A stretch of DNA of 64,000 bases from Nitrospinales bacterium (GCA_046757665.1 JBHHYO010000002.1:32001-96000); one strand, 5' to 3'; shown: positions 1 to 64,000, counted from the first letter of the stretch. Translations and numbers: made by a program. The notes: generated from the sequence alone by a model not told the origin.

Positions 1-710
1 TTTCCAACAGCCTGGGCGTCGCCGACGAGGGCGCACTGGGCCTTGAGGATTTTCTCTATATCGGCGGCTGGATTACCAAGGCCGTCGACATCCCCATCAT
101 CTGCGACGCAGATACCGGTTTCCAAAACATTGGAGAAACCGTAAGGACATATATTGAGGCGGGGTTTTCAGGATTACATATTGAGGACCAGATTTTCCCA
201 AAAAGGTGCGGTCATTTATCCGGAAAGGAAGTGATTGCAAGAGATGAGATGATTGCCAAAATAAAAGAAGCTTGCGCGGCCCGCGACCGGTACGATACGG
301 AATTTGTCATCATCGCCCGAACCGACGCGCGTGGCGCAACCAATATCGACAACGACTCCCAACTCAATGAATCCATCACGAGAGGAAAATTGTATCGGGA
401 CGCGGGAGCGGACATGATCTTTCCCGAGTCTCTCAGAAATAAAGACGAGTTCGCGGAGTATAGAAGCAAAGTTTCCGGCGACTTACTTGCCAACATGACG
501 GAATTCGGCAAAACACCTTACCTTAAGGCAAGGGAATTCATGGAACTGGGGTATAAAATCATTCTCTTCCCCGTTTCCCTGTTCAGATACCATGCCGGAC
601 AGACGAAATCTTTTCTCGCCAGGTTAAAAGAAGAGGGCAGTCAAAAGGAATTGACGCCGGAGATGATGCACAGGTCGGAAATTAACGACATCCTCAATTA
701 TAAGCCATAG
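1..710 (+). CDS. prpB: 2-methylisocitrate lyase (ICL/PEP-mutase family), 5' truncated by window edge
   Basis: Frame open from nt 3: ...DADTGF...LHIEDQIFPKRCGHLSGK...IARTDA...AGADMIFPE...LANMTEFGKTP; KRCGH motif is PrpB-type; next to a citrate synthase homologue. Confidence 0.85.
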   Translation, partial: SNSLGVADEGALGLEDFLYIGGWITKAVDIPIICDADTGFQNIGETVRTYIEAGFSGLHIEDQIFPKRCGHLSGKEVIARDEMIAKIKEACAARDRYDTEFVIIARTDARGATNIDNDSQLNESITRGKLYRDAGADMIFPESLRNKDEFAEYRSKVSGDLLANMTEFGKTPYLKAREFMELGYKIILFPVSLFRYHAGQTKSFLARLKEEGSQKELTPEMMHRSEINDILNYKP

Positions 711-719
711 GAACTGACA

Positions 720-1898
720 ATGAATACAATTGACACAGGTCTTGACGGTGTGCCCGTCTGCACCTCTGATATATCCCTGACAACATTGGGAGCGGATGGA
801 AACCCCATTCTCCTGTACCGGGGATACAGCATATTTGATCTTGTCAAAGGTTTTTTTGAAGAAAGCGTTTATCTGCTCCTTCAAGGCCATCTACCCAGTA
901 AGGACCAATTCGACGCTTTCACCCAGCAACTCAACACAAACCGCAGTCTCGGTCGACGAATCATCGAACACATGAAAAGTTATCCTGAAAATGTTCACAT
1001 GATGGACTTTCTCCTGACCACTCTGTCCTACGCGCGAATGTTCGATGAGGATTATCACAACCCTTTGTGGCAAAGCCCAAAGTCGGAGGCTGACAAGCTG
1101 GCAAACCTTATTCTCAAAACCGGGATGCGCATGGGCGCAAAGATTCCAACCATCATCGCCAATGGATACAGAATACAGAGCGGAAAACCCGTTGTTCCAC
1201 ACAACCCATCCTTGAACTACGCCGCCAATTTTCTGCACATGCTGGGCATCGAACCCGAAGACGAAGCGGTAAAAGCGCTGAACACCGTGCTTATTCTTTA
1301 TTTGGAGCACACCATCAACTGCTCCACCTTCGCCTCCCTGGTTGCGGAATCATCGGGAACGGACCCCTATTCACCTCTGCTGGCCGGGGGAATCTCTTTA
1401 AAGGGAGTCTTTCATGGCGGGGCAAATGAGTGCACGGCCGATATGCTGGAAGAAATCGGCAAACCGGAAAATGCCGAGGCATATATCCACGGCAAGCTAG
1501 AAAGAAAGGAAATCGTTCCCGGGTTCGGCCATCGCTTGAAACACTATAAAGATAATGTCGAATCAAGAGTACGCATCGCCGAAGGAATCGCCAGGCCGCT
1601 TGCGAAAAAAAGGGGGCAAGGTCATTTATTTGAGATCTATGACATCATCAGCCGGATCATGCACAACGAAAAGGGACGCACCCCAAATGCCGATTTGCCC
1701 ATCTGTATTCTTTTAAAAATCATCGGCGTGCCCAAAACCCTCAACACACCCCTGTTCCAGGCAAGCCGGCATTTCGGCTGGGTGGCCAACAACGTAAGAC
1801 AACGAAAGGCCAACGGCCCTTTATATCGACCCACGCAAAAATACACCGGCCCCGGCACGGATAAAATAAAAACTTATGTCCCCCTGGAAAAACGATGA
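720..1898 (+). CDS. prpC: citrate synthase family, probably 2-methylcitrate synthase
   Basis: GLDGV N-terminus, LYRGY, EHTINCSTF, HGGANE, GFGHR, PNAD, YRPTQKY motifs; follows prpB after 9 nt. Confidence 0.7.
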   Translation: MNTIDTGLDGVPVCTSDISLTTLGADGNPILLYRGYSIFDLVKGFFEESVYLLLQGHLPSKDQFDAFTQQLNTNRSLGRRIIEHMKSYPENVHMMDFLLTTLSYARMFDEDYHNPLWQSPKSEADKLANLILKTGMRMGAKIPTIIANGYRIQSGKPVVPHNPSLNYAANFLHMLGIEPEDEAVKALNTVLILYLEHTINCSTFASLVAESSGTDPYSPLLAGGISLKGVFHGGANECTADMLEEIGKPENAEAYIHGKLERKEIVPGFGHRLKHYKDNVESRVRIAEGIARPLAKKRGQGHLFEIYDIISRIMHNEKGRTPNADLPICILLKIIGVPKTLNTPLFQASRHFGWVANNVRQRKANGPLYRPTQKYTGPGTDKIKTYVPLEKR

Positions 1899-1904
1899 TT
1901 CAAA

Positions 1905-3206
1905 ATGACCCAACATAAAATTCGCGGTTTCATCGGTGTCAAAAGCAATGACGGCCACGACGCCGCCATTCTGGTCGTTGCCGACACCCTGAAAAAGGGT
2001 GGTATTGAAGTGATCCTTGGCGGTTATGATCTAAGCGTCGACAAATTTGTCGAAGCCATTATCCAGGAAGGCGTACATTTCGCCGGCATCAGTTCATACA
2101 ACGGCGGTCACATCCCCTTTTTCAAGGCGATAAAAAAAAATTTACAAAACCGTCATTACCCGCATATTCATCTGATCGGCGGCGGCGGAGCAACAATCAC
2201 ACCGGATGATATTGAACGTCTCGAATGCGAGGCCGGCATTGATAAAATTTTTCGAAGCGGCGAGGCAAACCTGATCGTACCATTTATCAACGACCATTAT
2301 GATTTTTCCGTTGTTCCCGACCATCCCGAAAAGCTTCTGAAGGATTTGCCGGAAGGTGACGTAGCGGCCATCTCCTGCTTGATGAATCTGGCCGAGGAAA
2401 AAGCTCGCCTGGATACTTTGCTCGACAAAAAGAAGGCGGAGCTGAACATTGCGGCCGATCCGCAACAAGCTCACCGATTACTGGATGAACCTCTTGAAGA
2501 AAACGGACCGACAGGACGGAAGGTATTCGAACAGTCGAAACGCTATGCGATCTGCTTGTCGAAACTGGACGGCCTGACCGACAAAGCCCCAACCAGGGTT
2601 TACGGAATAACCGGCCGTGGCGGGTCCGGCAAAAGCACCTTGCTGGATGAGATCATTCTTCGCTTCTTTCACGACAAGCGAATGAACGACAGAAAAATTG
2701 CCATCCTTGCCGTCGATCCCACCTCAGACCGTTCCGGCGGCGCTCTTCTGGCAGATCGCATCGCATACATGTATGCCACGGACAAAACCTGGGTCGATAC
2801 AAGTAGAATTTTTATACGAAGCGTCGCTTCACGCGGTTACGGCAACGGCGTCGCCCGGGCGCTTCCGGATATGGTGAAAATTTTGAAAACCGCCGGATAT
2901 GACGTGTTTATCGAATCCTACGGAACCGGTCAACCCGACACAGGAATTACCGGCTTGACCGACCAATCCATCCTTGTCATCACACCGGATATCGGCGGCG
3001 CATCGCAAATTGCCAAAGAGGAAATGCTGGGACTGCCGGAAGTCTACATTGTCCTGAACAAAAACGAACTTCGCGGCGCAAGACACGTCATAAGCTTATT
3101 GCAAGGCAAGGTCAGCGACGACCGGTTGTTCCTCACAACCGCCATCCAGCATCGCAATTCCGGTGTCGACCGACTTTATCAATCGCTAACCGAAGGACAT
3201 GTCTGA
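1905..3206 (+). CDS. cobalamin-binding domain + MeaB-type GTPase (N-terminal half of an IcmF-like mutase)
   Basis: DGHDAA and SSYNGGH B12-binding motifs; P-loop GITGRGGSGKST, AVDPTS, GGALLADRI, RSVASRG, NKNE. Confidence 0.85.
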   Translation: MTQHKIRGFIGVKSNDGHDAAILVVADTLKKGGIEVILGGYDLSVDKFVEAIIQEGVHFAGISSYNGGHIPFFKAIKKNLQNRHYPHIHLIGGGGATITPDDIERLECEAGIDKIFRSGEANLIVPFINDHYDFSVVPDHPEKLLKDLPEGDVAAISCLMNLAEEKARLDTLLDKKKAELNIAADPQQAHRLLDEPLEENGPTGRKVFEQSKRYAICLSKLDGLTDKAPTRVYGITGRGGSGKSTLLDEIILRFFHDKRMNDRKIAILAVDPTSDRSGGALLADRIAYMYATDKTWVDTSRIFIRSVASRGYGNGVARALPDMVKILKTAGYDVFIESYGTGQPDTGITGLTDQSILVITPDIGGASQIAKEEMLGLPEVYIVLNKNELRGARHVISLLQGKVSDDRLFLTTAIQHRNSGVDRLYQSLTEGHV

Positions 3207-4950
3207 GATGTCCCTGGCCGAAATTATCAATGCAAATGAAAATTATAATCGATCCGTCGAAGCCTCAGTGGAAAAGGCCAAAAAGAACCGGGCCTACCAA
3301 AATAAACTCCAGCGGGAATGGGATGAAAAACGACACACCATCGTATCGCACAAATTGCCGACAGGAATTGACGTCCCCCTGATTGCGGTTCCCTGTATGG
3401 ACCATCCGGCACAGATAGCCCGTTACCAAGGAGAATGGGGGTTTCCGGGAGAGTTTCCATACGGTTTATCCATTTATCCAAAAACTTTCCTGATTATTGA
3501 CGGAAAGCGCGAGCACGAAGAACCCACCAGGATATTCGCGGGCCTTGGATCTCCCGAAATGACCAACGCCCGATTTCATCTCATCATGGGGCAACAACAA
3601 TCCAGGCGGCTGAGCACCGCATTCGATACCAATACTCTGCTGGGAAGAAGCGCCGACAACCCCGATTACCTCCTGGACGTCGGCGAGGGCGGCGTATCGG
3701 TTTCAACCTACCAGGATATTCTCACGCTATATAACGGTTTTTTTTCGGACGATGCCAGCATCTCCATGACGATCAACGGCCCTTCCCTTTGGATGACCGC
3801 CGCCCGTTTTCAAGCGGCCAGAGAACGCGGACAGAATTTGAAAAAAATCCGGGGAACCTCGCAAACCGATCCGTGCAAGGAAGATGACGCCCAAAACGAA
3901 CTGCTTTTTCCCCTGGATAAATCCATCAAGCTGGCAATGGACATGTTTGAATGGTGTGCGCAAAACACCCCATCTTATTATCCGATCAATGTCAGCGGTT
4001 ACCATATCGAACAAAAAGGCGCCACGCCGATCCAACAAGCCGCCTTCACCCTGGCAAACGGATTCGTTTATGTCGATGCCGCTTTGCAACGCGGAATGAG
4101 CATCAATTCCATCGGCAAGCGTCTTCCTTTCTTTTACACATCGGGGATGGAAATCGAATACATCGCCCTGTTAAGCGCCGTGAGAAGAATCTGGGCGGTA
4201 GCCTTACGGGATGTCTATGGCGCGGATGACCCGGCCGCGCAAAAATTGAAGGCCCACGTACAAACATCCGGAAGAAGCCTGTACGAGCGGGAAATCCGGA
4301 ATAACATCACTCGGACGGCTCTCGAATTATTTCATGCTTTGTTGAATTATCCGCAAGCCCTCCACAGCAATTCGTATGATGAACCAATCACGACACCCAC
4401 GGAAGAAGCCGTTCGCATTGCCTCAGATGCGCAAGCTATCCTGTTTGAAGAAATGGGCGGATTCAAGGATATGATGGCGCACTTAAGCGACGGCTCCGGG
4501 CGAATGCAAGTTTATCATTTGGTCATGAAAGGTGTTCTGGATTATTTCCGGCAAATTGACGAATTCGGCGGCACCCTGCAGGCAAAAGCCGACGGATTTT
4601 TCCGCGACGAAATCGCACAATCATCCGCCTTGTACGACAAACAGGTGCACACCGGTGAAAGACGGATTATTGCGATCAATCGCTACCGGCAAGGGCGGAA
4701 AGAAAACAAGGCCGTCCCGCGCGTGGAAATTCCATGGGACCTCAAACAAAAGCGTTTTGAAGACGTAAAACGGTTCAAGAGCCAAAGGGACCAAAGAAAA
4801 GTCAAAGAAAAAATCCTGCAATTGCAAAACACGGCGGACAAGGACGACAATATCTTTGAGATAACACTGGAAATCGTTAAGGACGTAACCATTGATGAAT
4901 GGACCCGAGCCCTTCAAGAAGTTTATGGAATGTATCGAAGAAAAATTTAG
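3199..4950 (+). CDS. acyl-CoA mutase substrate-binding domain (C-terminal half of an IcmF-like isobutyryl-CoA mutase)
   Basis: PGEFPY, PTRIFAG, RLSTAFD, SMTING, SGYHI, FTLANGF, HVQTSGRSL, LHSNSYDEPITTPT match IcmF/MCM motifs; start 3199 or 3208 (AAGGA at 3193-3197 suits 3208). Confidence 0.85.
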   Translation: MSEMSLAEIINANENYNRSVEASVEKAKKNRAYQNKLQREWDEKRHTIVSHKLPTGIDVPLIAVPCMDHPAQIARYQGEWGFPGEFPYGLSIYPKTFLIIDGKREHEEPTRIFAGLGSPEMTNARFHLIMGQQQSRRLSTAFDTNTLLGRSADNPDYLLDVGEGGVSVSTYQDILTLYNGFFSDDASISMTINGPSLWMTAARFQAARERGQNLKKIRGTSQTDPCKEDDAQNELLFPLDKSIKLAMDMFEWCAQNTPSYYPINVSGYHIEQKGATPIQQAAFTLANGFVYVDAALQRGMSINSIGKRLPFFYTSGMEIEYIALLSAVRRIWAVALRDVYGADDPAAQKLKAHVQTSGRSLYEREIRNNITRTALELFHALLNYPQALHSNSYDEPITTPTEEAVRIASDAQAILFEEMGGFKDMMAHLSDGSGRMQVYHLVMKGVLDYFRQIDEFGGTLQAKADGFFRDEIAQSSALYDKQVHTGERRIIAINRYRQGRKENKAVPRVEIPWDLKQKRFEDVKRFKSQRDQRKVKEKILQLQNTADKDDNIFEITLEIVKDVTIDEWTRALQEVYGMYRRKI

Positions 4951-5098
4951 CCCTCCAGCCGGTGGTTGCCCCGACCACGAAAAATCCATGGCCGGCAAGT
5001 CGCTTTCCCCGCTAATTTTTCACCTTTTTCTTCCCCTCCTTTCCTCCAGGAGCGTTACAATAATAAAAAGGAAATCATTTCACCTCTACTCCCAATAA

Positions 5099-5114
5099 CC
5101 TGAAAATTTTCAGG
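5099..5114. promoter_or_regulatory. perfect 16-bp palindrome CCTGAAAATTTTCAGG, candidate operator
   Basis: Self-complementary; 37 nt upstream of the 5152 start, which has AGGAGG at 5142-5147. Confidence 0.35.
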
Positions 5115-5151
5115 AGCCAGTTTCGATTCCAATTTTAATTTAGGAGGTATT

Positions 5152-5970
5152 ATGAGCCGCCTAATGTATAGAACATTCGATATTTTTTGGCATGGGATCC
5201 AAAAGAACGTCCACAATCATCCTGTCATTACCCGCAATCCTTATTGCAAATGGTTTAAACAAGGGGAAATAAGCCACAACCAAATGGTCAACTTGTTTGA
5301 ACAGTTTGCCGTCTTCTCCAAGTGGTTTTTGCTGGCCCAATTGATGCGAGTCCTCCACGCATCAGACATTGAAGCTGAAACGCACGCCCGGTTTATTTTA
5401 GCCAATGAATTAGGAGTTGGAATAAATCCGGACGGGTCAACGGAAAACCAGCCGTTCAAAACTCCCTGGGCGCATATCAATTGGCTACGTGAAACCGCAA
5501 AACCTCTCAAACTGAATACGCAAATACTAGGGAATTGGGAAACCGCTTCACCTTCCACCCGGCATTTCATCGGTTCACTTGAAAAAACCTACGGAAGCAA
5601 AGATGCTGAAATCAGCCGAGGCGCGAGCTACGCCATCGAAACCTGGGCCGCATGGGGTATTGGCAAGGGAGAAGAACACGAATCCAACAACTTCTGGAAA
5701 GAGCTGATCACAGGTATTGAGCGATATAACGAAACGAACCACCTAAATGGAAACCGCGCTATCCCCCTCGATTTTTTCCTTTTCCATTTCAACAGTGAAA
5801 AAAGACACGGCGACAATGTGCTTGATGAAATGAAGACCTCTTTTCACAGCCCACGCTTTAATGCCCAAAAGTTTTTTAAAGGAGCCCATCAGGCGCTGGA
5901 GGCCATATATACATTCTGGCTTGGCCTGGACAAAACAAGAAAAGCTATCGGCAAAAAATCGGCCGCATGA
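5152..5970 (+). CDS. heme-oxygenase-like diiron oxidase (HDO; TenA/PqqC/CADD fold), function unknown
   Basis: HP..NPY N-terminus, NELG...AH, AIE and HFNSEKRH (HxxxExxH) ligand pattern, C-terminal FW; strong RBS. Confidence 0.7.
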   Translation: MSRLMYRTFDIFWHGIQKNVHNHPVITRNPYCKWFKQGEISHNQMVNLFEQFAVFSKWFLLAQLMRVLHASDIEAETHARFILANELGVGINPDGSTENQPFKTPWAHINWLRETAKPLKLNTQILGNWETASPSTRHFIGSLEKTYGSKDAEISRGASYAIETWAAWGIGKGEEHESNNFWKELITGIERYNETNHLNGNRAIPLDFFLFHFNSEKRHGDNVLDEMKTSFHSPRFNAQKFFKGAHQALEAIYTFWLGLDKTRKAIGKKSAA

Positions 5971-6149
5971 TTTTTTTAGTGAAAGCGTTTCCAGCAAAAG
6001 AATCCCCATTGGACAAGTGATCATCCTAAATTCAAGACCATCCTTGGAGGCGCAACCTCAACAAGGCACTGAAAAGCCTCAAAATGTATCAGCTTTAAGA
6101 TTCACACTCCGCGTCAAGTTTCTCACCAACCCGGAAAGTTTTGAATATC

Positions 6150-7283
6150 ATGTCACACGGATCATCCTTAGGCATAAACAAACTATTTTCCATCGAATTT
6201 GTTGTTGATTTTTTCGATCGCTCCCGCAATTTCTACGCAAAAAAAATGGGCTTTGTAGAAACCCACCATTCCACTCCGGAATGGGAGGCTCTGTTCCACA
6301 GCAAGGGAGTTTTTTTCACTGCAAACGACATCAGAGTATTGGTTGTATCTCCAACGTCATCGCACGGATACACGGCCGAATTCTTAAAAATTCTTTCCCC
6401 GGGGATACGAAGAGTCACTTTTCAAGTGAGCGACCTGGATAAGACGATCGATTACCTGGCTGATCACGATGCAACTTTTCTCCACGGCGACAAGGAATTT
6501 TTTTCTAAAAACACCCGTCACCGCTTTATCACCATAACCACGCCAATTGGTTTCCTGGAATTTACCTTCTTGCAAATCGACGGAGACGAGGACGAAATTC
6601 CCATGTTTGAAAAAATCGAATCAGCCCCTGCCTCACCAATGCCTTCCTATTTGAAAATCGATCATTTGACCATTAACTCGCGGACTCTTTACCCGGTCAG
6701 TCATTTTTTCGAACATGTAATGGATTTAAAAAAATTCTGGACGGTGGCATTTCATACGCCAGATTTTAAATCCGGAAAAAAGGGAACCGGATTATCATCA
6801 AAAGTGATGTGGGATCCTCAGTCGAAAATAAAATTCGCCACCAACGATCCTCTTTACCCTCATTTCAACAGTTCGCAAATCCAGACTTTTATCAACCAGA
6901 ATCACGGAGCCGGCATCCAGCACATTGCCCTGGAAGTTGATAATTTAATCGATACCGCAAGAACTCTGCGGTCCCGCGGCATCGAATTTTTGGATACGCC
7001 CGACAGTTATTACAACCTTTTGCCGGAAAGGATGAAGACGCTTAATATCGGCGAATTAAAAGAGGACCTGGAGGAACTGAAATCCGAACGCATCCTCGTG
7101 GATGGAAAAAACGGGAACTACCTGCTACAAATATTTTTAAAAGATGCTTCCCTCCTTTACCACGAGGAAAAAGCCGGACCGTTCTTCTATGAACTGATCC
7201 AGCGCCACGGCCACGAGGGTTTTGGCGAAGGAAATTTTCGAGCTTTGTTTGAAGCGATTGAGTATCAGGCTCCCCACTCATGA
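6150..7283 (+). CDS. hppD: 4-hydroxyphenylpyruvate dioxygenase
   Basis: IDHL, GLSSKV, SQIQTF, GAGIQHIAL, YLLQIF, FFYELIQR...GFGEGNFRALFEAIE; start 6141 or 6150. Confidence 0.93.
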   Translation: MSHGSSLGINKLFSIEFVVDFFDRSRNFYAKKMGFVETHHSTPEWEALFHSKGVFFTANDIRVLVVSPTSSHGYTAEFLKILSPGIRRVTFQVSDLDKTIDYLADHDATFLHGDKEFFSKNTRHRFITITTPIGFLEFTFLQIDGDEDEIPMFEKIESAPASPMPSYLKIDHLTINSRTLYPVSHFFEHVMDLKKFWTVAFHTPDFKSGKKGTGLSSKVMWDPQSKIKFATNDPLYPHFNSSQIQTFINQNHGAGIQHIALEVDNLIDTARTLRSRGIEFLDTPDSYYNLLPERMKTLNIGELKEDLEELKSERILVDGKNGNYLLQIFLKDASLLYHEEKAGPFFYELIQRHGHEGFGEGNFRALFEAIEYQAPHS

Positions 7284-8131
7284 AACTACTACGGTATAAA
7301 ACCAAAGAGGGTCGGCAAAACCACGGTATTTTAGTAGATCAATCTATTTTCCCATTGGTCGATTTGAGCACTACCGAGGCGCTTAGCCAACCCGACTTAA
7401 TAAATAGTCATGGGAAGCGGATTATGCAACAACCACCCGTCTCCATCGGAGATGTCACTTTGTTGCCGCCGGTTGAAAACCCCGGCGCTTTTTTGGATTT
7501 TTACACATTTGAGGAGCATGTTAAAAACGCCCGCAAAAAACGCGGCTTGGACATGGTAGCAGAGTGGTACCAATTCCCCGTTTGGTATAATGGGTCGCCC
7601 CGTTGTTTTAGCGGGGACCGCTCTACAGTCATTTTTCCCGCAAACGAGAATAAGAAGGATTTTGAGCTGGAACTCGCCATCGTTCTTAAAAAAAAATGCT
7701 CCAAAGTAAATGTGGAGCAAGCTTCGGAATATATCGGCGGGTATACCATCTTGAACGATTTTTCGGCCAGGGAGTTGCAAGGAAAAATCATGCGTATTGG
7801 GCTTGGCCCCGCCAAGGCCAAGGATTTTAGCACCGGTCTGGGCCCTTATCTGGTCACCCCGGATGAAATCGGCGATCCCCGAAACCTGAAAATGCGGGCT
7901 TGGGTCAACGGTCAATTGTGGTCGGAGGGTAACAGCGGCACGTCTCACTACACGTTTGAAGAGATGATTGCTTTCGCTTCCGAATATCAAACATTATATC
8001 CTGGGGATGTTCTGGCAAGCGGAACTGTAGGGTCCGGATGCGGTTTGGAACAAGACCGGTTTCTGAACAAGGGCGATCAAGTTGTGCTGGAAATCGAAGG
8101 TATCGGCAAACTGACTCATTTTGTGGGGTAA
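7280..8131 (+). CDS. fumarylacetoacetate hydrolase family protein (likely fumarylacetoacetase)
   Basis: DFYTFEEHV, DFELELA, NDFSARELQ, KAKDF, PGDVLASGT; ATGA overlap with hppD. Confidence 0.85.
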   Translation: MKLLRYKTKEGRQNHGILVDQSIFPLVDLSTTEALSQPDLINSHGKRIMQQPPVSIGDVTLLPPVENPGAFLDFYTFEEHVKNARKKRGLDMVAEWYQFPVWYNGSPRCFSGDRSTVIFPANENKKDFELELAIVLKKKCSKVNVEQASEYIGGYTILNDFSARELQGKIMRIGLGPAKAKDFSTGLGPYLVTPDEIGDPRNLKMRAWVNGQLWSEGNSGTSHYTFEEMIAFASEYQTLYPGDVLASGTVGSGCGLEQDRFLNKGDQVVLEIEGIGKLTHFVG

Positions 8132-8135
8132 TCCT

Positions 8136-9305
8136 ATGTTGAAATATTTACAATTTGGTTCGATTCCACCCCGGCGTCATATCGCACATTACAACGGCAA
8201 CCAACTTTTGAACGAATATTGCTTCACCCGCGAGGGTTTTGAACAGCCTCACTCCACCCTGTACCTTTATAATCCGCCCACGGGGGAAACAGCTTGCGAA
8301 GCCTACCCAGAGGCCTTGTGGGCCAATCCAACCAAACGAAGAGATCCTCTTTTGCAAAGAAGACACTTTAAAAGTGGACTTTTTCCTCCGCAAAAGAATT
8401 TCATCACCGGACGCACAATCCTCGCGTTTAACCAACACCTGCGCTACGGCCTGTGTCATCCGCAATCCCACGAGAACAGTTTTTTTGCCAATAATGACGG
8501 GGATGAATTGTTTTTTCTTTTCGCGGGCGATATTGAGGTTCAGTCCCTGTTCGGCAAGCTTCAGCTAACGGCGGGGGATTATTTGATCATTCCCCGGTCT
8601 TGCCCCTACCGATTCAGCTTTTCCCAATCGCCCCAGTTGCTTTACGTCGAGGCAAGAGGCCAAGTCCGGATTCCCCGGGCCTACTGCAACGATGCGGGGC
8701 AATTAAACATGGACGCCCCTTATTCCGAACGTAGCTTTAAAACCCCGAGCTGGGACAATCTTTTATTTGAAAACGACGACGCAACGACGATCATCCGCAA
8801 ACGCCAGAAGCAATTCACCAAAACTGTTTACGAAAAAAACTTTTTCAAAATGACCGGTTGGGACGGCTACGTCTATCCCCTGGCCATCAATTTAAAAAAC
8901 ATTCAACCCAAAACCGGCAGAGTTCATCTTCCCCCCTCATCCCACATGACTTTTGCCGGAGAGGGTTTTGCCGTCATGAGCTTCCTGCCCAGGATACTCG
9001 ACTTTGACAAGGAAGCCATCCCTTGTCCGTTTTACCACTCGTCCGTGAATTGCGACGAACTCCTTTTCTACTACTCTGGAAATTTTACCAGCCGGAAAAA
9101 CATCGGCAAAGGTTCCATCAGTTTTCATCCGTCGGGCATTCCCCATGGCCCACACCCCGGAGCCTACGAAAAATCCATTGGACTCAAGAAAACGGAAGAG
9201 GAAGCGGTCATGGTCGATACTTTCGATCCCTTGTTCCTGACCGAAGAAAGCCAGGCACTGGAGGACCCTGATTATCCTGCCAGCTGGAGGAATGACCAAC
9301 CATGA
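8136..9305 (+). CDS. hmgA: homogentisate 1,2-dioxygenase
   Basis: NDGDEL, GWDGYVYP, RVHLPP, PFYHSSVNCDE, HPSGIPHGPHPG, AVMVDTFDPL, YPASW. Confidence 0.92.
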   Translation: MLKYLQFGSIPPRRHIAHYNGNQLLNEYCFTREGFEQPHSTLYLYNPPTGETACEAYPEALWANPTKRRDPLLQRRHFKSGLFPPQKNFITGRTILAFNQHLRYGLCHPQSHENSFFANNDGDELFFLFAGDIEVQSLFGKLQLTAGDYLIIPRSCPYRFSFSQSPQLLYVEARGQVRIPRAYCNDAGQLNMDAPYSERSFKTPSWDNLLFENDDATTIIRKRQKQFTKTVYEKNFFKMTGWDGYVYPLAINLKNIQPKTGRVHLPPSSHMTFAGEGFAVMSFLPRILDFDKEAIPCPFYHSSVNCDELLFYYSGNFTSRKNIGKGSISFHPSGIPHGPHPGAYEKSIGLKKTEEEAVMVDTFDPLFLTEESQALEDPDYPASWRNDQP

Positions 9306-9946
9306 CCGTCCACACGGAATTCCAAACCATCAGACCTCGAGAGCAGTATTGGGTGGATATTTATCACTTGATGAATTCCATCATCCAACCCCGGCCTATC
9401 GCCTGGATTTCCACCGTTTCGGAAAACGGTATATACAATCTGGCTCCGTTCAGCTATTTCAATATATGCTCGATGAATCCACCGATCATTTCCAATTCCA
9501 TTTTTTATAACCGGGACGGATCGGAAAAAGACACACTGAGAAACATCAAATCGAACGGGAAATACGTCGTTGGAGCGGTGGGCATAAATTCCGCGGAAAA
9601 AGCCAACGTCAGTTCCGCACCTTTCGCCCCCGATGCCGACGAATTCAAGAAGGCACAGGTTCCATTTGTCGATTGCGGCGCCAACGAACCCCGGCTGGTA
9701 GCCGAAAGTCCCGTGCAACTGAAATGCACGTTGAATCAACTCATCAAATTAGGGAACGGCGCGGGTGTCGGCACATTGGTACTGGGAGACGTCAACGAAA
9801 TTTTAATTTCCCGAAAATTGAATCACCCTCAATGGCAAAAAGGCATTCCTCCCGACCGCATGAACAACGTTGGCAGAATGGGAGCGGATTATTACGCCAA
9901 GACAACCGATCTTTTTCAAATGCCTCGGCCCGTCATCAAAAAATAG
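9302..9946 (+). CDS. flavin reductase-like (FMN-binding split barrel) protein
   Basis: PRPIAWIST, NLAPFSYFN, KDTLRNI, VAESPVQLKC, VGRMG..Y; ATGA overlap with hmgA. Confidence 0.85.
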   Translation: MTVHTEFQTIRPREQYWVDIYHLMNSIIQPRPIAWISTVSENGIYNLAPFSYFNICSMNPPIISNSIFYNRDGSEKDTLRNIKSNGKYVVGAVGINSAEKANVSSAPFAPDADEFKKAQVPFVDCGANEPRLVAESPVQLKCTLNQLIKLGNGAGVGTLVLGDVNEILISRKLNHPQWQKGIPPDRMNNVGRMGADYYAKTTDLFQMPRPVIKK

Positions 9947-9994
9947 CCGATTGCCCTGGGCCATCCCATCGGCGCCACCAACGCAAAAATCCTG
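9947..9994 (+). pseudogene. 48-bp remnant of an acetyl-CoA C-acyltransferase (thiolase) gene
   Basis: Translates PIALGHPIGATNAKIL, close to the thiolase signature AIALGHPIGAxGARIL. Confidence 0.7.
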
Positions 9995-11950
9995 ATGAGC
10001 ACGATACTCTGGAAACCCAGCCCGGAACAAATCAAGCAATCCCGGATGTATCAATTTCTGGAAGCGGTGAATGAACATTATTCCCTGGACCTGAAAACCT
10101 ATCAACAGCTTCATGCTTGGTCCGTTAAAAATATTTCAGAGTTTTGGAAATTTTACAGCCAGTTCGCAAACATTCATTTTCACAAAACCGCCGACAAAAT
10201 TCTTTCATCAAAATCCATGCCTGGAGCCCGATGGTTTACCGGCGCCGAATTGAACTACGCCGAAAACCTCTTGCGGGCTTCCGCCGACAAAACTGCCATT
10301 ATCAGCAAGGCGGAAGGTCAACCCATCCGGCGCATGACTTATGGCCGGCTGTCCGATGACGTTACCAGGCTTGCTTCCGCTTTCAAGGATGCCGGGATCA
10401 AGGCTGGAGACCGCATCGCCGGTTTTCTCCCCAATATTCCGGAGGCCGTTGTCGGCCATCTGGCCGCGGCCGCCGTGGGAGCCGTTTGGAGCTCCTGCTC
10501 GCCGGACTTTGGACGTCAGGGAGTAAAGGACCGTTTCGGACAAATCGAACCCAAAATTTTGATTTGTGCAAGCGGCTACAATTACAATGGAAAATATTTT
10601 CCGGTTTTGGAAACTGTTGAAGCGCTCGCCGGGGAAGTGAACAGCTTGGCTCATATTATTCTCGTCCCCTTCCCGGACCACGCACCACGCAAGGACCGCA
10701 TTAATTTCTCCTCCGTTTTCACTTGGGAAGAGTTTATCGGCAGGGGAGCTTCTCCGGATTTTCAGTTCCATCCTTTTCCTTTTTCCCATCCCCTGTGCAT
10801 TTTGTATTCCTCCGGCACAACGGGCCTGCCCAAATGTATCGTTCACGGGACCGGAGGCACTTTGTTGCAACACCACAAGGAGCACGCCCTGCATACAGAC
10901 ATCAATTCGGAGGACATCGTTTTTTACTTCACCACCTGCGGTTGGATGATGTGGAACTGGCTGATTTCGGCCCTGGCCCAACAAGCAACCATCGTTCTTT
11001 ACGAAGGCTCTCCCTCCTACCCGACTCTGGAAACATTGTGGAAACTGGTTGAAGAAACACGAATCACAATTTTCGGAACCAGTCCAAAATTTCTCTCATC
11101 GAATCAGAAGCAAAACCTGATTCCCAGGCAATGCGCCGACTTGCAAAGTCTCAAGGCCGTGCTTTCCACCGGCTCTCCCCTCGACGCAGAAAGCTTTCGC
11201 TGGGTTTACGAAAATGTAAACCGGCACGTTCAACTATCCTCCATAAGCGGCGGAACGGATATTATCTCCTGTTTTATGCTGGGCAACCCCATGTTTCCGG
11301 TAAGAGCTGGGGAAATTCAATGTCTCGGCCTGGGCATGGATGTTGCGGCCCTGGATGAGCAAAACCATCCGGTTCTGAATCAAAAGGGGGAACTGGCCTG
11401 CCTGTCTCCCGCGCCGTCCATGCCGATTCATTTCTGGGACGACCCGGACGGAGAAAAATATCGAGATGCTTATTTCAACAAAGTTCCCGGAGTATGGATC
11501 CATGGCGATTTCATAGAAATCAAGAAGCATGGAGGAGTCCTCGTTTACGGCCGGAGCGATGCAACGCTTAATCCCGGCGGAGTACGCATCGGCACCGCAG
11601 AGATTTACCGGATTGTCGAGCAGTTGGATGAAATCCAGGATAGCTTGATCATTGGCGTGGAAAAAGACACCGATATCCGAATGATTCTTTTTGTGGTGCT
11701 AGTCCATCCGTTGCGTCTGGAAGAACCCCTGATGAAAAAAATCAAAAGCCGTCTCAAAACAGAAGCCAGCCCGCGCCATGTGCCGCAGGAAATCCACCAA
11801 GTCAAGGAAATCCCCCACACCCTCAATGGGAAAAAAGTCGAACTCATCGTCCGCAACATATTTCAAGGAATCCCGGTAAGCAATAAAGACGCCCTCGCCA
11901 ATCCCGACTGCCTGGCAGAATTTGAAGCACTCCGCTCGCAAAAAGCTTAA
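9995..11950 (+). CDS. acetoacetate-CoA ligase (acetoacetyl-CoA synthetase)
   Basis: LWKPS, LHAWSV, WFTGAELNYAENLL, SSCSPDFG, YSSGTTGLPKCIVH, TTCGWMMWNWL, SISGGTDI, GRSDATLNPGGVRIGTAEIY. Confidence 0.93.
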   Translation: MSTILWKPSPEQIKQSRMYQFLEAVNEHYSLDLKTYQQLHAWSVKNISEFWKFYSQFANIHFHKTADKILSSKSMPGARWFTGAELNYAENLLRASADKTAIISKAEGQPIRRMTYGRLSDDVTRLASAFKDAGIKAGDRIAGFLPNIPEAVVGHLAAAAVGAVWSSCSPDFGRQGVKDRFGQIEPKILICASGYNYNGKYFPVLETVEALAGEVNSLAHIILVPFPDHAPRKDRINFSSVFTWEEFIGRGASPDFQFHPFPFSHPLCILYSSGTTGLPKCIVHGTGGTLLQHHKEHALHTDINSEDIVFYFTTCGWMMWNWLISALAQQATIVLYEGSPSYPTLETLWKLVEETRITIFGTSPKFLSSNQKQNLIPRQCADLQSLKAVLSTGSPLDAESFRWVYENVNRHVQLSSISGGTDIISCFMLGNPMFPVRAGEIQCLGLGMDVAALDEQNHPVLNQKGELACLSPAPSMPIHFWDDPDGEKYRDAYFNKVPGVWIHGDFIEIKKHGGVLVYGRSDATLNPGGVRIGTAEIYRIVEQLDEIQDSLIIGVEKDTDIRMILFVVLVHPLRLEEPLMKKIKSRLKTEASPRHVPQEIHQVKEIPHTLNGKKVELIVRNIFQGIPVSNKDALANPDCLAEFEALRSQKA

Positions 11951-12117
11951 ACGGATCGATCGAAGCCGAAATCACCAGCACATTCGGATGATGGCTTCCG
12001 CCTGTTTTATTACTTGGCATTACCGGTCATTCTATGTCAGGATATTATCGCCGCCCCTGGAACCGGCCGCGAGGGGCCTCTTTGGCTTGTACAGAAAGAA
12101 CGATTTGGAGAAATAAA

Positions 12118-12882
12118 TTGTTTGTGGGTTCCAAGCTCTGGAAAGGGCAAAAACATTATCTCAACAAGATGACTCTGGCGGATCTGGTGGCGGCCTATTT
12201 CGCCTATCCCGCCATCCAGGCCTACCTTTCTCTCACCGCAGTCAGCATCGGGCTGACCCTCCTTTGGGCGAAAGATATCGGGGCCATCGTTCTGTCTGTC
12301 GGCGCGGCAGTGGTGATTTACGGATTAGTCTGGTACCTTCTGCACCGATTCATTCTCCACGGACAGTTTCTCTACAAATCGCCCCGCACGGCGGCTCTGT
12401 GGAAACGCATCCACTTCGATCATCATCAGGACCCCAACGACCTCGGTGTTTTGTTCGGCGCACTGCATACCACCCTGCCGACGATTTTTTTCATGACCGT
12501 CCCGATAGGCTGGCTGATCGGCGGCCCGGCCGGCGGCGCGGCGGCGTTCGCGGCGGGGCTGGTGACCACCTGTTATTATGAGTTCTGCCATTGCATCCAG
12601 CATCTGGCCTATACCCCAAAATGGGCCTTTCTCCGCCGCATCAAGAAACTTCACCTGGCGCATCATTTCCATAACGAGCAAGGCAATTACGGCATCACAA
12701 ATTTTTTCTGGGACCGGCTCGCGGGAACCTATTACCCAAGCACCAACCAAGTCCCACGTAGCGCCACCGTTTTCAACCTCGGTTATGTGAACAAGGAATC
12801 CGAGCAATTCCCCTGGGTGGCAGAACTGTCCGGCGCAAATGTTGACACCGATCCAGGTTGCGCCCAAAGAAAAACGGGCTAA
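12118..12882 (+). CDS. fatty-acid hydroxylase / sterol desaturase superfamily membrane diiron enzyme
   Basis: His boxes HRFILH, HFDHH, HCIQH, HLAHH and NYGITNFFWDR; TTG start at 12118 with GGAG 7 nt upstream. Confidence 0.85.
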   Translation: MFVGSKLWKGQKHYLNKMTLADLVAAYFAYPAIQAYLSLTAVSIGLTLLWAKDIGAIVLSVGAAVVIYGLVWYLLHRFILHGQFLYKSPRTAALWKRIHFDHHQDPNDLGVLFGALHTTLPTIFFMTVPIGWLIGGPAGGAAAFAAGLVTTCYYEFCHCIQHLAYTPKWAFLRRIKKLHLAHHFHNEQGNYGITNFFWDRLAGTYYPSTNQVPRSATVFNLGYVNKESEQFPWVAELSGANVDTDPGCAQRKTG

Positions 12883-12957
12883 ACCCAAACCACCGGCATC
12901 ATAACTTGAGCAACTCCGCGGTTTCCCTATAAAGAAACTTCCTGAACCGCCCTTCCT

Positions 12958-15369
12958 TCAGTTTCTTGGTTCCTTTCTTCTGTTGTACTTGTAAAAGACC
13001 AGCTTGTGCGTATCCAGCTCAAACAAGGCCGGCAACATGAACAACGCGCAAGCCGTGCACGTTAATATCCCCAATTGAACCAGGGAAGCGATGGACTGAA
13101 TACCGGCGTGCGACGCAATATTCAAACTGCCGTATCCGGCCAGGCTGGTCAAAGCCGAAAGGATGATAGCGCTCCCCGTTTCTTTTAAGGAAGTCAACGA
13201 TCCTTCTCGGGAATAATCCTGTATGTGATGAGCCAGATAGATGCAATGATCAATCATGATCCCGACAATCGAAGGTAGCATAACGAAGTTGATGAAATTA
13301 AGCTTGATATGTGAAACGGACAACAAGGCACCCGTCAAGGTCAAGCCGGCAAACAAAGGCAAAAAAGTTTTTAAAGCCAACCGCATACTCTGCATGTCAA
13401 TTACCAAAATTAAAAACACAAGGCCCATGGCTATTGCAAGAGTCCAGGGGCCTTTAGTTTTCACCCAGTCCAGGATTTTTGCCGCGAGCAGGTTTTCATT
13501 CATAACCGCGGTCTGTATGTGCCTTGGCTCGAGAGCCCGTTTCAAGTCCTGGATTTCCTTTTCCAGTTGATAAATATTCCTCACGTCAAAAAAATCCTTT
13601 TCGGCAGGGGAAAGAATCAGAACCAGATACTCCTCCTGAACTTTAAACTTTTTAACAAGAATTTTCGGCACCCGGGATTCATCAAAAGGTTTGGGGTTGA
13701 CCAGCCGCTGAAGCTTGCGGAACCTCGATTCGCCAAGGGACAATTTAATAATATCTTTTTCCCTCTCAAATAGCTCCCGGATGCGGACAAGCACGTCCTT
13801 TTTCGATTCATATTCCCGTGCGCTAAACAGATTCAGGGAATGATGCAATCCAATAGTGGAATTCTCCCCATTTTTCTTTTTGATCCTGGCCAGAGCCTGG
13901 TGAATATAAAAAAGGTTTTCCTTTTTCGGCGTGAGGATCAACGTGGGAGAAAATGCAAAACCGAAGTCCCTGGTAGTGGCCGTTTCATAATCTCCCGCCG
14001 GTGATTCGCCGCGTAATTTTTTGAAATCGTATTCAAATTGCACGCCAGGCAACAAAAAAAGGCTGGAAACCGTCAGCAACATAAAAAGAACCGTCAGGAA
14101 ATAAGGCGTGTTTGAATAAAGCCTGGAAATCTTCAACGTAAACAACCGGGGCCTGGGTTTTCCAACCCAATGGATTTTATTGTAAAAAAGCACCTGCGCG
14201 GGGAAGATAAAATGATAGGTAATAAAAGCAAGGGTGATCCCCATGGCGGCAATCATTCCGAACTCGGAGAATCCCCTGAATTCAGAAAAGATCAAAACGG
14301 AAAAGACACTGATGGTGGTAAACATGGCCACCATCGCGGATCGTCCTACCTGGGTCATAACCAGTTCCGTAGCGGCGGGAATGGATTTCCCCTTGACCAG
14401 TTCCTGTTTGAAGCGGATATAAAAATGAATTCCATAATCGACCCCAAGCCCCAGGAGAATCGCAACTAAAAATCCTGTGACGATATTGACATGGCCGATG
14501 ACCAACCGTGTCAACGCAAAGGTATACGTCAGGGACAAGAGAAGAGGAAAAATAATCAGCGGAATCGAAAACACCGAACGGGTATAAATCAAAATGAGGG
14601 CGGTGGTCAGAAAAACGGCCAAAACCGCCGAACGCTTCAAGTCGCGTATTACCGTTTGATTCTCCTCCAGCCTCACCATCAGGGACCCGGTCAATTTGAT
14701 TTGAAGGCCGGGTATTTTGCTTTCCAAACCGGAGCGGCGGATTTCTTCCCGAACCCGAGCGACAAAATTTTCTGTGAAGGTTGTGTCCGTTACGGTTCCT
14801 CTTGGCTGTACGAAAATGTAATAATTTTTTTTACTCTTTCCCCGGTAGTAAGGGTTGATCTCTTCAAACAGGTTGTAATCATCAGCCAAAGATTGAAGCC
14901 TTTCGGGATTGAACAGTTCGGTTCCCAAACCAAAACCTCCCAGTTCCTCCCGGGCGTACTCGACCGCTTCCTGCATGAGGGACTCCAGTTCAAGTAAATC
15001 CTGCCTGGAAACCAAAAGGAGCTGTCGATTGTTCAAATAATCCTTGGGAATATGGGAATCGACGTAATAAGTATCGGGCAATTTTTCCAACCGGCGCGTC
15101 AATTCATTCAGAACCATTGGAGCTTTATTCTGGTTCAAACCTTCCAGAACAAGGACAAGGGGGCCGGAGCCTCCCGTCTTCTCGACCACATGATTGAACT
15201 CCTTGACCAGTTGCAGATTTTCGGGGAGAAGATTATCCATCCGCGGGTTGTACGTCAAACCCGACGCGATCATCAGCGAAAAGCCGCTTGAAACAACAGC
15301 CAGCGCCAAAAGAGTCCCCGGGTATTTTGAGGTGATGTTCTGATAAAACCATTTAAGAATTGTTTTCAT
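12958..15369 (-). CDS. MMPL/RND-family lipid transporter
   Basis: Two TM bundles with GLGVDYGIH and GIMIDHCIY motifs separated by periplasmic domains; start MKTILK at 15369 overlaps the upstream gene. Confidence 0.88.
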   Translation of the reverse strand: MKTILKWFYQNITSKYPGTLLALAVVSSGFSLMIASGLTYNPRMDNLLPENLQLVKEFNHVVEKTGGSGPLVLVLEGLNQNKAPMVLNELTRRLEKLPDTYYVDSHIPKDYLNNRQLLLVSRQDLLELESLMQEAVEYAREELGGFGLGTELFNPERLQSLADDYNLFEEINPYYRGKSKKNYYIFVQPRGTVTDTTFTENFVARVREEIRRSGLESKIPGLQIKLTGSLMVRLEENQTVIRDLKRSAVLAVFLTTALILIYTRSVFSIPLIIFPLLLSLTYTFALTRLVIGHVNIVTGFLVAILLGLGVDYGIHFYIRFKQELVKGKSIPAATELVMTQVGRSAMVAMFTTISVFSVLIFSEFRGFSEFGMIAAMGITLAFITYHFIFPAQVLFYNKIHWVGKPRPRLFTLKISRLYSNTPYFLTVLFMLLTVSSLFLLPGVQFEYDFKKLRGESPAGDYETATTRDFGFAFSPTLILTPKKENLFYIHQALARIKKKNGENSTIGLHHSLNLFSAREYESKKDVLVRIRELFEREKDIIKLSLGESRFRKLQRLVNPKPFDESRVPKILVKKFKVQEEYLVLILSPAEKDFFDVRNIYQLEKEIQDLKRALEPRHIQTAVMNENLLAAKILDWVKTKGPWTLAIAMGLVFLILVIDMQSMRLALKTFLPLFAGLTLTGALLSVSHIKLNFINFVMLPSIVGIMIDHCIYLAHHIQDYSREGSLTSLKETGSAIILSALTSLAGYGSLNIASHAGIQSIASLVQLGILTCTACALFMLPALFELDTHKLVFYKYNRRKEPRN

Positions 15370-16210
15370 TGCACAGCAAAAACCGATGAAGTCCGAGCGT
15401 TGTAATATATTGTGCCCCCATGAGGTAAGCCATGGGGACCAGGAAAACGTCAAGAACACCAAGAACGGCAAACAGGGCGATAAGAAAAAGAGGCAGGTCG
15501 AGACCGTTCCACTTCCAGACAGCCATCATAAGTTTGGCTTTTTGGTAATACTGTTCCCGTTGCCGCTCCGTCAGCAGAGTTTTTTCAACAATGTTTTTTT
15601 TCTCTTCATCAAGCCGGCTGAAAGAAAGCCAGCGTCCCTGAAACAAAAACCGCTGAAACTGCAAGTAATAAAAATAACTCCGGAGAACAACGGACTTCTC
15701 CTTTCTCATTTTCTGAAAAGTTTCCAGAATTTCCCTTTTATTCCCGTCGTATCCATCGCGCACCAACGTGGTCATGCTTTGTTTGCAATAATCGTAGGAT
15801 ATGGCCCGCAAAATAGTTAACAGCGCGATGCAGGCCAGGGAACCATAGTATGCCCCCATGCCAACCATGATGCCGATGACGACGGCGCCATAAGCAATGT
15901 AACCGGCAATGCCGTCGAGGAGCCTTCCCCATTCACTTGATCGGCCCGTGGCTCGTGCAAGTTGTCCGTCCACGCAATCCAGGATCAGGGTAATCTCCAA
16001 AAGCACCCCTCCCCAAACCATCGACGAGACACTCCCCCGGCTAAAGACGTACCCCGACCACATACCAAACAGAACGGAAGCATAGGTCACCTGATTGGGA
16101 GTGACCGCGGTTTTTTTCAAAAAGCCAACCATGGCTCCGGCAACAGGCACATGCAAATAACGGTTGACCGGTTCTTCAAGGTCTTTCAGAAAATGGCCGG
16201 ATTTTTCCAT
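15353..16210 (-). CDS. CDP-alcohol phosphotransferase family protein
   Basis: TPNQVT and DCVDGQLARATGRSSEWGRLLD signature. Confidence 0.88.
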   Translation of the reverse strand: MEKSGHFLKDLEEPVNRYLHVPVAGAMVGFLKKTAVTPNQVTYASVLFGMWSGYVFSRGSVSSMVWGGVLLEITLILDCVDGQLARATGRSSEWGRLLDGIAGYIAYGAVVIGIMVGMGAYYGSLACIALLTILRAISYDYCKQSMTTLVRDGYDGNKREILETFQKMRKEKSVVLRSYFYYLQFQRFLFQGRWLSFSRLDEEKKNIVEKTLLTERQREQYYQKAKLMMAVWKWNGLDLPLFLIALFAVLGVLDVFLVPMAYLMGAQYITTLGLHRFLLCNENNS

Positions 16211-16222
16211 AAGGACGATGTA

Positions 16223-17230
16223 TTACAACCAGCGATGATTCTTATACCAATCAAGCGTTTTCGCCAGTCCCGCATTTAAATCATAACGTGGCTGAAATTC
16301 ATATTGATCCATGAATTTTTCGCATGATGCGGTCCAGGAGCTTTGACAAATATCGATCAGCCTCTGCCTGTCCAGCAGAGCGGGTTTCGTGCCGAACCGC
16401 GCCAGCGTTTCGCAAAGCAATGCCAAAGGCATCAAGGCACCTTCCGGAACCCTCAGCGATCGCGCCTTCACACCAAGAGCCCGCATGGCCGCCTGAGCCA
16501 CATCCTCCCATGAGTACGTATTGCCGTCGGTGACAAAAAAAATATTCTCCTCTTGCCGGGGAGCGGCCGCGGCCATGACCATGGCGCGCACCAGGTCGGC
16601 AACATAAATCAAGGAAAGGTCGCGCCGGGTTCGACCGATTTTAATGTTCCATCCGCGACTCACCGTCCTGAGATAGACGAAAAAATTGTTCTCCCTGGGA
16701 CCGTAAACCACGGGGGGGCGTAGAATGACGATGGGCAGGGAAGAGGAAAACTGTCGGGCGATTTCCTCCCCGGCAAGCTTGGATTGTCCATAAAATGTAA
16801 GAGGACGGCAGGGCGTTTCCTCATTAACCGGTCGATCCGGCTCTGCCGGGCCAACGGCCGCCAGACTGCTCAAGTGAACGACCGCCTTGAGCCGTTTTCC
16901 ACGGGCCACGCAGTTGCTGTAAAACGGAGAGCAGAGGTCGGCATTGATTCGGAAATATTCTTGCCGCGTTCTGGCTTGCGTCAATCCCGCGCAGTGAAAC
17001 AAATATTCCGCATCTTCCAGGCCATCGCCAAGCCGTTCCAATCGAGTCAGGTCCGCAGTATGAAGATGTACCCGGGAGGAATCGAGCCAGCGAAGGTCAC
17101 TGGTCTTGCGAACCAGACAATGGACCGTGCAACCGAGGCTTAGGAGATAATCAACCAGATGACTGCCGATAAACCCGGACGCGCCTGTGACCAGCACAGT
17201 GGCGGGGTCAATTTTCGCAGGTTCGTTCAT
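16223..17230 (-). CDS. NAD-dependent epimerase/reductase (extended SDR), candidate ceramide reductase CerR
   Basis: VTGASGFIG, HCAG, SSLAA, YGQSK, RPPVVYGP; directly downstream of bCerS and spt. Confidence 0.75.
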   Translation of the reverse strand: MNEPAKIDPATVLVTGASGFIGSHLVDYLLSLGCTVHCLVRKTSDLRWLDSSRVHLHTADLTRLERLGDGLEDAEYLFHCAGLTQARTRQEYFRINADLCSPFYSNCVARGKRLKAVVHLSSLAAVGPAEPDRPVNEETPCRPLTFYGQSKLAGEEIARQFSSSLPIVILRPPVVYGPRENNFFVYLRTVSRGWNIKIGRTRRDLSLIYVADLVRAMVMAAAAPRQEENIFFVTDGNTYSWEDVAQAAMRALGVKARSLRVPEGALMPLALLCETLARFGTKPALLDRQRLIDICQSSWTASCEKFMDQYEFQPRYDLNAGLAKTLDWYKNHRWL

Positions 17231-18332
17231 AGATGCGGTGCCGCTTGTAAACATCGGCGCCCATTCGATAAAGAGGAGCCAACATCGCCTGGTTATCTTC
17301 CAAAATCCAGGACATTTCGCACAACGCAACTTTTTGGTCTAGGCACCGCCTATAAGTCTTGTGATAAAAAGAAACATCAATTCCCAAGCGTTGGAACTTC
17401 TTTTTTACACCGAGGGTCAGAACCCGGTAGGAATCGATTTTCTTCCTGTTCATTAAAAACCTGGCCCATCCAAAGGGAAAGAGCTTGCCGTCCAGGGTTT
17501 TGAGCACTTGATTAATGTCGGGAAGAGTCAGGGAGAAACCCACCGGTTCATCCTTAATTTCCGCAATCAAACAAAACTCGGGCTCAATGAAATGTTTCAT
17601 CTCATCGGCGGCAAAGTAAAATTCGTCGCGAGTCATGGGCGTGAACCCCCAGTTGCGCTCCCAGGCGGAATTATAAATTTCCCATAAAACGTCTATTTCT
17701 TTTTGAAACTGATCCATCCGCAGACAGCGCACGGTAAACCGGTTTCTTTTTTGAATTCGGACCATCGCTTGCTCCAGGTACTCCGGCATTCTTATGAAAG
17801 GCGCGATTTTCAGGCAAACAAGGTCTTTGGCTTTTGTCAACCCCCAGCCTTCCAGCAGGCTCGAATAATAAGGAGGATTATAAGGTATCCCCAACATGGG
17901 AGCCTTGTCGAATCCCTCTACAAGCAGGCCGCATTCGTGGTTGATGGAGAGGTTCATAGGGCCCAGAAGTTTTTTGAGTCCCTTCGCCCGGCACCCTTCA
18001 TAGACGACATCCAGCAACCGGTCCGCCACCTCCCGGTCGTCAATGGACTCAAACAGGCCGAAAAAACCGACTTCCTGCGAGTGAAACGTATTGTGTGCGT
18101 GATCTACGACAAAGGCAATCCGTCCCACCGGTTGCCTGTTTTCCCCCAGAGCCAGAAAAAAATCGACTTCGGCATGGTCGAAGAACGGGTTGGCTTTTGG
18201 ATCCAGAAATTTTTTGCGTTCCACAAGCAAGGGAGGAACCCATCGGGAGTCATTCTTGTAAATTTCCCAAGGCAACTTGATGAATGCGTGCTTGTCTGCC
18301 GGCGTTTCGACCTTTTGAATTTCCGGGCGCAT
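17208..18332 (-). CDS. bacterial ceramide synthase (bCerS, GNAT-fold/YghO-like)
   Basis: WVPPL, NPFF, GRI, GFFGLFE, GPMNLSINHECGLLVEGF, YNPPYY, AWERNWGF, PDIN, EMSWILEDN; TAATG-coupled to spt. Confidence 0.82.
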   Translation of the reverse strand: MRPEIQKVETPADKHAFIKLPWEIYKNDSRWVPPLLVERKKFLDPKANPFFDHAEVDFFLALGENRQPVGRIAFVVDHAHNTFHSQEVGFFGLFESIDDREVADRLLDVVYEGCRAKGLKKLLGPMNLSINHECGLLVEGFDKAPMLGIPYNPPYYSSLLEGWGLTKAKDLVCLKIAPFIRMPEYLEQAMVRIQKRNRFTVRCLRMDQFQKEIDVLWEIYNSAWERNWGFTPMTRDEFYFAADEMKHFIEPEFCLIAEIKDEPVGFSLTLPDINQVLKTLDGKLFPFGWARFLMNRKKIDSYRVLTLGVKKKFQRLGIDVSFYHKTYRRCLDQKVALCEMSWILEDNQAMLAPLYRMGADVYKRHRIYERTCEN

Positions 18333-19660
18333 TACCGCGGAATAATTCCCAGCTCGGTGCCGAACTTCTTGAAAGCCGACAGCACCCGGTCGAGGTCTTC
18401 CCGAGTATGGGAAGAGGTGTAACTGGAACGAATCATGGCATTGAGGGGGGGAACTACAGGGGATACCGCCACGCCCGCAAAAACTCCATCATTGAACAAA
18501 AGCTGGTTGAGATACAAAGTCAAGGCTTCGTCGCCAATCTTGATGGGAACGATGGGAACCTGATTGTTGTTGATCTGGAAACCCATCTCGAAAAATCCCT
18601 TTTTGATATAAGAGGTATTTTCATGCAACCGGTCGATGCGTTCGGTTTCCCGGCTCATAACGTCGAGGGCGGCGATCACTCCGGCAACCGACGCAGGCGG
18701 CAAGGCCGCCGTAAAAATAAACGCCGAGGCCTTGTGGCGGATAAACTCGGTGACCTTGGAATTGGCCGAAACGAAACCACCAATGGACCCCAGGCTCTTG
18801 GAAAAAGTCCCGACATAAATGTCGATTTCCTTTTCCAGGTCGAAATAACTTGTCAACCCTTTTCCACGGTCTCCCATAACGCCCAGCCCGTGAGCCTCAT
18901 CCACCAGAACGCTGGCCCCATAGTCTTTCGCCAGCTTGACGATGCCGGGAAGATTGGCCACATCACCGCTCATGCTGAACACACTGTCCGTAATAATCAG
19001 TTTGCCGTCAACATCGGCATACCTCTTCAGACAGTACTCCAGATGATCCATGTCATTGTGCCGATAGCGCACGGTCTTGCCCGGCGCAATGGCGCACCCC
19101 TCATAAATGCTGGCATGATTTTCGCGGTCCGAAAAAGCAATGTCCTTGCGTCCCAGCAAACACGAGATGGTCCCCTGATTGGCCTGGAATCCGGTGGACA
19201 TAACAATCGTGTCCTCGCGGCCGAGAAAATCCGACAACGTCTTTTCCAACGTCCTGTGCAGGGTAAGGGTGCCGTTGAGAAACCGACTGCCGGTACAACC
19301 CGCGCCGAATTTTTCCAGCGCCTTTGTCGCCGCGGCAATTACGCGGGGATCCTTGGTCAAGCCCAAATAATTATTGGTCGAAACGGTTATAACGTCCCTG
19401 CCTTCGATAACCACATGAGCGCCATCCATCTCCTCGGTCTCGCGGAAATACGGATAAATGCCCAAATCCTTGGCTTGATCGGGAGCGTCATAACTGAAAC
19501 ACTTGGAAAGAATGCCCTCGCCTTCCTTGGTCAGAAGCCGCAAGTGCGCATTCTCAAAATCGAACTTCTTCTTTAATAAAGAAATAATTTTGTCACGTTT
19601 CAGATGAGGCGGGGTGTCTTCCGGAGTTTCGTCCAGAACCGGCTGATGAAGATTTTTCAC
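18332..19660 (-). CDS. spt: serine palmitoyltransferase (alpha-oxoamine synthase family)
   Basis: GIYPYFRE, NNYLGL, GSRFLNGT, NHASI, DEAH, GTFSKSLGSIGG (PLP Lys); adjacent to bCerS/CerR homologues. Confidence 0.82.
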   Translation of the reverse strand: MKNLHQPVLDETPEDTPPHLKRDKIISLLKKKFDFENAHLRLLTKEGEGILSKCFSYDAPDQAKDLGIYPYFRETEEMDGAHVVIEGRDVITVSTNNYLGLTKDPRVIAAATKALEKFGAGCTGSRFLNGTLTLHRTLEKTLSDFLGREDTIVMSTGFQANQGTISCLLGRKDIAFSDRENHASIYEGCAIAPGKTVRYRHNDMDHLEYCLKRYADVDGKLIITDSVFSMSGDVANLPGIVKLAKDYGASVLVDEAHGLGVMGDRGKGLTSYFDLEKEIDIYVGTFSKSLGSIGGFVSANSKVTEFIRHKASAFIFTAALPPASVAGVIAALDVMSRETERIDRLHENTSYIKKGFFEMGFQINNNQVPIVPIKIGDEALTLYLNQLLFNDGVFAGVAVSPVVPPLNAMIRSSYTSSHTREDLDRVLSAFKKFGTELGIIPR

Positions 19661-20241
19661 GGCTTCGAAATTATCCTTTTAGGTTGGAGTTTAAATTTGA
19701 GAAACCAGGAGCTTCTCTGAAGGCTCGACAGACACGGTTTCTCAGGATCTTTTTCTATTCACCGGAAACTCTTTAATTATTTCCCAACGCAAATCACGCA
19801 AGGGTAACATTAAATGCCCGTTTTGACAAGCGAAACTATAAATTTTCGCAAATCATCGCTTAATTTAATTAAATTTAACTGCAACTCAAAAGCCGATTCG
19901 TTAACATTCCCGAAAACATCCAACTACAAATTTCCCTCCACGCCCCTTTTCCGGGCCGTTGAACAACGACTCAAAAATCATCTTCACCAAAAACCTGCCG
20001 CACTTTCAACGAAGCGACCCGGTTTGCGCCGCACTTTTTCCTTAACGGCATCTTGCCGCTATTTATGACCCCGCCCACGCAAGAACTTTCCGGCGCGGAG
20101 GTTTTATAAAACCCGCCAAGGGAGACTTATGAAATCCGAAGGCTTGTAAAGGAGCAGATGAAACGAGAAAGCGGCCGGGAAAAAACCGCGACACGAATCC
20201 GCGAAAGACCCGGACGCCAAACGGATAAGGCTGGCACGAAA

Positions 20242-20886
20242 TTAAAGTTTTTTGACCTGATTCTTGACCTGATAATAGCGGAAAAACGCGCCCATCATTA
20301 TAATAATCAACAGCGCCAAAACCATCAACGCCCCTTCCATGATAAGCGTCAAGGACAGAGGCATATTTTCCAGAATCCATACGACAATTTGATGCAACCC
20401 ATACCAGGAGTCGGGGTCGCTAAGCCAGGCCTGGAGCGCCGTACCCTGAAACAGGTAATTAAACGCAACGATAAGAGGAAACTCGGTCCACGTGCCGCTT
20501 TGCAACCAGAGAAACCCTTGATACCCCAGCAGGAAAAATCCGGAAAAAAATACCAGCGACGCCGACACAACGGCTATCCCGCCGACAAAGCCAAGAAAAA
20601 AATCCAGCGGCGTCAGCTTTCGCACAATTTCTTTAGACTCCGCCCAGCCTTTCAGGGCCATTTGTTTCGCGCGGATTTTCAGACGTTCCTTCAGCTCCAC
20701 GCAAACCAGTATCGCAGGCTCAACCCAATGGGTTATCTCCGCGATCCAGCGGGAACCATTGAACCCTCTTTCATAAAATTTTCTTTCCGACATGGGATTG
20801 CCCTCCCCGTATTTGGAAACCGCGGGATTGCGGCTTTTTAACCTGGATCTTTCTTTTCGGTGGCGGTTCATCATTTCTCTACTCAA
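20242..20886 (-). CDS. hypothetical membrane protein
   Basis: 214-aa ORF with at least two clear hydrophobic helices and a basic C-terminus; start uncertain. Confidence 0.6.
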   Translation of the reverse strand: MSREMMNRHRKERSRLKSRNPAVSKYGEGNPMSERKFYERGFNGSRWIAEITHWVEPAILVCVELKERLKIRAKQMALKGWAESKEIVRKLTPLDFFLGFVGGIAVVSASLVFFSGFFLLGYQGFLWLQSGTWTEFPLIVAFNYLFQGTALQAWLSDPDSWYGLHQIVVWILENMPLSLTLIMEGALMVLALLIIIMMGAFFRYYQVKNQVKKL

Positions 20887-21065
20887 CCTGCTCCTCTCGA
20901 CCGGAGCAAACGATCATGATCCAATCCATTTACAAGTATAGAACCATTATCATTATTTTCAACAAAAAGCATCTGCTTTATAAAATCCCGCTTTCAACTC
21001 CATACCGGGAACTGTGCCGGCCCGCAGGCCGGAAATATAAATTTAATCAAATTTAAACAATATTA

Positions 21066-21093
21066 TTGACATTTATTTAAAAATATCTATACT
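21066..21093 (+). promoter_or_regulatory. sigma70-type promoter TTGACA-N16-TATACT with AT-rich upstream element
   Basis: TTGACA 21066-21071, TATACT 21088-21093; no convincing + strand CDS follows. Confidence 0.6.
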
Positions 21094-21095
21094 AT

Positions 21096-21175
21096 ATACA
21101 GATTGTATGTCCTCCTGTATTTGGACCCGCTTGTTTGGCCTCCTTCCCCCCCTGACAAGCGGGTCTACCTATTTG
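21096..21175 (+). ncRNA. candidate small RNA with CCUCCU anti-Shine-Dalgarno motifs
   Basis: Perfect 11-bp stem GACCCGCTTGT(21124-21134)/ACAAGCGGGTC(21155-21165) with a loop containing CCTCCTTCCCCCCC; second CCTCCT at 21111-21116. Confidence 0.5.
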
Positions 21176-21239
21176 TAACCCCAAATTTTTCAAACCGTAA
21201 TGCCCCTGTTTGCCAAAACCGGCAACGCTTTGGCAATCA

Positions 21240-23294
21240 TCAGCGGGGGCTGGCGGCGATGTTGCCGCCGTCAACGGTGATTACGCTTCCGGTGGTCTTT
21301 TCCGCCAGGGCAAGGTGCAAAAATCCCTCGGCCACGTCGGTATCGTAAACTTCCCGCGCCAGCAGGTTGTTCTTAAAATATTCATCGGCCTTCAAACCCC
21401 GCGCGCCGGCCCGCTCGGCGATAACCCGCGGCGAAAACAGGCCCGTCCGAACCCGGTCCGCGTTCACGGCATTCGACCGGACGCCCTCCTTGCCGTAGTC
21501 CAAGGCATATTGCTTGGCCAGGGCGACCACGGCGGCCTTGGGCAGGGCGTAGGGACCGAAGTCCTTGCCCGGATTGAAAGCCGCCTTGGAAGCGTTGAAC
21601 AATAAAACGCCGCCGGTTTTTTGCGCCAGAAAAATCCCGACCGCCCGCGCCGCCAGGCTCTGGTGAGCGAAAAAATTCAGATCGAAACTTTTCCGCAACA
21701 CCGCGCCGTCCAGTTGCCCGATCCTCCCCTGAACCGCGTTGCCGGCATTGGATATCAGAATGTCCAGCCCCCCGTAAGCCGTTACCAGTTGGTCGAACGA
21801 CTCCGCAACGGCTTCCTCATCGGTAACGTCGAGGACACAGGTCGTGACGCCGACGGCGGATTCCTCTTCGATGGTTTGCCGCGCCGCGACGAGCCTGGCT
21901 TCGTCCCGGTCCACCAGAAACAGGTTGGCGCCGTTTTTGGCGAACAGCCGGGCGGTGGCCAATCCGATCCCCGATGCCGCGCCCGACAGATAAACCACCC
22001 TCCCCTGAAGTTTCGCCGGCTTGCTCTTGCCCAGTTTGGCCTGCTCCAGCGACCAGTATTCCATGTCAAACAGATCGGCATCGTCGAGCGGCGCAAAACT
22101 TCCCACGCGGAACGCCTTTCGCACGGTGTCGATGGTGTGCTCGTAAATGTCCGCGGCAATACGGGTTTCCTTCGTCGTTTTCCCAAGAGTCAACAGCCCC
22201 AGCCCGGCGACGAGAACGACCCGCGGCAAGGGGTCCAGCTCCTTCTTGTCAACCCCCTTGGCTTCCCGGTTGGACATAAAGTACCGGTGATAATTTTTAA
22301 TGTAACTCTCCAGGGCGGCGGCAATCTCCTGCCGCAATGCTTCCTCATCGTCCAGCGACTGCGGATTCAACAGCAACGGTTTTTGCTTGGTGCGAATCAC
22401 GTGATCCGGCGTCGCCGTGCCGATTTGCGACCAGACGGCGCACTCCTTGCTGGAAGCGAAATCCCGTGCCGCCTCGCTTTGCCGATGATGCGCCACCCAG
22501 GACGCCCCCGACTGTTTCCGGTACAAGCCGCGCAACAACGGGCCGATTTTTCGCAGGATTTCCCCCGCGTCGGCGGAAGCAACCGAAATGGGCGTCAGCT
22601 TCTTCTCCGCCTTGCCGGCAATATATTTCTCCGCCCGCGCCACCGCCTCGATGTGGTAGTCATAACTTTCCCGGGCGGTTTCGGCAAACGTGAACAATCC
22701 GTGATTGATCAGCACCAGGCCCTTGACGCCGGGATTTTTCTCATAAGCCTCGGCGGCGGCCTTGGCGAGGGCAAACCCCGGCATGATGTAAGGCACAACC
22801 CCCAGAAAATCGCCGAACACCTCCCGGCACAGCGCCTCGGCGTTCGGCTGGTTGGCGAGAACCAGAATCGCGTCGGCGTGGGAGTGGTCGACGAACTTGT
22901 GCGGCAGAAAAGCGTGCAACAGCGTTTCCACCGAGGGATTCGGCGACTTGGCGTCCAGCAAGTGAGTGCGCTGGTCGTTGACCATGGCCTCGTCACTGAG
23001 ACTGCCCAGCTTTCTGAGCTTCAGCAGGTAATCGAGTTCGACCCCCGGCAAGCCCGGCGGTTCCAGAGTGTCCAGGTCCCAGCCGCTACCCTTGACGTAA
23101 AGCGCCCGCACCTCTTCCCCCACCCGGTTTTCGATCACCGACTTTACCGAGGTATTGCCGCCGCCATGTAGCACCAGAGCGGGGTCCGAACCGATCAGCC
23201 GGGACGTGTACACCCGCAGAGCGATGTCCTCGGAATAATCGGCGTATTTTTTCTTGAAAGCCTCTGCTTCTTCATCTTTCCATCGATTTTGCAT
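21240..23294 (-). CDS. bifunctional class II aldolase / short-chain dehydrogenase (RhaD/YuxG-like)
   Basis: HGGGNTSVK, VKGSGWDL, PSVETLLHAF, HSHAD, TPDHVIRTK, EYWSLEQAKL, then SDR GAASGIG, NAG, YALPK. Confidence 0.9.
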   Translation of the reverse strand: MQNRWKDEEAEAFKKKYADYSEDIALRVYTSRLIGSDPALVLHGGGNTSVKSVIENRVGEEVRALYVKGSGWDLDTLEPPGLPGVELDYLLKLRKLGSLSDEAMVNDQRTHLLDAKSPNPSVETLLHAFLPHKFVDHSHADAILVLANQPNAEALCREVFGDFLGVVPYIMPGFALAKAAAEAYEKNPGVKGLVLINHGLFTFAETARESYDYHIEAVARAEKYIAGKAEKKLTPISVASADAGEILRKIGPLLRGLYRKQSGASWVAHHRQSEAARDFASSKECAVWSQIGTATPDHVIRTKQKPLLLNPQSLDDEEALRQEIAAALESYIKNYHRYFMSNREAKGVDKKELDPLPRVVLVAGLGLLTLGKTTKETRIAADIYEHTIDTVRKAFRVGSFAPLDDADLFDMEYWSLEQAKLGKSKPAKLQGRVVYLSGAASGIGLATARLFAKNGANLFLVDRDEARLVAARQTIEEESAVGVTTCVLDVTDEEAVAESFDQLVTAYGGLDILISNAGNAVQGRIGQLDGAVLRKSFDLNFFAHQSLAARAVGIFLAQKTGGVLLFNASKAAFNPGKDFGPYALPKAAVVALAKQYALDYGKEGVRSNAVNADRVRTGLFSPRVIAERAGARGLKADEYFKNNLLAREVYDTDVAEGFLHLALAEKTTGSVITVDGGNIAASPR

Positions 23295-23382
23295 ATCAGG
23301 AAAATAGCAAAACTCCGCATAAACTTAAAGATAAAAGCGGGGACGATGAAAACCGCCCGCCTGACCGAGCTCGCCCGCATTC

Positions 23383-23413
23383 CTGTCATGGTGAGCCCGT
23401 CGAACCATGACAG
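23383..23413. repeat. REP-like hairpin CTGTCATGGTGAGCCCGTCGAACCATGACAG
   Basis: Inverted arms CTGTCATGG/CCATGACAG; related core TTCGACAAGCTCA near 32494 in opposite orientation. Confidence 0.5.
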
Positions 23414-23732
23414 CACCTGACTGGAGCCGGTTTTCGCAGAAAAAAAATTTTGAAAAAACGAGGAACGAAATAGTCTAAATGACAGGTTATAAACCCGGAA
23501 AACCCTTGTCATGCAACCGGTTTTCCAGCTCTCCCGTCAGGTAAAAAATCAACGATTTTCGCGGCAAAACGGCCCAAAAACCGGATCGAATTTTTCCTTG
23601 TATCCATATGACTTTAAATAACTTGTAAAGACAGGTTTTGGCATGTCGAACCCCGCCATTTGAAGATTAAAATTTACAATACCGAAATCACCACGGAGTC
23701 ACAGAGACACACAGAAAAGCCCCCTTCAAGGA

Positions 23733-23870
23733 GAGACCTTTGCATAAGTGTACTGGTTTGATTGTCATTGCGAGGCGGCTCAGCCGACGAGGCAATCCAG
23801 AAAGGACCATTCCCACCGGGCGTGGCCCGGCTGGATCGCCACGCCGCCGATGGCGGCTCGCGATGACACC
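23733..23870 (+). mobile_element. MITE/REP-like palindromic element, copy A
   Basis: End GAGACCTTTGCATAA, core GTCATTGCGAG...CCGGGCGTGGCCCGGCTGGATCGCCACG...CTCGCGATGAC shared with four other copies. Confidence 0.75.
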
Positions 23871-23890
23871 GAAGTTGATTTCCATGGCGT

Positions 23891-23986
23891 GGTGGCGCGG
23901 ACTTTCCAGTCCGCGCATGGGCAGGCTGGAAAGCCTGCCCCACCATTTCAGGGCCACCGCAGGGAACAGACATGTCTGTTCCCTGC
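23891..23986. repeat. REP-like inverted pair plus perfect 28-bp palindrome
   Basis: GCGCGGACTTTCCAGTCCGCGC and GGGCAGGCTGGAAAGCCTGCCC hairpins; GCAGGGAACAGACATGTCTGTTCCCTGC at 23959-23986. Confidence 0.6.
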
Positions 23987-24187
23987 TTCCCGCGGTCTCC
24001 CGTCTCCGGGTTTTATCCCCCTACATATAGCGCGAAATACAGGTATGCAACCGCGCAACCCTTTTCAATCCTGCGGGTTAAAAAAATAATGGGAGAGGCG
24101 CCGGGCGAAATATTTCGTCATCGCCTTGAGCCGTCGGAGAATAGACTTTTTCCCCCGGCGCTACTGGAAGTATTTTATACTGCCGTC

Positions 24188-24259
24188 ATGAAAGTCTGTA
24201 TCCATCGAGGGACACAGGAGATCGGCGGCGCCTGCACTGAGCTTGAGAAAGAGAAATAA
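24188..24259 (+). pseudogene. N-terminal remnant of an MBL-fold (RNase J/beta-CASP-like) hydrolase
   Basis: MKVCIHRGTQEIGGACTELEKEK* resembles the MxxxIHRGxxEIGGxCxEL start of that family. Confidence 0.55.
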
Positions 24260-24261
24260 TA

Positions 24262-25503
24262 ATGGTTGAAGATAGCTCCAGGACAAGCAAAAGAAGTCTT
24301 TGGGTCAATATCTGCGTGTTCAGCTTCAGCCTCTTTATTTCCTTGTTCCTTGCGGAGATGGCGGTAAGAACGCTCAGGCCGGATTTAAAATATTTGGTCC
24401 AAAGCCAGTTTGAAGAAAACAGATTCCGAATTCACGCCAATATCAAGAATACCGCGGGGTTTTATCCTCATCCCGATTCCGGGAAAAACCATATGGTAAG
24501 GCACAATTCGCTGGGCTTGCGGCAACACAGAGAGTTTGACCGCAACAAACCGGCCCAAACCACCCGCATCGGTTTCTTTGGTGATTCCTTCACCGAAAAT
24601 GTTCGTATGCCGGTACAGTACTCCTTTACGGAACCTTTGGACTTCCTTCTCAATCGGACAGGCAAGGCTTTTGAAGTCCTGAATTTCGGCACGGATGGCT
24701 ACGGCACGGATCAGGTTTATCTGCAATATATGGAAGAGGGCAAAAAATCAAATTTGGACTTCGTCGTCTATTTATATTGTGAAAACGATTTGCGGGATAT
24801 TTTGGCGAACAAGCTGATAGATATCGACGAAAAGGGAAACATCAAATACATTCCGGCATTGCCCTCGGGCCTTTTTGTCTCAACCGTGAAAAAATTTTAC
24901 CTTACCTACCTCTTGCTGGAGGCGCTACTCAAATGGAATGTGGTGAAAGATAATTTCCTCAATGAGCGGTTGGACCCAAACAAAATCCGGGACGCTACAG
25001 ATCATCAGGAAGAGGGAAGGCGCAAGTACGAGGCGCTGGCCAGACAACTGGAACAGGACCCGGAGAATCCGGAATTGAAACACGCGCTGAAAATATTTTC
25101 CGCTCTGATGCAAGCAATGAAAAAGGAAAGCGAATCGAATTCATCGCGGTTGTACGTGGTTCTCTTTCCCGGATACAAATCAAACAACAAGGGCGTCCAC
25201 AACCAGAAAATCACAAAGGTTCTTGAGGGCCTCGGGATTGACGTTTTAGACCTTTTCCCTGTATTCCGGCAAACGGAAAACCGTCATCGACTCAATCTCT
25301 ATTTCAAAAAAGACAACCATTGGAACGAGGAAGGAAACAAAATAGCCGCGGTGGAGATATTCAAATTTCTCGCCGAAAAACTCGGATTGGTTTTTGCGGG
25401 CGACGCCTTCATAAAGGAAGGACTGAACGAATATTACAGCTCCTTCCCGCCGGTTGCAATCAGCGATGTATGGCTTCAAAAAAAACCGTTGCGGACAACT
25501 TGA
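24262..25503 (+). CDS. membrane-anchored SGNH/GDSL hydrolase (AlgJ/AlgX-like)
   Basis: N-terminal TM, NSLGLR, GDSFT, NFGTDGYGTDQ, ENDL, DNHWNEEG. Confidence 0.8.
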   Translation: MVEDSSRTSKRSLWVNICVFSFSLFISLFLAEMAVRTLRPDLKYLVQSQFEENRFRIHANIKNTAGFYPHPDSGKNHMVRHNSLGLRQHREFDRNKPAQTTRIGFFGDSFTENVRMPVQYSFTEPLDFLLNRTGKAFEVLNFGTDGYGTDQVYLQYMEEGKKSNLDFVVYLYCENDLRDILANKLIDIDEKGNIKYIPALPSGLFVSTVKKFYLTYLLLEALLKWNVVKDNFLNERLDPNKIRDATDHQEEGRRKYEALARQLEQDPENPELKHALKIFSALMQAMKKESESNSSRLYVVLFPGYKSNNKGVHNQKITKVLEGLGIDVLDLFPVFRQTENRHRLNLYFKKDNHWNEEGNKIAAVEIFKFLAEKLGLVFAGDAFIKEGLNEYYSSFPPVAISDVWLQKKPLRTT

Positions 25504-25865
25504 AAAAAAACATCGCACTTAGATACCTGGAGCTGGAACCTGAGGCCATGACGGTGTATAGCGAATTGATCGCGTCAAACAAAGACTCGGCTCCAGTCTA
25601 TGCCAGACTGGGAAATGCCTACTATTCCAGGGAAATGTATGATCGAGCCATCGAGGATTATAATAAAGCTCTTGCATTGGACCCGGAGGCCCTTGCCACT
25701 TACAACAATCGCGGCATGAGCTATTTGCGTTCAAATAACCTTCATATGGCGGTTTTGGATTTTAAGAAGGCATGTGATTCCGGTATTCAAGCCGCATGTA
25801 AAAATCTTGAAATGGTCGTTCAGGGGATTAAAAACAAGAGCAAAAGGAATGCCATTCCCCACTGA
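25470..25865 (+). CDS. TPR-repeat domain, probably the frameshifted C-terminus of the SGNH gene
   Basis: VYARLGNAY...AIEDYNKALALDP, YNNRG...AVLDFKKAC; -1 frame relative to the upstream gene, joined at A8 25478-25485. Confidence 0.7.
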   Translation: MASKKTVADNLKKNIALRYLELEPEAMTVYSELIASNKDSAPVYARLGNAYYSREMYDRAIEDYNKALALDPEALATYNNRGMSYLRSNNLHMAVLDFKKACDSGIQAACKNLEMVVQGIKNKSKRNAIPH

Positions 25866-25882
25866 ACGCTTTCGAGAAAAAC

Positions 25883-27538
25883 TCAACGATTCGGCAATGT
25901 CCCGCACTCACCGGCCTGCTTGCGGCAGTCAAAAACCAGGATGGAACCGCCGCCGAGTTGCGCCGTCGGCACGATTTTCCGGAGCGGCGCGTAGAAGTCC
26001 GGCGGGCGGTTGTAAAGCCCCTGCAACAAGGTCGCGCTGACGGCTATGACTCCCTCCAGCTTAAGCTCATCCACAGCCAGAGGCGTCTGCCGCCGCAAAA
26101 ACGACGGCAGTGGCTCGGCGACAACGCCATACGCTTTCGGGTCGGCGGTGCCGAAATAACCCAGCCGAACGGTCTTGATATTCCTCTCCCGCTGAAAACG
26201 CGCCAGCGCGGGAAGGGCCTGTCCCCAGTCCAGGTTGGAATCGACAAGATACAACCGCTTCTCCTGTTGCGGCACGGCGCGGTTGAAATAGGACAAGTAA
26301 TCCGGGTGCGCGCTCAGCGTCGCAAAAACCAGCCAGCCCAAAACCGGTATCAAAAGCAAACGCCACCGGGGAACCCGCGCCACGCCCCCCAGGTATAAAA
26401 ACAAAAACGGATACGCCCACAGCAGGTAGCGCAGGCCCAGGTTGACTCTCTTCAAAACCACCGCCAGCACAATGCCGCCGAGAGCCAGGGCGATGAAGTT
26501 CGTCATTTTGCCGACCCGGAACTTTCCTCGCAGGTGCAACAAAAGCGCCGTGACCAGCAGGATCAAAACAGGCAGTGGGGTCTTGTACGCGAAGGCCAGG
26601 GGAAAATAGGCAAGCCATCCCTTGTCCGAAATCACGCCGTTCAGGTAATACACGCGCCCGGTCTCCAGGGATTGCCAGCCCTGCCGCAGGCCGCCGAAAT
26701 AGTCCGGCGCGGGCGCCGGTATTCCGTTGCCGTCAATCCGCCCGACCTGGAACCCGTACACCCCCCATAGCACGACAAAAGCTATCGCCACCAGGGCCAG
26801 CCAGACCCAGACGGCGTTCAAGCGAGATTTGGCAACCGGCGTCCGGCCCAGCGCCGGCGCCAGAACGGTCTTTCGTTCCGCGAGCACGAGAACCAGAAGC
26901 GCAACGGGCAATGCCAGGAGCGCCATGTGCTTGCTCGCCAGGGCCGCGCCCAGGCACAACCCCGCCACCGCCAGCCGCCAGGGCGCGGGCCGGCGGACAA
27001 GGCCCGACAAGGCGAAAAAAAACGCGAACAGACACAGCGCCAGCCCCATGTCCGTGGTCACTAGCCGCCCGTGCGCCAGCATCATGGGCGAGAAAACGAA
27101 CAGGCCAAGCGCCGTCAGCCCGCCCGCTTCCCCATGAAGCTCCCGCGCCCACAGGTAAACCAGAAACCCAAGAACCAGGGCAAGCCCCACCGTCACCCGG
27201 CGGGCTTGGCGAATCATTGCCTTGCCGTCATTATCCATCTCCCACAACACCCTGCCGGAATGGAAAAAGAACGGATACATTGCCGGAGTCGCCTCGGGAA
27301 TTTCAGGGCGCCGCGTAACATGGACGGGTAGCGCCTGCAACAGGTTGATCAACGGCGGATGCTCGCGGTTCAACAGATAACCCTTCCCGGCAAGCGGGTA
27401 CAGTCCCCGCACCAGATGGTTGCCCTCGTCGAACGTCGCCGACTTTTCCTCCAGGCCGGTAAGAGCCAGGCAGGCAAACACCGCCAGCAACGTGGCGGCC
27501 AATCCCCTGGCGGCGTAGCGGTAGGAATCTTTATTCAC
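25883..27538 (-). CDS. GT-C / PMT-ArnT-like integral membrane glycosyltransferase
   Basis: TFDE..H, EHPPL, HGRLVTTD, many TM helices, DSNLDWGQ. Confidence 0.8.
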   Translation of the reverse strand: MNKDSYRYAARGLAATLLAVFACLALTGLEEKSATFDEGNHLVRGLYPLAGKGYLLNREHPPLINLLQALPVHVTRRPEIPEATPAMYPFFFHSGRVLWEMDNDGKAMIRQARRVTVGLALVLGFLVYLWARELHGEAGGLTALGLFVFSPMMLAHGRLVTTDMGLALCLFAFFFALSGLVRRPAPWRLAVAGLCLGAALASKHMALLALPVALLVLVLAERKTVLAPALGRTPVAKSRLNAVWVWLALVAIAFVVLWGVYGFQVGRIDGNGIPAPAPDYFGGLRQGWQSLETGRVYYLNGVISDKGWLAYFPLAFAYKTPLPVLILLVTALLLHLRGKFRVGKMTNFIALALGGIVLAVVLKRVNLGLRYLLWAYPFLFLYLGGVARVPRWRLLLIPVLGWLVFATLSAHPDYLSYFNRAVPQQEKRLYLVDSNLDWGQALPALARFQRERNIKTVRLGYFGTADPKAYGVVAEPLPSFLRRQTPLAVDELKLEGVIAVSATLLQGLYNRPPDFYAPLRKIVPTAQLGGGSILVFDCRKQAGECGTLPNR

Positions 27539-27675
27539 GGTTATGGTTTGGCCGGAGATTTGTTAAAACAAGCTTCTTCCCGAAAAGGATTCGACATCCC
27601 GTCGATGGTATTCGTGATAAGCCCCTCCCGCAACTCATTTTTCGCGGAGAAAAAATATAAGGAGCCGGGACATTC

Positions 27676-27684
27676 TGTTATAAT
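27676..27684 (+). promoter_or_regulatory. extended -10 (TGtTATAAT) just upstream of purS
   Basis: Ends 8 nt before the purS ATG; no SD sequence in between. Confidence 0.5.
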
Positions 27685-27692
27685 CTTCCACC

Positions 27693-27941
27693 ATGCTGGC
27701 GAAAATTCACGTGACATTCAAGAACGGCGTGCTGGACCCTCAGGGCAAGGCCGTGCATCATGCCCTCACCGACCTCGGATACACGGAAGTGACCGCCGTC
27801 AATATCGGCAAATACATGGAAATCCGGTTGGACGGCGTTTCCAGGGCCGAAGCCCAGAGCCGCGTTGCGGAAATGTGCGATAAACTTCTCGCCAACCCGA
27901 TCATCGAATCCTACCGGTTCACCTTGGACCCTGCCGGATGA
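27693..27941 (+). CDS. purS: FGAM synthase subunit PurS
   Basis: [24 protein letters not shown]. Confidence 0.95.
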
Positions 27942-27966
27942 ATCTTTCCTTGAAGGACGTCGTGCC

Positions 27967-28653
27967 ATGAAATGCGGTGTTGTTGTTTTTCCGGGATCGA
28001 ACTGCGACCGGGATTGCTACCATGTCCTGAAACAGGTTTACAAACTGGATGCGCAATGGATATGGCATAAGGACCTGCGCCTGGGGAAGTTTGATTTTAT
28101 CGTGCTTCCGGGCGGCTTTTCCTATGGGGACTATCTGCGGCCCGGCGCGATTGCCCGGTTTTCTCCGGTCATGAAAACCTTGCTGGACTACGCCCGGGCC
28201 GGCGGGCGCATCCTGGGCATATGCAACGGCTTTCAGATTCTGCTCGAAGCCGGCCTGTTGCCCGGAGCCCTCATGCGCAACTATTCCCAGAACTTCATTT
28301 GCAAGCCCGTGTACGTTCGCGTGGAGAACAACCGGACACCGTTCACCGGCCAGTGCAGGGAAAAAGCGGTTTTGAAAATCCCTATCGCCCACGCCGACGG
28401 ACGCTTCTTCATTTCCACCGCCAGGCTCAAGCGGATTGAGGACAACGGCCAGGTCGTTCTTCGTTATTGCGACCGCGACGGCGAAATCACCGAGGCCGCC
28501 AACCCCAACGGCTCGGTGGCAAACATCGCCGCCGTCGCCAACGACACGAAAACGGTTCTGGGAATGATGCCGCACCCCGAACGTTGCGCCGACCCGCTGT
28601 GGGCCGACCTCGACGGCAAGCATATTTTTCAATCCCTGATTCAATCCTTCTGA
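27967..28653 (+). CDS. purQ: FGAM synthase glutaminase subunit
   Basis: [32 protein letters not shown]. Confidence 0.96.
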
Positions 28654-28669
28654 CGTCCCGGCGCCCACT

Positions 28670-30893
28670 ATGAAACCCGAGATCAAACCGCCCTACAGTT
28701 TGGAAACGGTGGAAGGAGTCGGCCTGAGCATCGACGAATACCAGCGCATCGAGGACCTGCTGGGCCGGGCGCCCAATTGGCCCGAGCTGGGCATCCTGGG
28801 CGTCATGTGGAGTGAACATTGCAGTTACAAAAGTTCGAAGGTTCATTTGCAGACCCTGCCCACGGAAGGCCCGCGGGTGCTCCAGGGCCCCGGCGAGAAT
28901 GCCGGCGCCGTCGATCTCGGCAACGGCATGGCGGCCGTTTTCAAGATCGAGAGCCACAACCATCCGTCCTACGTCGAACCGCGTCAGGGAGCCGCCACGG
29001 GTGTCGGCGGCATCCTGCGCGATATCTTCACCATGGGAGCCCGGCCCGTGGCCCTGCTCGATTCCCTGCGCTTCGGCGACCCGGAACACGCCCGCACCCG
29101 GTATCTGCTCAAGGGCGTGGTCAAGGGCATTGCCGATTATGGAAACTGCGTCGGCGTGCCCACCGTGGGCGGCGAAATCGGTTTCGACTTCTGTTATAAC
29201 CAGAACATCCTGGTCAACGTGTTTTGCCTGGGCCTGGTAAAAAGCGACCGCATATTTTGCGCCAGCGCGGGAGGCCCCGGCAACACGGTGTTCTATGTCG
29301 GCTCCAAAACCGGAAGGGACGGCATTCACGGCGCCAGCCTGCTGGCCTCCAGCGAGTTCGACGAAACCACGGAGGACAAACGGCCCACCGTTCAGGTCGG
29401 GGACCCGTTCACCGAAAAACTCCTCATCGAGGCCTGCATGGAACTGTTACAGCACGACTGGGTCGTCGGCATCCAGGATATGGGCGCGGCGGGGTTGACC
29501 TCCTCCTCATTTGAAATGGCCGGCCGCTCCGGCGCCGGCATTGAAATCGACCTCTCCCGCGTCCCCCTGCGGGAAGCAGGCATGACGCCCTACGAAATCC
29601 TCCTCTCGGAATCCCAGGAACGCATGTTGATCGTCGTCAAAAAAGGTTGCGAAGAGGACGTTAAAACCCTGTTCAAAAAATGGGAACTGGAAGCGGAAGT
29701 CATCGGCAAAGTCACCACCGGCGGCAAAATGCAAATGCAATTCAACGGCGAAGTCGTCGTGAACCTGCCCATTTCCCTGGTCGTCGACGATGCGCCCGTT
29801 TACCATCGCGCCGCATCCGAACCGGCCCATATCGGTGAATTGGACAGCTTGAATTTAAAAGTCCTGCCGGTCCCCGAAAGAGGCGAACCGGCATTGAGAA
29901 AAATCCTGTCCTCTTTCAACATCGCCAGCAAGGCCTGGGTGTATGAACAGTACGACCACATGGTGGGCCTCAACACCCTCGTACTGCCCGGCTCGGATGC
30001 GGCCGTGGTCCGCGTCAAGGAAACGCAACAGGCCCTGGCCATTTCCGTTGACGGAAACAGCCGCTATTGCCATCTCAACCCCTTTAGCGGAGCGCAGATA
30101 GCGGTGGCCGAATGTTGCCGCAACATCGTCTGTTCCGGCGGACAGCCCATCGGCGTGACCAATTGCCTCAACTTCGGCTCTCCGGAGCGTCCGGAAACCA
30201 TGTGGCATTTTGAACAATGCGTGAAGGGAATCGGCGAGGCCTGCCGATTGTTTGAAATTCCGGTGGTCAGCGGCAACGTCAGCTTATATAATGAAACGAA
30301 AGGAAAGCCCATTTACCCAACTCCCATCATCGCCGTGGTGGGCTTGCTGGAGGACCAAAAACGCCACTGTACGCAATGGTTCAAGGAACCCGGTCACCTG
30401 ATCGGCCTGCTGGGCCTGACCATGGAGGAGTTGGGCGGGACCGAGTACCTGGAATTGATGTTCGATTTATGCCAGGGACGCATTCCGCACCTCGACCTCA
30501 AATATGAAAACACGATTCAACAGGTTTGCCGGGACTTGATCCGCCAGAACCTCATCGCGTCCGCTCACGACTGTTCCGAGGGAGGACTGGCGACAGCGCT
30601 GGCGGAATCCTGCGTTTCCGGGCGGGAACGGGTGCTGGGCGCGGATATCCGGCTGGATTCTACAATCCGGGCCGACGCCCTTTTGTTCGGGGAGTCCCAG
30701 TCGCGAATCGTTATCTCCTTTCCTCCAGAAAACAGGGATGCCATTGAGAAACTGACCCAAGCCAGGCAAGCCGATTTTACGGTCATCGGCAAGGTCGGCG
30801 GCAAGCATTTCACGGTCAGCCTCAACGACCGGGAGTTTATCAAGGAAGACGTTCACACCTTAAAAAAAGTCTGGGCGGAGCCCCTGGAAAATT

Positions 30894-30913
<20 letters not shown>
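28670..30913 (+). CDS. purL: FGAM synthase synthetase subunit
   Basis: [51 protein letters not shown]. Confidence 0.97.
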
Positions 30914-32294
<1,381 letters not shown>

Positions 32295-32339
32295 CAGGTC
32301 GCTGAGAAAGTCAGGTTGAGGCGATTTCCTTCCCGGTGT

Positions 32340-32470
32340 GTCATCGCGAGCCGCCACCGGCGGCGCGGCGATCCAGCCGGGCCACGCCCGGTAGGAATGG
32401 GGCCTTTCTGGATTGCTTCGGCTACCGCCTCGCAATGACGATCAAGCAAGAAGACTTATGCAAATCTCTC
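32340..32470 (-). mobile_element. MITE/REP-like palindromic element, copy B
   Basis: Reverse complement of copy A core, ending TTATGCAAATCTCTC; between convergent genes. Confidence 0.75.
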
Positions 32471-32580
32471 CTTATTTAAAAGGCTTGCCACCCTTCGACA
32501 AGCTCAGGGCGACAACCCGATGCCTCTCAAAAGACTTTTTCAGCGCCCCGCTATATGCTGATTTCCGACAAGCCGCGGGT

Positions 32581-33285
32581 TTATTCCTCGGGTTGTCGGC
32601 GTTCCTCCAGCTCCCGCAACTGGCGGCGCACTTCAAGATGCACGGTCAGGGTATTCGACATATCCTTCAAATCGTCCAGGGATTCGAGGCCGAACTGTCG
32701 CAAAAACTTCCGATACCGCGAATCGTGAATCAGGTAATCCGGCAGGGGCTCGATGCTGGGGAATTTGGTGATTTCCCCGAGTTCTTCCTCGGAAAGAAAT
32801 ATTTTGTATTTTCTTCCCCTGATGATTTTTTTCTTTTTATGCTCCTGATCAGCCTCGTCTAATACTTTGGCCGTTTTCTGAATGGACCGCCCGACGGAGT
32901 CTCCGCCTCCCAGCAACCAGACGCGGCGCAACCGTCCCCGGTCCCAAAGCTCCACCTTATTAAAATCCTCCAACAACTTTTTCACCGCCGAGGTCCAATC
33001 GACCGCGGAAATTCGGGCGGTAATCGTTATATCCCCCAGTTCATCCCGAACCGCGAAAAGAATGCCGCTGTCATTCTGGATGCGCCGCAAAACGTCCTTC
33101 AAGGAACGCTCCGTCACATCAATTGTAACGCCTTTCTCGAAAGATCGGATTTCCAGGGCGCCGATGGGATCGGCGGCGGCGCGGGGGGGTGAAGCTGTCT
33201 CCGCAAAAACCGGCAAGCCCAAAAACGGCAACAGGAGTACCAGCGCCACCAGCCCGGCAAACCGGTTCTTCTCTTGAAACAACAT
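32581..33285 (-). CDS. exported hypothetical protein with secretin-N/STN-like domain
   Basis: Signal peptide (PVFA/E), VTIDVTERSLKDVLRRIQNDSGILF...AVKKLL; divergent from the T2SS operon. Confidence 0.55.
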   Translation of the reverse strand: MLFQEKNRFAGLVALVLLLPFLGLPVFAETASPPRAAADPIGALEIRSFEKGVTIDVTERSLKDVLRRIQNDSGILFAVRDELGDITITARISAVDWTSAVKKLLEDFNKVELWDRGRLRRVWLLGGGDSVGRSIQKTAKVLDEADQEHKKKKIIRGRKYKIFLSEEELGEITKFPSIEPLPDYLIHDSRYRKFLRQFGLESLDDLKDMSNTLTVHLEVRRQLRELEERRQPEE

Positions 33286-33408
33286 TCCAGGCCCTTTCAA
33301 GACGGTTGAGGAGATCATTATAATCCTTTGATAAACAAGGGAGAGCCCGCTTACGGGTCAACCGATTATAATTCTCGGATCGGGGAAACTCAACGCTTTA
33401 TTGGCAAA

Positions 33409-33577
33409 GAGAGTTTTGCATAACCCGAAATTTTTCGCCGACCCGGTGTCATCGCGAGCCGCCACCGGCGGCGTGGCGATCCAGCCGGGCCACGCCCGGT
33501 AGGCATGGGTCCTTTCTGGATTGCTTCGGCTACCGCCTCGCAATGACAATCAAACAAACGCCCTTATGCAAAGGTCT
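33409..33577 (-). mobile_element. MITE/REP-like palindromic element, copy C (full length)
   Basis: Both ends present: GAGAGTTTTGCATAA ... TTATGCAAAGGTCT. Confidence 0.78.
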
Positions 33578-33596
33578 GAACGGCAAAAAGGATGCC

Positions 33597-33625
33597 TTGA
33601 CAAACCTCAATAAATTCATTAGGTT
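33597..33625 (+). promoter_or_regulatory. sigma70-type promoter of the T2SS operon, TTGACA-N17-TAGGTT
   Basis: Direct motif match upstream of the 33639 start. Confidence 0.5.
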
Positions 33626-33638
33626 ATAAAGGAATACA

Positions 33639-34424
33639 TTGTTTTTTCGAGAGCCCGTGGACAAAAAATTATCCGTCCTGAATTTGTTTTTGATTTTCAC
33701 TGCAGGAAGCCTTGTCGTCATGATCCTGAAAGTTTGGACGGACCCGGCGAGTCAATCCCGCATTGAAGGAACTCCGGTATCCGGCGCTCCAAAAAGTTTG
33801 CAGAAGTTTTCCACCAAGCGCAAGACGTATCCCGCGTCCATCGTGTCCCGGATTACCGGGAAAAATCTTTTTCGCAAAGAGCGGGTTGAATTCAAAACGG
33901 AGCAACCGGTCGTTGTGGCGGCGGCATCCGCGCCGGCCCTGCCGCCTCCGGAAATAACCGTGAAAGGCATCTTGTTGCTGGAGGGGACCCGAATCGCCGT
34001 TCTGGAAGGCCATTATTCCGTGCATAACGACGGAATGTCCATCGAGAAAAAAGCCATCAAAAAAAAGGGCTACCGTCCCGGGGATTATATCGGTGATTAT
34101 CAGATAACAGCCATCGAGCAAAACACGGTTATTTTGAGCCATAAAAACGGAAACCAGCTGATCGTCAAACTGAAGAAGCGCGGTTCTCCCACGCCGATAG
34201 AGCGGGCCGGCAACCGGTTGTTCTACAAGCCGCCCAAACCCGGCGGCGCCCCAAAACCGGCGCCGGTTCCAACGCCCGCGGCGATACGGGCCCGGACGGC
34301 AGTGACACGGGCCAAGCCGCATATATCCGGCAATCCGCAACCGGCGGCGACGCCTCCTCCGGCGGCCATTTCCGGAGCACGGACCAAGCCGCGGCAAACC
34401 AAACCGCATATTTCAGGACGATAA
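33639..34424 (+). CDS. GspC-like T2SS inner-membrane protein
   Basis: N-terminal TM, NLF motif, VKGI..IAVL, YRPGDYIGDYQITAIEQNTVIL (HR-domain-like), Pro-rich tail; first gene of the operon. Confidence 0.55.
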   Translation: MFFREPVDKKLSVLNLFLIFTAGSLVVMILKVWTDPASQSRIEGTPVSGAPKSLQKFSTKRKTYPASIVSRITGKNLFRKERVEFKTEQPVVVAAASAPALPPPEITVKGILLLEGTRIAVLEGHYSVHNDGMSIEKKAIKKKGYRPGDYIGDYQITAIEQNTVILSHKNGNQLIVKLKKRGSPTPIERAGNRLFYKPPKPGGAPKPAPVPTPAAIRARTAVTRAKPHISGNPQPAATPPPAAISGARTKPRQTKPHISGR

Positions 34425-34437
34425 TTTACTGTTTGTC

Positions 34438-36144
34438 ATGTTAAAAAAAATCGATCCAGTTGAAAAAATCCTTCTGACCCACAACAAGATTTCCCCGAAG
34501 GCCCTGGAGGAAGTTAAAACCAACGACTTTCAAAACGGCAAGTTTCTCGGGAAAACTCTGGTGGAGCACGGTTACATACACAGCAATACCCTGCTCGAGA
34601 CCCTGGCGCAAGAGCTTGACAAGCCTTACCTGAAACTGAAGGACTACCCGCGCGACAATCTGCCCGTTCCCGACCTGGAAATTTCCGCCGCCTTTATGAA
34701 AGAGAAAGTCGTCTTCCCTCTCAGCCTGGAAAATGACGTATTGACCCTGGCGGTTTTTAACCCGTTCGACTTCAACTCGATTGAGGATTTGCAAATCTCG
34801 CTGGGCCGGCCCATCCAGACCGCCCTCAGCAGTGAGGAAGACATTCTGGAGGCCATTGAAACCTTTTACGGCGAGGGCGGTTCGGCCTTGGACCGAATGA
34901 TTGACGATATCGAGGAGGAGGAAGCCGACAACCTGGCGCTGGATTCGGAAAGCGCCGAGCACATTCGCGACATGGCCTCCGAGGCGCCGGTGATCAAACT
35001 GGTGAACCATATCATCAGCCAGGCCATTGAGAGCGGAGCCAGCGACATCCACATCGAACCGTTTGCGGACGATCTCATTCTGCGTTATCGCATTGACGGC
35101 GTTTTGCACGACCTGGAAGCGCCGCCCAAAAAACTCTTCGCCGCCATCACGTCGCGGATCAAGATCATGGCGAAGCTGGACATTTCCGAGCGCCGGCTTC
35201 CCCAGGACGGCAGGATCAGGATCAAAACGCTGGGCAAGGATATCGACATCCGCGTCTCCACCCTGCCGACGTTGTACGGTGAAAGCGTGGTCATGCGAAT
35301 CCTGGATCGGGCGGGCGTGGTGGTCAACCTCCAGCAGTTGGGATTTCCCGAAAAGGAACTGGCGGAATTTCAGGCGCTCATTCAAAAACCTTACGGCAAG
35401 CTTCTGGTCACCGGTCCCACCGGTAGCGGCAAAACCACCACCTTGTACGCCGCCCTGGAAAAGATCAACACCCCCGACAAAAAGATCATCACCATCGAAG
35501 ACCCGGTGGAATACCAATTGCGCGGCGTCAATCAAATTCACGTCAAACCGCAAATCGGCTTGTCTTTCGCCGGCGGACTGCGGGCCATCGTGCGCCAAGA
35601 CCCGGACGTAATCATGGTGGGCGAGATCCGCGACGCGGAAACGGCGGCAATCGCCATTCAAGCCGCGCTTACCGGACACATGGTTTTCAGTACGATCCAT
35701 ACCAACGACGCCGCCGGAGCCATCACCCGACTGCTGGACATGGGAATCGAAAATTTCCTGATCGCCTCCGCCGTGCTGGGGGTTTTGGCACAACGCCTCG
35801 TCCGCATCATCTGCCGCCACTGCAAGGAAGAAATCGAACTCGAATCCGCCTACGCCAGGGAAATGGGCGACATGGCGCCGGACAACTTGAAGGTCTTCCA
35901 CGGCAAGGGGTGCGACCATTGCAGTCATACCGGGTACCGCGGACGCAAAGGCATCTATGAGCTTCTGATCATCGACGATGCCATCCACAACCTCATCCTC
36001 GCCAAAGCCAGCGCTCATGTGATCCGCGCCAAGGCACGGGAAAACGGTATGAGAGTTCTGCGCGAGGACGGCTGGAGAAAGGTGCTACAAGGAGAAACCA
36101 CCGCCGAGGAAGTTCTCCGCGTTACCTTGAATAATGAGTTATAA
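34438..36144 (+). CDS. gspE: T2SS ATPase
   Basis: ASDIHIEP, RLPQDGR, GPTGSGKTTT, RQDPDVIMVGEIRD, CxxC pairs. Confidence 0.95.
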   Translation: MLKKIDPVEKILLTHNKISPKALEEVKTNDFQNGKFLGKTLVEHGYIHSNTLLETLAQELDKPYLKLKDYPRDNLPVPDLEISAAFMKEKVVFPLSLENDVLTLAVFNPFDFNSIEDLQISLGRPIQTALSSEEDILEAIETFYGEGGSALDRMIDDIEEEEADNLALDSESAEHIRDMASEAPVIKLVNHIISQAIESGASDIHIEPFADDLILRYRIDGVLHDLEAPPKKLFAAITSRIKIMAKLDISERRLPQDGRIRIKTLGKDIDIRVSTLPTLYGESVVMRILDRAGVVVNLQQLGFPEKELAEFQALIQKPYGKLLVTGPTGSGKTTTLYAALEKINTPDKKIITIEDPVEYQLRGVNQIHVKPQIGLSFAGGLRAIVRQDPDVIMVGEIRDAETAAIAIQAALTGHMVFSTIHTNDAAGAITRLLDMGIENFLIASAVLGVLAQRLVRIICRHCKEEIELESAYAREMGDMAPDNLKVFHGKGCDHCSHTGYRGRKGIYELLIIDDAIHNLILAKASAHVIRAKARENGMRVLREDGWRKVLQGETTAEEVLRVTLNNEL

Positions 36145-36201
36145 TAACAGTTTTATCCTTGCCAAAATGGAAAGTTCCCTCGTTACGCAACCGGACAAAT
36201 C

Positions 36202-37428
36202 ATGACTGTTTATTTTTACCAGGCCACGGACCGGACCGGGAAGGTCATTGAAGGCAATATCGACGCGCCGGATTACCGCCTGGCGATTCAAAAGGTGCGC
36301 GGCCTGAATTATTTTCCCATTCAGGTTTCGGAACAAAAAATCAAAAACGGTTTTTCTCTTAACCTGGATTTTTCCGGTTTCCGGCTTTTCCCGAAAATCT
36401 CGCACAAGCAATTGCTGGCATTCACTCAGCAATTGGCCACGCTGGTATCTTCCGGCTTGACTCTGGACAAAAGCCTTTCCGTGCTGGTGAAACTGGCCGA
36501 CGGGGAAGCCATCCGCTCCACCCTGACCGACATCCAAAAGCGGGTGCACTCGGGGAGCACTTTCGCCGATGCGTTGAACCGTTACCCGAACATATTTTCC
36601 AAGCTCTACCTCAACATGATCCGGGCGGGGGAAACCGGAGGCATTCTCGGCCCCGTTCTTTTGCGGCTGTCGGATTTTCTGGAAAGTAGCGAGGAGTTGA
36701 AAAACAATATTCGATCGGCGCTGGTGTATCCTATTCTTTTGACGCTGGTGGGCGGAGCGGCAATCGTGGTGCTGATGACGGTGGTGATTCCAAAGTTTGC
36801 CGTTATTTTCTCCGACCTGGATCAAGGGCTCCCGCTTCCCACAATGCTCCTCCTTGCGACAAGCGACTTTATCGGAAAGTACTGGTGGGCGCTTATCCTG
36901 CTTCTTGTCGGAGGAATCGTTTCGTTGAGCCGGTACCTGAAAACGGAGGCGGGAAAACACCGCTGGGACAGCTTGCTGTTAAAGCTCCCCCTGTTCGGCG
37001 CTCTGGTTCAAAAAATCGAGGTCTCCCGGTTCAGCCGCACCATGGCCGCGCTGTTGAACAGCGGCGTGCCCATTCTGCAATCGCTCTCCGTCGTGCAGTC
37101 CATTCTGGGCAACAGCGTCATCGCGGCTTCCATGGACAGCCTCCATAAAGGCCTGAAGGGAGGCAAAGGAATTTCGACCCCGCTCCAGAAAGCCGACCTT
37201 TTCCCGCCGATGGCCGTTCACATGATCACCGTCGGCGAAGAAACGGGGACCCTGGAAGAAATGTTAACCAAAATAGCCGACAATTACGATAAAGAGGTGG
37301 CGCGCGCCATCAAAAGCCTGATCTCACTCATCGAACCCCTCATGATCCTCATCATGGGCGCGGCAGTGGGTTTCATTGTAATTTCCATGTTGATGGCTGT
37401 TTTCAGCATCAACGACGTTCCACTTTGA
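36202..37428 (+). CDS. gspF: T2SS inner-membrane platform protein
   Basis: QLATLVSSGL, AGETGG, ALVYP, VGEETG, IEP. Confidence 0.93.
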   Translation: MTVYFYQATDRTGKVIEGNIDAPDYRLAIQKVRGLNYFPIQVSEQKIKNGFSLNLDFSGFRLFPKISHKQLLAFTQQLATLVSSGLTLDKSLSVLVKLADGEAIRSTLTDIQKRVHSGSTFADALNRYPNIFSKLYLNMIRAGETGGILGPVLLRLSDFLESSEELKNNIRSALVYPILLTLVGGAAIVVLMTVVIPKFAVIFSDLDQGLPLPTMLLLATSDFIGKYWWALILLLVGGIVSLSRYLKTEAGKHRWDSLLLKLPLFGALVQKIEVSRFSRTMAALLNSGVPILQSLSVVQSILGNSVIAASMDSLHKGLKGGKGISTPLQKADLFPPMAVHMITVGEETGTLEEMLTKIADNYDKEVARAIKSLISLIEPLMILIMGAAVGFIVISMLMAVFSINDVPL

Positions 37429-37453
37429 TTAACCGGTTTTAAGGTCGGAGACC

Positions 37454-37873
37454 ATGAAACATCAAAAAATTCGGACAGGACTTGGGCGTTTGCAAGCCAA
37501 CGGTTTTACCTTGATTGAACTGCTCGTGGTGATGGTGATCATCGGCTTGCTGGCTTCCCTTGTCGGGCCGAAATTATTCGGTCACGTGGACAAGGCCCGG
37601 CAAAAGGATGCCCAGGCGCAAATTGAACTGCTGAGCCAGGCGCTGGACCTCTACCGCCTGGAAAACCACAAATTCCCCACCACCTCCGAAGGGCTGGAGG
37701 CTATCGAACCCTATCTCAAGAAAGAAATCCCAAAGGACCCCTTTGGAAACGACTATGTTTATAAATCACCCGGCATCCACGGAGACTACGATTTATTGTC
37801 CTATGGAGCCGACAACGCCGAAGGAGGAGAGGGCAACGACAAGGACATCGTCAATTGGAAAAACCTTGAGTAA
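37454..37873 (+). CDS. gspG: T2SS major pseudopilin
   Basis: G/FTLIELLVV, ALDLYRL, DPFGNDY, SYGAD...GGEG..DI. Confidence 0.95.
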   Translation: MKHQKIRTGLGRLQANGFTLIELLVVMVIIGLLASLVGPKLFGHVDKARQKDAQAQIELLSQALDLYRLENHKFPTTSEGLEAIEPYLKKEIPKDPFGNDYVYKSPGIHGDYDLLSYGADNAEGGEGNDKDIVNWKNLE

Positions 37874-38357
37874 GTTTTTATTCCACGGTTTCGACAAACG
37901 CGCGTTTTCCCTGCTGGAACTTATTTTGGTTCTGTTTCTGGTCGGTTTGATGGCGGGCCTGACAACTCCTTTTTTAGTATCCACGCTCGAACGGATCAAG
38001 AGCCAATCCTCGGTGCGCGAACTTGCCACATCCCTCCGTTACGCAAGAAGCCTGGCCATCACCCAGAAAACGCCGTTTGCTTTCAACATCAATATGGACA
38101 ACAACAAGTATTGGCTGACGGACCTGGAAACGGAAGAACCCCGAATCGTCAGGGAATTGGACCCGGGAGTCCAGGTCATCCGTTTTTCGGATAAGGAAGA
38201 AACCATTGTCAGCGGCACATTTTTTATTATTTTTTACCCGCAGGGAAACTCCAGCGGCGGTTCCATTTCCATTGAAAGCAAGGACCCATCCGGCAAATCA
38301 TTTTTCATCACTTTGGATAGCGTAACGGGAAAACCCCATGTCGACCAAGAGACTTGA
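37866..38357 (+). CDS. gspH: T2SS minor pseudopilin H
   Basis: A/FSLLELILV, RYARSLAI, FYPQGNSSGG; TTG start inferred. Confidence 0.85.
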   Translation: MSKFLFHGFDKRAFSLLELILVLFLVGLMAGLTTPFLVSTLERIKSQSSVRELATSLRYARSLAITQKTPFAFNINMDNNKYWLTDLETEEPRIVRELDPGVQVIRFSDKEETIVSGTFFIIFYPQGNSSGGSISIESKDPSGKSFFITLDSVTGKPHVDQET

Positions 38358-38979
38358 TGAACAGGGATTCTCCTTGCTGGAGGTTATCGTCGCCCTGGCC
38401 ATCATGGCCGTGGGCTTCGCCACCGTTCTGCAACTGTTTTCCGGGAGTATTCGCTCTATCGGCATGTCCCGGGACTATCTCAAGGGAATCACCCTGGCAA
38501 GCCACAAGATCAACGAACTGGAATTGGCGGATTTCGCCACGGAGGAATTTTCCGGGCGATTCAAGGACGAAGAAGATTACGGCTGGAATTTGAGCATCGA
38601 GCCCTACGAAACACCGTTGAACGACGAAGAGGCCAACATCCGGGTTTTGAAAATAAACGTGCAGGTTTTCTGGAACCAGTTTGGCAAGGAAAGGGATGTG
38701 ACGCTGGCAACCCTCCGCACCCTCGGCACCACTTATCCCTCCGCCGACACGACGCTGTTGGGATTGAACAAATCGGGTATTTACGGCAACGTCATCGGCG
38801 GGGCGGGCAAGGTATCCCTGTCCGGCGCGGACACGGAAAACCCGCCACCGCCGCCACCCGCGGAAAGCCCCAGCGCCAACATTTCCGGCCAGGCAACCGC
38901 TCCCGTGGAGATCAGCGGATTCCAGTTGAATATACCGCCGGTCGATATTTCCGGACTACGATCGGGGGGGAGGCCATGA
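38338..38979 (+). CDS. gspI: T2SS minor pseudopilin I with Pro-rich C-terminal extension
   Basis: G/FSLLEVIVALAI; gene order. Confidence 0.8.
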   Translation: MSTKRLDEQGFSLLEVIVALAIMAVGFATVLQLFSGSIRSIGMSRDYLKGITLASHKINELELADFATEEFSGRFKDEEDYGWNLSIEPYETPLNDEEANIRVLKINVQVFWNQFGKERDVTLATLRTLGTTYPSADTTLLGLNKSGIYGNVIGGAGKVSLSGADTENPPPPPPAESPSANISGQATAPVEISGFQLNIPPVDISGLRSGGRP

Positions 38980-39866
38980 AGAGACTTAAAAATCCGCACG
39001 GTTTTACTCTGCTGGAGTTGATTATATCCATAACCATGATCGCCGTTATCATCGGCATTGCCCTGGGAGGAATGCGGCTCGGCATCTCCACCAGGGAACT
39101 CGGAGAACAAAAAGCCGACACTTATCAGCGGCTCCGGTTCATTGGCGAGCAAATTTCCCAAAATATCAAATCGCTTCATCCTCTTTTCATCAAAGAGAAA
39201 ACAGAAGAATTATTTTTTGAAGAACAGAAAAACAAACAGGAGCCGCCCAAGTATCTTGCTTTCGAAGGCTTGCCCGACTCCATCCGCATCATCACGTTTG
39301 CCAACACATTGTCGATGGTCAAAAATCCTCCATGGATCCACGAAGTCCGGTTTTACCTCGGCGCTCATCCGGAAACCCGCGAAACAGGCATTATTATGAT
39401 GGAGCGGGACTTGGACAGCGAAGAAGCGTTTATGGAGGTTCAATCCGATTCGCCGGGCGTCCACTACATTATGCTGGCTAACGAAGTGAACCATCTGGGG
39501 TTTCGTTATCTCAAAATGACCCCCATCCCCCCCGAAGAACTTGAGCAACAGGAAGATCCCTCGATAAAGTACAAGACGGAATGGGTCGATACGATAATCA
39601 TCGAACCGGATAAGGAGACCCAGAATCCGTTTTTTGTAAAAGACGAAAAAACCGACACACCCAAACCCGAAAACACGATCAGTTTGCCCCGGGCCATAGA
39701 GGTTTCTATCGGCCTGAAACAACCCGTCGTCTCGTCAAACGTCAGGGAACCCGAAATCGTTTATTTGCCGCCGATGCTGATTCCCTTGAACTCGGGGATC
39801 GAGTTCTCCCGGCCGCCGATTGAGGATGAGGAAGAAAAGAAAACAGACAAAAATGAAACGACTTAA
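38976..39866 (+). CDS. gspJ: T2SS minor pseudopilin J
   Basis: G/FTLLELIISI, LPRAIEV. Confidence 0.82.
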   Translation: MKRLKNPHGFTLLELIISITMIAVIIGIALGGMRLGISTRELGEQKADTYQRLRFIGEQISQNIKSLHPLFIKEKTEELFFEEQKNKQEPPKYLAFEGLPDSIRIITFANTLSMVKNPPWIHEVRFYLGAHPETRETGIIMMERDLDSEEAFMEVQSDSPGVHYIMLANEVNHLGFRYLKMTPIPPEELEQQEDPSIKYKTEWVDTIIIEPDKETQNPFFVKDEKTDTPKPENTISLPRAIEVSIGLKQPVVSSNVREPEIVYLPPMLIPLNSGIEFSRPPIEDEEEKKTDKNETT

Positions 39867-40848
39867 AAAGAATCAAAAGGGAATCGCCCTCATGGTGGTA
39901 TTATGGATTCTGGTCTTGCTGACCGGTCTGGCCACGGAATTCGCTTTTTCCATGCGAACCGAGGTCAACACCACCAGAAATTACAAAGAGGACGTCGAAA
40001 GCTATTTTCTCGCCAAGGCGGGAATCAACCTGGCGTTCGCGGAGATTTTGCAAAATGCGCGATTTCATTCGATTCACAATGAACATGGGTTCATTTTCGG
40101 CAAACCCAAGATTTCGCCAAGCCCCCGGAACCAGGAAACCCAAAAATTCCAGGATGAGGAAAACACGGATTTCGATATCGTCAACCGCACCGAAATTCCC
40201 CTGGGCGCCGGAACGATTTCCTACAAGATCACGGATGAAAACGGTAAAATCAATATCAACAAGGTTTCCAGGGAAACCCTGGTCAAGATTCTCGCCGCCT
40301 CCGGAATCGAGATTGGCGAAGAAAGAGATGTTATCGCCGATTCCATACTGGACTGGATCGACAAGGACAGCGACCATAAGCTCAACGGGGCGGAAAACGA
40401 CTATTACCAGAACCTGACCCCCCCTTATTCCGCCAAGAACGATTTTTTCGACAGTCTGAGCGAGCTTCTCAAAGTGCGTGGCATAACGGAAGAAATCCTT
40501 TATGGCACGCCGGAAGATGAAATCGGTGACGGCTCCCGTCAAACTTACCTGGGGCTCGACAAATTTTTCACCGCACAAAACGTGTTGTCGTTCAACCCCA
40601 ATACCGCCGACCCGGCTATTCTCCCCGTTTATTTCGATGAGGTCAAAGTCGAGGATATTCTGGCGCAAAGGGCAGAAAAAGGTTTTTACAACGACTCCCT
40701 GTCAAGCCATTTCAAAATCGAATGCACGGGGAAAATCAATGGCAGTCGGACAAGACATACCATTATTGCCATCGTCCAGAAATTCGGCAACTCGGAGCAA
40801 TCCAAATTGTTAATACGCTATTGGAACGACAACGCGGTGGAGTCATGA
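39853..40848 (+). CDS. gspK: T2SS minor pseudopilin K
   Basis: G/IALMVVLW (no Glu5), ITDENGKININ, DSILDWID, ELLKVRGI. Confidence 0.9.
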   Translation: MKRLKKNQKGIALMVVLWILVLLTGLATEFAFSMRTEVNTTRNYKEDVESYFLAKAGINLAFAEILQNARFHSIHNEHGFIFGKPKISPSPRNQETQKFQDEENTDFDIVNRTEIPLGAGTISYKITDENGKININKVSRETLVKILAASGIEIGEERDVIADSILDWIDKDSDHKLNGAENDYYQNLTPPYSAKNDFFDSLSELLKVRGITEEILYGTPEDEIGDGSRQTYLGLDKFFTAQNVLSFNPNTADPAILPVYFDEVKVEDILAQRAEKGFYNDSLSSHFKIECTGKINGSRTRHTIIAIVQKFGNSEQSKLLIRYWNDNAVES

Positions 40849-42332
40849 AACCCTTTTATCTCGACAAATCCCTCGGTTTGGATATCCGGGAAGAATCGGT
40901 GGCGATAACGCTTCTGGGAAAACAGTTGCGTTCCATTCATACGCTGGGTTCCCGTTTTTTCAAGATTCAACCTTTAAGGGGGAATGACGAGTCCGCCGAA
41001 AAGGCCGAGAAATTTTTTCTGGAGGAAATCAACCGTTTCCTTATGCGCTATCCCCATGCGCCCAACAATGTGATTCTCAGTCTGCCGCGCAACCTCATCA
41101 CCTTCAAAACCTTTGACCTGCCCGCGCCGGACAGAAAATCCATCGACGCCATGATCAAGTTTGAGCTGGAGAAGCACTGCGCCGTCAGCGTGGACAGCTT
41201 ATATTTTTCCTATCTCGCAACCGAAAAAGCAAAAAACCAGTTCCACATCGTTTTATCCGCCGTCAAACGGGAGGTGGCCGATTACTATCTGGACCTGATC
41301 AAAAAGATTGACCTCAAACCTTCGATCATGGACGTTTCCACGTTTTCCAACCTGAATTTAATCCAATCCAACGGCGGAGTGAAGGAACGCATCGCCACGG
41401 TCATCGACCTTGGTTCAACCGGCATGGATATCAGCATTCTCAAGGAAGGAGTTATCGAAACGTCCAGGAATGTTCCCATTCAGGACGCGGAGTTTCTTGC
41501 CTCATACTTCCGCGATGACTACCCCCCGGAACATTTCAAGAAATCGTCCGAGAAGTTGGGACGGATCATCATTGACGAAATACAAACCTGCCTGTCTTCC
41601 TGCAACAGCATCGCCCCCGACGAACCGGTCGAAAAAATCTACCTCTTCGGTGGAGGCTATTACGCGGAACCCCTGGCCGAATACCTGGAGCAACAGACCG
41701 GCGTAACCGCCAAAACCGTTGCCCCGCCTTACGATAAAAACCAGACCATTTCCCCAAACTTCGTGCCCTCCCTGATGGGCACCTCCTTGAGCCTGGGGCT
41801 AAGGAAATTAAGAAGCAACTGGGCGGAAATCAACATTCTGCCGCGGACGTTGCGTCCCAAGAAAAGCAAGTTCAACCTGAAAACCACGTTGGCCTTTTCC
41901 GTCATCGTCGCCTTGTTGCTCGTGGGTTTGCTCGTGGTGAAAATCGTTCACAACAACTTAACGTTGAACAACCTTAAAGACCAATTGAAAGAAGCCAGGT
42001 CGCAAGTGGTGGGTCTGGAGAAAATCGACCTGGAATATGACGCCCTGATGCAATTTGTCGATCTTTTCGCCAACATTGATAAACAATCACCCCCCAAATT
42101 GCCGGTACTCCAGGAGCTGAGCACAATCATTCCCAAGGATACCTGGCTGACGGACATTTCCTTTTCCAAGGACAAGATGGAGATCAAGGGCTTGTCCGCT
42201 TCGGCCTCCAAGCTGATCCCGATTCTGGAAAGTTCGCCTTATTTCAAGGACACCGCGTTCAACGGCAGTATCGTCACCCAGGGCAATGGGGAAAAATTTA
42301 CCATCCGTTCCACGGTGGAGGCTCGGCAATGA
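40845..42332 (+). CDS. gspL: GspL (PilM-PilN-like) assembly protein
   Basis: Actin-like LGLDI, IDLG, LFGGG; INILP linker, TM, PilN-like periplasmic domain. Confidence 0.8.
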   Translation: MKPFYLDKSLGLDIREESVAITLLGKQLRSIHTLGSRFFKIQPLRGNDESAEKAEKFFLEEINRFLMRYPHAPNNVILSLPRNLITFKTFDLPAPDRKSIDAMIKFELEKHCAVSVDSLYFSYLATEKAKNQFHIVLSAVKREVADYYLDLIKKIDLKPSIMDVSTFSNLNLIQSNGGVKERIATVIDLGSTGMDISILKEGVIETSRNVPIQDAEFLASYFRDDYPPEHFKKSSEKLGRIIIDEIQTCLSSCNSIAPDEPVEKIYLFGGGYYAEPLAEYLEQQTGVTAKTVAPPYDKNQTISPNFVPSLMGTSLSLGLRKLRSNWAEINILPRTLRPKKSKFNLKTTLAFSVIVALLLVGLLVVKIVHNNLTLNNLKDQLKEARSQVVGLEKIDLEYDALMQFVDLFANIDKQSPPKLPVLQELSTIIPKDTWLTDISFSKDKMEIKGLSASASKLIPILESSPYFKDTAFNGSIVTQGNGEKFTIRSTVEARQ

Positions 42333-42910
42333 TCAAGAATCTGAGCCAAAAAGACAAACGCGCTTTAATTCTCGGAGGCGTCTGCGTCGTTGCCTACCTC
42401 CTTTTTGTGTTTGGAGTACAACCGATTTACCTGAAACAGAAAAATATCAACGAACAAATCCACAATAAAATCTTCTTTATAAAAAAATACCGGGAAATTC
42501 TGAACCAGAAGGCTTATTATAATCAGAAGCGCGAGGCGGCCAAAGCCATCCAGGCCGATCTGAACCGCAAATTCCTGGGAAAGAAAAAACCGGCGCTGGC
42601 CGCGGCAAGCCTGCAAAAAGTCCTGGAGAACTATGCTCAGCGGACTTCCGTAAATATCGAGAGCGCCCGAATAAAAAAATCCCAGTTTACCGGACACCTC
42701 CTCGCGGTTCCGGTTGAGATCAATGTTCGTTCCACTTTAAACAACCTCATTCAGTTTATTTATTTGATCGAAAACCATGAAAAATTTTTGGTGATTGACG
42801 AGGCCGCCATACGGCGGGTCAACAAAACCGATCCGGAAGAACTGCAAACCCGATTATCGATTTTGGGTTTTATTCGTGAACGGGAAAAGAGCAACACAAA
42901 AAAGACATGA
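42329..42910 (+). CDS. gspM: GspM/PilO-like protein
   Basis: LSQKDKR + TM + coiled coil; gene order. Confidence 0.75.
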   Translation: MIKNLSQKDKRALILGGVCVVAYLLFVFGVQPIYLKQKNINEQIHNKIFFIKKYREILNQKAYYNQKREAAKAIQADLNRKFLGKKKPALAAASLQKVLENYAQRTSVNIESARIKKSQFTGHLLAVPVEINVRSTLNNLIQFIYLIENHEKFLVIDEAAIRRVNKTDPEELQTRLSILGFIREREKSNTKKT

Positions 42911-45366
42911 AAAAATCATTTCTTATTCTAGCCGTTTCGAGCTTGATCCTGAGTTCGGCTTGCATGTCCCACAAGCCAAGCGCCGTGGAACGCCTGAAAA
43001 CCCAATTTTCAAAAGATCAAATCGAAAGTATGAAGTTTCCCGACCGGGTTCCTTCGGAAAAAAAAATCCCCTCCACTCAGGAGCAATACCAGGCCAAGGG
43101 CATTGAAGAGGAGCTTAAAACCTTAAGAAAAATCCCTCCGGCCCCCAAGGTCAAAACCGTAGTGGTCACCGCCATGGAAACCACATTGCGGAAAGGACCC
43201 GGGACCCGGTTCAAGAAAGTTGGCGTCGCCCGCAAGGGGAATTCCTTTAAGCTGTTGCGGATCACCCACAGCCCCCGCGAAGGGCAAGCCTGGTACCTGG
43301 TGCAGGACAGAAACGGAAAAAAATATTTCCTGTCCAGCATGTTCTCCACCATCCACGTAGCCAATAACATAAATATAGAAAAGGAAACCATTCACAAGAA
43401 ACAAAAGACATCCCTGTCGAAACTGCAAACCATCATCAACCCCACGCCTCCCCTGCCCCCCGAACTGGTTAAAGCCAAGCACATCACCCTGAACTTCGAG
43501 GATACCGACATCAACGATGTCATCACCACCTTCAGCGAACTCTTGAAAATCGACTACATCATTGAAGGGAACGTCAGCGGCAAGGTCACTTTGCAAACCT
43601 TCAACAAAATTCCGGTCGAGGACCTGTACTCCGTTTTGGAGCAAATCCTGGCCCTGCACAATATCACCGTCGTTAAAAGCGGCAATTTTTATCGCTTTTT
43701 GCCGGTTGCCAACGCGGTCAAAAAACCTCTCAGCATTTACTATGGCATCGACGCCAAAGTCCCGCCCAACGAAAGGTTGGTCATCGAGATCATTCCACTC
43801 AGGCATATTTCCGTGGAATCGATGAAAAAAATCATCGCTCCGCTTTTGACCACCAATGCCAGCTTCATCGAGATTCCCGAGACCAACAATCTGATGATGA
43901 TCGAGCTCGGCTCCAACATCAAAAGAATTCTTAAAGTGGTGGAGGCTCTGGACATCGACAAGCTCGCCTCCTCGGACATCGAACTGTACACCATCAAACA
44001 CACGGACGCGGATCTTGTGGCCAACGAGCTCAGTGAAATTTTCTCGACCCTGGGGTTTGAGGATGCCATCGGCGAATCGCTCAACTTTCTTCCCCTGTCC
44101 CGGTTAAATTCCATCCTGGTCGTCAACGCTTTCAAATCCATCCTGCCGACCATCGAGTTCTGGATCAACAAGCTGGACAAGCCGATCGCCGAAAGCCAGG
44201 TCAGCACTTTTGTTTATTACGTCCAAAACGGGGAAGCGGACAAGTTGGCGGCGCTGTTGAATGCCATATTCAAGAAGAAAGAAAAACCGGTAAAGGCCTC
44301 CCGCGCCAGGAAGCTTTTGAGGAAAAAACCGGAAACCGCGAAGACCTCCACAAAAGCCAAGACGGCGGGAAAACCCAAGACCCAAACAAAAAAAAGGCGG
44401 CCTACGCTCAAAGTAACGGGGGGCCTGGAAGAAAAACTGAAAGGCGAACTCACCATCATTGCCGACAAGGATACCAATTCCCTGATCATCCGCACCAACC
44501 CCAAAAATTATCCGCCCATTTTGGAGTTGCTCAAAAAGTTGGACCTCATGCCCAAGCAGGTTTTCATCGAGGTACTGATCCTGGACCTGACCATCGACAA
44601 ACAGGTTAAATCGGGGCTGGAATGGGCTCTGGAGGGAAAGGTGGACAATGCCAATTTCGCCACCGGCTCGGACACGGGAAGCGGCGCCGGCCTGGGCCCC
44701 AGCCTGGGGTCCGCAACCTCGCTTTTCGCCAATCCCGGATTCAGCTTCTTCCTCGGCAATGCCAACAAGCTGAAAGCGTTGTTGCAAGCCTTCGCCTCGG
44801 ACTCCAAGGCCAATGTGCTTTCCAATCCGATCCTGATCACCTCCAACAACAAAAAAGCCAACATTTCCATCACGGATGAAATTCCCATCCAAAGCACCAC
44901 CATAACCACGCCAACCGCCGGCCAGCCGCTGACCCAGTCCACCATCCAGTTCCGCAGTGTCGGCATCAAGCTGAGTATTGAGCCCAAAATCAATTCGGAG
45001 AATTTCGTCAACTTGAAAGTCAATCAGGAAATCAGCAAGCCCGGTCCGGTCATTCAAGGCACCACTTCATTTAATATTCGTACGATCAACACGGAAGTCG
45101 TGGTCAAGGACAACCAGGTTCTCGTGATGGGAGGGTTGATGCAAACGCTCACAAATGAAGCCAACAGCGGCATTCCGGGTTTGAAGAACCTGCCGTTTTT
45201 CGGCAGATTGTTCCGTTCCCAAAACAACTCCAAAAACAAAACGGAACTGATGATTTTCATTGCGCCTCACGTCATCAACACTATTTACGACGCAGACACC
45301 GCCACCAGCCAGATCAAGAACCGGCTTTTCAATTTAAAAAAAGAATTTCACTTGAACAACAGTTAA
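42907..45366 (+). CDS. gspD: T2SS secretin with lipoprotein signal and SH3-like insert
   Basis: LSSAC lipobox, ITLNFEDTDI N0, QVFIEVLI, GIPGLKNLPFFGRLF, KTELMIFIAPHV. Confidence 0.92.
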   Translation: MKKSFLILAVSSLILSSACMSHKPSAVERLKTQFSKDQIESMKFPDRVPSEKKIPSTQEQYQAKGIEEELKTLRKIPPAPKVKTVVVTAMETTLRKGPGTRFKKVGVARKGNSFKLLRITHSPREGQAWYLVQDRNGKKYFLSSMFSTIHVANNINIEKETIHKKQKTSLSKLQTIINPTPPLPPELVKAKHITLNFEDTDINDVITTFSELLKIDYIIEGNVSGKVTLQTFNKIPVEDLYSVLEQILALHNITVVKSGNFYRFLPVANAVKKPLSIYYGIDAKVPPNERLVIEIIPLRHISVESMKKIIAPLLTTNASFIEIPETNNLMMIELGSNIKRILKVVEALDIDKLASSDIELYTIKHTDADLVANELSEIFSTLGFEDAIGESLNFLPLSRLNSILVVNAFKSILPTIEFWINKLDKPIAESQVSTFVYYVQNGEADKLAALLNAIFKKKEKPVKASRARKLLRKKPETAKTSTKAKTAGKPKTQTKKRRPTLKVTGGLEEKLKGELTIIADKDTNSLIIRTNPKNYPPILELLKKLDLMPKQVFIEVLILDLTIDKQVKSGLEWALEGKVDNANFATGSDTGSGAGLGPSLGSATSLFANPGFSFFLGNANKLKALLQAFASDSKANVLSNPILITSNNKKANISITDEIPIQSTTITTPTAGQPLTQSTIQFRSVGIKLSIEPKINSENFVNLKVNQEISKPGPVIQGTTSFNIRTINTEVVVKDNQVLVMGGLMQTLTNEANSGIPGLKNLPFFGRLFRSQNNSKNKTELMIFIAPHVINTIYDADTATSQIKNRLFNLKKEFHLNNS

Positions 45367-45478
45367 CCTGATTCCCAAGTCCCGTACGCAAGCCCTGGGG
45401 CAAGACGGAAACGGCAATCCACGGCGCCGCGCCAAAAGGCGCCATCTGCCGAAAACCCGCTATCCCCGGAGACCCTTG

Positions 45479-45508
45479 TTGACTTTGTCCGGAGGGTGCT
45501 TTTATAAT
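45479..45508 (+). promoter_or_regulatory. sigma70-type promoter TTGACT-N18-TATAAT upstream of cysK
   Basis: Direct motif match. Confidence 0.5.
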
Positions 45509-45559
45509 TTATATCTTTGCCTTGCTTGAAGGGCTCCACTCCCACAAGGAAACACCGAT

Positions 45560-46501
45560 ATGACACTGCTGGACAAACTCAAATCCAAAGCCAGGAATAG
45601 TTTGGAGTTGATCGGCTCCACGCCTTTGGTTAAACTGAACAAAGTCGCCCCTTCCAACGGATCGAACATTTACGCGAAACTGGAGTTCTTCAATCCAGGG
45701 GGAAGCGTTAAGGACCGCATCGCCCTGTCCATGATTGAAAGCGCCGAGAAAGCGGGACTTCTCAAACCCGGCGCGACGATCATTGAACCCACAAGCGGAA
45801 ATACCGGGATTGGCCTGGCATTGGTGGGAGCGGTCAAGGGCTATGACGTCATCCTCGTCATGTCGGAAAACATGAGCGCGGAACGCAGGATGATTCTGGA
45901 AAGCTTTGGAGCCAAAACGGAATTGAGCCGCGCGGAATTTGGCATGCAGGGTACCATCGAGCGGGCCGAGGAGTTAATGGCGGCCCATCCGGATTACTTC
46001 ATGCCGCAACAATTCAACAACCCCGCCAACCCGGAAGTGCATCGCAAAACCACCGGGCCGGAAATTGTCGAAGCCATGCAGGACGCGCCTCTCCATGCCT
46101 TCGTCGCCGGCATCGGCACCGGCGGCACGATCACCGGAGTCGGGGAAGTCTTGAAACAACATTTCGCCGAAGTTAAAATCGTTGGAGTCGAACCGTCCAC
46201 CTCCGCCGTGCTGTCCGGGAATCCGCCCGGACCCCATAAAATCCAGGGCATCGGCGCCGGGTTCAAACCCAAGGTTCTGAATATGGATATCGTCGACGAT
46301 ATCCGGCCGATTTCAGACGAGGATGCCTTCAAATTTTCCCAACGGCTGGCCAAGGAAGAAGGCCTCTTCGTGGGCATTTCCGCCGGCGCCGCATGTTGCG
46401 CCGCGCATCGGCTCGCCCAGGAAATGGGGCCGGGAAAAAATGTCGTCGTTATCCTGCCCGACACCGGAGAAAGATATTTCAGTTTTCACCAATATTTTTA
46501 A
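45560..46501 (+). CDS. cysK: cysteine synthase A
   Basis: NPGGSVKDR, EPTSGNTG, GIGTGGT, PHKIQGIGAG, PDTGERY. Confidence 0.92.
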   Translation: MTLLDKLKSKARNSLELIGSTPLVKLNKVAPSNGSNIYAKLEFFNPGGSVKDRIALSMIESAEKAGLLKPGATIIEPTSGNTGIGLALVGAVKGYDVILVMSENMSAERRMILESFGAKTELSRAEFGMQGTIERAEELMAAHPDYFMPQQFNNPANPEVHRKTTGPEIVEAMQDAPLHAFVAGIGTGGTITGVGEVLKQHFAEVKIVGVEPSTSAVLSGNPPGPHKIQGIGAGFKPKVLNMDIVDDIRPISDEDAFKFSQRLAKEEGLFVGISAGAACCAAHRLAQEMGPGKNVVVILPDTGERYFSFHQYF

Positions 46502-46530
46502 TCCTTAATCTTTTGGGAAGTCAATCTGCG

Positions 46531-47769
46531 ATGGGATACGTAAAAGGTTTGCGGTGTAAAGAATGCGGCAGAAATTACGACAAACTGCCGATTCATGTCT
46601 GCGAATATTGTTTTGGACCGTTGGAAGTCGATTACGATTACGAAAAAATAAAAAAGGTCGTCAGCCGGAAATCCATCCTGGCCGGCCCCTGTTCCATGTG
46701 GCGGTACAAGGCGCTGTTGCCTATTGACGAGGAACCCAAGGTCGGCCATCACGTCGGCTTCACCCCGCTGATCAAAGCCAAAAACCTGGGCAAGGCCCTC
46801 GGACTGAACAACCTTTACATCAAGAACGATTCCGTCAACCACCCCACATTTTCTTTCAAGGACCGGGTGGTTTGCGTCGCCATCTCCAAGGCTCTTGAGT
46901 TCGGGTTCGACACGGTGTCCTGCGCCTCAACCGGCAATCTGGCCAATTCGGTGGCGGCCCACTCGGCGGAAGCCGGCTTGAAAAGCTATATCTTCATCCC
47001 CGACGGCCTGGAAGCGGGGAAAATCCTTGCTACCCTCGTTTACGGCACGCAACTGATCCGCGTTCGCGGCAATTACGACGATGTCAACCGATTGTGCAGT
47101 GAGATCGCCGGCAGACACAAATGGGCCTTCGTGAATATCAATATCCGTCCCTACTATGGCGACGGCTCCAAGTCCTACGGTTACGAAATCGCCGAGCAAC
47201 TGGGTTGGAAAGCTCCGGACAACGTCGTCGTCCCCGTGGCGGGAAGCTCGCTGATCACCAAAATCTGGAAAGCCTTTCAGGAGTTTAACAACCTGGAACT
47301 GATCGACAAAGTGCAAACAAAAATATTCGCCGCCCAGGCCAGCGGGTGCGCCCCCGTGACAACGGCGATCAAAAACGGCGCCGATTTTTTCAAACCCGTC
47401 AAACCCCACACCATCGCCAAATCCATAGCCATCGGCAATCCCGCGGACGGCTTTTACGGCATAAAAATCGCCAACCAAAGCGGCGGATACGGCGAAGACG
47501 TCAGCGACGAAGAAATCGTCAAGTCCATGATGCTCCTGGCGGAAACCGAGGGAATTTTCACGGAAACCGCCGGCGGCGTGGTGGTCGGCGTGACTCAAAA
47601 ACTGGTCCAGCAGGGCCGCATCAAGCCCGACGAGTTGACCGTGATCTGCATTACCGGCAACGGCCTCAAAACCCAGGAAGCGCTGGATGGCTCCTTCGCC
47701 GAACCGGTTTTGATCGAACCGCGCCTTAACAGTTTTGAAGAAATTTTGTCCAACAGTTTAATGGTCTAA
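46531..47769 (+). CDS. thrC: threonine synthase family PLP enzyme with N-terminal zinc ribbon
   Basis: CKECG..CEYC, PTFSFKDR, CASTGNLA, SIAIGNPADG, ITGNGLKT. Confidence 0.75.
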   Translation: MGYVKGLRCKECGRNYDKLPIHVCEYCFGPLEVDYDYEKIKKVVSRKSILAGPCSMWRYKALLPIDEEPKVGHHVGFTPLIKAKNLGKALGLNNLYIKNDSVNHPTFSFKDRVVCVAISKALEFGFDTVSCASTGNLANSVAAHSAEAGLKSYIFIPDGLEAGKILATLVYGTQLIRVRGNYDDVNRLCSEIAGRHKWAFVNINIRPYYGDGSKSYGYEIAEQLGWKAPDNVVVPVAGSSLITKIWKAFQEFNNLELIDKVQTKIFAAQASGCAPVTTAIKNGADFFKPVKPHTIAKSIAIGNPADGFYGIKIANQSGGYGEDVSDEEIVKSMMLLAETEGIFTETAGGVVVGVTQKLVQQGRIKPDELTVICITGNGLKTQEALDGSFAEPVLIEPRLNSFEEILSNSLMV

Positions 47770-47784
47770 AGGAGACAGCAAACG

Positions 47785-48069
47785 ATGACCGTAACCGTCA
47801 GAATTCCCTCCCCTCTGCTGAAATTAACCGACAATCAAAGCGAAGTTTCCGCGGAGGGGAAAACCATCGCCGAAATTCTCGACAACCTGGAGAGCCAGTT
47901 TGCCGGAATCAAGGAAAGAATCTGCGAGGAAAACGGCGCCCCCAGAAGATTCATCAACATTTACCTGAATGAAGAGGACATCCGCTTTATGCAGGGCGAG
48001 AATACCGAAGTCAAGGCGGGCGATGAAATTTCCATTATTCCCGCCATAGCCGGCGGCCGAAACCCATGA
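47785..48069 (+). CDS. MoaD/ThiS/CysO-family sulfur carrier protein
   Basis: VTVRIP, FINIYLNEEDIRF, IIPAIAGG followed by an RNP tail. Confidence 0.88.
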   Translation: MTVTVRIPSPLLKLTDNQSEVSAEGKTIAEILDNLESQFAGIKERICEENGAPRRFINIYLNEEDIRFMQGENTEVKAGDEISIIPAIAGGRNP

Positions 48070-48872
48070 CCGATTTCACCGACGAACAGATCGAACGCTA
48101 CAGCCGCCATATTATTCTGCCCGAAGTGGGCGGCATCGGACAAAAAAAGATGCTGGACGCCAAAGTGCTCCTCATCGGCGCGGGCGGGCTGGGTAGCCCC
48201 GCCGCCCTGTATCTTGCCGCCGCCGGCGTCGGATGCCTCGGCATCGTCGATTTCGACGTGGTGGACCTCAGCAATTTGCAACGGCAGATTCTTCACACCA
48301 CGTCGCGCATCGGTATGCGAAAAACCGACTCCGCCAAACAAACGATTCAGGCCCTCAACCCGGATGTCCGGGTGACCCTGTTCGATGAACAACTGAACGC
48401 GCAAAATATTCTGCAAATCATCGAGGATTTCGATTACGTGCTCGACGGCACCGACAACTTTCCCACTCGCTACCTGATCAACGATGCGTGCGTCATGAAG
48501 GGGAAACCCAACATCCATGGCAGTATGTTTCGGTTTGAGGGTCAGGTTTCCGTTTTCAAGCCCAAGGAAGGGCCGTGTTACCGTTGCCTTTACCCGGCCC
48601 CTCCCCCGCCCGGGCTGGTGCCCAATTGTCAGGAAGGCGGCGTTCTGGGAGTCCTTCCCGGAATCATCGGCAACCTGCAAGTGGTTGAAACCCTGAAATT
48701 GATTCTGGGCATTGGCAAGCCGCTCATCGGCCGCCTGCTGATTTACGACGCCCTGCAAACCTCATTTCGCACCCTGAAGCTAAAGCGGGATGTCAACTGC
48801 CCTGTATGCAGTGAACACCCAACAATCACGGAACTGGTGGATTACGAGCAATTTTGCGGGGTTTCCCGATAA
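48066..48872 (+). CDS. moeB: MoeB/ThiF-family sulfur-carrier adenylyltransferase (no rhodanese domain)
   Basis: RYSRHI, GAGGLG, SNLQRQ, PCYRCLYP, CPVC. Confidence 0.88.
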   Translation: MTDFTDEQIERYSRHIILPEVGGIGQKKMLDAKVLLIGAGGLGSPAALYLAAAGVGCLGIVDFDVVDLSNLQRQILHTTSRIGMRKTDSAKQTIQALNPDVRVTLFDEQLNAQNILQIIEDFDYVLDGTDNFPTRYLINDACVMKGKPNIHGSMFRFEGQVSVFKPKEGPCYRCLYPAPPPPGLVPNCQEGGVLGVLPGIIGNLQVVETLKLILGIGKPLIGRLLIYDALQTSFRTLKLKRDVNCPVCSEHPTITELVDYEQFCGVSR

Positions 48873-48989
48873 GCACGGCCGGCCCTGGTCCAGCAAACCA
48901 TTTTTTTCAGCCGCATTTGAAATACTTGGTTATAATCAAGTAGATACGTTAATTTTCCCTTGAAACAAATTTCGAACGAACGCCCGACA

Positions 48990-49991
48990 ATGAACAAACC
49001 TGTCGTCCAAGCAGAAGACCTCCTCCCAGCCTGTCCCCTGATCACCGATAACTCCATATTGAAAGATATCGGAAACACGCCGTTGATCCGCATAAAAAAC
49101 CTGGGCCGGGAATTCAAAGATGTTGAAATCCACGCCAAGGCGGAATGGCGCAATGCCGGCGGCTCCGTGAAATCCCGGCCCGCCCTGAAAATGATCGAGG
49201 AAGGAGAAAAATCCGGCAAGCTCACCAAGGACAAAATCATCCTCGACTCCACTTCCGGCAACACCGGCATCGCCTACGCCCTGATCGGCAAGGTCAAGGG
49301 GTACAAAGTGAAACTCGTCATGCCGGCGAACGTCTGCAACGAGCGCAAGGGCCTTATGGCGGATTTTTACGGCGCCGAAATCATCACCTCCAGCCCCTTT
49401 GAGGGCTCCGACGGCGCCATTCGACTGGCACATAAAATCTACGAGGAAAATCCGGACATTTATTTCATGCCGGATCAATACAACAACCCCGCCAACTGGC
49501 AAGCCCATCTGGAAACCACCTCCAGGGAAATCTGGAAACAGACCCAGGGCCGCGTCACCCATTTTCTCGCCGGCATCGGCACCGGCGGAACCATCATGGG
49601 AACCACCCGCGGCCTGCACGAGTTCAACCCGGACATCCTGTGCTACGCCGTGGAACCCGCCGAGGACCTCCATGGCATTGAAGGTCTGAAACACATGGCC
49701 AGCTCCATCGTGCCGGGGATTTACGACGAATCCATTCTTGACGGCAAAATCAGCGTTTCCACCGAAGACAGCTACGACATGGTCTCGACCCTGGAAAAGG
49801 AAGAAGGCATTCTGGTCGGGCAATCCTCCGCCGCCGCCATGAAAGCCGCGCTGGACCTGGCCTCGCGAATCAAGTCCGGAGTCATTATCACCGTCTTCCC
49901 CGACAGTTGCGAGCGGTGCTATATCAATTTCGGCAAATTCCAGGAGTACGGCGAAACCCATTCCCACAAACTGCCCAAACACGACGCTTAG
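48990..49991 (+). CDS. cysM: cysteine synthase B / CysM-like PLP enzyme
   Basis: IGNTPL, NAGGSVKSR, DSTSGNTG, DQYNN, HGIEGLKH. Confidence 0.75.
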   Translation: MNKPVVQAEDLLPACPLITDNSILKDIGNTPLIRIKNLGREFKDVEIHAKAEWRNAGGSVKSRPALKMIEEGEKSGKLTKDKIILDSTSGNTGIAYALIGKVKGYKVKLVMPANVCNERKGLMADFYGAEIITSSPFEGSDGAIRLAHKIYEENPDIYFMPDQYNNPANWQAHLETTSREIWKQTQGRVTHFLAGIGTGGTIMGTTRGLHEFNPDILCYAVEPAEDLHGIEGLKHMASSIVPGIYDESILDGKISVSTEDSYDMVSTLEKEEGILVGQSSAAAMKAALDLASRIKSGVIITVFPDSCERCYINFGKFQEYGETHSHKLPKHDA

Positions 49992-50020
49992 TAAAACATT
50001 TTTACTCGCCGGTCCCCGTC

Positions 50021-50353
50021 ATGTCCCGATTCGACAAACACTTGTTCTTCTGCGTCAACGAACGCGCCGCCGGCAACCGCAAGGGTTGCTGTTCCTCCAA
50101 GGGGTCCGCGGAACTGTTGGACCATGCCAAAATGCGCGTCCACGAAATGGGCCTCAAGGGCAAGGTGCGGGTCAACAAAGCCGGTTGCCTGGACGCTTGC
50201 GCCCATGGCCCTACGCTGGTCGTCTATCCGGACGACACCTGGTACAGCCCACGCAACAAGGACGACGTCGAGGAAATTCTGCAAGAGCATATCCAAAACA
50301 ACCGCATCGTCACGCGCCTGCTCATCCGATTCAACCGGGGAAAAACCAACTGA
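50021..50353 (+). CDS. thioredoxin-like [2Fe-2S] ferredoxin
   Basis: HLFFCVNER..GCC, RVNKAGCLDAC..GP..VVYP..WY. Confidence 0.9.
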   Translation: MSRFDKHLFFCVNERAAGNRKGCCSSKGSAELLDHAKMRVHEMGLKGKVRVNKAGCLDACAHGPTLVVYPDDTWYSPRNKDDVEEILQEHIQNNRIVTRLLIRFNRGKTN

Positions 50354-50359
50354 TTCCGG

Positions 50360-50450
50360 CCGGGCGTGGCCCGGCTGGATCGCCACGCCGCTGGTCGCGG
50401 CTCGCGATGACGCCGGGGCGGCGAAGAATCTCGGGCGATGCAAAGGTCTC
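50360..50450 (+). mobile_element. MITE/REP-like palindromic element, copy D (right half)
   Basis: CCGGGCGTGGCCCGGCTGGATCGCCACG...CGATGAC...TGCAAAGGTCTC; its last bases overlap the stop codon of the convergent gene. Confidence 0.72.
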
Positions 50451-51708
50451 AAAAAAAATAGGCCAGTTCCAACTGCATCAAATCATCGTTACGCAACGAG
50501 AAAAAAGTGTCGTCCGCGGGCTGACTGAAAAAAGTGCGTATTTCCAGAGTGGTTTTCCAGTGATCGCCAAACCGGCGACTGGCTTCCAGAAACAGGAAGC
50601 GCGCACTGCTTGCCACGTCCTGAACCCAACCGAACAACAACTCCGTGCTGTCAACATCATTGAAGGCCAGGCGCAATCCATAGGCAATGTCATTGTCGAA
50701 AGGGGTGAACGCTTTTTTGCCGCGCTCATCGTACATCCATTCGGCGAGCACCCCCAGGTCCATGGGGGTTTCCATGATGCCGGTGAACGTGTATTCAAAA
50801 CCTCCCGTCCACGCCACGAAGCGCTTTCCCTGTCCAAAACGCTGTAAGGCTTCCAGCTTCCACAGCCAGTCCCCCGCTACATAGGACACATCCAGTCCGG
50901 TCTGATTGATCTGCTCGTAAAAAGGAATCAGTACCGGATTGCCTTCGTCGTCCTTTCCGGGCAACAGGGTCGGTTCGCGTCCCGTCCCGTTAAAATGATA
51001 TATGCCCACGTCCCACTCGCCGATGGTATGGCTGTAACGAATGGTCCAATCCGGATGCCACTTTCCCTGGGAACTCTCGAACGCGGCGCGGTCGGTATCG
51101 ACCACCAGGGAGCTACGCAGGCGTCCGCTCCGGCCGGGAAAGGTGCGTTCCCGAAAAAAGGGCAGGTAAAACAGGTCGAGGGTGCCCCAATCGCGCGCGA
51201 TGGATAAATTGGCCATGGGCTGGCCCAAAAAATCCTCGAAGTCTATATTTTCGATAAAATCGACCTGGTTGATGACGTTGACCAGGTGGAGCACTTCGGT
51301 CACCCCCCAGAACTCTCTTCGCACTCCAAGACGAAGCTCGAAATCATCATGCAGATACAAAAAAGTAAGCTCGCGCAGGTCGAAATGCGTTCTCTCGGAA
51401 TCCGCCCTGTCCAGGCGGTAAAAAGGCACAAAGGTAAAACTGTTCCCGTCTTCCCATTCGTGAAAATACTCCGGCTGAGCGGCCAGGGACACCGTTTGGT
51501 CCGCCTGGCCGAGATGCGTTGCGCTGTTGGCGAACAACCGCGCCTGCCCCTCAACAAAGCCGGACAACTCGTGAGCCGCCGCGCCACTCCCGATATCGGA
51601 CACTGGAGAAAGGAACAAAGCCATCATCAGCCGCAAGATGAAAGACCGAACAATCCGGTTTTCACATTTGTTTTCCATTTTCCACGCGGAGTTTGAAATT
51701 CCCGGCAT
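50449..51708 (-). CDS. outer-membrane beta-barrel protein associated with MMPL/LolA-like genes
   Basis: Amphipathic beta pattern, DLREL, FWGVTE, C-terminal ELAYFF; start uncertain (51708, 51678 or later). Confidence 0.7.
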   Translation of the reverse strand: MPGISNSAWKMENKCENRIVRSFILRLMMALFLSPVSDIGSGAAAHELSGFVEGQARLFANSATHLGQADQTVSLAAQPEYFHEWEDGNSFTFVPFYRLDRADSERTHFDLRELTFLYLHDDFELRLGVRREFWGVTEVLHLVNVINQVDFIENIDFEDFLGQPMANLSIARDWGTLDLFYLPFFRERTFPGRSGRLRSSLVVDTDRAAFESSQGKWHPDWTIRYSHTIGEWDVGIYHFNGTGREPTLLPGKDDEGNPVLIPFYEQINQTGLDVSYVAGDWLWKLEALQRFGQGKRFVAWTGGFEYTFTGIMETPMDLGVLAEWMYDERGKKAFTPFDNDIAYGLRLAFNDVDSTELLFGWVQDVASSARFLFLEASRRFGDHWKTTLEIRTFFSQPADDTFFSLRNDDLMQLELAYFF

Positions 51709-51720
51709 CCCGGCGTCCGA

Positions 51721-52377
51721 TCAATGGCGCACTTGTAAAGTCTTCAAAACCTCGACAACGTCAGCGGGGTCCAGCCGCTTGCTGTAATCCGCATCGACAA
51801 AGGCCTTGCGGATCATTCCGGCGGAATCCACCACATACGTCGCGGCAAGGGGCAACTCAAAGCTTGCCTCGCCGTTGTATTCCGGCAAGTCGATGCCGAA
51901 ACTTTTGTAAAGCGGCCGCAGGTTCTCGGGCACTTGAAAGACGAGCCCGAATTGTTTTGCCGCCCCGTTGCCGGCGTCGCTCAACATTTCAAAATCCAGG
52001 TTGCATGTCGTTTTTGTCTCCAGCGACTTGCCGGGCACCTGGGGAGAGATGGCTACCAGAGCGGCGCCCATTGAGCGGATATCGGACAGCGCTTCCTGAA
52101 ACGCCTGCAATTCGAGACTGCAATAAGGGCACCAGGAACCGCGGAAGAAACTGATGACCAGCGGCCCCCTGGCCAGAAGTTCCGCCGACCGCACCGTCCG
52201 GCCCTCCGCGTCGGGAAGAGCGAACTCGGGCGCCTTGTCCCCTTCCTTGAGAGCGCGCTCCGCGATTTTCGACTGGACAAGTTTTTCCATGGCCTCGCCC
52301 ATAACCTTGCGTACGTTCGACGGAATTTTCTCCGCCATCTGATTTTTCAATTCAACAAGTTTCTGAGTCAGCGACAT
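51721..52377 (-). CDS. AhpC/TSA-like peroxiredoxin-family protein
   Basis: GDKAPEFAL, FFRGSWCPYC, LSDAGN, ELPLAATYVVD. Confidence 0.85.
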   Translation of the reverse strand: MSLTQKLVELKNQMAEKIPSNVRKVMGEAMEKLVQSKIAERALKEGDKAPEFALPDAEGRTVRSAELLARGPLVISFFRGSWCPYCSLELQAFQEALSDIRSMGAALVAISPQVPGKSLETKTTCNLDFEMLSDAGNGAAKQFGLVFQVPENLRPLYKSFGIDLPEYNGEASFELPLAATYVVDSAGMIRKAFVDADYSKRLDPADVVEVLKTLQVRH

Positions 52378-52412
52378 GATATACCCTCCTTGCTCAAATT
52401 AAAGTAAACGGC

Positions 52413-53192
52413 TCAACGAGCACGTTTCAAACTGTTTTTATTAAAATCCTTGTCATTCAATCCAACACGGAATGCGTACTCTTTCCAAAGCAACCGGGTT
52501 GTTTTTCCCGTCTGATGGTTGACCATGAACATTTCGTCGGGATACCAGTATTTGTCCAGATAGAGATGGTATCCCTTGAACGTCTGCGTTTTGAGCAGAG
52601 CGTTTTTGCGGTCATAATAATCGATCTTGAGCAAACGGTATTCCTTTTTATCAATCCACACAACCTGCCGGGTGTAGCCGGAGTTCCTGTACTCCGGGTA
52701 ACGCTCAACGACAAAACAATCCTGCCCTTCATAGGGCTCGTCGCGCAACCACTTGTAGGTGTATTTTTCAACCTCCTGGCTGGTGATATCCTCGTAGGCA
52801 AACTCACTGCCCATGAACGGGCCGGACTTGTTCGAGGAACTGATGCGCTTGACCCTTTTCAGGGCCGGCAAGTAGAGCCATTGATCGTCGTCGCCTTTCA
52901 GATGCGTATAATTCAGCAAGGCGGTGCCCTTGACATCCCGCGGCCGGTCAAAGATGACCAGGCTCTTATCGCCGTCCCGCCTCACCTCCAGAGTGCGATT
53001 GCGCATGTAACGGACACTTTCTTCCCCCTGGCGGTTTTTCAACGTCATAATCAGTTTAGCCTTAAAATCATGAAAATCGTCATACCGCCTGTCGGCCTCC
53101 CGGGCGATGGCCAGACCTTTTTCCTCCGGCGTCTCGGCGGCGGCCGGCAAGACCATCAGCAACAAAAGACCCGTCAAAAGATAGCGTTTCAT
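52413..53192 (-). CDS. outer-membrane lipoprotein-sorting (LolA-like) periplasmic protein
   Basis: Signal peptide, PRDVKGTALL, DDQWLYLPALKRVKRI, FMGSEFAYED; ATGA overlap with MMPL. Confidence 0.88.
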   Translation of the reverse strand: MKRYLLTGLLLLMVLPAAAETPEEKGLAIAREADRRYDDFHDFKAKLIMTLKNRQGEESVRYMRNRTLEVRRDGDKSLVIFDRPRDVKGTALLNYTHLKGDDDQWLYLPALKRVKRISSSNKSGPFMGSEFAYEDITSQEVEKYTYKWLRDEPYEGQDCFVVERYPEYRNSGYTRQVVWIDKKEYRLLKIDYYDRKNALLKTQTFKGYHLYLDKYWYPDEMFMVNHQTGKTTRLLWKEYAFRVGLNDKDFNKNSLKRAR

Positions 53193-55486
53193 AGTTTTCC
53201 TTCCTCCTTCTCGAATTTCATCAGCAACGGCGGCAGGAATAGAAAGTCGGCCACCAGCGCAAAACTGATCGTTATGGTGGTGAGAAGCCCCATATGCGAG
53301 TTCATGGTAAACCCGGAACCCGACAGCAGTAAAAACCCGCAGACCAGGGTTACGGAGGTTATCCAAAGGGCCATGCCGACTGTTTTGAACGAATACCGCA
53401 CCGCTTCCTGGGGCGAGGCCCCGCGTTCGCGCCGGGCGCGCAAGTATTTACTCAGGAAATGCACCGTATCGTCAACAATGATTCCCAACGACAACACGGC
53501 CACCACGGAAACCGCCAGCCCTATTTCTTTCCACACAATAGCCCAGAGACCAAAAGCCATGAGCGCCGGGACGAGGTTCGGCACCAGGCTGAGCAGTCCA
53601 ATCTTGAAACTCCGCAACGCGACAACAAGAATGACTGTCATCAAAATCAACGCCAATATCCCGCCGGAAATCATGCTGTGCACATTGCGCAAAGCGATGT
53701 TGGAAAACATGATCAGCGGACTCGCCCCATGCGACCGCATCCCAGGCAAACCGTGCTCGCCCAGCCAGGCCTGGGCTTTTTCCTCCAGCGCCAGGGCGTA
53801 TTGAGTGGTGAGATCGTCGAAGACCACCGTGAAGCGGACGGCGGACTTATCCACGTTGATCTGGTTGTTCAGGTCCAAACCGTAAGGCAGGGACATTTCA
53901 AACAGCAGGAGATATTGCGCCGCCAGGTCGCGGCTCTCCGGCAACCGGTAATAGGCATCGTCGTCGCCGTGCATGTTGCGGTTCAGGCGTTTCATGATGT
54001 CGGTCAGGCTTCCCACATACACGACGTGGGGTTGTTTGGCATACCACTGCTTGAATTCCTCCAGCTTGGCGAGGTATTCGGGTTTGCTGATGCCGCCCGG
54101 CTCTCCAGCCCGCAGGGAATATTCGATGGTTTCAAAACCCGTCAGATTTTTGATGATAAAATCATTGTCGTTGCGGAACTGGTAACGATGGTCAAAATAT
54201 TTTGTAAACAGATCGTTGATTTCGATTCTGGGAATCTGCGCCGCCAGGAGAACGACAACAGCCAACATGCCCCAAAAAAGGCGGTTGCGGTGGCGGATCA
54301 CGAAATCCGAAAAATGGTCCATGAATTCCCTGTGCTCCGAGTCACGCACGGATTTGCGCAACGGAAGCACCGCCATGAAAGCCGGCAGGAACAACACCGA
54401 ATAAACAAAAGCCGCCATAACCCCCGTTGCAACCATATTTCCCAAATCACGGAACGGCGGCGAATCGCTGAAATTCAAACTGAGAAAACCGATGGCCGTC
54501 GTGATACTGGTAATGAACACCGGTTGCATGTTGACCCGCAAGGATTCCACAATTGCCTCATGCCGGGTTCTGCCGCGGTGCATTTCATGAAACATCGTGA
54601 TCAGGAGATGGACGCTGTCCGCCACGCCCATGGTCAGAATAAACGTCGGCGCGTTGGCCGAAACGGGGGTCAGCAAAATGCCGAACCAGCCCGCCAGTCC
54701 CATGCCGGTGAGCGTGGCGAAAGTGATCACCAACAGCGCCGCCAACGTGCCGTAAAACGTGCGCAGGGACACCCACATAATGACGATAATCAACAGATAC
54801 ATCGCCGGGATGAGCGTTTCCATGTCCATCTTGCTGGCTTCGGAAAACTGGTTGTCCATAAACACAACGCCGGACAGGTAAATTTTCAAGTCAGGATGCT
54901 TTTTGCCAAAATCCGCCACCATGCGGCGCACAAACGAGGCCACCTCCGGCACTTCGGAAATATTCTTTTCCGGCATGTGAACCGTGACGTTTATTCCCGT
55001 CACATGGGCGGAGGGAGAAATCAGCCGGCGGAACAGCAAAGGCTCGGCAAGAGCGATTTTCTTTATGCGCTGTAATTCGGCGTCGGAGAGGGTCTCGGCA
55101 TTTTTCACCAGGTCCTCCACCACCAAATCGTCTCCCTTGGCCCAGGAATGTTGAAAGTTCGTGATGGATTCCACACGGGTTGAATAGGGAATCTGCCAGG
55201 CCTCTTTGGTCAGTTCCTCGACGGCGGCCAGGTTTTCGCGGGTAAACACATGACCGTTATCGGGGGCGAGAGCGATCAGCACATTGTCATTTTTGTTATA
55301 GGTATTTTGCAGAGTTTCGAACGCCTGCAACTGGGGATTGTCTTTGCCGAAAAACACGCGATAATCCGTGGTGAACCCCAAAAACCTGCCGCCCGACGCC
55401 GACGCCGCAACAAGCAGAAGAGTTGCGGCAAGAATTCCCCAGCGGCGGCGCACCACCCATTCACCGTATTCGTACCTGGATTGCAT
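53189..55486 (-). CDS. MMPL/RND-family transporter
   Basis: GVADSVH, TTAIGF, GIIVDDTVH motifs; two-bundle multi-TM architecture. Confidence 0.9.
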   Translation of the reverse strand: MQSRYEYGEWVVRRRWGILAATLLLVAASASGGRFLGFTTDYRVFFGKDNPQLQAFETLQNTYNKNDNVLIALAPDNGHVFTRENLAAVEELTKEAWQIPYSTRVESITNFQHSWAKGDDLVVEDLVKNAETLSDAELQRIKKIALAEPLLFRRLISPSAHVTGINVTVHMPEKNISEVPEVASFVRRMVADFGKKHPDLKIYLSGVVFMDNQFSEASKMDMETLIPAMYLLIIVIMWVSLRTFYGTLAALLVITFATLTGMGLAGWFGILLTPVSANAPTFILTMGVADSVHLLITMFHEMHRGRTRHEAIVESLRVNMQPVFITSITTAIGFLSLNFSDSPPFRDLGNMVATGVMAAFVYSVLFLPAFMAVLPLRKSVRDSEHREFMDHFSDFVIRHRNRLFWGMLAVVVLLAAQIPRIEINDLFTKYFDHRYQFRNDNDFIIKNLTGFETIEYSLRAGEPGGISKPEYLAKLEEFKQWYAKQPHVVYVGSLTDIMKRLNRNMHGDDDAYYRLPESRDLAAQYLLLFEMSLPYGLDLNNQINVDKSAVRFTVVFDDLTTQYALALEEKAQAWLGEHGLPGMRSHGASPLIMFSNIALRNVHSMISGGILALILMTVILVVALRSFKIGLLSLVPNLVPALMAFGLWAIVWKEIGLAVSVVAVLSLGIIVDDTVHFLSKYLRARRERGASPQEAVRYSFKTVGMALWITSVTLVCGFLLLSGSGFTMNSHMGLLTTITISFALVADFLFLPPLLMKFEKEEGKL

Positions 55487-55531
55487 TCCCGGTTTTCGCC
55501 TTTATAGTTCAGTAAATATTTTTAACTTTAT

Positions 55532-56152
55532 TCAGCGTCCGCGTTTGCGGCCGTCCACTTTTGCCAATCCCCGGATGAGCAACCGCACCACGCCCCGGGC
55601 TTCCTGCTCCAATTCCCGAAGGGAGAATATATTCATAAAATGCGGAGCGTTGAATTTCACGGTCGCCGCTTGAATCATCCGCGCGGTGGACAGAATGTCG
55701 GGGATATCGAATTCTCCCGACCGGTTGCCCTCGGCCAGGATTTCCGCCATCAGGGAGCGCTGAACCTCCAGACTGCGGCTGACCAAATCCCAGCGTTTTT
55801 CGGAAATGAACGCCAGCAATTCGAAAATTCGCGGCTGATCGGAAAACTGCTCGTACTTGTGGTGAAGGATTTGCAGGACGAACTGCTCCAGGCGCTTGCC
55901 CGGTGAAAGTTTTTGCTTCCTCAAAACATTCCGCAAAAGATTTTCCGTTTGGTCCAGGCACCGCGCCGCGCACTCTGCGGCGATCTCCGCCTTGTTTTCA
56001 TAGTAACGGTAAAGGTTTCCCGCCGACATATCACAGTCGGCGGCAATTTCTGCCATGGTCGTTTTACCCATTCCATACTTGCCGAAGCGGGCAAATGCCG
56101 CATCCAGAATCCGGCTCCGGATTGCCTCCGTGGTTCGCTCCAAGGTTTTCAT
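55532..56152 (-). CDS. TetR-family transcriptional regulator
   Basis: ILDAAFARFGKYGMGKTTMAEIAADCDMSAGNLYRYYENK HTH. Confidence 0.92.
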   Translation of the reverse strand: MKTLERTTEAIRSRILDAAFARFGKYGMGKTTMAEIAADCDMSAGNLYRYYENKAEIAAECAARCLDQTENLLRNVLRKQKLSPGKRLEQFVLQILHHKYEQFSDQPRIFELLAFISEKRWDLVSRSLEVQRSLMAEILAEGNRSGEFDIPDILSTARMIQAATVKFNAPHFMNIFSLRELEQEARGVVRLLIRGLAKVDGRKRGR

Positions 56153-56172
56153 GGTTTCGCCCTGCCTTGCTG

Positions 56173-56229
56173 GTAAATATTTACTATTTTATTTAATTTT
56201 TACTATAACAGAAAGGCTTCCTCTTGCAA
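56173..56229 (-). promoter_or_regulatory. tetR promoter (TTGCAA-N16-TATAGT, with extended TG) and palindromic operator GTAAATATTTAC
   Basis: Palindrome 56173-56184; -10 at 56207-56202; -35 at 56229-56224; GTAAATATTT recurs at 55512-55521. Confidence 0.5.
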
Positions 56230-56231
56230 AG

Positions 56232-56400
56232 GAGACCTTTGCACAAATGTACTTGTCCGACCGTCATTGCGAGTCGGCGAAGCCGACGAAGCAATCCAGA
56301 AAGGAGCCATTCCCACCGGGCGTGGCCCGGCTGGATCGCCACGCCGCCGGTGGCGGCTCGCGATGGCGCCGGGGTGGGGGAATCTCGGGTTAGGCAGAGA
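56232..56400 (+). mobile_element. MITE/REP-like palindromic element, copy E
   Basis: GAGACCTTTGCAC end plus full core; right end degenerate. Confidence 0.75.
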
Positions 56401-56404
56401 AAGT

Positions 56405-59104
56405 TTAAACGGCCAGTTGGTTGGCGCCAAGCCGCTTGTAGATTTTCAGGGACTGGTGGTGGCAGGAGAGGACGATCACTTGCCGGGTTGCGGCAAAGGC
56501 TTTGAGGATTTTCATGAGGCTGAGCGCCCGTTCGTCGTCGAAATTGACCAGCACATCATCCATGATCACCGGCAACGGCTCCGAGCGTTTTTCGTATTCT
56601 TCAATCAATCCGAGGCGCATGGCCAGGTAAAGCTGTTCCCGGGTGCCCCGGCTCATTTCCACGACGCCGCGCCGTTGTCCCGATTCGTTGTCGATGAGAA
56701 TTTCGTCCTTGTCGAGGGGTTTGAAAATTTTATTGTACCTGCCGCCGGTCACCCGCGAGAAGATATTTTCCGCGGCCCGTATGACTTCGGGTTGCCGCTC
56801 GCGCTCGTATTTTTGCTTGGCCCGCTCCAGCATGAAATGCGCGATTTTGCAGGTCACCCATTCCCTGGCGCAAAACTTCAATTGCTCGTTCTTGATTCCC
56901 AATTCATTCTGCTTGATGAGAAGCTCATCCTCCGAGGCCAACTGGTTTAATTCATTACGGATTTCGCCCATTTCCTGATTGACGCGGTCCTTGGCTTCCT
57001 GCAATTCCTTTAAATACCGGGTCACTTCATCAAGTTCGCGCTGGATTTCCTCGGGATGAGTCTCGTTGATGGATTGCAGGAATTGTTCATAGGCCGCGTC
57101 CAACCCGATCCTGGACTGAATGAGGCGGCGCTTTTCGTCCACGGTGTTTTGTAGCAGTTTCTTTTTATCGAGTTGGCGGCGCTTGTTTTCAAAATCTTCG
57201 CCATCGGCAACGTCAAGGGATCGAAAAAATTCCTGCAACCCTATTTCGTGTTCATTGATCTGCGACATGAGCCGGTCGATTTTTCCTTCGAGGGCGCTCA
57301 ACTGAATTTGCAGGCCGGATCGTTTTTCCCGGTTTCTTTCGGCTTCTTCATAGGCGAGGTTGATCAGATTAATGGCCGGCCCCAGATCCTGCTCCAGGAC
57401 GGGGGTTTGCAGGGCGGGGGCGATTTCGCCGACCAGGCCGCCGGCCTTGTCCAGGGTCTCCCGCATCCTTTCCAGCCTCTGGGCCAACTCGTCCCTTTGG
57501 CGAAGCAGAGCCTTGACGCGCTTGATGGTGCCGATCGCCTCTTGCGTGCGGGTGGGAGTCAAATGCTCGTTCAGTTTCTTTTTTCGCAACCAGGCGCGCC
57601 AGTCGGCGAATTTTTTATCTTCCTCTTGCTGTGCCCGCTCCAGCTTTTCGACCAAGAGAGGTTCGAACCGGTCCTCCTTGACCAAAGTATCTTTTCTTTT
57701 ATAAATCATGCGGGCGGAAACCGCGCCCAAAACCAGGGTCACCAGCGAAAACGCCATCAGGGGAAAGATCGAGATCAACCAGCCCCACAAAAGCCCGGCC
57801 GCGCCCATCCCCAACAGACCGTAAGAAACCACTTTCAGCCATTCCGGGATATTCATTCCCCTGGACATTTCCTCCGCTTTCTGGCGCTTATGCTCCTCCA
57901 GTTTCTCCCTCGCCCGGCGCACGTTTTGCTGGCTTTCCACCAAATCTTTCTGACTGACCTCAATGATATCTTTTTCCGCCGGGGTGATCTCAAAACCAGC
58001 CACGGCATCCTCATCCCATTGAGGATCGATCTCATTGATGTCCGCCTGAATTTGCTCCTTCAACAAGTCCATTTTTTCGCTGATGGCCGGCCGGTCCGCC
58101 AGGATCGACAGCGCCTGCTCCGTCATATTGCGCAGGCCAACCACGGCTTCCTGGCGCTGTAACAACTTTTCATTGACGGAAATACCGTCGCGTTCCACTT
58201 TCAGCTTTTCCCGGTTTTCATTTTCTTCATCAAGCCGGTTCTTCAGGTTGCTGAGTTCCAGTTGCATCCCGCGGAGCGTTTCGCAGGCATGTTCCGGAAA
58301 GTCGGGAAGGCCGCCAAACCGCCCCAGTTCTTCCTCGGCTTCCTTTAACTCGACGTACGCCGGATACAAATCCAGCCGGGTCTCCAGAACGCGCCTTTGA
58401 GTTTCCAGTTCCTGCGCGGCGCGTTCCTGGCTTGTTTTATCCTCCTTCAATTTCCCGGCCTTGCTCTGAAGGTCGTCGTACCGGGCCAGGCGGTCCTGAA
58501 TCTCGCCGATCTCCTGCTGAAGCCCTTTGATGTCGTTCAGCAACACAGACATTTCCCGGGTTTTTCCTCGCGGAGCAAACAACTCATTACAGCGTTTGCG
58601 AAAACTGTCGGCCATGTTGATAATCGACTTGGCTCCCAGCCCCATTCCCACGCCGTAAATATGGGTCTTGATCTCTTCCCCCTGAAGCGACCCGAAAGCT
58701 TGCAGTTCTTCCAGGGTAAAAGCGAATATATTCTGGTAAAGCTCTTTCGAGGCATTGCCGAGAAAAGCGTTTAAATTTTCCTGGCCGTGAAGTTGGCGGG
58801 AATCCACCCAAACGGTGACCGTTCCTTTCTGCGGCCCCGAAGTCCGGGCAATGATAATCTCCTCGCCATTGGCCAGTTGGGAAACAAGCCTTCCCCCGTA
58901 AGTCCCTCCATTCAGTGGCGGGTATTGATTGACGTTCTGACTTTTGCCGGGAAACCCAAACAAAATCCGCCGAATAAATTCCAGCAGTGTGGTCTTGCCG
59001 AACTCATTGGGACCATGGATCACGTTGATTCCGGAAGTGAGCCCCTTGACCTGACGGTTGGCAAAGGCTCCGAACCCGTCGATATGTAATTCACGAATTT
59101 GCAT
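56405..59104 (-). CDS. YhaN-like Rad50/SMC-type ATPase with internal TM hairpin
   Basis: MQIRELHIDGFG, GPNEFGKTT, long coiled coil, MSRGTREQLYLAMR, PVIMDDVLVNFD. Confidence 0.88.
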   Translation of the reverse strand: MQIRELHIDGFGAFANRQVKGLTSGINVIHGPNEFGKTTLLEFIRRILFGFPGKSQNVNQYPPLNGGTYGGRLVSQLANGEEIIIARTSGPQKGTVTVWVDSRQLHGQENLNAFLGNASKELYQNIFAFTLEELQAFGSLQGEEIKTHIYGVGMGLGAKSIINMADSFRKRCNELFAPRGKTREMSVLLNDIKGLQQEIGEIQDRLARYDDLQSKAGKLKEDKTSQERAAQELETQRRVLETRLDLYPAYVELKEAEEELGRFGGLPDFPEHACETLRGMQLELSNLKNRLDEENENREKLKVERDGISVNEKLLQRQEAVVGLRNMTEQALSILADRPAISEKMDLLKEQIQADINEIDPQWDEDAVAGFEITPAEKDIIEVSQKDLVESQQNVRRAREKLEEHKRQKAEEMSRGMNIPEWLKVVSYGLLGMGAAGLLWGWLISIFPLMAFSLVTLVLGAVSARMIYKRKDTLVKEDRFEPLLVEKLERAQQEEDKKFADWRAWLRKKKLNEHLTPTRTQEAIGTIKRVKALLRQRDELAQRLERMRETLDKAGGLVGEIAPALQTPVLEQDLGPAINLINLAYEEAERNREKRSGLQIQLSALEGKIDRLMSQINEHEIGLQEFFRSLDVADGEDFENKRRQLDKKKLLQNTVDEKRRLIQSRIGLDAAYEQFLQSINETHPEEIQRELDEVTRYLKELQEAKDRVNQEMGEIRNELNQLASEDELLIKQNELGIKNEQLKFCAREWVTCKIAHFMLERAKQKYERERQPEVIRAAENIFSRVTGGRYNKIFKPLDKDEILIDNESGQRRGVVEMSRGTREQLYLAMRLGLIEEYEKRSEPLPVIMDDVLVNFDDERALSLMKILKAFAATRQVIVLSCHHQSLKIYKRLGANQLAV

Positions 59105-59133
59105 GGATTGGCTTGCTTCCCGTCCGAGGAAGG

Positions 59134-60390
59134 TTAATCGTCTTCCATCAGTTGATCGAGCGTCAATTCCCTTGCTTCCTGGACCAGGCGCATCAATTCC
59201 TCCGGCGTCAAATCGTCCAGGTAGCGGCCCCCCGGCCACTCTTCAAACAAAGGTTTCAACGTGTCTTTAATGTCATCCAGCAACGCCCCGTTTTCCGCCT
59301 CGTCATAAAGGGAAAGAATGTCGGCAATGAAATCGTTTCCCTGCCGGCGGGAATCAATGTCATACAATCCCCGCGTATCGAGCCCCAAGTCCACCCAGAC
59401 GCCGGGAGACCGGGCTGAAAATTGATCGTGGATATCCTCCTGCAATTCATCCAGGGCTCCCCCCCTGTGCAATTCGGCATGAAGCATCGAGCGGCCGGTA
59501 AGTTTGAAGCGAATCAGCACGTCCCGGCCGTCCATGTCCGAGGAGATTTCTTTGCTTTTGGATCGGATGCTACGCAAAACGTCGTCCAGGCTTGAGCAAT
59601 GGGTGATATCCATGTCCTGCGAAACGTAGCGGATGACATCGGTCGCCACGAAGCGAACCTGGGGAGGAGCCTGTTCGCGCAGGGTGACCAGGCAACAGCC
59701 TTTCCGGCCCTGTTCCTTGAAACTTCGCGCCTGGGAGTTGCCGGAATACACCACGGCGGGATCGTGTTCCCTTAATATCTGATGTGCATGAACATGCCCA
59801 AGCGCCCAGTAGTCCATGCCTTTTCCCAAAAGTTGTTTCAATTGGCACGGCGCGTAATTCTCATGGCTGGAGTTGCCGCCCACATTGGTATGCAAAACGC
59901 CGACGGCAAATCCCGACGCATGTTTTTTGTCGAACCGCAAGGCCAGGTTCTCCGTAACCTGGCGCTCGGGAAAACCGATTCCATAAACATGCGCGGTAGG
60001 TTTGCCCTCGCGGGCCACCTCGCAACGCTCCACCCGGTCGCCGGGGAAGATGGTTACATTTTCCGGATACTGGAGAGAGGCGGAGCGACTGTTCAAGGGA
60101 TCGTGGTTGCCGTGAGCCACAAAGGCCGGGATGCCGGCCTCGGCAAGCTTTGTCAGGGCGTTGCGGAATTTCAACTGCGCTTGCAGACTTTTGTCCTCCG
60201 CGTCATACACGTCTCCGGCGACGATCACCGCATCGACCTGTTCCCGCAAGGCCAGGTCGATGATGTTCTGAAACGCCTGGAAAGTCGCGTGGCGCAGTTT
60301 TTCCTTCAACTCGGGGCGCACCTTCGCCAATCCCGAAAACGGCGTGTCCAGATGCAGGTCGGAACAATGTATGAAACGAAACTCAGACAT
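59134..60390 (-). CDS. YhaO-like Mre11/SbcD metallophosphoesterase nuclease
   Basis: HCSDLHLD, AGDVYD, HGNHD, DYWALGHVH, YSGN.QAR. Confidence 0.9.
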   Translation of the reverse strand: MSEFRFIHCSDLHLDTPFSGLAKVRPELKEKLRHATFQAFQNIIDLALREQVDAVIVAGDVYDAEDKSLQAQLKFRNALTKLAEAGIPAFVAHGNHDPLNSRSASLQYPENVTIFPGDRVERCEVAREGKPTAHVYGIGFPERQVTENLALRFDKKHASGFAVGVLHTNVGGNSSHENYAPCQLKQLLGKGMDYWALGHVHAHQILREHDPAVVYSGNSQARSFKEQGRKGCCLVTLREQAPPQVRFVATDVIRYVSQDMDITHCSSLDDVLRSIRSKSKEISSDMDGRDVLIRFKLTGRSMLHAELHRGGALDELQEDIHDQFSARSPGVWVDLGLDTRGLYDIDSRRQGNDFIADILSLYDEAENGALLDDIKDTLKPLFEEWPGGRYLDDLTPEELMRLVQEARELTLDQLMEDD

Positions 60391-60438
60391 CAGTTAAAAA
60401 TCATCCTATCCCAAAAAATTTTCACGCGGCCCGGACTA

Positions 60439-61599
60439 TCAGGATTTTACAGCTTGAGCCAGGCCCCCGGCATCCATACGCGGCAGTTTATCCAACTGCT
60501 CCAGGATTTTCGATCCGTGTTTCGACCACTCAAAGCGTCTTTTCGACATGTACACTAAATAGTCCGACGGCAATAATTCCTGTTGGTTGGCAGGGTTCAG
60601 CGCCAGTTCCTTTTCGCCTGCCCGGCTGATCCCCAAAATTTCCACAGGCAGGTTCAGGAAAATCAGGGACAGTTTCAGGGCGCCAAACGTCAGTTTTTTG
60701 TTTTCGGGATTCCATTGTCCCACGGAGGTCCTGCTGATATAAAGCTGACTGCCACCCACATTGGACGAAAGCTGATCGTACACTTTAAAAACTCCCTGGC
60801 TCGTCAGCTCCTGCACCAGAAGCCCCATCTGCAAATCCGTCACGCTGACTCCCCCGTCAATGCTGAACAGGCGAAGGTTTTTCAGAGTTTCCGGGCGGCC
60901 GCAGTCGATGATCGTTATGATCCTGGGCCAGTGTTTTTCGATCAGGCTGGCGGTCAGGGTATTGGTGTCGTCCATCGCCGGATGGGATGCGGCGGAAAGC
61001 AACAGGCAAGCCTTGGCCCGGGACATGTTGATCCTCTCCAGCGTATCGAGGGCGGAAGGCATTCCCATGACAAACCCGTCAATCCGCTCCGAAATCGCCG
61101 AGGGAATTTCCCTGTCCTGGCCGGGAAGGCTTTCCGTTAAAAGAACCCGGGGCGTTTCCCTGTACTCCGGACTTGAATCCAGCTCATTCAACAATTCCTT
61201 GATTTCCGTATAGGAGGGAACATTGACAATGACCAGGTGCCCTTCGCCGGAATAGTTTCCTTCTCCTTTCATTTTCTTTAGCCTCCTCTGCATGGCTTTT
61301 TCAACGATGATTCCGGTAAATACCGCGAAACAACCGATCCCGAACATGGAGGTGACAATGGTGACCAGCCTGCCTTCCCATGTTTTGGCGAAAATATCGC
61401 CGTAGCCGATGGTGGTCAGCGTCACATAAGCGGCCCACAGCCCGTCGGTGAAAGTGACGCCTTTCTCATACACCGCGAACACGGCGGCAAACACCGCCAC
61501 CATTCCCAGCAAAACGAAGGCCAGGACAAGGGGGAACCGCGCTCCCGGCCGCAGGAGTTTTTTTACCAGCCGTTTAAATATCCGGGATTTTCCGATCAT
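60439..61599 (-). CDS. potassium channel (2TM pore + RCK-like domain)
   Basis: TTIGYGD selectivity filter. Confidence 0.85.
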   Translation of the reverse strand: MIGKSRIFKRLVKKLLRPGARFPLVLAFVLLGMVAVFAAVFAVYEKGVTFTDGLWAAYVTLTTIGYGDIFAKTWEGRLVTIVTSMFGIGCFAVFTGIIVEKAMQRRLKKMKGEGNYSGEGHLVIVNVPSYTEIKELLNELDSSPEYRETPRVLLTESLPGQDREIPSAISERIDGFVMGMPSALDTLERINMSRAKACLLLSAASHPAMDDTNTLTASLIEKHWPRIITIIDCGRPETLKNLRLFSIDGGVSVTDLQMGLLVQELTSQGVFKVYDQLSSNVGGSQLYISRTSVGQWNPENKKLTFGALKLSLIFLNLPVEILGISRAGEKELALNPANQQELLPSDYLVYMSKRRFEWSKHGSKILEQLDKLPRMDAGGLAQAVKS

Positions 61600-61725
61600 T
61601 GGGCGCTTTCAAAAAATAACTGTCAAATCAGGCTATTATAGCGGTATCCCGCGCCAAATGAAATTGACGGCGAAGATTTTTCCTTCTCCGAAGGACGAAT
61701 TCGCCATCCGGCCAAGTCAACGGTA

Positions 61726-61754
61726 TTGACAGTGTTATCTTTCTCTTATAGGGT
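61726..61754 (+). promoter_or_regulatory. sigma70-type promoter TTGACA-N17-TAGGGT
   Basis: Direct motif match upstream of the lipoprotein gene; overlaps GTCAA-N5-TTGAC inverted repeat. Confidence 0.45.
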
Positions 61755-61821
61755 GTAAACGGCTTCACGGGTGGTTCACCATACCTTCTTATCCATTTCG
61801 TCGAACGACGTTTATCGAACG

Positions 61822-62544
61822 ATGCAACCCGGTATTTTAACCTTGAAACGTTTCATTTACGTCCCGGTTTTTTTTCTTCTTTCCGCAAGCCTGTTGCTGA
61901 CCGGGTGCGGCGGGAAAGAAACCGGCCCCGTCGAACGATTGGCGCAACAGCTTCAAAAGGAGCCGGAGTATGCCATCATTCTCAACGATATGAAGGAGGA
62001 GGGGAATTTTTTCCCCACGTATTACCACCAGTACCGCGTAGATATTGGAGAAGAGTCCAAGACCTATCCGTTTGTGGAAGTCAGCGAATCCTATTACAAG
62101 AAAAATCAACCGTACCTGGGAATGGTGCTGGCATCCAAAACGGCCGACGGCAAAGTCTCGCATACCCCGTTTCCCAACGGCTATCAATACGTGGGAAACC
62201 CTCAATACGGACAATGGAGAACGGATTCCAGCGGCGGCAGTTTTTGGGAGTTTTATGGGAAATACATGCTGATTTCCCAATTGATGCACTGGGCCGGGGG
62301 CGGCCTGGGGCGAAATCATTACAATACCTATGCCTCCTACCAGGCAAACGGCCGGCCCTTTATGGGGCCCCGCGGGGAATACGGCACCAACGGCACCATC
62401 ACCCGCAAGCAAAAACCGAATTTCTACGCCCGCAGACAAATGCGAAAGGCCCGGTCGACGGGCCGGTTTCAAGACAAAATCAACAGAAGAATCGGCCGCA
62501 GTAAAAATACCTTCAGAAGCCGCGGTTTCGGGTTCGGGAAATAA
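61822..62544 (+). CDS. lipoprotein with Gly/Arg-rich tail
   Basis: LLLTGC lipobox, YVGNPQYGQW, SFWEFYGKY, RSRGFGFGK end; start 61771, 61822 or 61843. Confidence 0.72.
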   Translation: MQPGILTLKRFIYVPVFFLLSASLLLTGCGGKETGPVERLAQQLQKEPEYAIILNDMKEEGNFFPTYYHQYRVDIGEESKTYPFVEVSESYYKKNQPYLGMVLASKTADGKVSHTPFPNGYQYVGNPQYGQWRTDSSGGSFWEFYGKYMLISQLMHWAGGGLGRNHYNTYASYQANGRPFMGPRGEYGTNGTITRKQKPNFYARRQMRKARSTGRFQDKINRRIGRSKNTFRSRGFGFGK

Positions 62545-62546
62545 CC

Positions 62547-63392
62547 ATGTGGCTTGATCAATTCCTCACTTCCATAATCTACCTGGCATCCTGTTTCGCC
62601 ATTTTTGTCCTGGGACACTTCGGTTTCCTCCTGTTTCGATCGGGCTACAACATCAAGAATGAACTGGTGGAAAAGGACAACGCCGCCCTGGCCTTGACCT
62701 TATGCGGATATTATCTGGCGCTGATTTTTTCCGTCGGCGGGGTGATCGACGGCCCATCCGCCGGCTTGTCCGAAGACATGGCGGACATCGTGGTTTACGG
62801 CCTGCTCGCCATCGTCTTGCTGAATATTTCGGCAGTCATCAATGATCGGTTGATTCTCTCGAAGTTCAATATCCGCAAGGAAATTCTCGAGGATCAAAAT
62901 TGCGGCACCGGCGTCGTGGAGATGGCGGTTTTCATTGCGACGGGATTGAATATTTATGGCGCGGTCTTCGGCCAGGGAGGAGACATTTATACCGCCATCG
63001 CCTTTTGGGCCGTCGGCCAGGCCATCCTGGTTCTGGTCGGCAAATATTACAACCTGATTACCCGTTACGATATTCACACCCATATTGAGCGGGACAACGT
63101 AGCGGTCGGAGTCGGCTTTGCAGGCGCCATGATCGCCATGGGCAATCTGTTGCGGGCCGCTTCCGCCGAGGACTTTGTTTCGTGGGGGACAAACCTGTGG
63201 GGATTTTTTTCCTTTGTGGTCGTCGGAGCGATTCTGTTGCCCGCCGCCCGTACCTTTACCGACCGGATTCTACTGCCCGGAAGAAAACTGGCGGACGAAT
63301 TGACCAACCAGGAAAAACCCAACATGGGCGCGGCATATCTGGAAGCCTGTTCCTATATCGGGTCATCCCTCTTGATCACCTGGTGTTTCTAA
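62547..63392 (+). CDS. DUF350-family membrane protein (duplicated domain)
   Basis: Repeated KDNAALAL, DQNCGTG, RDNVAVG, KPNMGAA motifs between TM helices. Confidence 0.75.
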   Translation: MWLDQFLTSIIYLASCFAIFVLGHFGFLLFRSGYNIKNELVEKDNAALALTLCGYYLALIFSVGGVIDGPSAGLSEDMADIVVYGLLAIVLLNISAVINDRLILSKFNIRKEILEDQNCGTGVVEMAVFIATGLNIYGAVFGQGGDIYTAIAFWAVGQAILVLVGKYYNLITRYDIHTHIERDNVAVGVGFAGAMIAMGNLLRAASAEDFVSWGTNLWGFFSFVVVGAILLPAARTFTDRILLPGRKLADELTNQEKPNMGAAYLEACSYIGSSLLITWCF

Positions 63393-63501
63393 ACGACGGG
63401 GAATCATTCGGAGCCGGTTCCCGGATTTTTCATTACCCCATACCCGTTGAAGACCGTAGCGGGTCGGCCCTTGCTCCACCCCTTGGCGGGTGAACCGTGC
63501 C

Positions 63502-64000
63502 ATGGAGAACGCCTCATCTCCGCCCGATACTCGCGGGCTGAATTTCACGCTTAAGTCCTGCATATTCGCCACCGGTTGCGCCGCCATTGTTGCCGAATAC
63601 ACCCTGGCCACCCTGGCCAGCTATTTGCTCGGCAATTCCATTTTCCAATGGACGGTGGTGATTTCCCTGATGCTGTTCAGCATGGGGCTGGGAAGCCGGT
63701 TCAGCAGGGAAATCCGGGAACACTTGCTCGACCGCTACGTGCTCATCGAATTTGCCCTTTCGTTTTTTTGTTCCGTATCGGCCATTTTCTGCTATGGCAT
63801 TTCCGCGTTCACTCCGCACACCAGCCTGGTCATTTACGGAGCCGCCTGCCTGATCGGATTTTTCATCGGCCTGGAACTGCCGCTCATCACCCGCATCAAC
63901 AACGCCTACGAATCGTTGCGGATCAACATTTCCTCCGTCATGGAATACGATTATTATGGCGCGCTGGTCGGCGGCGGCCTGTTCGCGTTTTTTCTCCTGC
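63502..64000 (+). CDS. speE: membrane-bound spermidine synthase / polyamine aminopropyltransferase, 3' truncated by window edge
   Basis: Not in ORF track; translates FATGCAAIVAEY..ASYLLGNS..QW...MGLGS...GLELPL...DYYGALVGG, the TM N-terminus of this family. Confidence 0.75.
   Translation, partial: MENASSPPDTRGLNFTLKSCIFATGCAAIVAEYTLATLASYLLGNSIFQWTVVISLMLFSMGLGSRFSREIREHLLDRYVLIEFALSFFCSVSAIFCYGISAFTPHTSLVIYGAACLIGFFIGLELPLITRINNAYESLRINISSVMEYDYYGALVGGGLFAFFLL

Follow-up and report, generated by a model that had tools for sequence, protein, structure and literature searches.

A putative ceramide operon of Nitrospinota extended by candidate genes for head-group attachment and lipid export

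Introduction

The closest described relatives of the system considered here are the ceramide pathways of Caulobacter and E. coli, which, beyond the studies cited below, Stankeviciute et al. reportedly also described in 2022. In Caulobacter crescentus and E. coli B, ceramides are made by Spt, bCerS (CC_1154 and YghO), and CerR (PMC9386255, PMC11087976, PMC11324152); PMC9386255 lists yghO as the orthologue of CC_1154 and describes both as required for dihydroceramide synthesis. Bioinformatic work has already placed clusters of spt, bcerS, and cerR in about 40 phyla (PMC11334938), so the core of the locus described here is unsurprising.

Head-group and transport genes have been described as well. 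Caulobacter CpgA (CC_1159/CCNA_01217), a protein with a CDP-alcohol domain, is needed for CPG2 and is proposed to transfer phosphoglycerate from CDP-glycerate onto ceramide phosphoglycerate (PMC11324152, PMC12275187). The Bacteroides vulgatus-type alternative cluster for inositol lipids is described as consisting of an NTP transferase, a CDP-alcohol phosphatidyltransferase, and a HAD protein (PMC9246714). Sphingolipid clusters of proteobacteria include LptC2/LptF2/LptG2 and flippase genes, whose products are proposed to carry the lipid to the outer membrane (PMC11324152), and HpnN (Burkholderia multivorans, PDB 5khn) and BstA are described as MmpL-type RND transporters that move hopanoids or sterols in the direction of the outer membrane (PMC11713862).

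Here, we describe an operon that offers one concrete candidate for each of two open steps in bacterial sphingolipid biology, namely the attachment of phosphate-linked head groups outside Caulobacter and the route to the outer membrane. It lies in a window of 64,000 nucleotides (the whole stretch of DNA analyzed) from a 2.97-Mb MAG of a hydrothermal-vent metagenome, representing an uncultured Nitrospinota relative of nitrite oxidizers. A literature search for Nitrospina or Nitrospinota together with sphingolipids found no paper linking them, and none tying an MmpL/HpnN-type pump to sphingolipids was found.

Organization of the locus

A first-pass annotation had placed five minus-strand genes at positions 12958–19660, and the ORF listing places all five there (Table 1), with the junctions as claimed: spt and bcerS overlap by 1 nt (TAATG at 18332), bcerS and the SDR gene by 23 nt, and cdp and the transporter gene by 17 nt, and 12 nt separate the SDR gene from cdp. 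The SDR and transporter lengths are counted from ATG codons at 17230 and 15369; the longest ORFs start at 17329 and 15471, respectively. A Pfam search agrees with the earlier statement that the operon is without ACP, ceramide kinase, and nucleotidyltransferase genes, and the ORFs just upstream (19814–20841), in which ACP, lipid kinase, and nucleotidyltransferase domains were sought, gave zero Pfam matches.

Table 1. Genes of the putative operon and the convergent neighboring gene (positions within the window).
Feature	Coordinates	Strand	Length and assignment
spt	18332-19660	-	442 aa, GTG start; serine-palmitoyltransferase-like alpha-oxoamine synthase (AOS); Pfam Aminotran_1_2
bcerS	17208-18332	-	374 aa; GNAT-like bacterial ceramide synthase homologue (YghO/CC_1154 family); weak Acetyltransf_1
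cerR-like extended SDR (NAD-dependent epimerase/dehydratase family)	16223-17230	-	335 aa; Pfam Epimerase, E 7e-35
Atypical CDP-alcohol phosphotransferase (cdp)	15353-16210	-	285 aa; CDP-OH_P_transf; candidate ceramide head-group transferase
HpnN/MmpL-like RND transporter	12958-15369	-	803 aa; Pfam MMPL; candidate sphingolipid exporter
FA_hydroxylase-family membrane oxygenase, convergent	12034-12882	+	282 aa; PF04116

The ceramide core

On sequence grounds, we regard the PLP enzyme as SPT-like rather than as BioF or KBL: it groups with serine palmitoyltransferases (SPTs) in the tree, and SPTs are its best matches in HMM and PDB searches, in line with its first annotation as Spt. The best NCBIfam match is SerpalmtaseCFB, followed by the BioF/Kbl subfamily (392 bits), KBL (381 bits), and BioF (371 bits) models. 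No SPT equivalog cut-off is reached (CFB, 461 vs 640 bits; BetaP, 378 vs 500; AlphaP, 325 vs 670), and a Nitrospina orthologue likewise falls under that of CFB (453 vs 640). In the PDB, the best sequence match is Sphingobacterium SPT (3a2b/8guh, 360 bits), with KBL at 252–262 bits, a related cysteate acyltransferase structure at 228 bits, and BioF at 189–208 bits. The corresponding protein of the E. coli cluster is 36% identical.

In a maximum-likelihood tree of AOS sequences (38 rows), a 31-row clade supported at 100/99 includes the window Spt and three SPT references that exceed the NCBI curated cut-offs (683.8 and 700.5 vs 640; 599.9 vs 500), leaving out the four KBL and three BioF rows. 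All 24 sampled AOS adjacent to bcerS (loci L002–L077) belong to this clade, as do those of Rubrobacter and Streptomyces, each of which adjoins a GNAT gene; the Nitrospinota AOS form a long, separate branch within it. The window enzyme thus does not group with BioF or KBL, the outcome named in the first-pass annotation as counting against its reading, and the genome carries another gene for KBL (625 bits, cut-off 493) as well as one that is BioF-like, these paralogues falling outside the clade.

The identification of the GNAT protein as a bCerS homologue is supported, since it matches E. coli YghO over the full length (36% identity, 375 columns, E 3e-81) and thereby joins the YghO/CC_1154 family. 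The E. coli yghO locus comprises lptF/G paralogues, AOS, ACP, epimerase/dehydratase, fatty acyl-AMP ligase, and yghO, a gene set that agrees with its description in PMC9386255. The synteny search that had been proposed with the first annotation recovered an spt-like gene within the 8-kb flanks of the GNAT gene in 73 of 80 fetched loci from many phyla, and spt accompanies the GNAT gene in 20 of 20 sampled Nitrospinota loci; an SDR gene was near the GNAT gene in 63 of the 80, and the order AOS–GNAT–SDR is common to Rubrobacter, Streptomyces, and the window. The SDR can still be called cerR-like, though its full-length relationship to the epimerase/dehydratase of the E. coli spt–yghO cluster is weak (25% identity, 323 aa, E 6e-27); its role is supported by its conserved position between bcerS and cdp, seen in all 20 sampled Nitrospinota loci. 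Together, spt, bcerS, and cerR very probably make ceramide by the known bacterial route.

The CDP-alcohol phosphotransferase homologue

The cdp product scores 49.8 bits against PF01066 (cut-off 22), and its motif reads DCVDGQLARATGRSSEWGRLLDGIAG. The full signature, D-x2-D-G-x2-A-R...G-x3-D-x3-D, is incomplete, the fourth Asp being replaced by Gly103. In CDP-alcohol phosphotransferases, that residue is presumed to act as the catalytic base and as a ligand of Mg-2 (PMC6506517), and ordinary catalysis therefore cannot be assumed for the head-group transfer first envisaged for this protein. Among 25 cdp orthologues, 22 have Gly at this position and three, all of one genus (g10), have Asp; the source-genome paralogues PssA, C76, C96, and C25 retain the Asp, and C81 has His. 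Thirty aligned sequences all share the remaining aspartates (D1, D2, and D3), the Gly-x-x-Ala-Arg core, and the second Gly of the motif, which argues for retained nucleotide and metal binding.

The AF2 model of the protein has a pLDDT of 83.4, its best Foldseek match being AF2299 (TM 0.52, prob 1.00), and TM4 and TM5 are separated by an insertion of about 95 charged residues. The likeness to a Roseomonas CpgA-like protein (38 bits) is at motif level only. Given the co-occurrence and linkage in Nitrospinota and the precedent of a CDP-alcohol-domain gene in Caulobacter CPG2 synthesis, head-group addition by the cdp enzyme is plausible; whether it acts on a ceramide lipid we judge to be evenly balanced. 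If the enzyme is active without the presumed catalytic base of its family, it would bear on the mechanism of CDP-alcohol phosphotransferases generally.

FA_hydroxylase and possible head-group donors

The convergent FA_hydroxylase gene product scores 78 bits against PF04116 (cut-off 31), matches no NCBIfam model, and is 59% identical to a ‘sterol desaturase family’ protein of Roseomonas gilardii whose gene abuts a bcerS homologue. Plasmid-database matches at E<=1e-30 are confined to 11 Roseomonas records and one Sphingomonas record, and in 10 of 10 other Nitrospinota genomes having an orthologue, it is unlinked to the cluster. The gene probably belongs to the system, as a probable ceramide hydroxylase or desaturase. 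The operon is accordingly not the self-contained unit that it was first taken for, because this gene lies outside the five-gene interval and a donor-forming enzyme is absent.

A ceramide kinase, CpgC, and a cytidylyltransferase were sought in and next to the operon, and none was found; the sole strong DAGK_cat match of the source genome is on another contig. The distribution of MIPS does not follow that of the cluster, 15 of 33 high-quality cluster-bearing genomes being without it. The source genome encodes a PEP-mutase/cytidylyltransferase fusion, as do 88 of 119 other Nitrospinota genomes, and a phosphonate head group is therefore possible. One could then imagine a Nitrospinota phosphono-sphingolipid, with the fusion supplying a CMP-phosphonate, the Asp-less cdp enzyme transferring it to (hydroxy)ceramide, and the HpnN-like pump exporting the product to the outer membrane. 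We consider this scenario unlikely; if true, it would provide, in a major group of marine nitrite oxidizers, both the first gene-level route to a ceramide phosphonate in bacteria and the first RND sphingolipid exporter.

The RND transporter

The NCBIfam scores of the transporter (HpnN, 230 bits; BstA, 197 bits) are far under the cut-offs; for the HpnN equivalogs TIGR03480 and NF052374, it reaches 230 vs 752 and 135 vs 1100 bits, respectively. PF03176 matches in two stretches (110.7 bits), and the best PDB match is Burkholderia HpnN (5khn), followed by MmpL5/4 and MmpL3. The source genome has a separate, far better HpnN (630 bits, contig C6) and, apart from both this gene and the operon, a squalene-hopene cyclase (contig C3), so the operon pump is not needed for hopanoids. 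Lipid export by this MMPL pump is plausible, considering co-occurrence and linkage in Nitrospinota and, by analogy, Caulobacter CPG2; that its cargo is a ceramide-derived lipid we hold to be somewhat favored.

Conservation across Nitrospinota

The five genes co-occur strictly. Across 119 other Nitrospinota genomes, orthologues of cdp were counted in 63, of the pump in 65, and of bCerS in 66, with all three in 60; in the high-quality subset (57 genomes at >=90% complete), cdp and the pump are both present in 33, both absent from 24, and never found singly, and the same numbers hold for cdp and bCerS. The candidates for head-group attachment and export are thus conserved and co-inherited with the ceramide genes in most Nitrospinaceae-like genomes. 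Because the carriers are kin, with cdp orthologues in only 12 of 30 genera, this co-occurrence reflects few independent events.

The order spt–gnat–sdr–cdp was found in 20 of 20 sampled Nitrospinota genomes, and this constancy, with the spt-like neighbor of the GNAT gene in most loci of other phyla, indicates an arrangement that is more than chance. The pump directly follows cdp in 14 of the 20 loci and lies upstream in one; in genera g18 and g22, it is unlinked to the cluster, and cdp still adjoins the SDR gene.

Proposed pathway and alternative explanations

The best explanation, in which we place moderate confidence, is that the locus is a Nitrospinota ceramide operon extended by two lineage-specific genes. 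The chemical steps, the head group, and the pump substrate that we infer would be as follows. Spt would condense serine with an acyl thioester, likely acyl-CoA since the unit is without an ACP or acyl-ACP synthetase; the YghO-type bCerS would add the N-acyl chain; and the SDR would reduce the 3-keto group to give dihydroceramide, which the convergent FA_hydroxylase would probably hydroxylate or desaturate. For a phosphate-linked (or phosphonate-linked) head group, the best candidate transferase is the cdp enzyme, which would draw on a CMP-activated donor whose synthesis is encoded elsewhere in the genome. The completed lipid would then leave the inner membrane in the direction of the outer one through the HpnN-like RND pump. 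As Nitrospina is culturable, the idea is directly testable, and sphingolipids in marine lipidomes would have a new possible source if Nitrospinota do produce them.

It is conceivable, if rather unlikely, that only the ceramide core is active and that the cdp-like protein, devoid of transferase activity, is a lipid-binding, scaffolding, or pump hand-over partner or catalyzes hydrolysis or another non-canonical reaction; in that case, ceramide itself, plain or hydroxylated, would be exported. The prevailing Gly at a position where four source-genome paralogues keep Asp would suit such a role, as would the charged insertion, the lack of a linked donor-forming gene, and the closeness of cdp to the pump gene, which it overlaps by 17 nt and in most sampled loci directly precedes. 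The otherwise invariant motif residues speak against this reading, however, as do the Asp-keeping g10 orthologues and the position of cdp beside the SDR gene in genera with an unlinked pump. A different departure from the canonical pathway would be an AOS that uses alanine, glycine, cysteate, or lysine, leading to 1-deoxy-ceramide-like, sulfonolipid-like, or other N-acyl long-chain-base lipids. The possibility that Spt-like proteins take other amino acids is raised in PMC11334938, the window AOS is under every curated SPT cut-off and on a long branch, and a cysteate acyltransferase is among its structural relatives. We nevertheless find this distinctly improbable: SPT structures score far above the cysteate enzyme, its bCerS and SDR partners belong to the ceramide pathway, and a head-group transferase acting on the C1-OH would require a serine-derived base.

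The remaining alternatives separate the locus, in part or as a whole, from sphingolipids. The SDR and the pump could be hopanoid-associated HpnA and HpnN that merely adjoin ceramide genes, given that HpnA (101 bits) and HpnN are their best NCBIfam matches and that the squalene-hopene cyclase implies hopanoid production by this genome. This is very unlikely in view of scores far below the cut-offs (368 for HpnA), the location of the better HpnN and of the cyclase on two other contigs, the position of the SDR between bcerS and cdp, and the exact tracking of bCerS and cdp by the pump in the 57 high-quality genomes. It is extremely improbable that the PLP enzyme represents a paralogue of BioF or KBL in a cluster unrelated to sphingolipids; membership in the AOS family and the 371–392 bits of the BioF/Kbl models would allow it, but KBL and BioF are separately encoded in the genome, bcerS is the neighbor across phyla, and the tree does not support this identity, the SPT clade excluding the KBL and BioF rows at 100/99.

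Comparison with known systems

With the Caulobacter and E. coli B ceramide pathway, the window shares three enzyme families, likewise encoded in a single cluster. It differs from those clusters in belonging to another phylum, in being without AcpR and AasR (acyl carrier protein and acyl-ACP synthetase) and LptF2/G2, and in having an Spt of the non-Rhodobacteria branch that is closest to the Bacteroidota type.

The cdp product resembles CpgA, as described in the papers cited above, in being a CDP-alcohol phosphotransferase-family membrane protein of a sphingolipid cluster with a presumed ceramide-based acceptor. Unlike CpgA, it has Gly where the motif has its fourth Asp, its named matches (among the best 120 listed) are all from Nitrospinota, and its locus is without a linked ceramide kinase (CpgB), CpgC, or CpgD. 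The Bacteroides vulgatus-type cluster, going by its description, follows the same Kennedy-type logic in a sphingolipid producer, a CMP-activated head group being used by a CDP-alcohol enzyme; there, however, diacylglycerol is the proposed acceptor and the genes adjoin MIPS, which does not track the window cluster.

The operon pump has the MMPL/HAE3-type RND architecture of HpnN and BstA and, like them as described, is proposed to carry a bulky membrane lipid outwards, although its partners are the genes of a ceramide operon and not those of hopanoid or sterol synthesis. Dedicated transport genes are likewise present in the examined proteobacterial sphingolipid clusters, and the pump's proposed role is that proposed for the LptF2/G2 paralogues in the clusters of Caulobacter, E. 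coli B, and Roseomonas; the transporter families, ABC/Lpt in those clusters and RND in the window, are unrelated. Judged by sequence, then, the spt–bcerS–cerR core is a known system, here in Nitrospinota, and the candidate head-group enzyme and pump are the new part.

Operon layout and source genome

The five coupled minus-strand ORFs claimed in the first-pass annotation were found, with junctions as described. The stop codon of the AOS gene (spt) and the following ATG have one base in common (TAATG at 18332), the GNAT gene (bcerS) runs 23 nt into the start of the SDR gene (cerR-like; ATG at 17230), the CDP-alcohol gene (cdp) is preceded by a gap of 12 nt, and cdp overlaps the start of the transporter gene (ATG at 15369) by 17 nt. 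The matching Pfam families are, in the same order, Aminotran_1_2, Acetyltransf_1 (weakly), Epimerase, CDP-OH_P_transf, and MMPL. Scans for promoter-like sites (three versus 6.1 expected) and terminator-like sites (18 versus 12.4 expected) carry no signal either way. The host genome (2.97 Mb in 160 contigs, 97.6% complete) has the window on contig 2. Among the public sequencing runs listed, the stretch is contained in two DNA runs of one hydrothermal vent metagenome study, possibly the source of the assembly, and in no RNA run.

Locations of the operon and associated features (G, genome; C, contig; L, excerpted locus)
Feature	Location	Strand or orientation	Basis
spt-bcerS-cerR-like-cdp-pump operon	window 12958-19660	minus	Pfam matches
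FA_hydroxylase family gene	window 12034-12882	convergent with operon	family match
PEP_mutase-family/methylmalonyl-CoA mutase group	window 231-4950	plus	
Second MMPL/HAE3-type RND gene	window 53189-55486	minus	weak HpnN matches (70 and 47 bits)
MIPS loci of the window's genome (contigs C96, C25)	L155:1691-6684, L156:1971-4440		
PEP mutase fusion of the window's genome (contig C108)	L144:5307-7034		TIGR02320
Split decarboxylase of the window's genome (contig C8)	L152:9055-10288		
CDP-alcohol paralogue with His (window's genome, contig C81)	L154:1257-2219		
Fatty-acid desaturase upstream of spt	L003:3940-5046; also L122, L126, L132, L133		
Diverged bCerS paralogue with second FA_hydroxylase copy	G041:C12:2001480-2017009, G042:C2:2865904-2882454, G046:C10:88774-104833		

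Identity of the ceramide core

Among NCBIfam models, the PLP enzyme matches Bacteroidota-type serine palmitoyltransferase (SPT) best (461 bits), ahead of the BioF/Kbl subfamily (392 bits), KBL (381 bits), and BioF (371 bits), scoring under the cut-off of every one of them. Solved structures are ranked similarly, with Sphingobacterium SPT (360 bits), Thermus AOS/KBL (301 bits), and Sphingomonas SPT (~275 bits) followed by KBL (252-262 bits), cysteate acyltransferase (228 bits), and BioF (189-208 bits). Two more AOS genes are present in the genome, a true KBL (625 bits, cut-off 493) and a BioF-like gene (366 bits). Grouping with BioF or KBL, named in the first-pass annotation as the outcome that would speak against SPT, was evaluated in a maximum-likelihood tree of 38 proteins (LG+G4). 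The window protein falls with three SPT references into a 31-row clade (support 100/99), and four KBL and three BioF rows lie outside it; the tree therefore favours SPT, with the caveat of few references and a long branch for E. coli SPT. The clade also holds four orthologues from Nitrospinota, the remaining 20 AOS adjacent to bcerS (from loci L005-L077), Rubrobacter and Streptomyces AOS, both adjoining a GNAT gene, and a Priestia plasmid AOS without a bcerS neighbour. All three references clear NCBI's curated SPT thresholds. The E. coli cluster protein scores 599.9 bits (cut-off 500), and those of Parabacteroides and Bacteroides score 683.8 and 700.5 bits, respectively (cut-off 640). The E. 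coli reference is taken from a record of strain PN43, matched by gene arrangement to the BL21 cluster of PMC9386255.

No Pfam or NCBIfam model names the GNAT protein, a PDB sequence search returned no meaningful relative, and an ESM Atlas search returned generic N-acetyltransferase clusters only. On plasmid records, tblastn recovered 46 records, E. coli YghO included. The E. coli locus contains, beside yghO, lptF/lptG paralogues and genes for an AOS, an ACP, an epimerase/dehydratase, and a fatty acyl-AMP ligase; the same set is given for E. coli BL21 in PMC9386255, where ‘aca: CC_1154, yghO ECD_02850’ are the N-acyltransferase genes needed for dihydroceramide. Pairwise, the GNAT protein is 36% identical to YghO, the CC_1154 counterpart, over 375 columns (E 3e-81), which upholds its assignment to the bCerS family, by way of the E. 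coli protein rather than that of Caulobacter. The SDR is more weakly linked, being 25% identical to the epimerase/dehydratase of the E. coli cluster over 323 residues (E 6e-27). One record filed as an E. coli plasmid (L087, NZ_MG591698.1) has chromosomal lptF, lptG, and the glc operon together with the spt-yghO cluster, and is probably a chromosomal fragment.

By name, the closest relatives of the GNAT protein (55-67% identity) are from Nitrospinota, Nitrospinaceae, Nitrospina, and Nitromaritima, the next-nearest (~43%) from Acidobacteriota, Bdellovibrionota, Brocadiia, and others. The synteny check proposed for the core likewise came out in its favour. Among 80 loci found via this protein, with gene presence scored by tblastn (E ≤ 1e-10) and some loci truncated by contig edges, 73 have an spt-like gene and 63 an SDR, four the CDP-alcohol gene, one the pump gene, and none the hydroxylase gene; Rubrobacter and Streptomyces plasmids have the window's order, AOS-GNAT-SDR. 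Spt-like, bCerS, and CerR genes are reported from about 40 phyla in PMC11334938, so that the ceramide core belongs to an already known system. The spt-bcerS-cerR core is very probably an ordinary, though newly placed, bacterial ceramide operon.

Co-inheritance of cdp and the pump gene

A search of 119 other Nitrospinota genomes recovered the CDP-alcohol protein as a full-length orthologue (39-58% identity) from 63; stop codons disrupt the gene in one of these (G035), and contig ends truncate it in two (G050 and G104). Pump orthologues (59-68%) were recovered from 65 genomes and bCerS orthologues (>50%) from 66; all three occur together in 60. Discordant presence is confined to genomes of no more than 83% completeness. 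In the 57 genomes with a completeness of 90% or above, cdp and the pump gene are both present in 33, single in none, and both absent in 24, and the split of cdp against bCerS is the same (33/0/24). Since these genomes are kin and cdp orthologues occur in 12 of 30 genera, few independent events are represented. The sister genus of the window's genome (g2, five genomes) is without cdp, pump, and bCerS.

The order spt-gnat-sdr-cdp is kept in all 20 sampled Nitrospinota genomes. The pump gene directly follows cdp in 14 of these loci, lies upstream of spt in one, and is missing from five, one of which stops 529 nt past cdp; judged from coordinates, ten genera have it within or next to the cluster and two (g18 and g22) at an unlinked site. 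We conclude that cdp and the pump gene are co-inherited, lineage-specific additions to the ceramide operon; they offer candidates, open to testing, for attaching the head group and for delivery to the outer membrane.

Genera g13, g14, and g15 and single genomes of g3 and g17 have an additional bCerS paralogue that has diverged (38-42% identity). In three genomes, a second FA_hydroxylase copy lies ~15 kb from this paralogue, and the region may be a second sphingolipid-type locus.

Candidate tailoring enzymes

The hydroxylase encoded beyond the pump end of the operon is 59% identical to the product of a Roseomonas gilardii ‘sterol desaturase family’ gene, which overlaps the start of the bcerS homologue of that organism. 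Its matches at E ≤ 1e-30 in the plasmid collection are 11 Roseomonas records and one Sphingomonas record, with no others; among the 119 Nitrospinota genomes, orthologues occur in ten, beside the cluster in none. Three hydroxylase-less genera of Nitrospina type (g18, g20, and g22) have a fatty-acid desaturase gene directly upstream of spt, which the window's genome lacks. The hydroxylase and the desaturase look like alternative tailoring enzymes, mutually exclusive across genera.

The CDP-alcohol protein and candidate head-group donors

The CDP-alcohol protein passes the Pfam threshold, and its AlphaFold model (30 input sequences, pLDDT 83.4) matches AF2299 best (TM 0.52), followed by PIP synthases and IPCT-DIPPS. 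Its motif, DCVDGQLARATGRSSEWGRLLDGIAG, has Gly where the family has the fourth Asp, a position described for the equivalent D93 of M. tuberculosis PgsA1 as an Mg-2 ligand and presumed catalytic base (PMC6506517). Gly occupies this position in 22 of 25 orthologues and Asp in three, all of genus g10; the remaining motif residues are invariant across the 30-sequence alignment. A charged, helical stretch of ~95 residues lies between membrane helices 4 and 5. Matches at E ≤ 1e-10 number 579 in a collection of 5.8 billion proteins, and among the top 120, all that carry a name come from Nitrospinota. Judged by these sequence features, the protein would work like a head-group transferase, with one defining feature of its family missing. 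The genome's paralogues have Asp at this position in four cases (PssA and three others) and His in one, the gene for which is flanked by a GT2 glycosyltransferase gene on one side and by polysaccharide flippase and GNAT (Acetyltransf_6) genes on the other.

The genome has six CDP-alcohol family genes and two inositol-phosphate synthase (MIPS) genes, and both of the latter adjoin cytidylyltransferase and CDP-alcohol genes, so that CDP-inositol is probably available. One MIPS gene is beside genes for an NTP transferase, a 414-aa CDP-alcohol protein, and a CMP-sugar-synthetase-like protein, with two flagellin genes just downstream of the group; the other is beside a gene for a 449-aa IPCT/DIPPS-like fusion. 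Inositol as the general head group (inositol-phosphoceramide) is not favoured, as MIPS does not track the cluster: of the 33 high-quality genomes with the cluster, 15 have no MIPS gene, and 11 genomes without the cluster have one. CDP-ethanolamine or CDP-glycerol made by a TagD/ECT-type enzyme was rejected: no such cytidylyltransferase was found in the genome, whose PF01467 matches are CoaD, NadD, and HldE only.

A phosphonate head group would be compatible with a 575-aa protein in which PEP mutase (351 bits, cut-off 320) is fused to an NTP_transf_3 cytidylyltransferase (IspD/MobA-like nucleotidyltransferase), a fusion also found in 88 of the 119 other genomes. Of the 33 high-quality genomes with the cluster, 32 carry the fusion, as do 16 genomes lacking the cluster. 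Its context in three genomes (G072, G036, and G019) is housekeeping, with rseP upstream and proS, rimP, nusA, and infB downstream; the downstream side of the copy in the window's genome is lost at a contig end. The wide occurrence and setting of the fusion suggest CMP-activated phosphonates as a general trait of the order. Given this setting and the cluster-less carriers, a phosphonate head group is possible, with no specific indication. A possible partner of the PEP mutase is a split two-subunit decarboxylase that scores about equally as phosphonopyruvate and sulfopyruvate decarboxylase; its neighbours encode an SDR and a LapB-like TPR protein. The window itself has a PEP_mutase-family (isocitrate-lyase-like) fragment together with citrate synthase, a MeaB/B12-binding fusion, and methylmalonyl-CoA mutase, a group more suggestive of propionate/methylcitrate metabolism than of phosphonate synthesis.

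The pump and comparison with known sphingolipid systems

The best matches of the operon pump are HpnN (230 bits, cut-off 752), BstA (197 bits), and Burkholderia HpnN (5khn). A hopanoid role is unnecessary, as the genome encodes a far better HpnN (630 bits; contig 6) and a squalene-hopene cyclase (contig 3) elsewhere. A limited literature search found no tie between MmpL/HpnN-type pumps and sphingolipids. The second RND gene of the window is, by position, unrelated to the operon.

Formation of ceramide diphosphoglycerate in Caulobacter requires CC_1159/CpgA, a protein with a CDP-alcohol domain, and the proposed donor, CDP-glycerate, is made by CpgD (PMC11324152, PMC12275187); the likeness of the Nitrospinota CDP-alcohol protein to a Roseomonas CpgA-like protein is at the motif level only. 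For transport, the genes proposed in the Caulobacter cluster are LptC2/F2/G2 and a flippase (PMC11324152), and LptF/G paralogues are present in the E. coli and Roseomonas sphingolipid loci.
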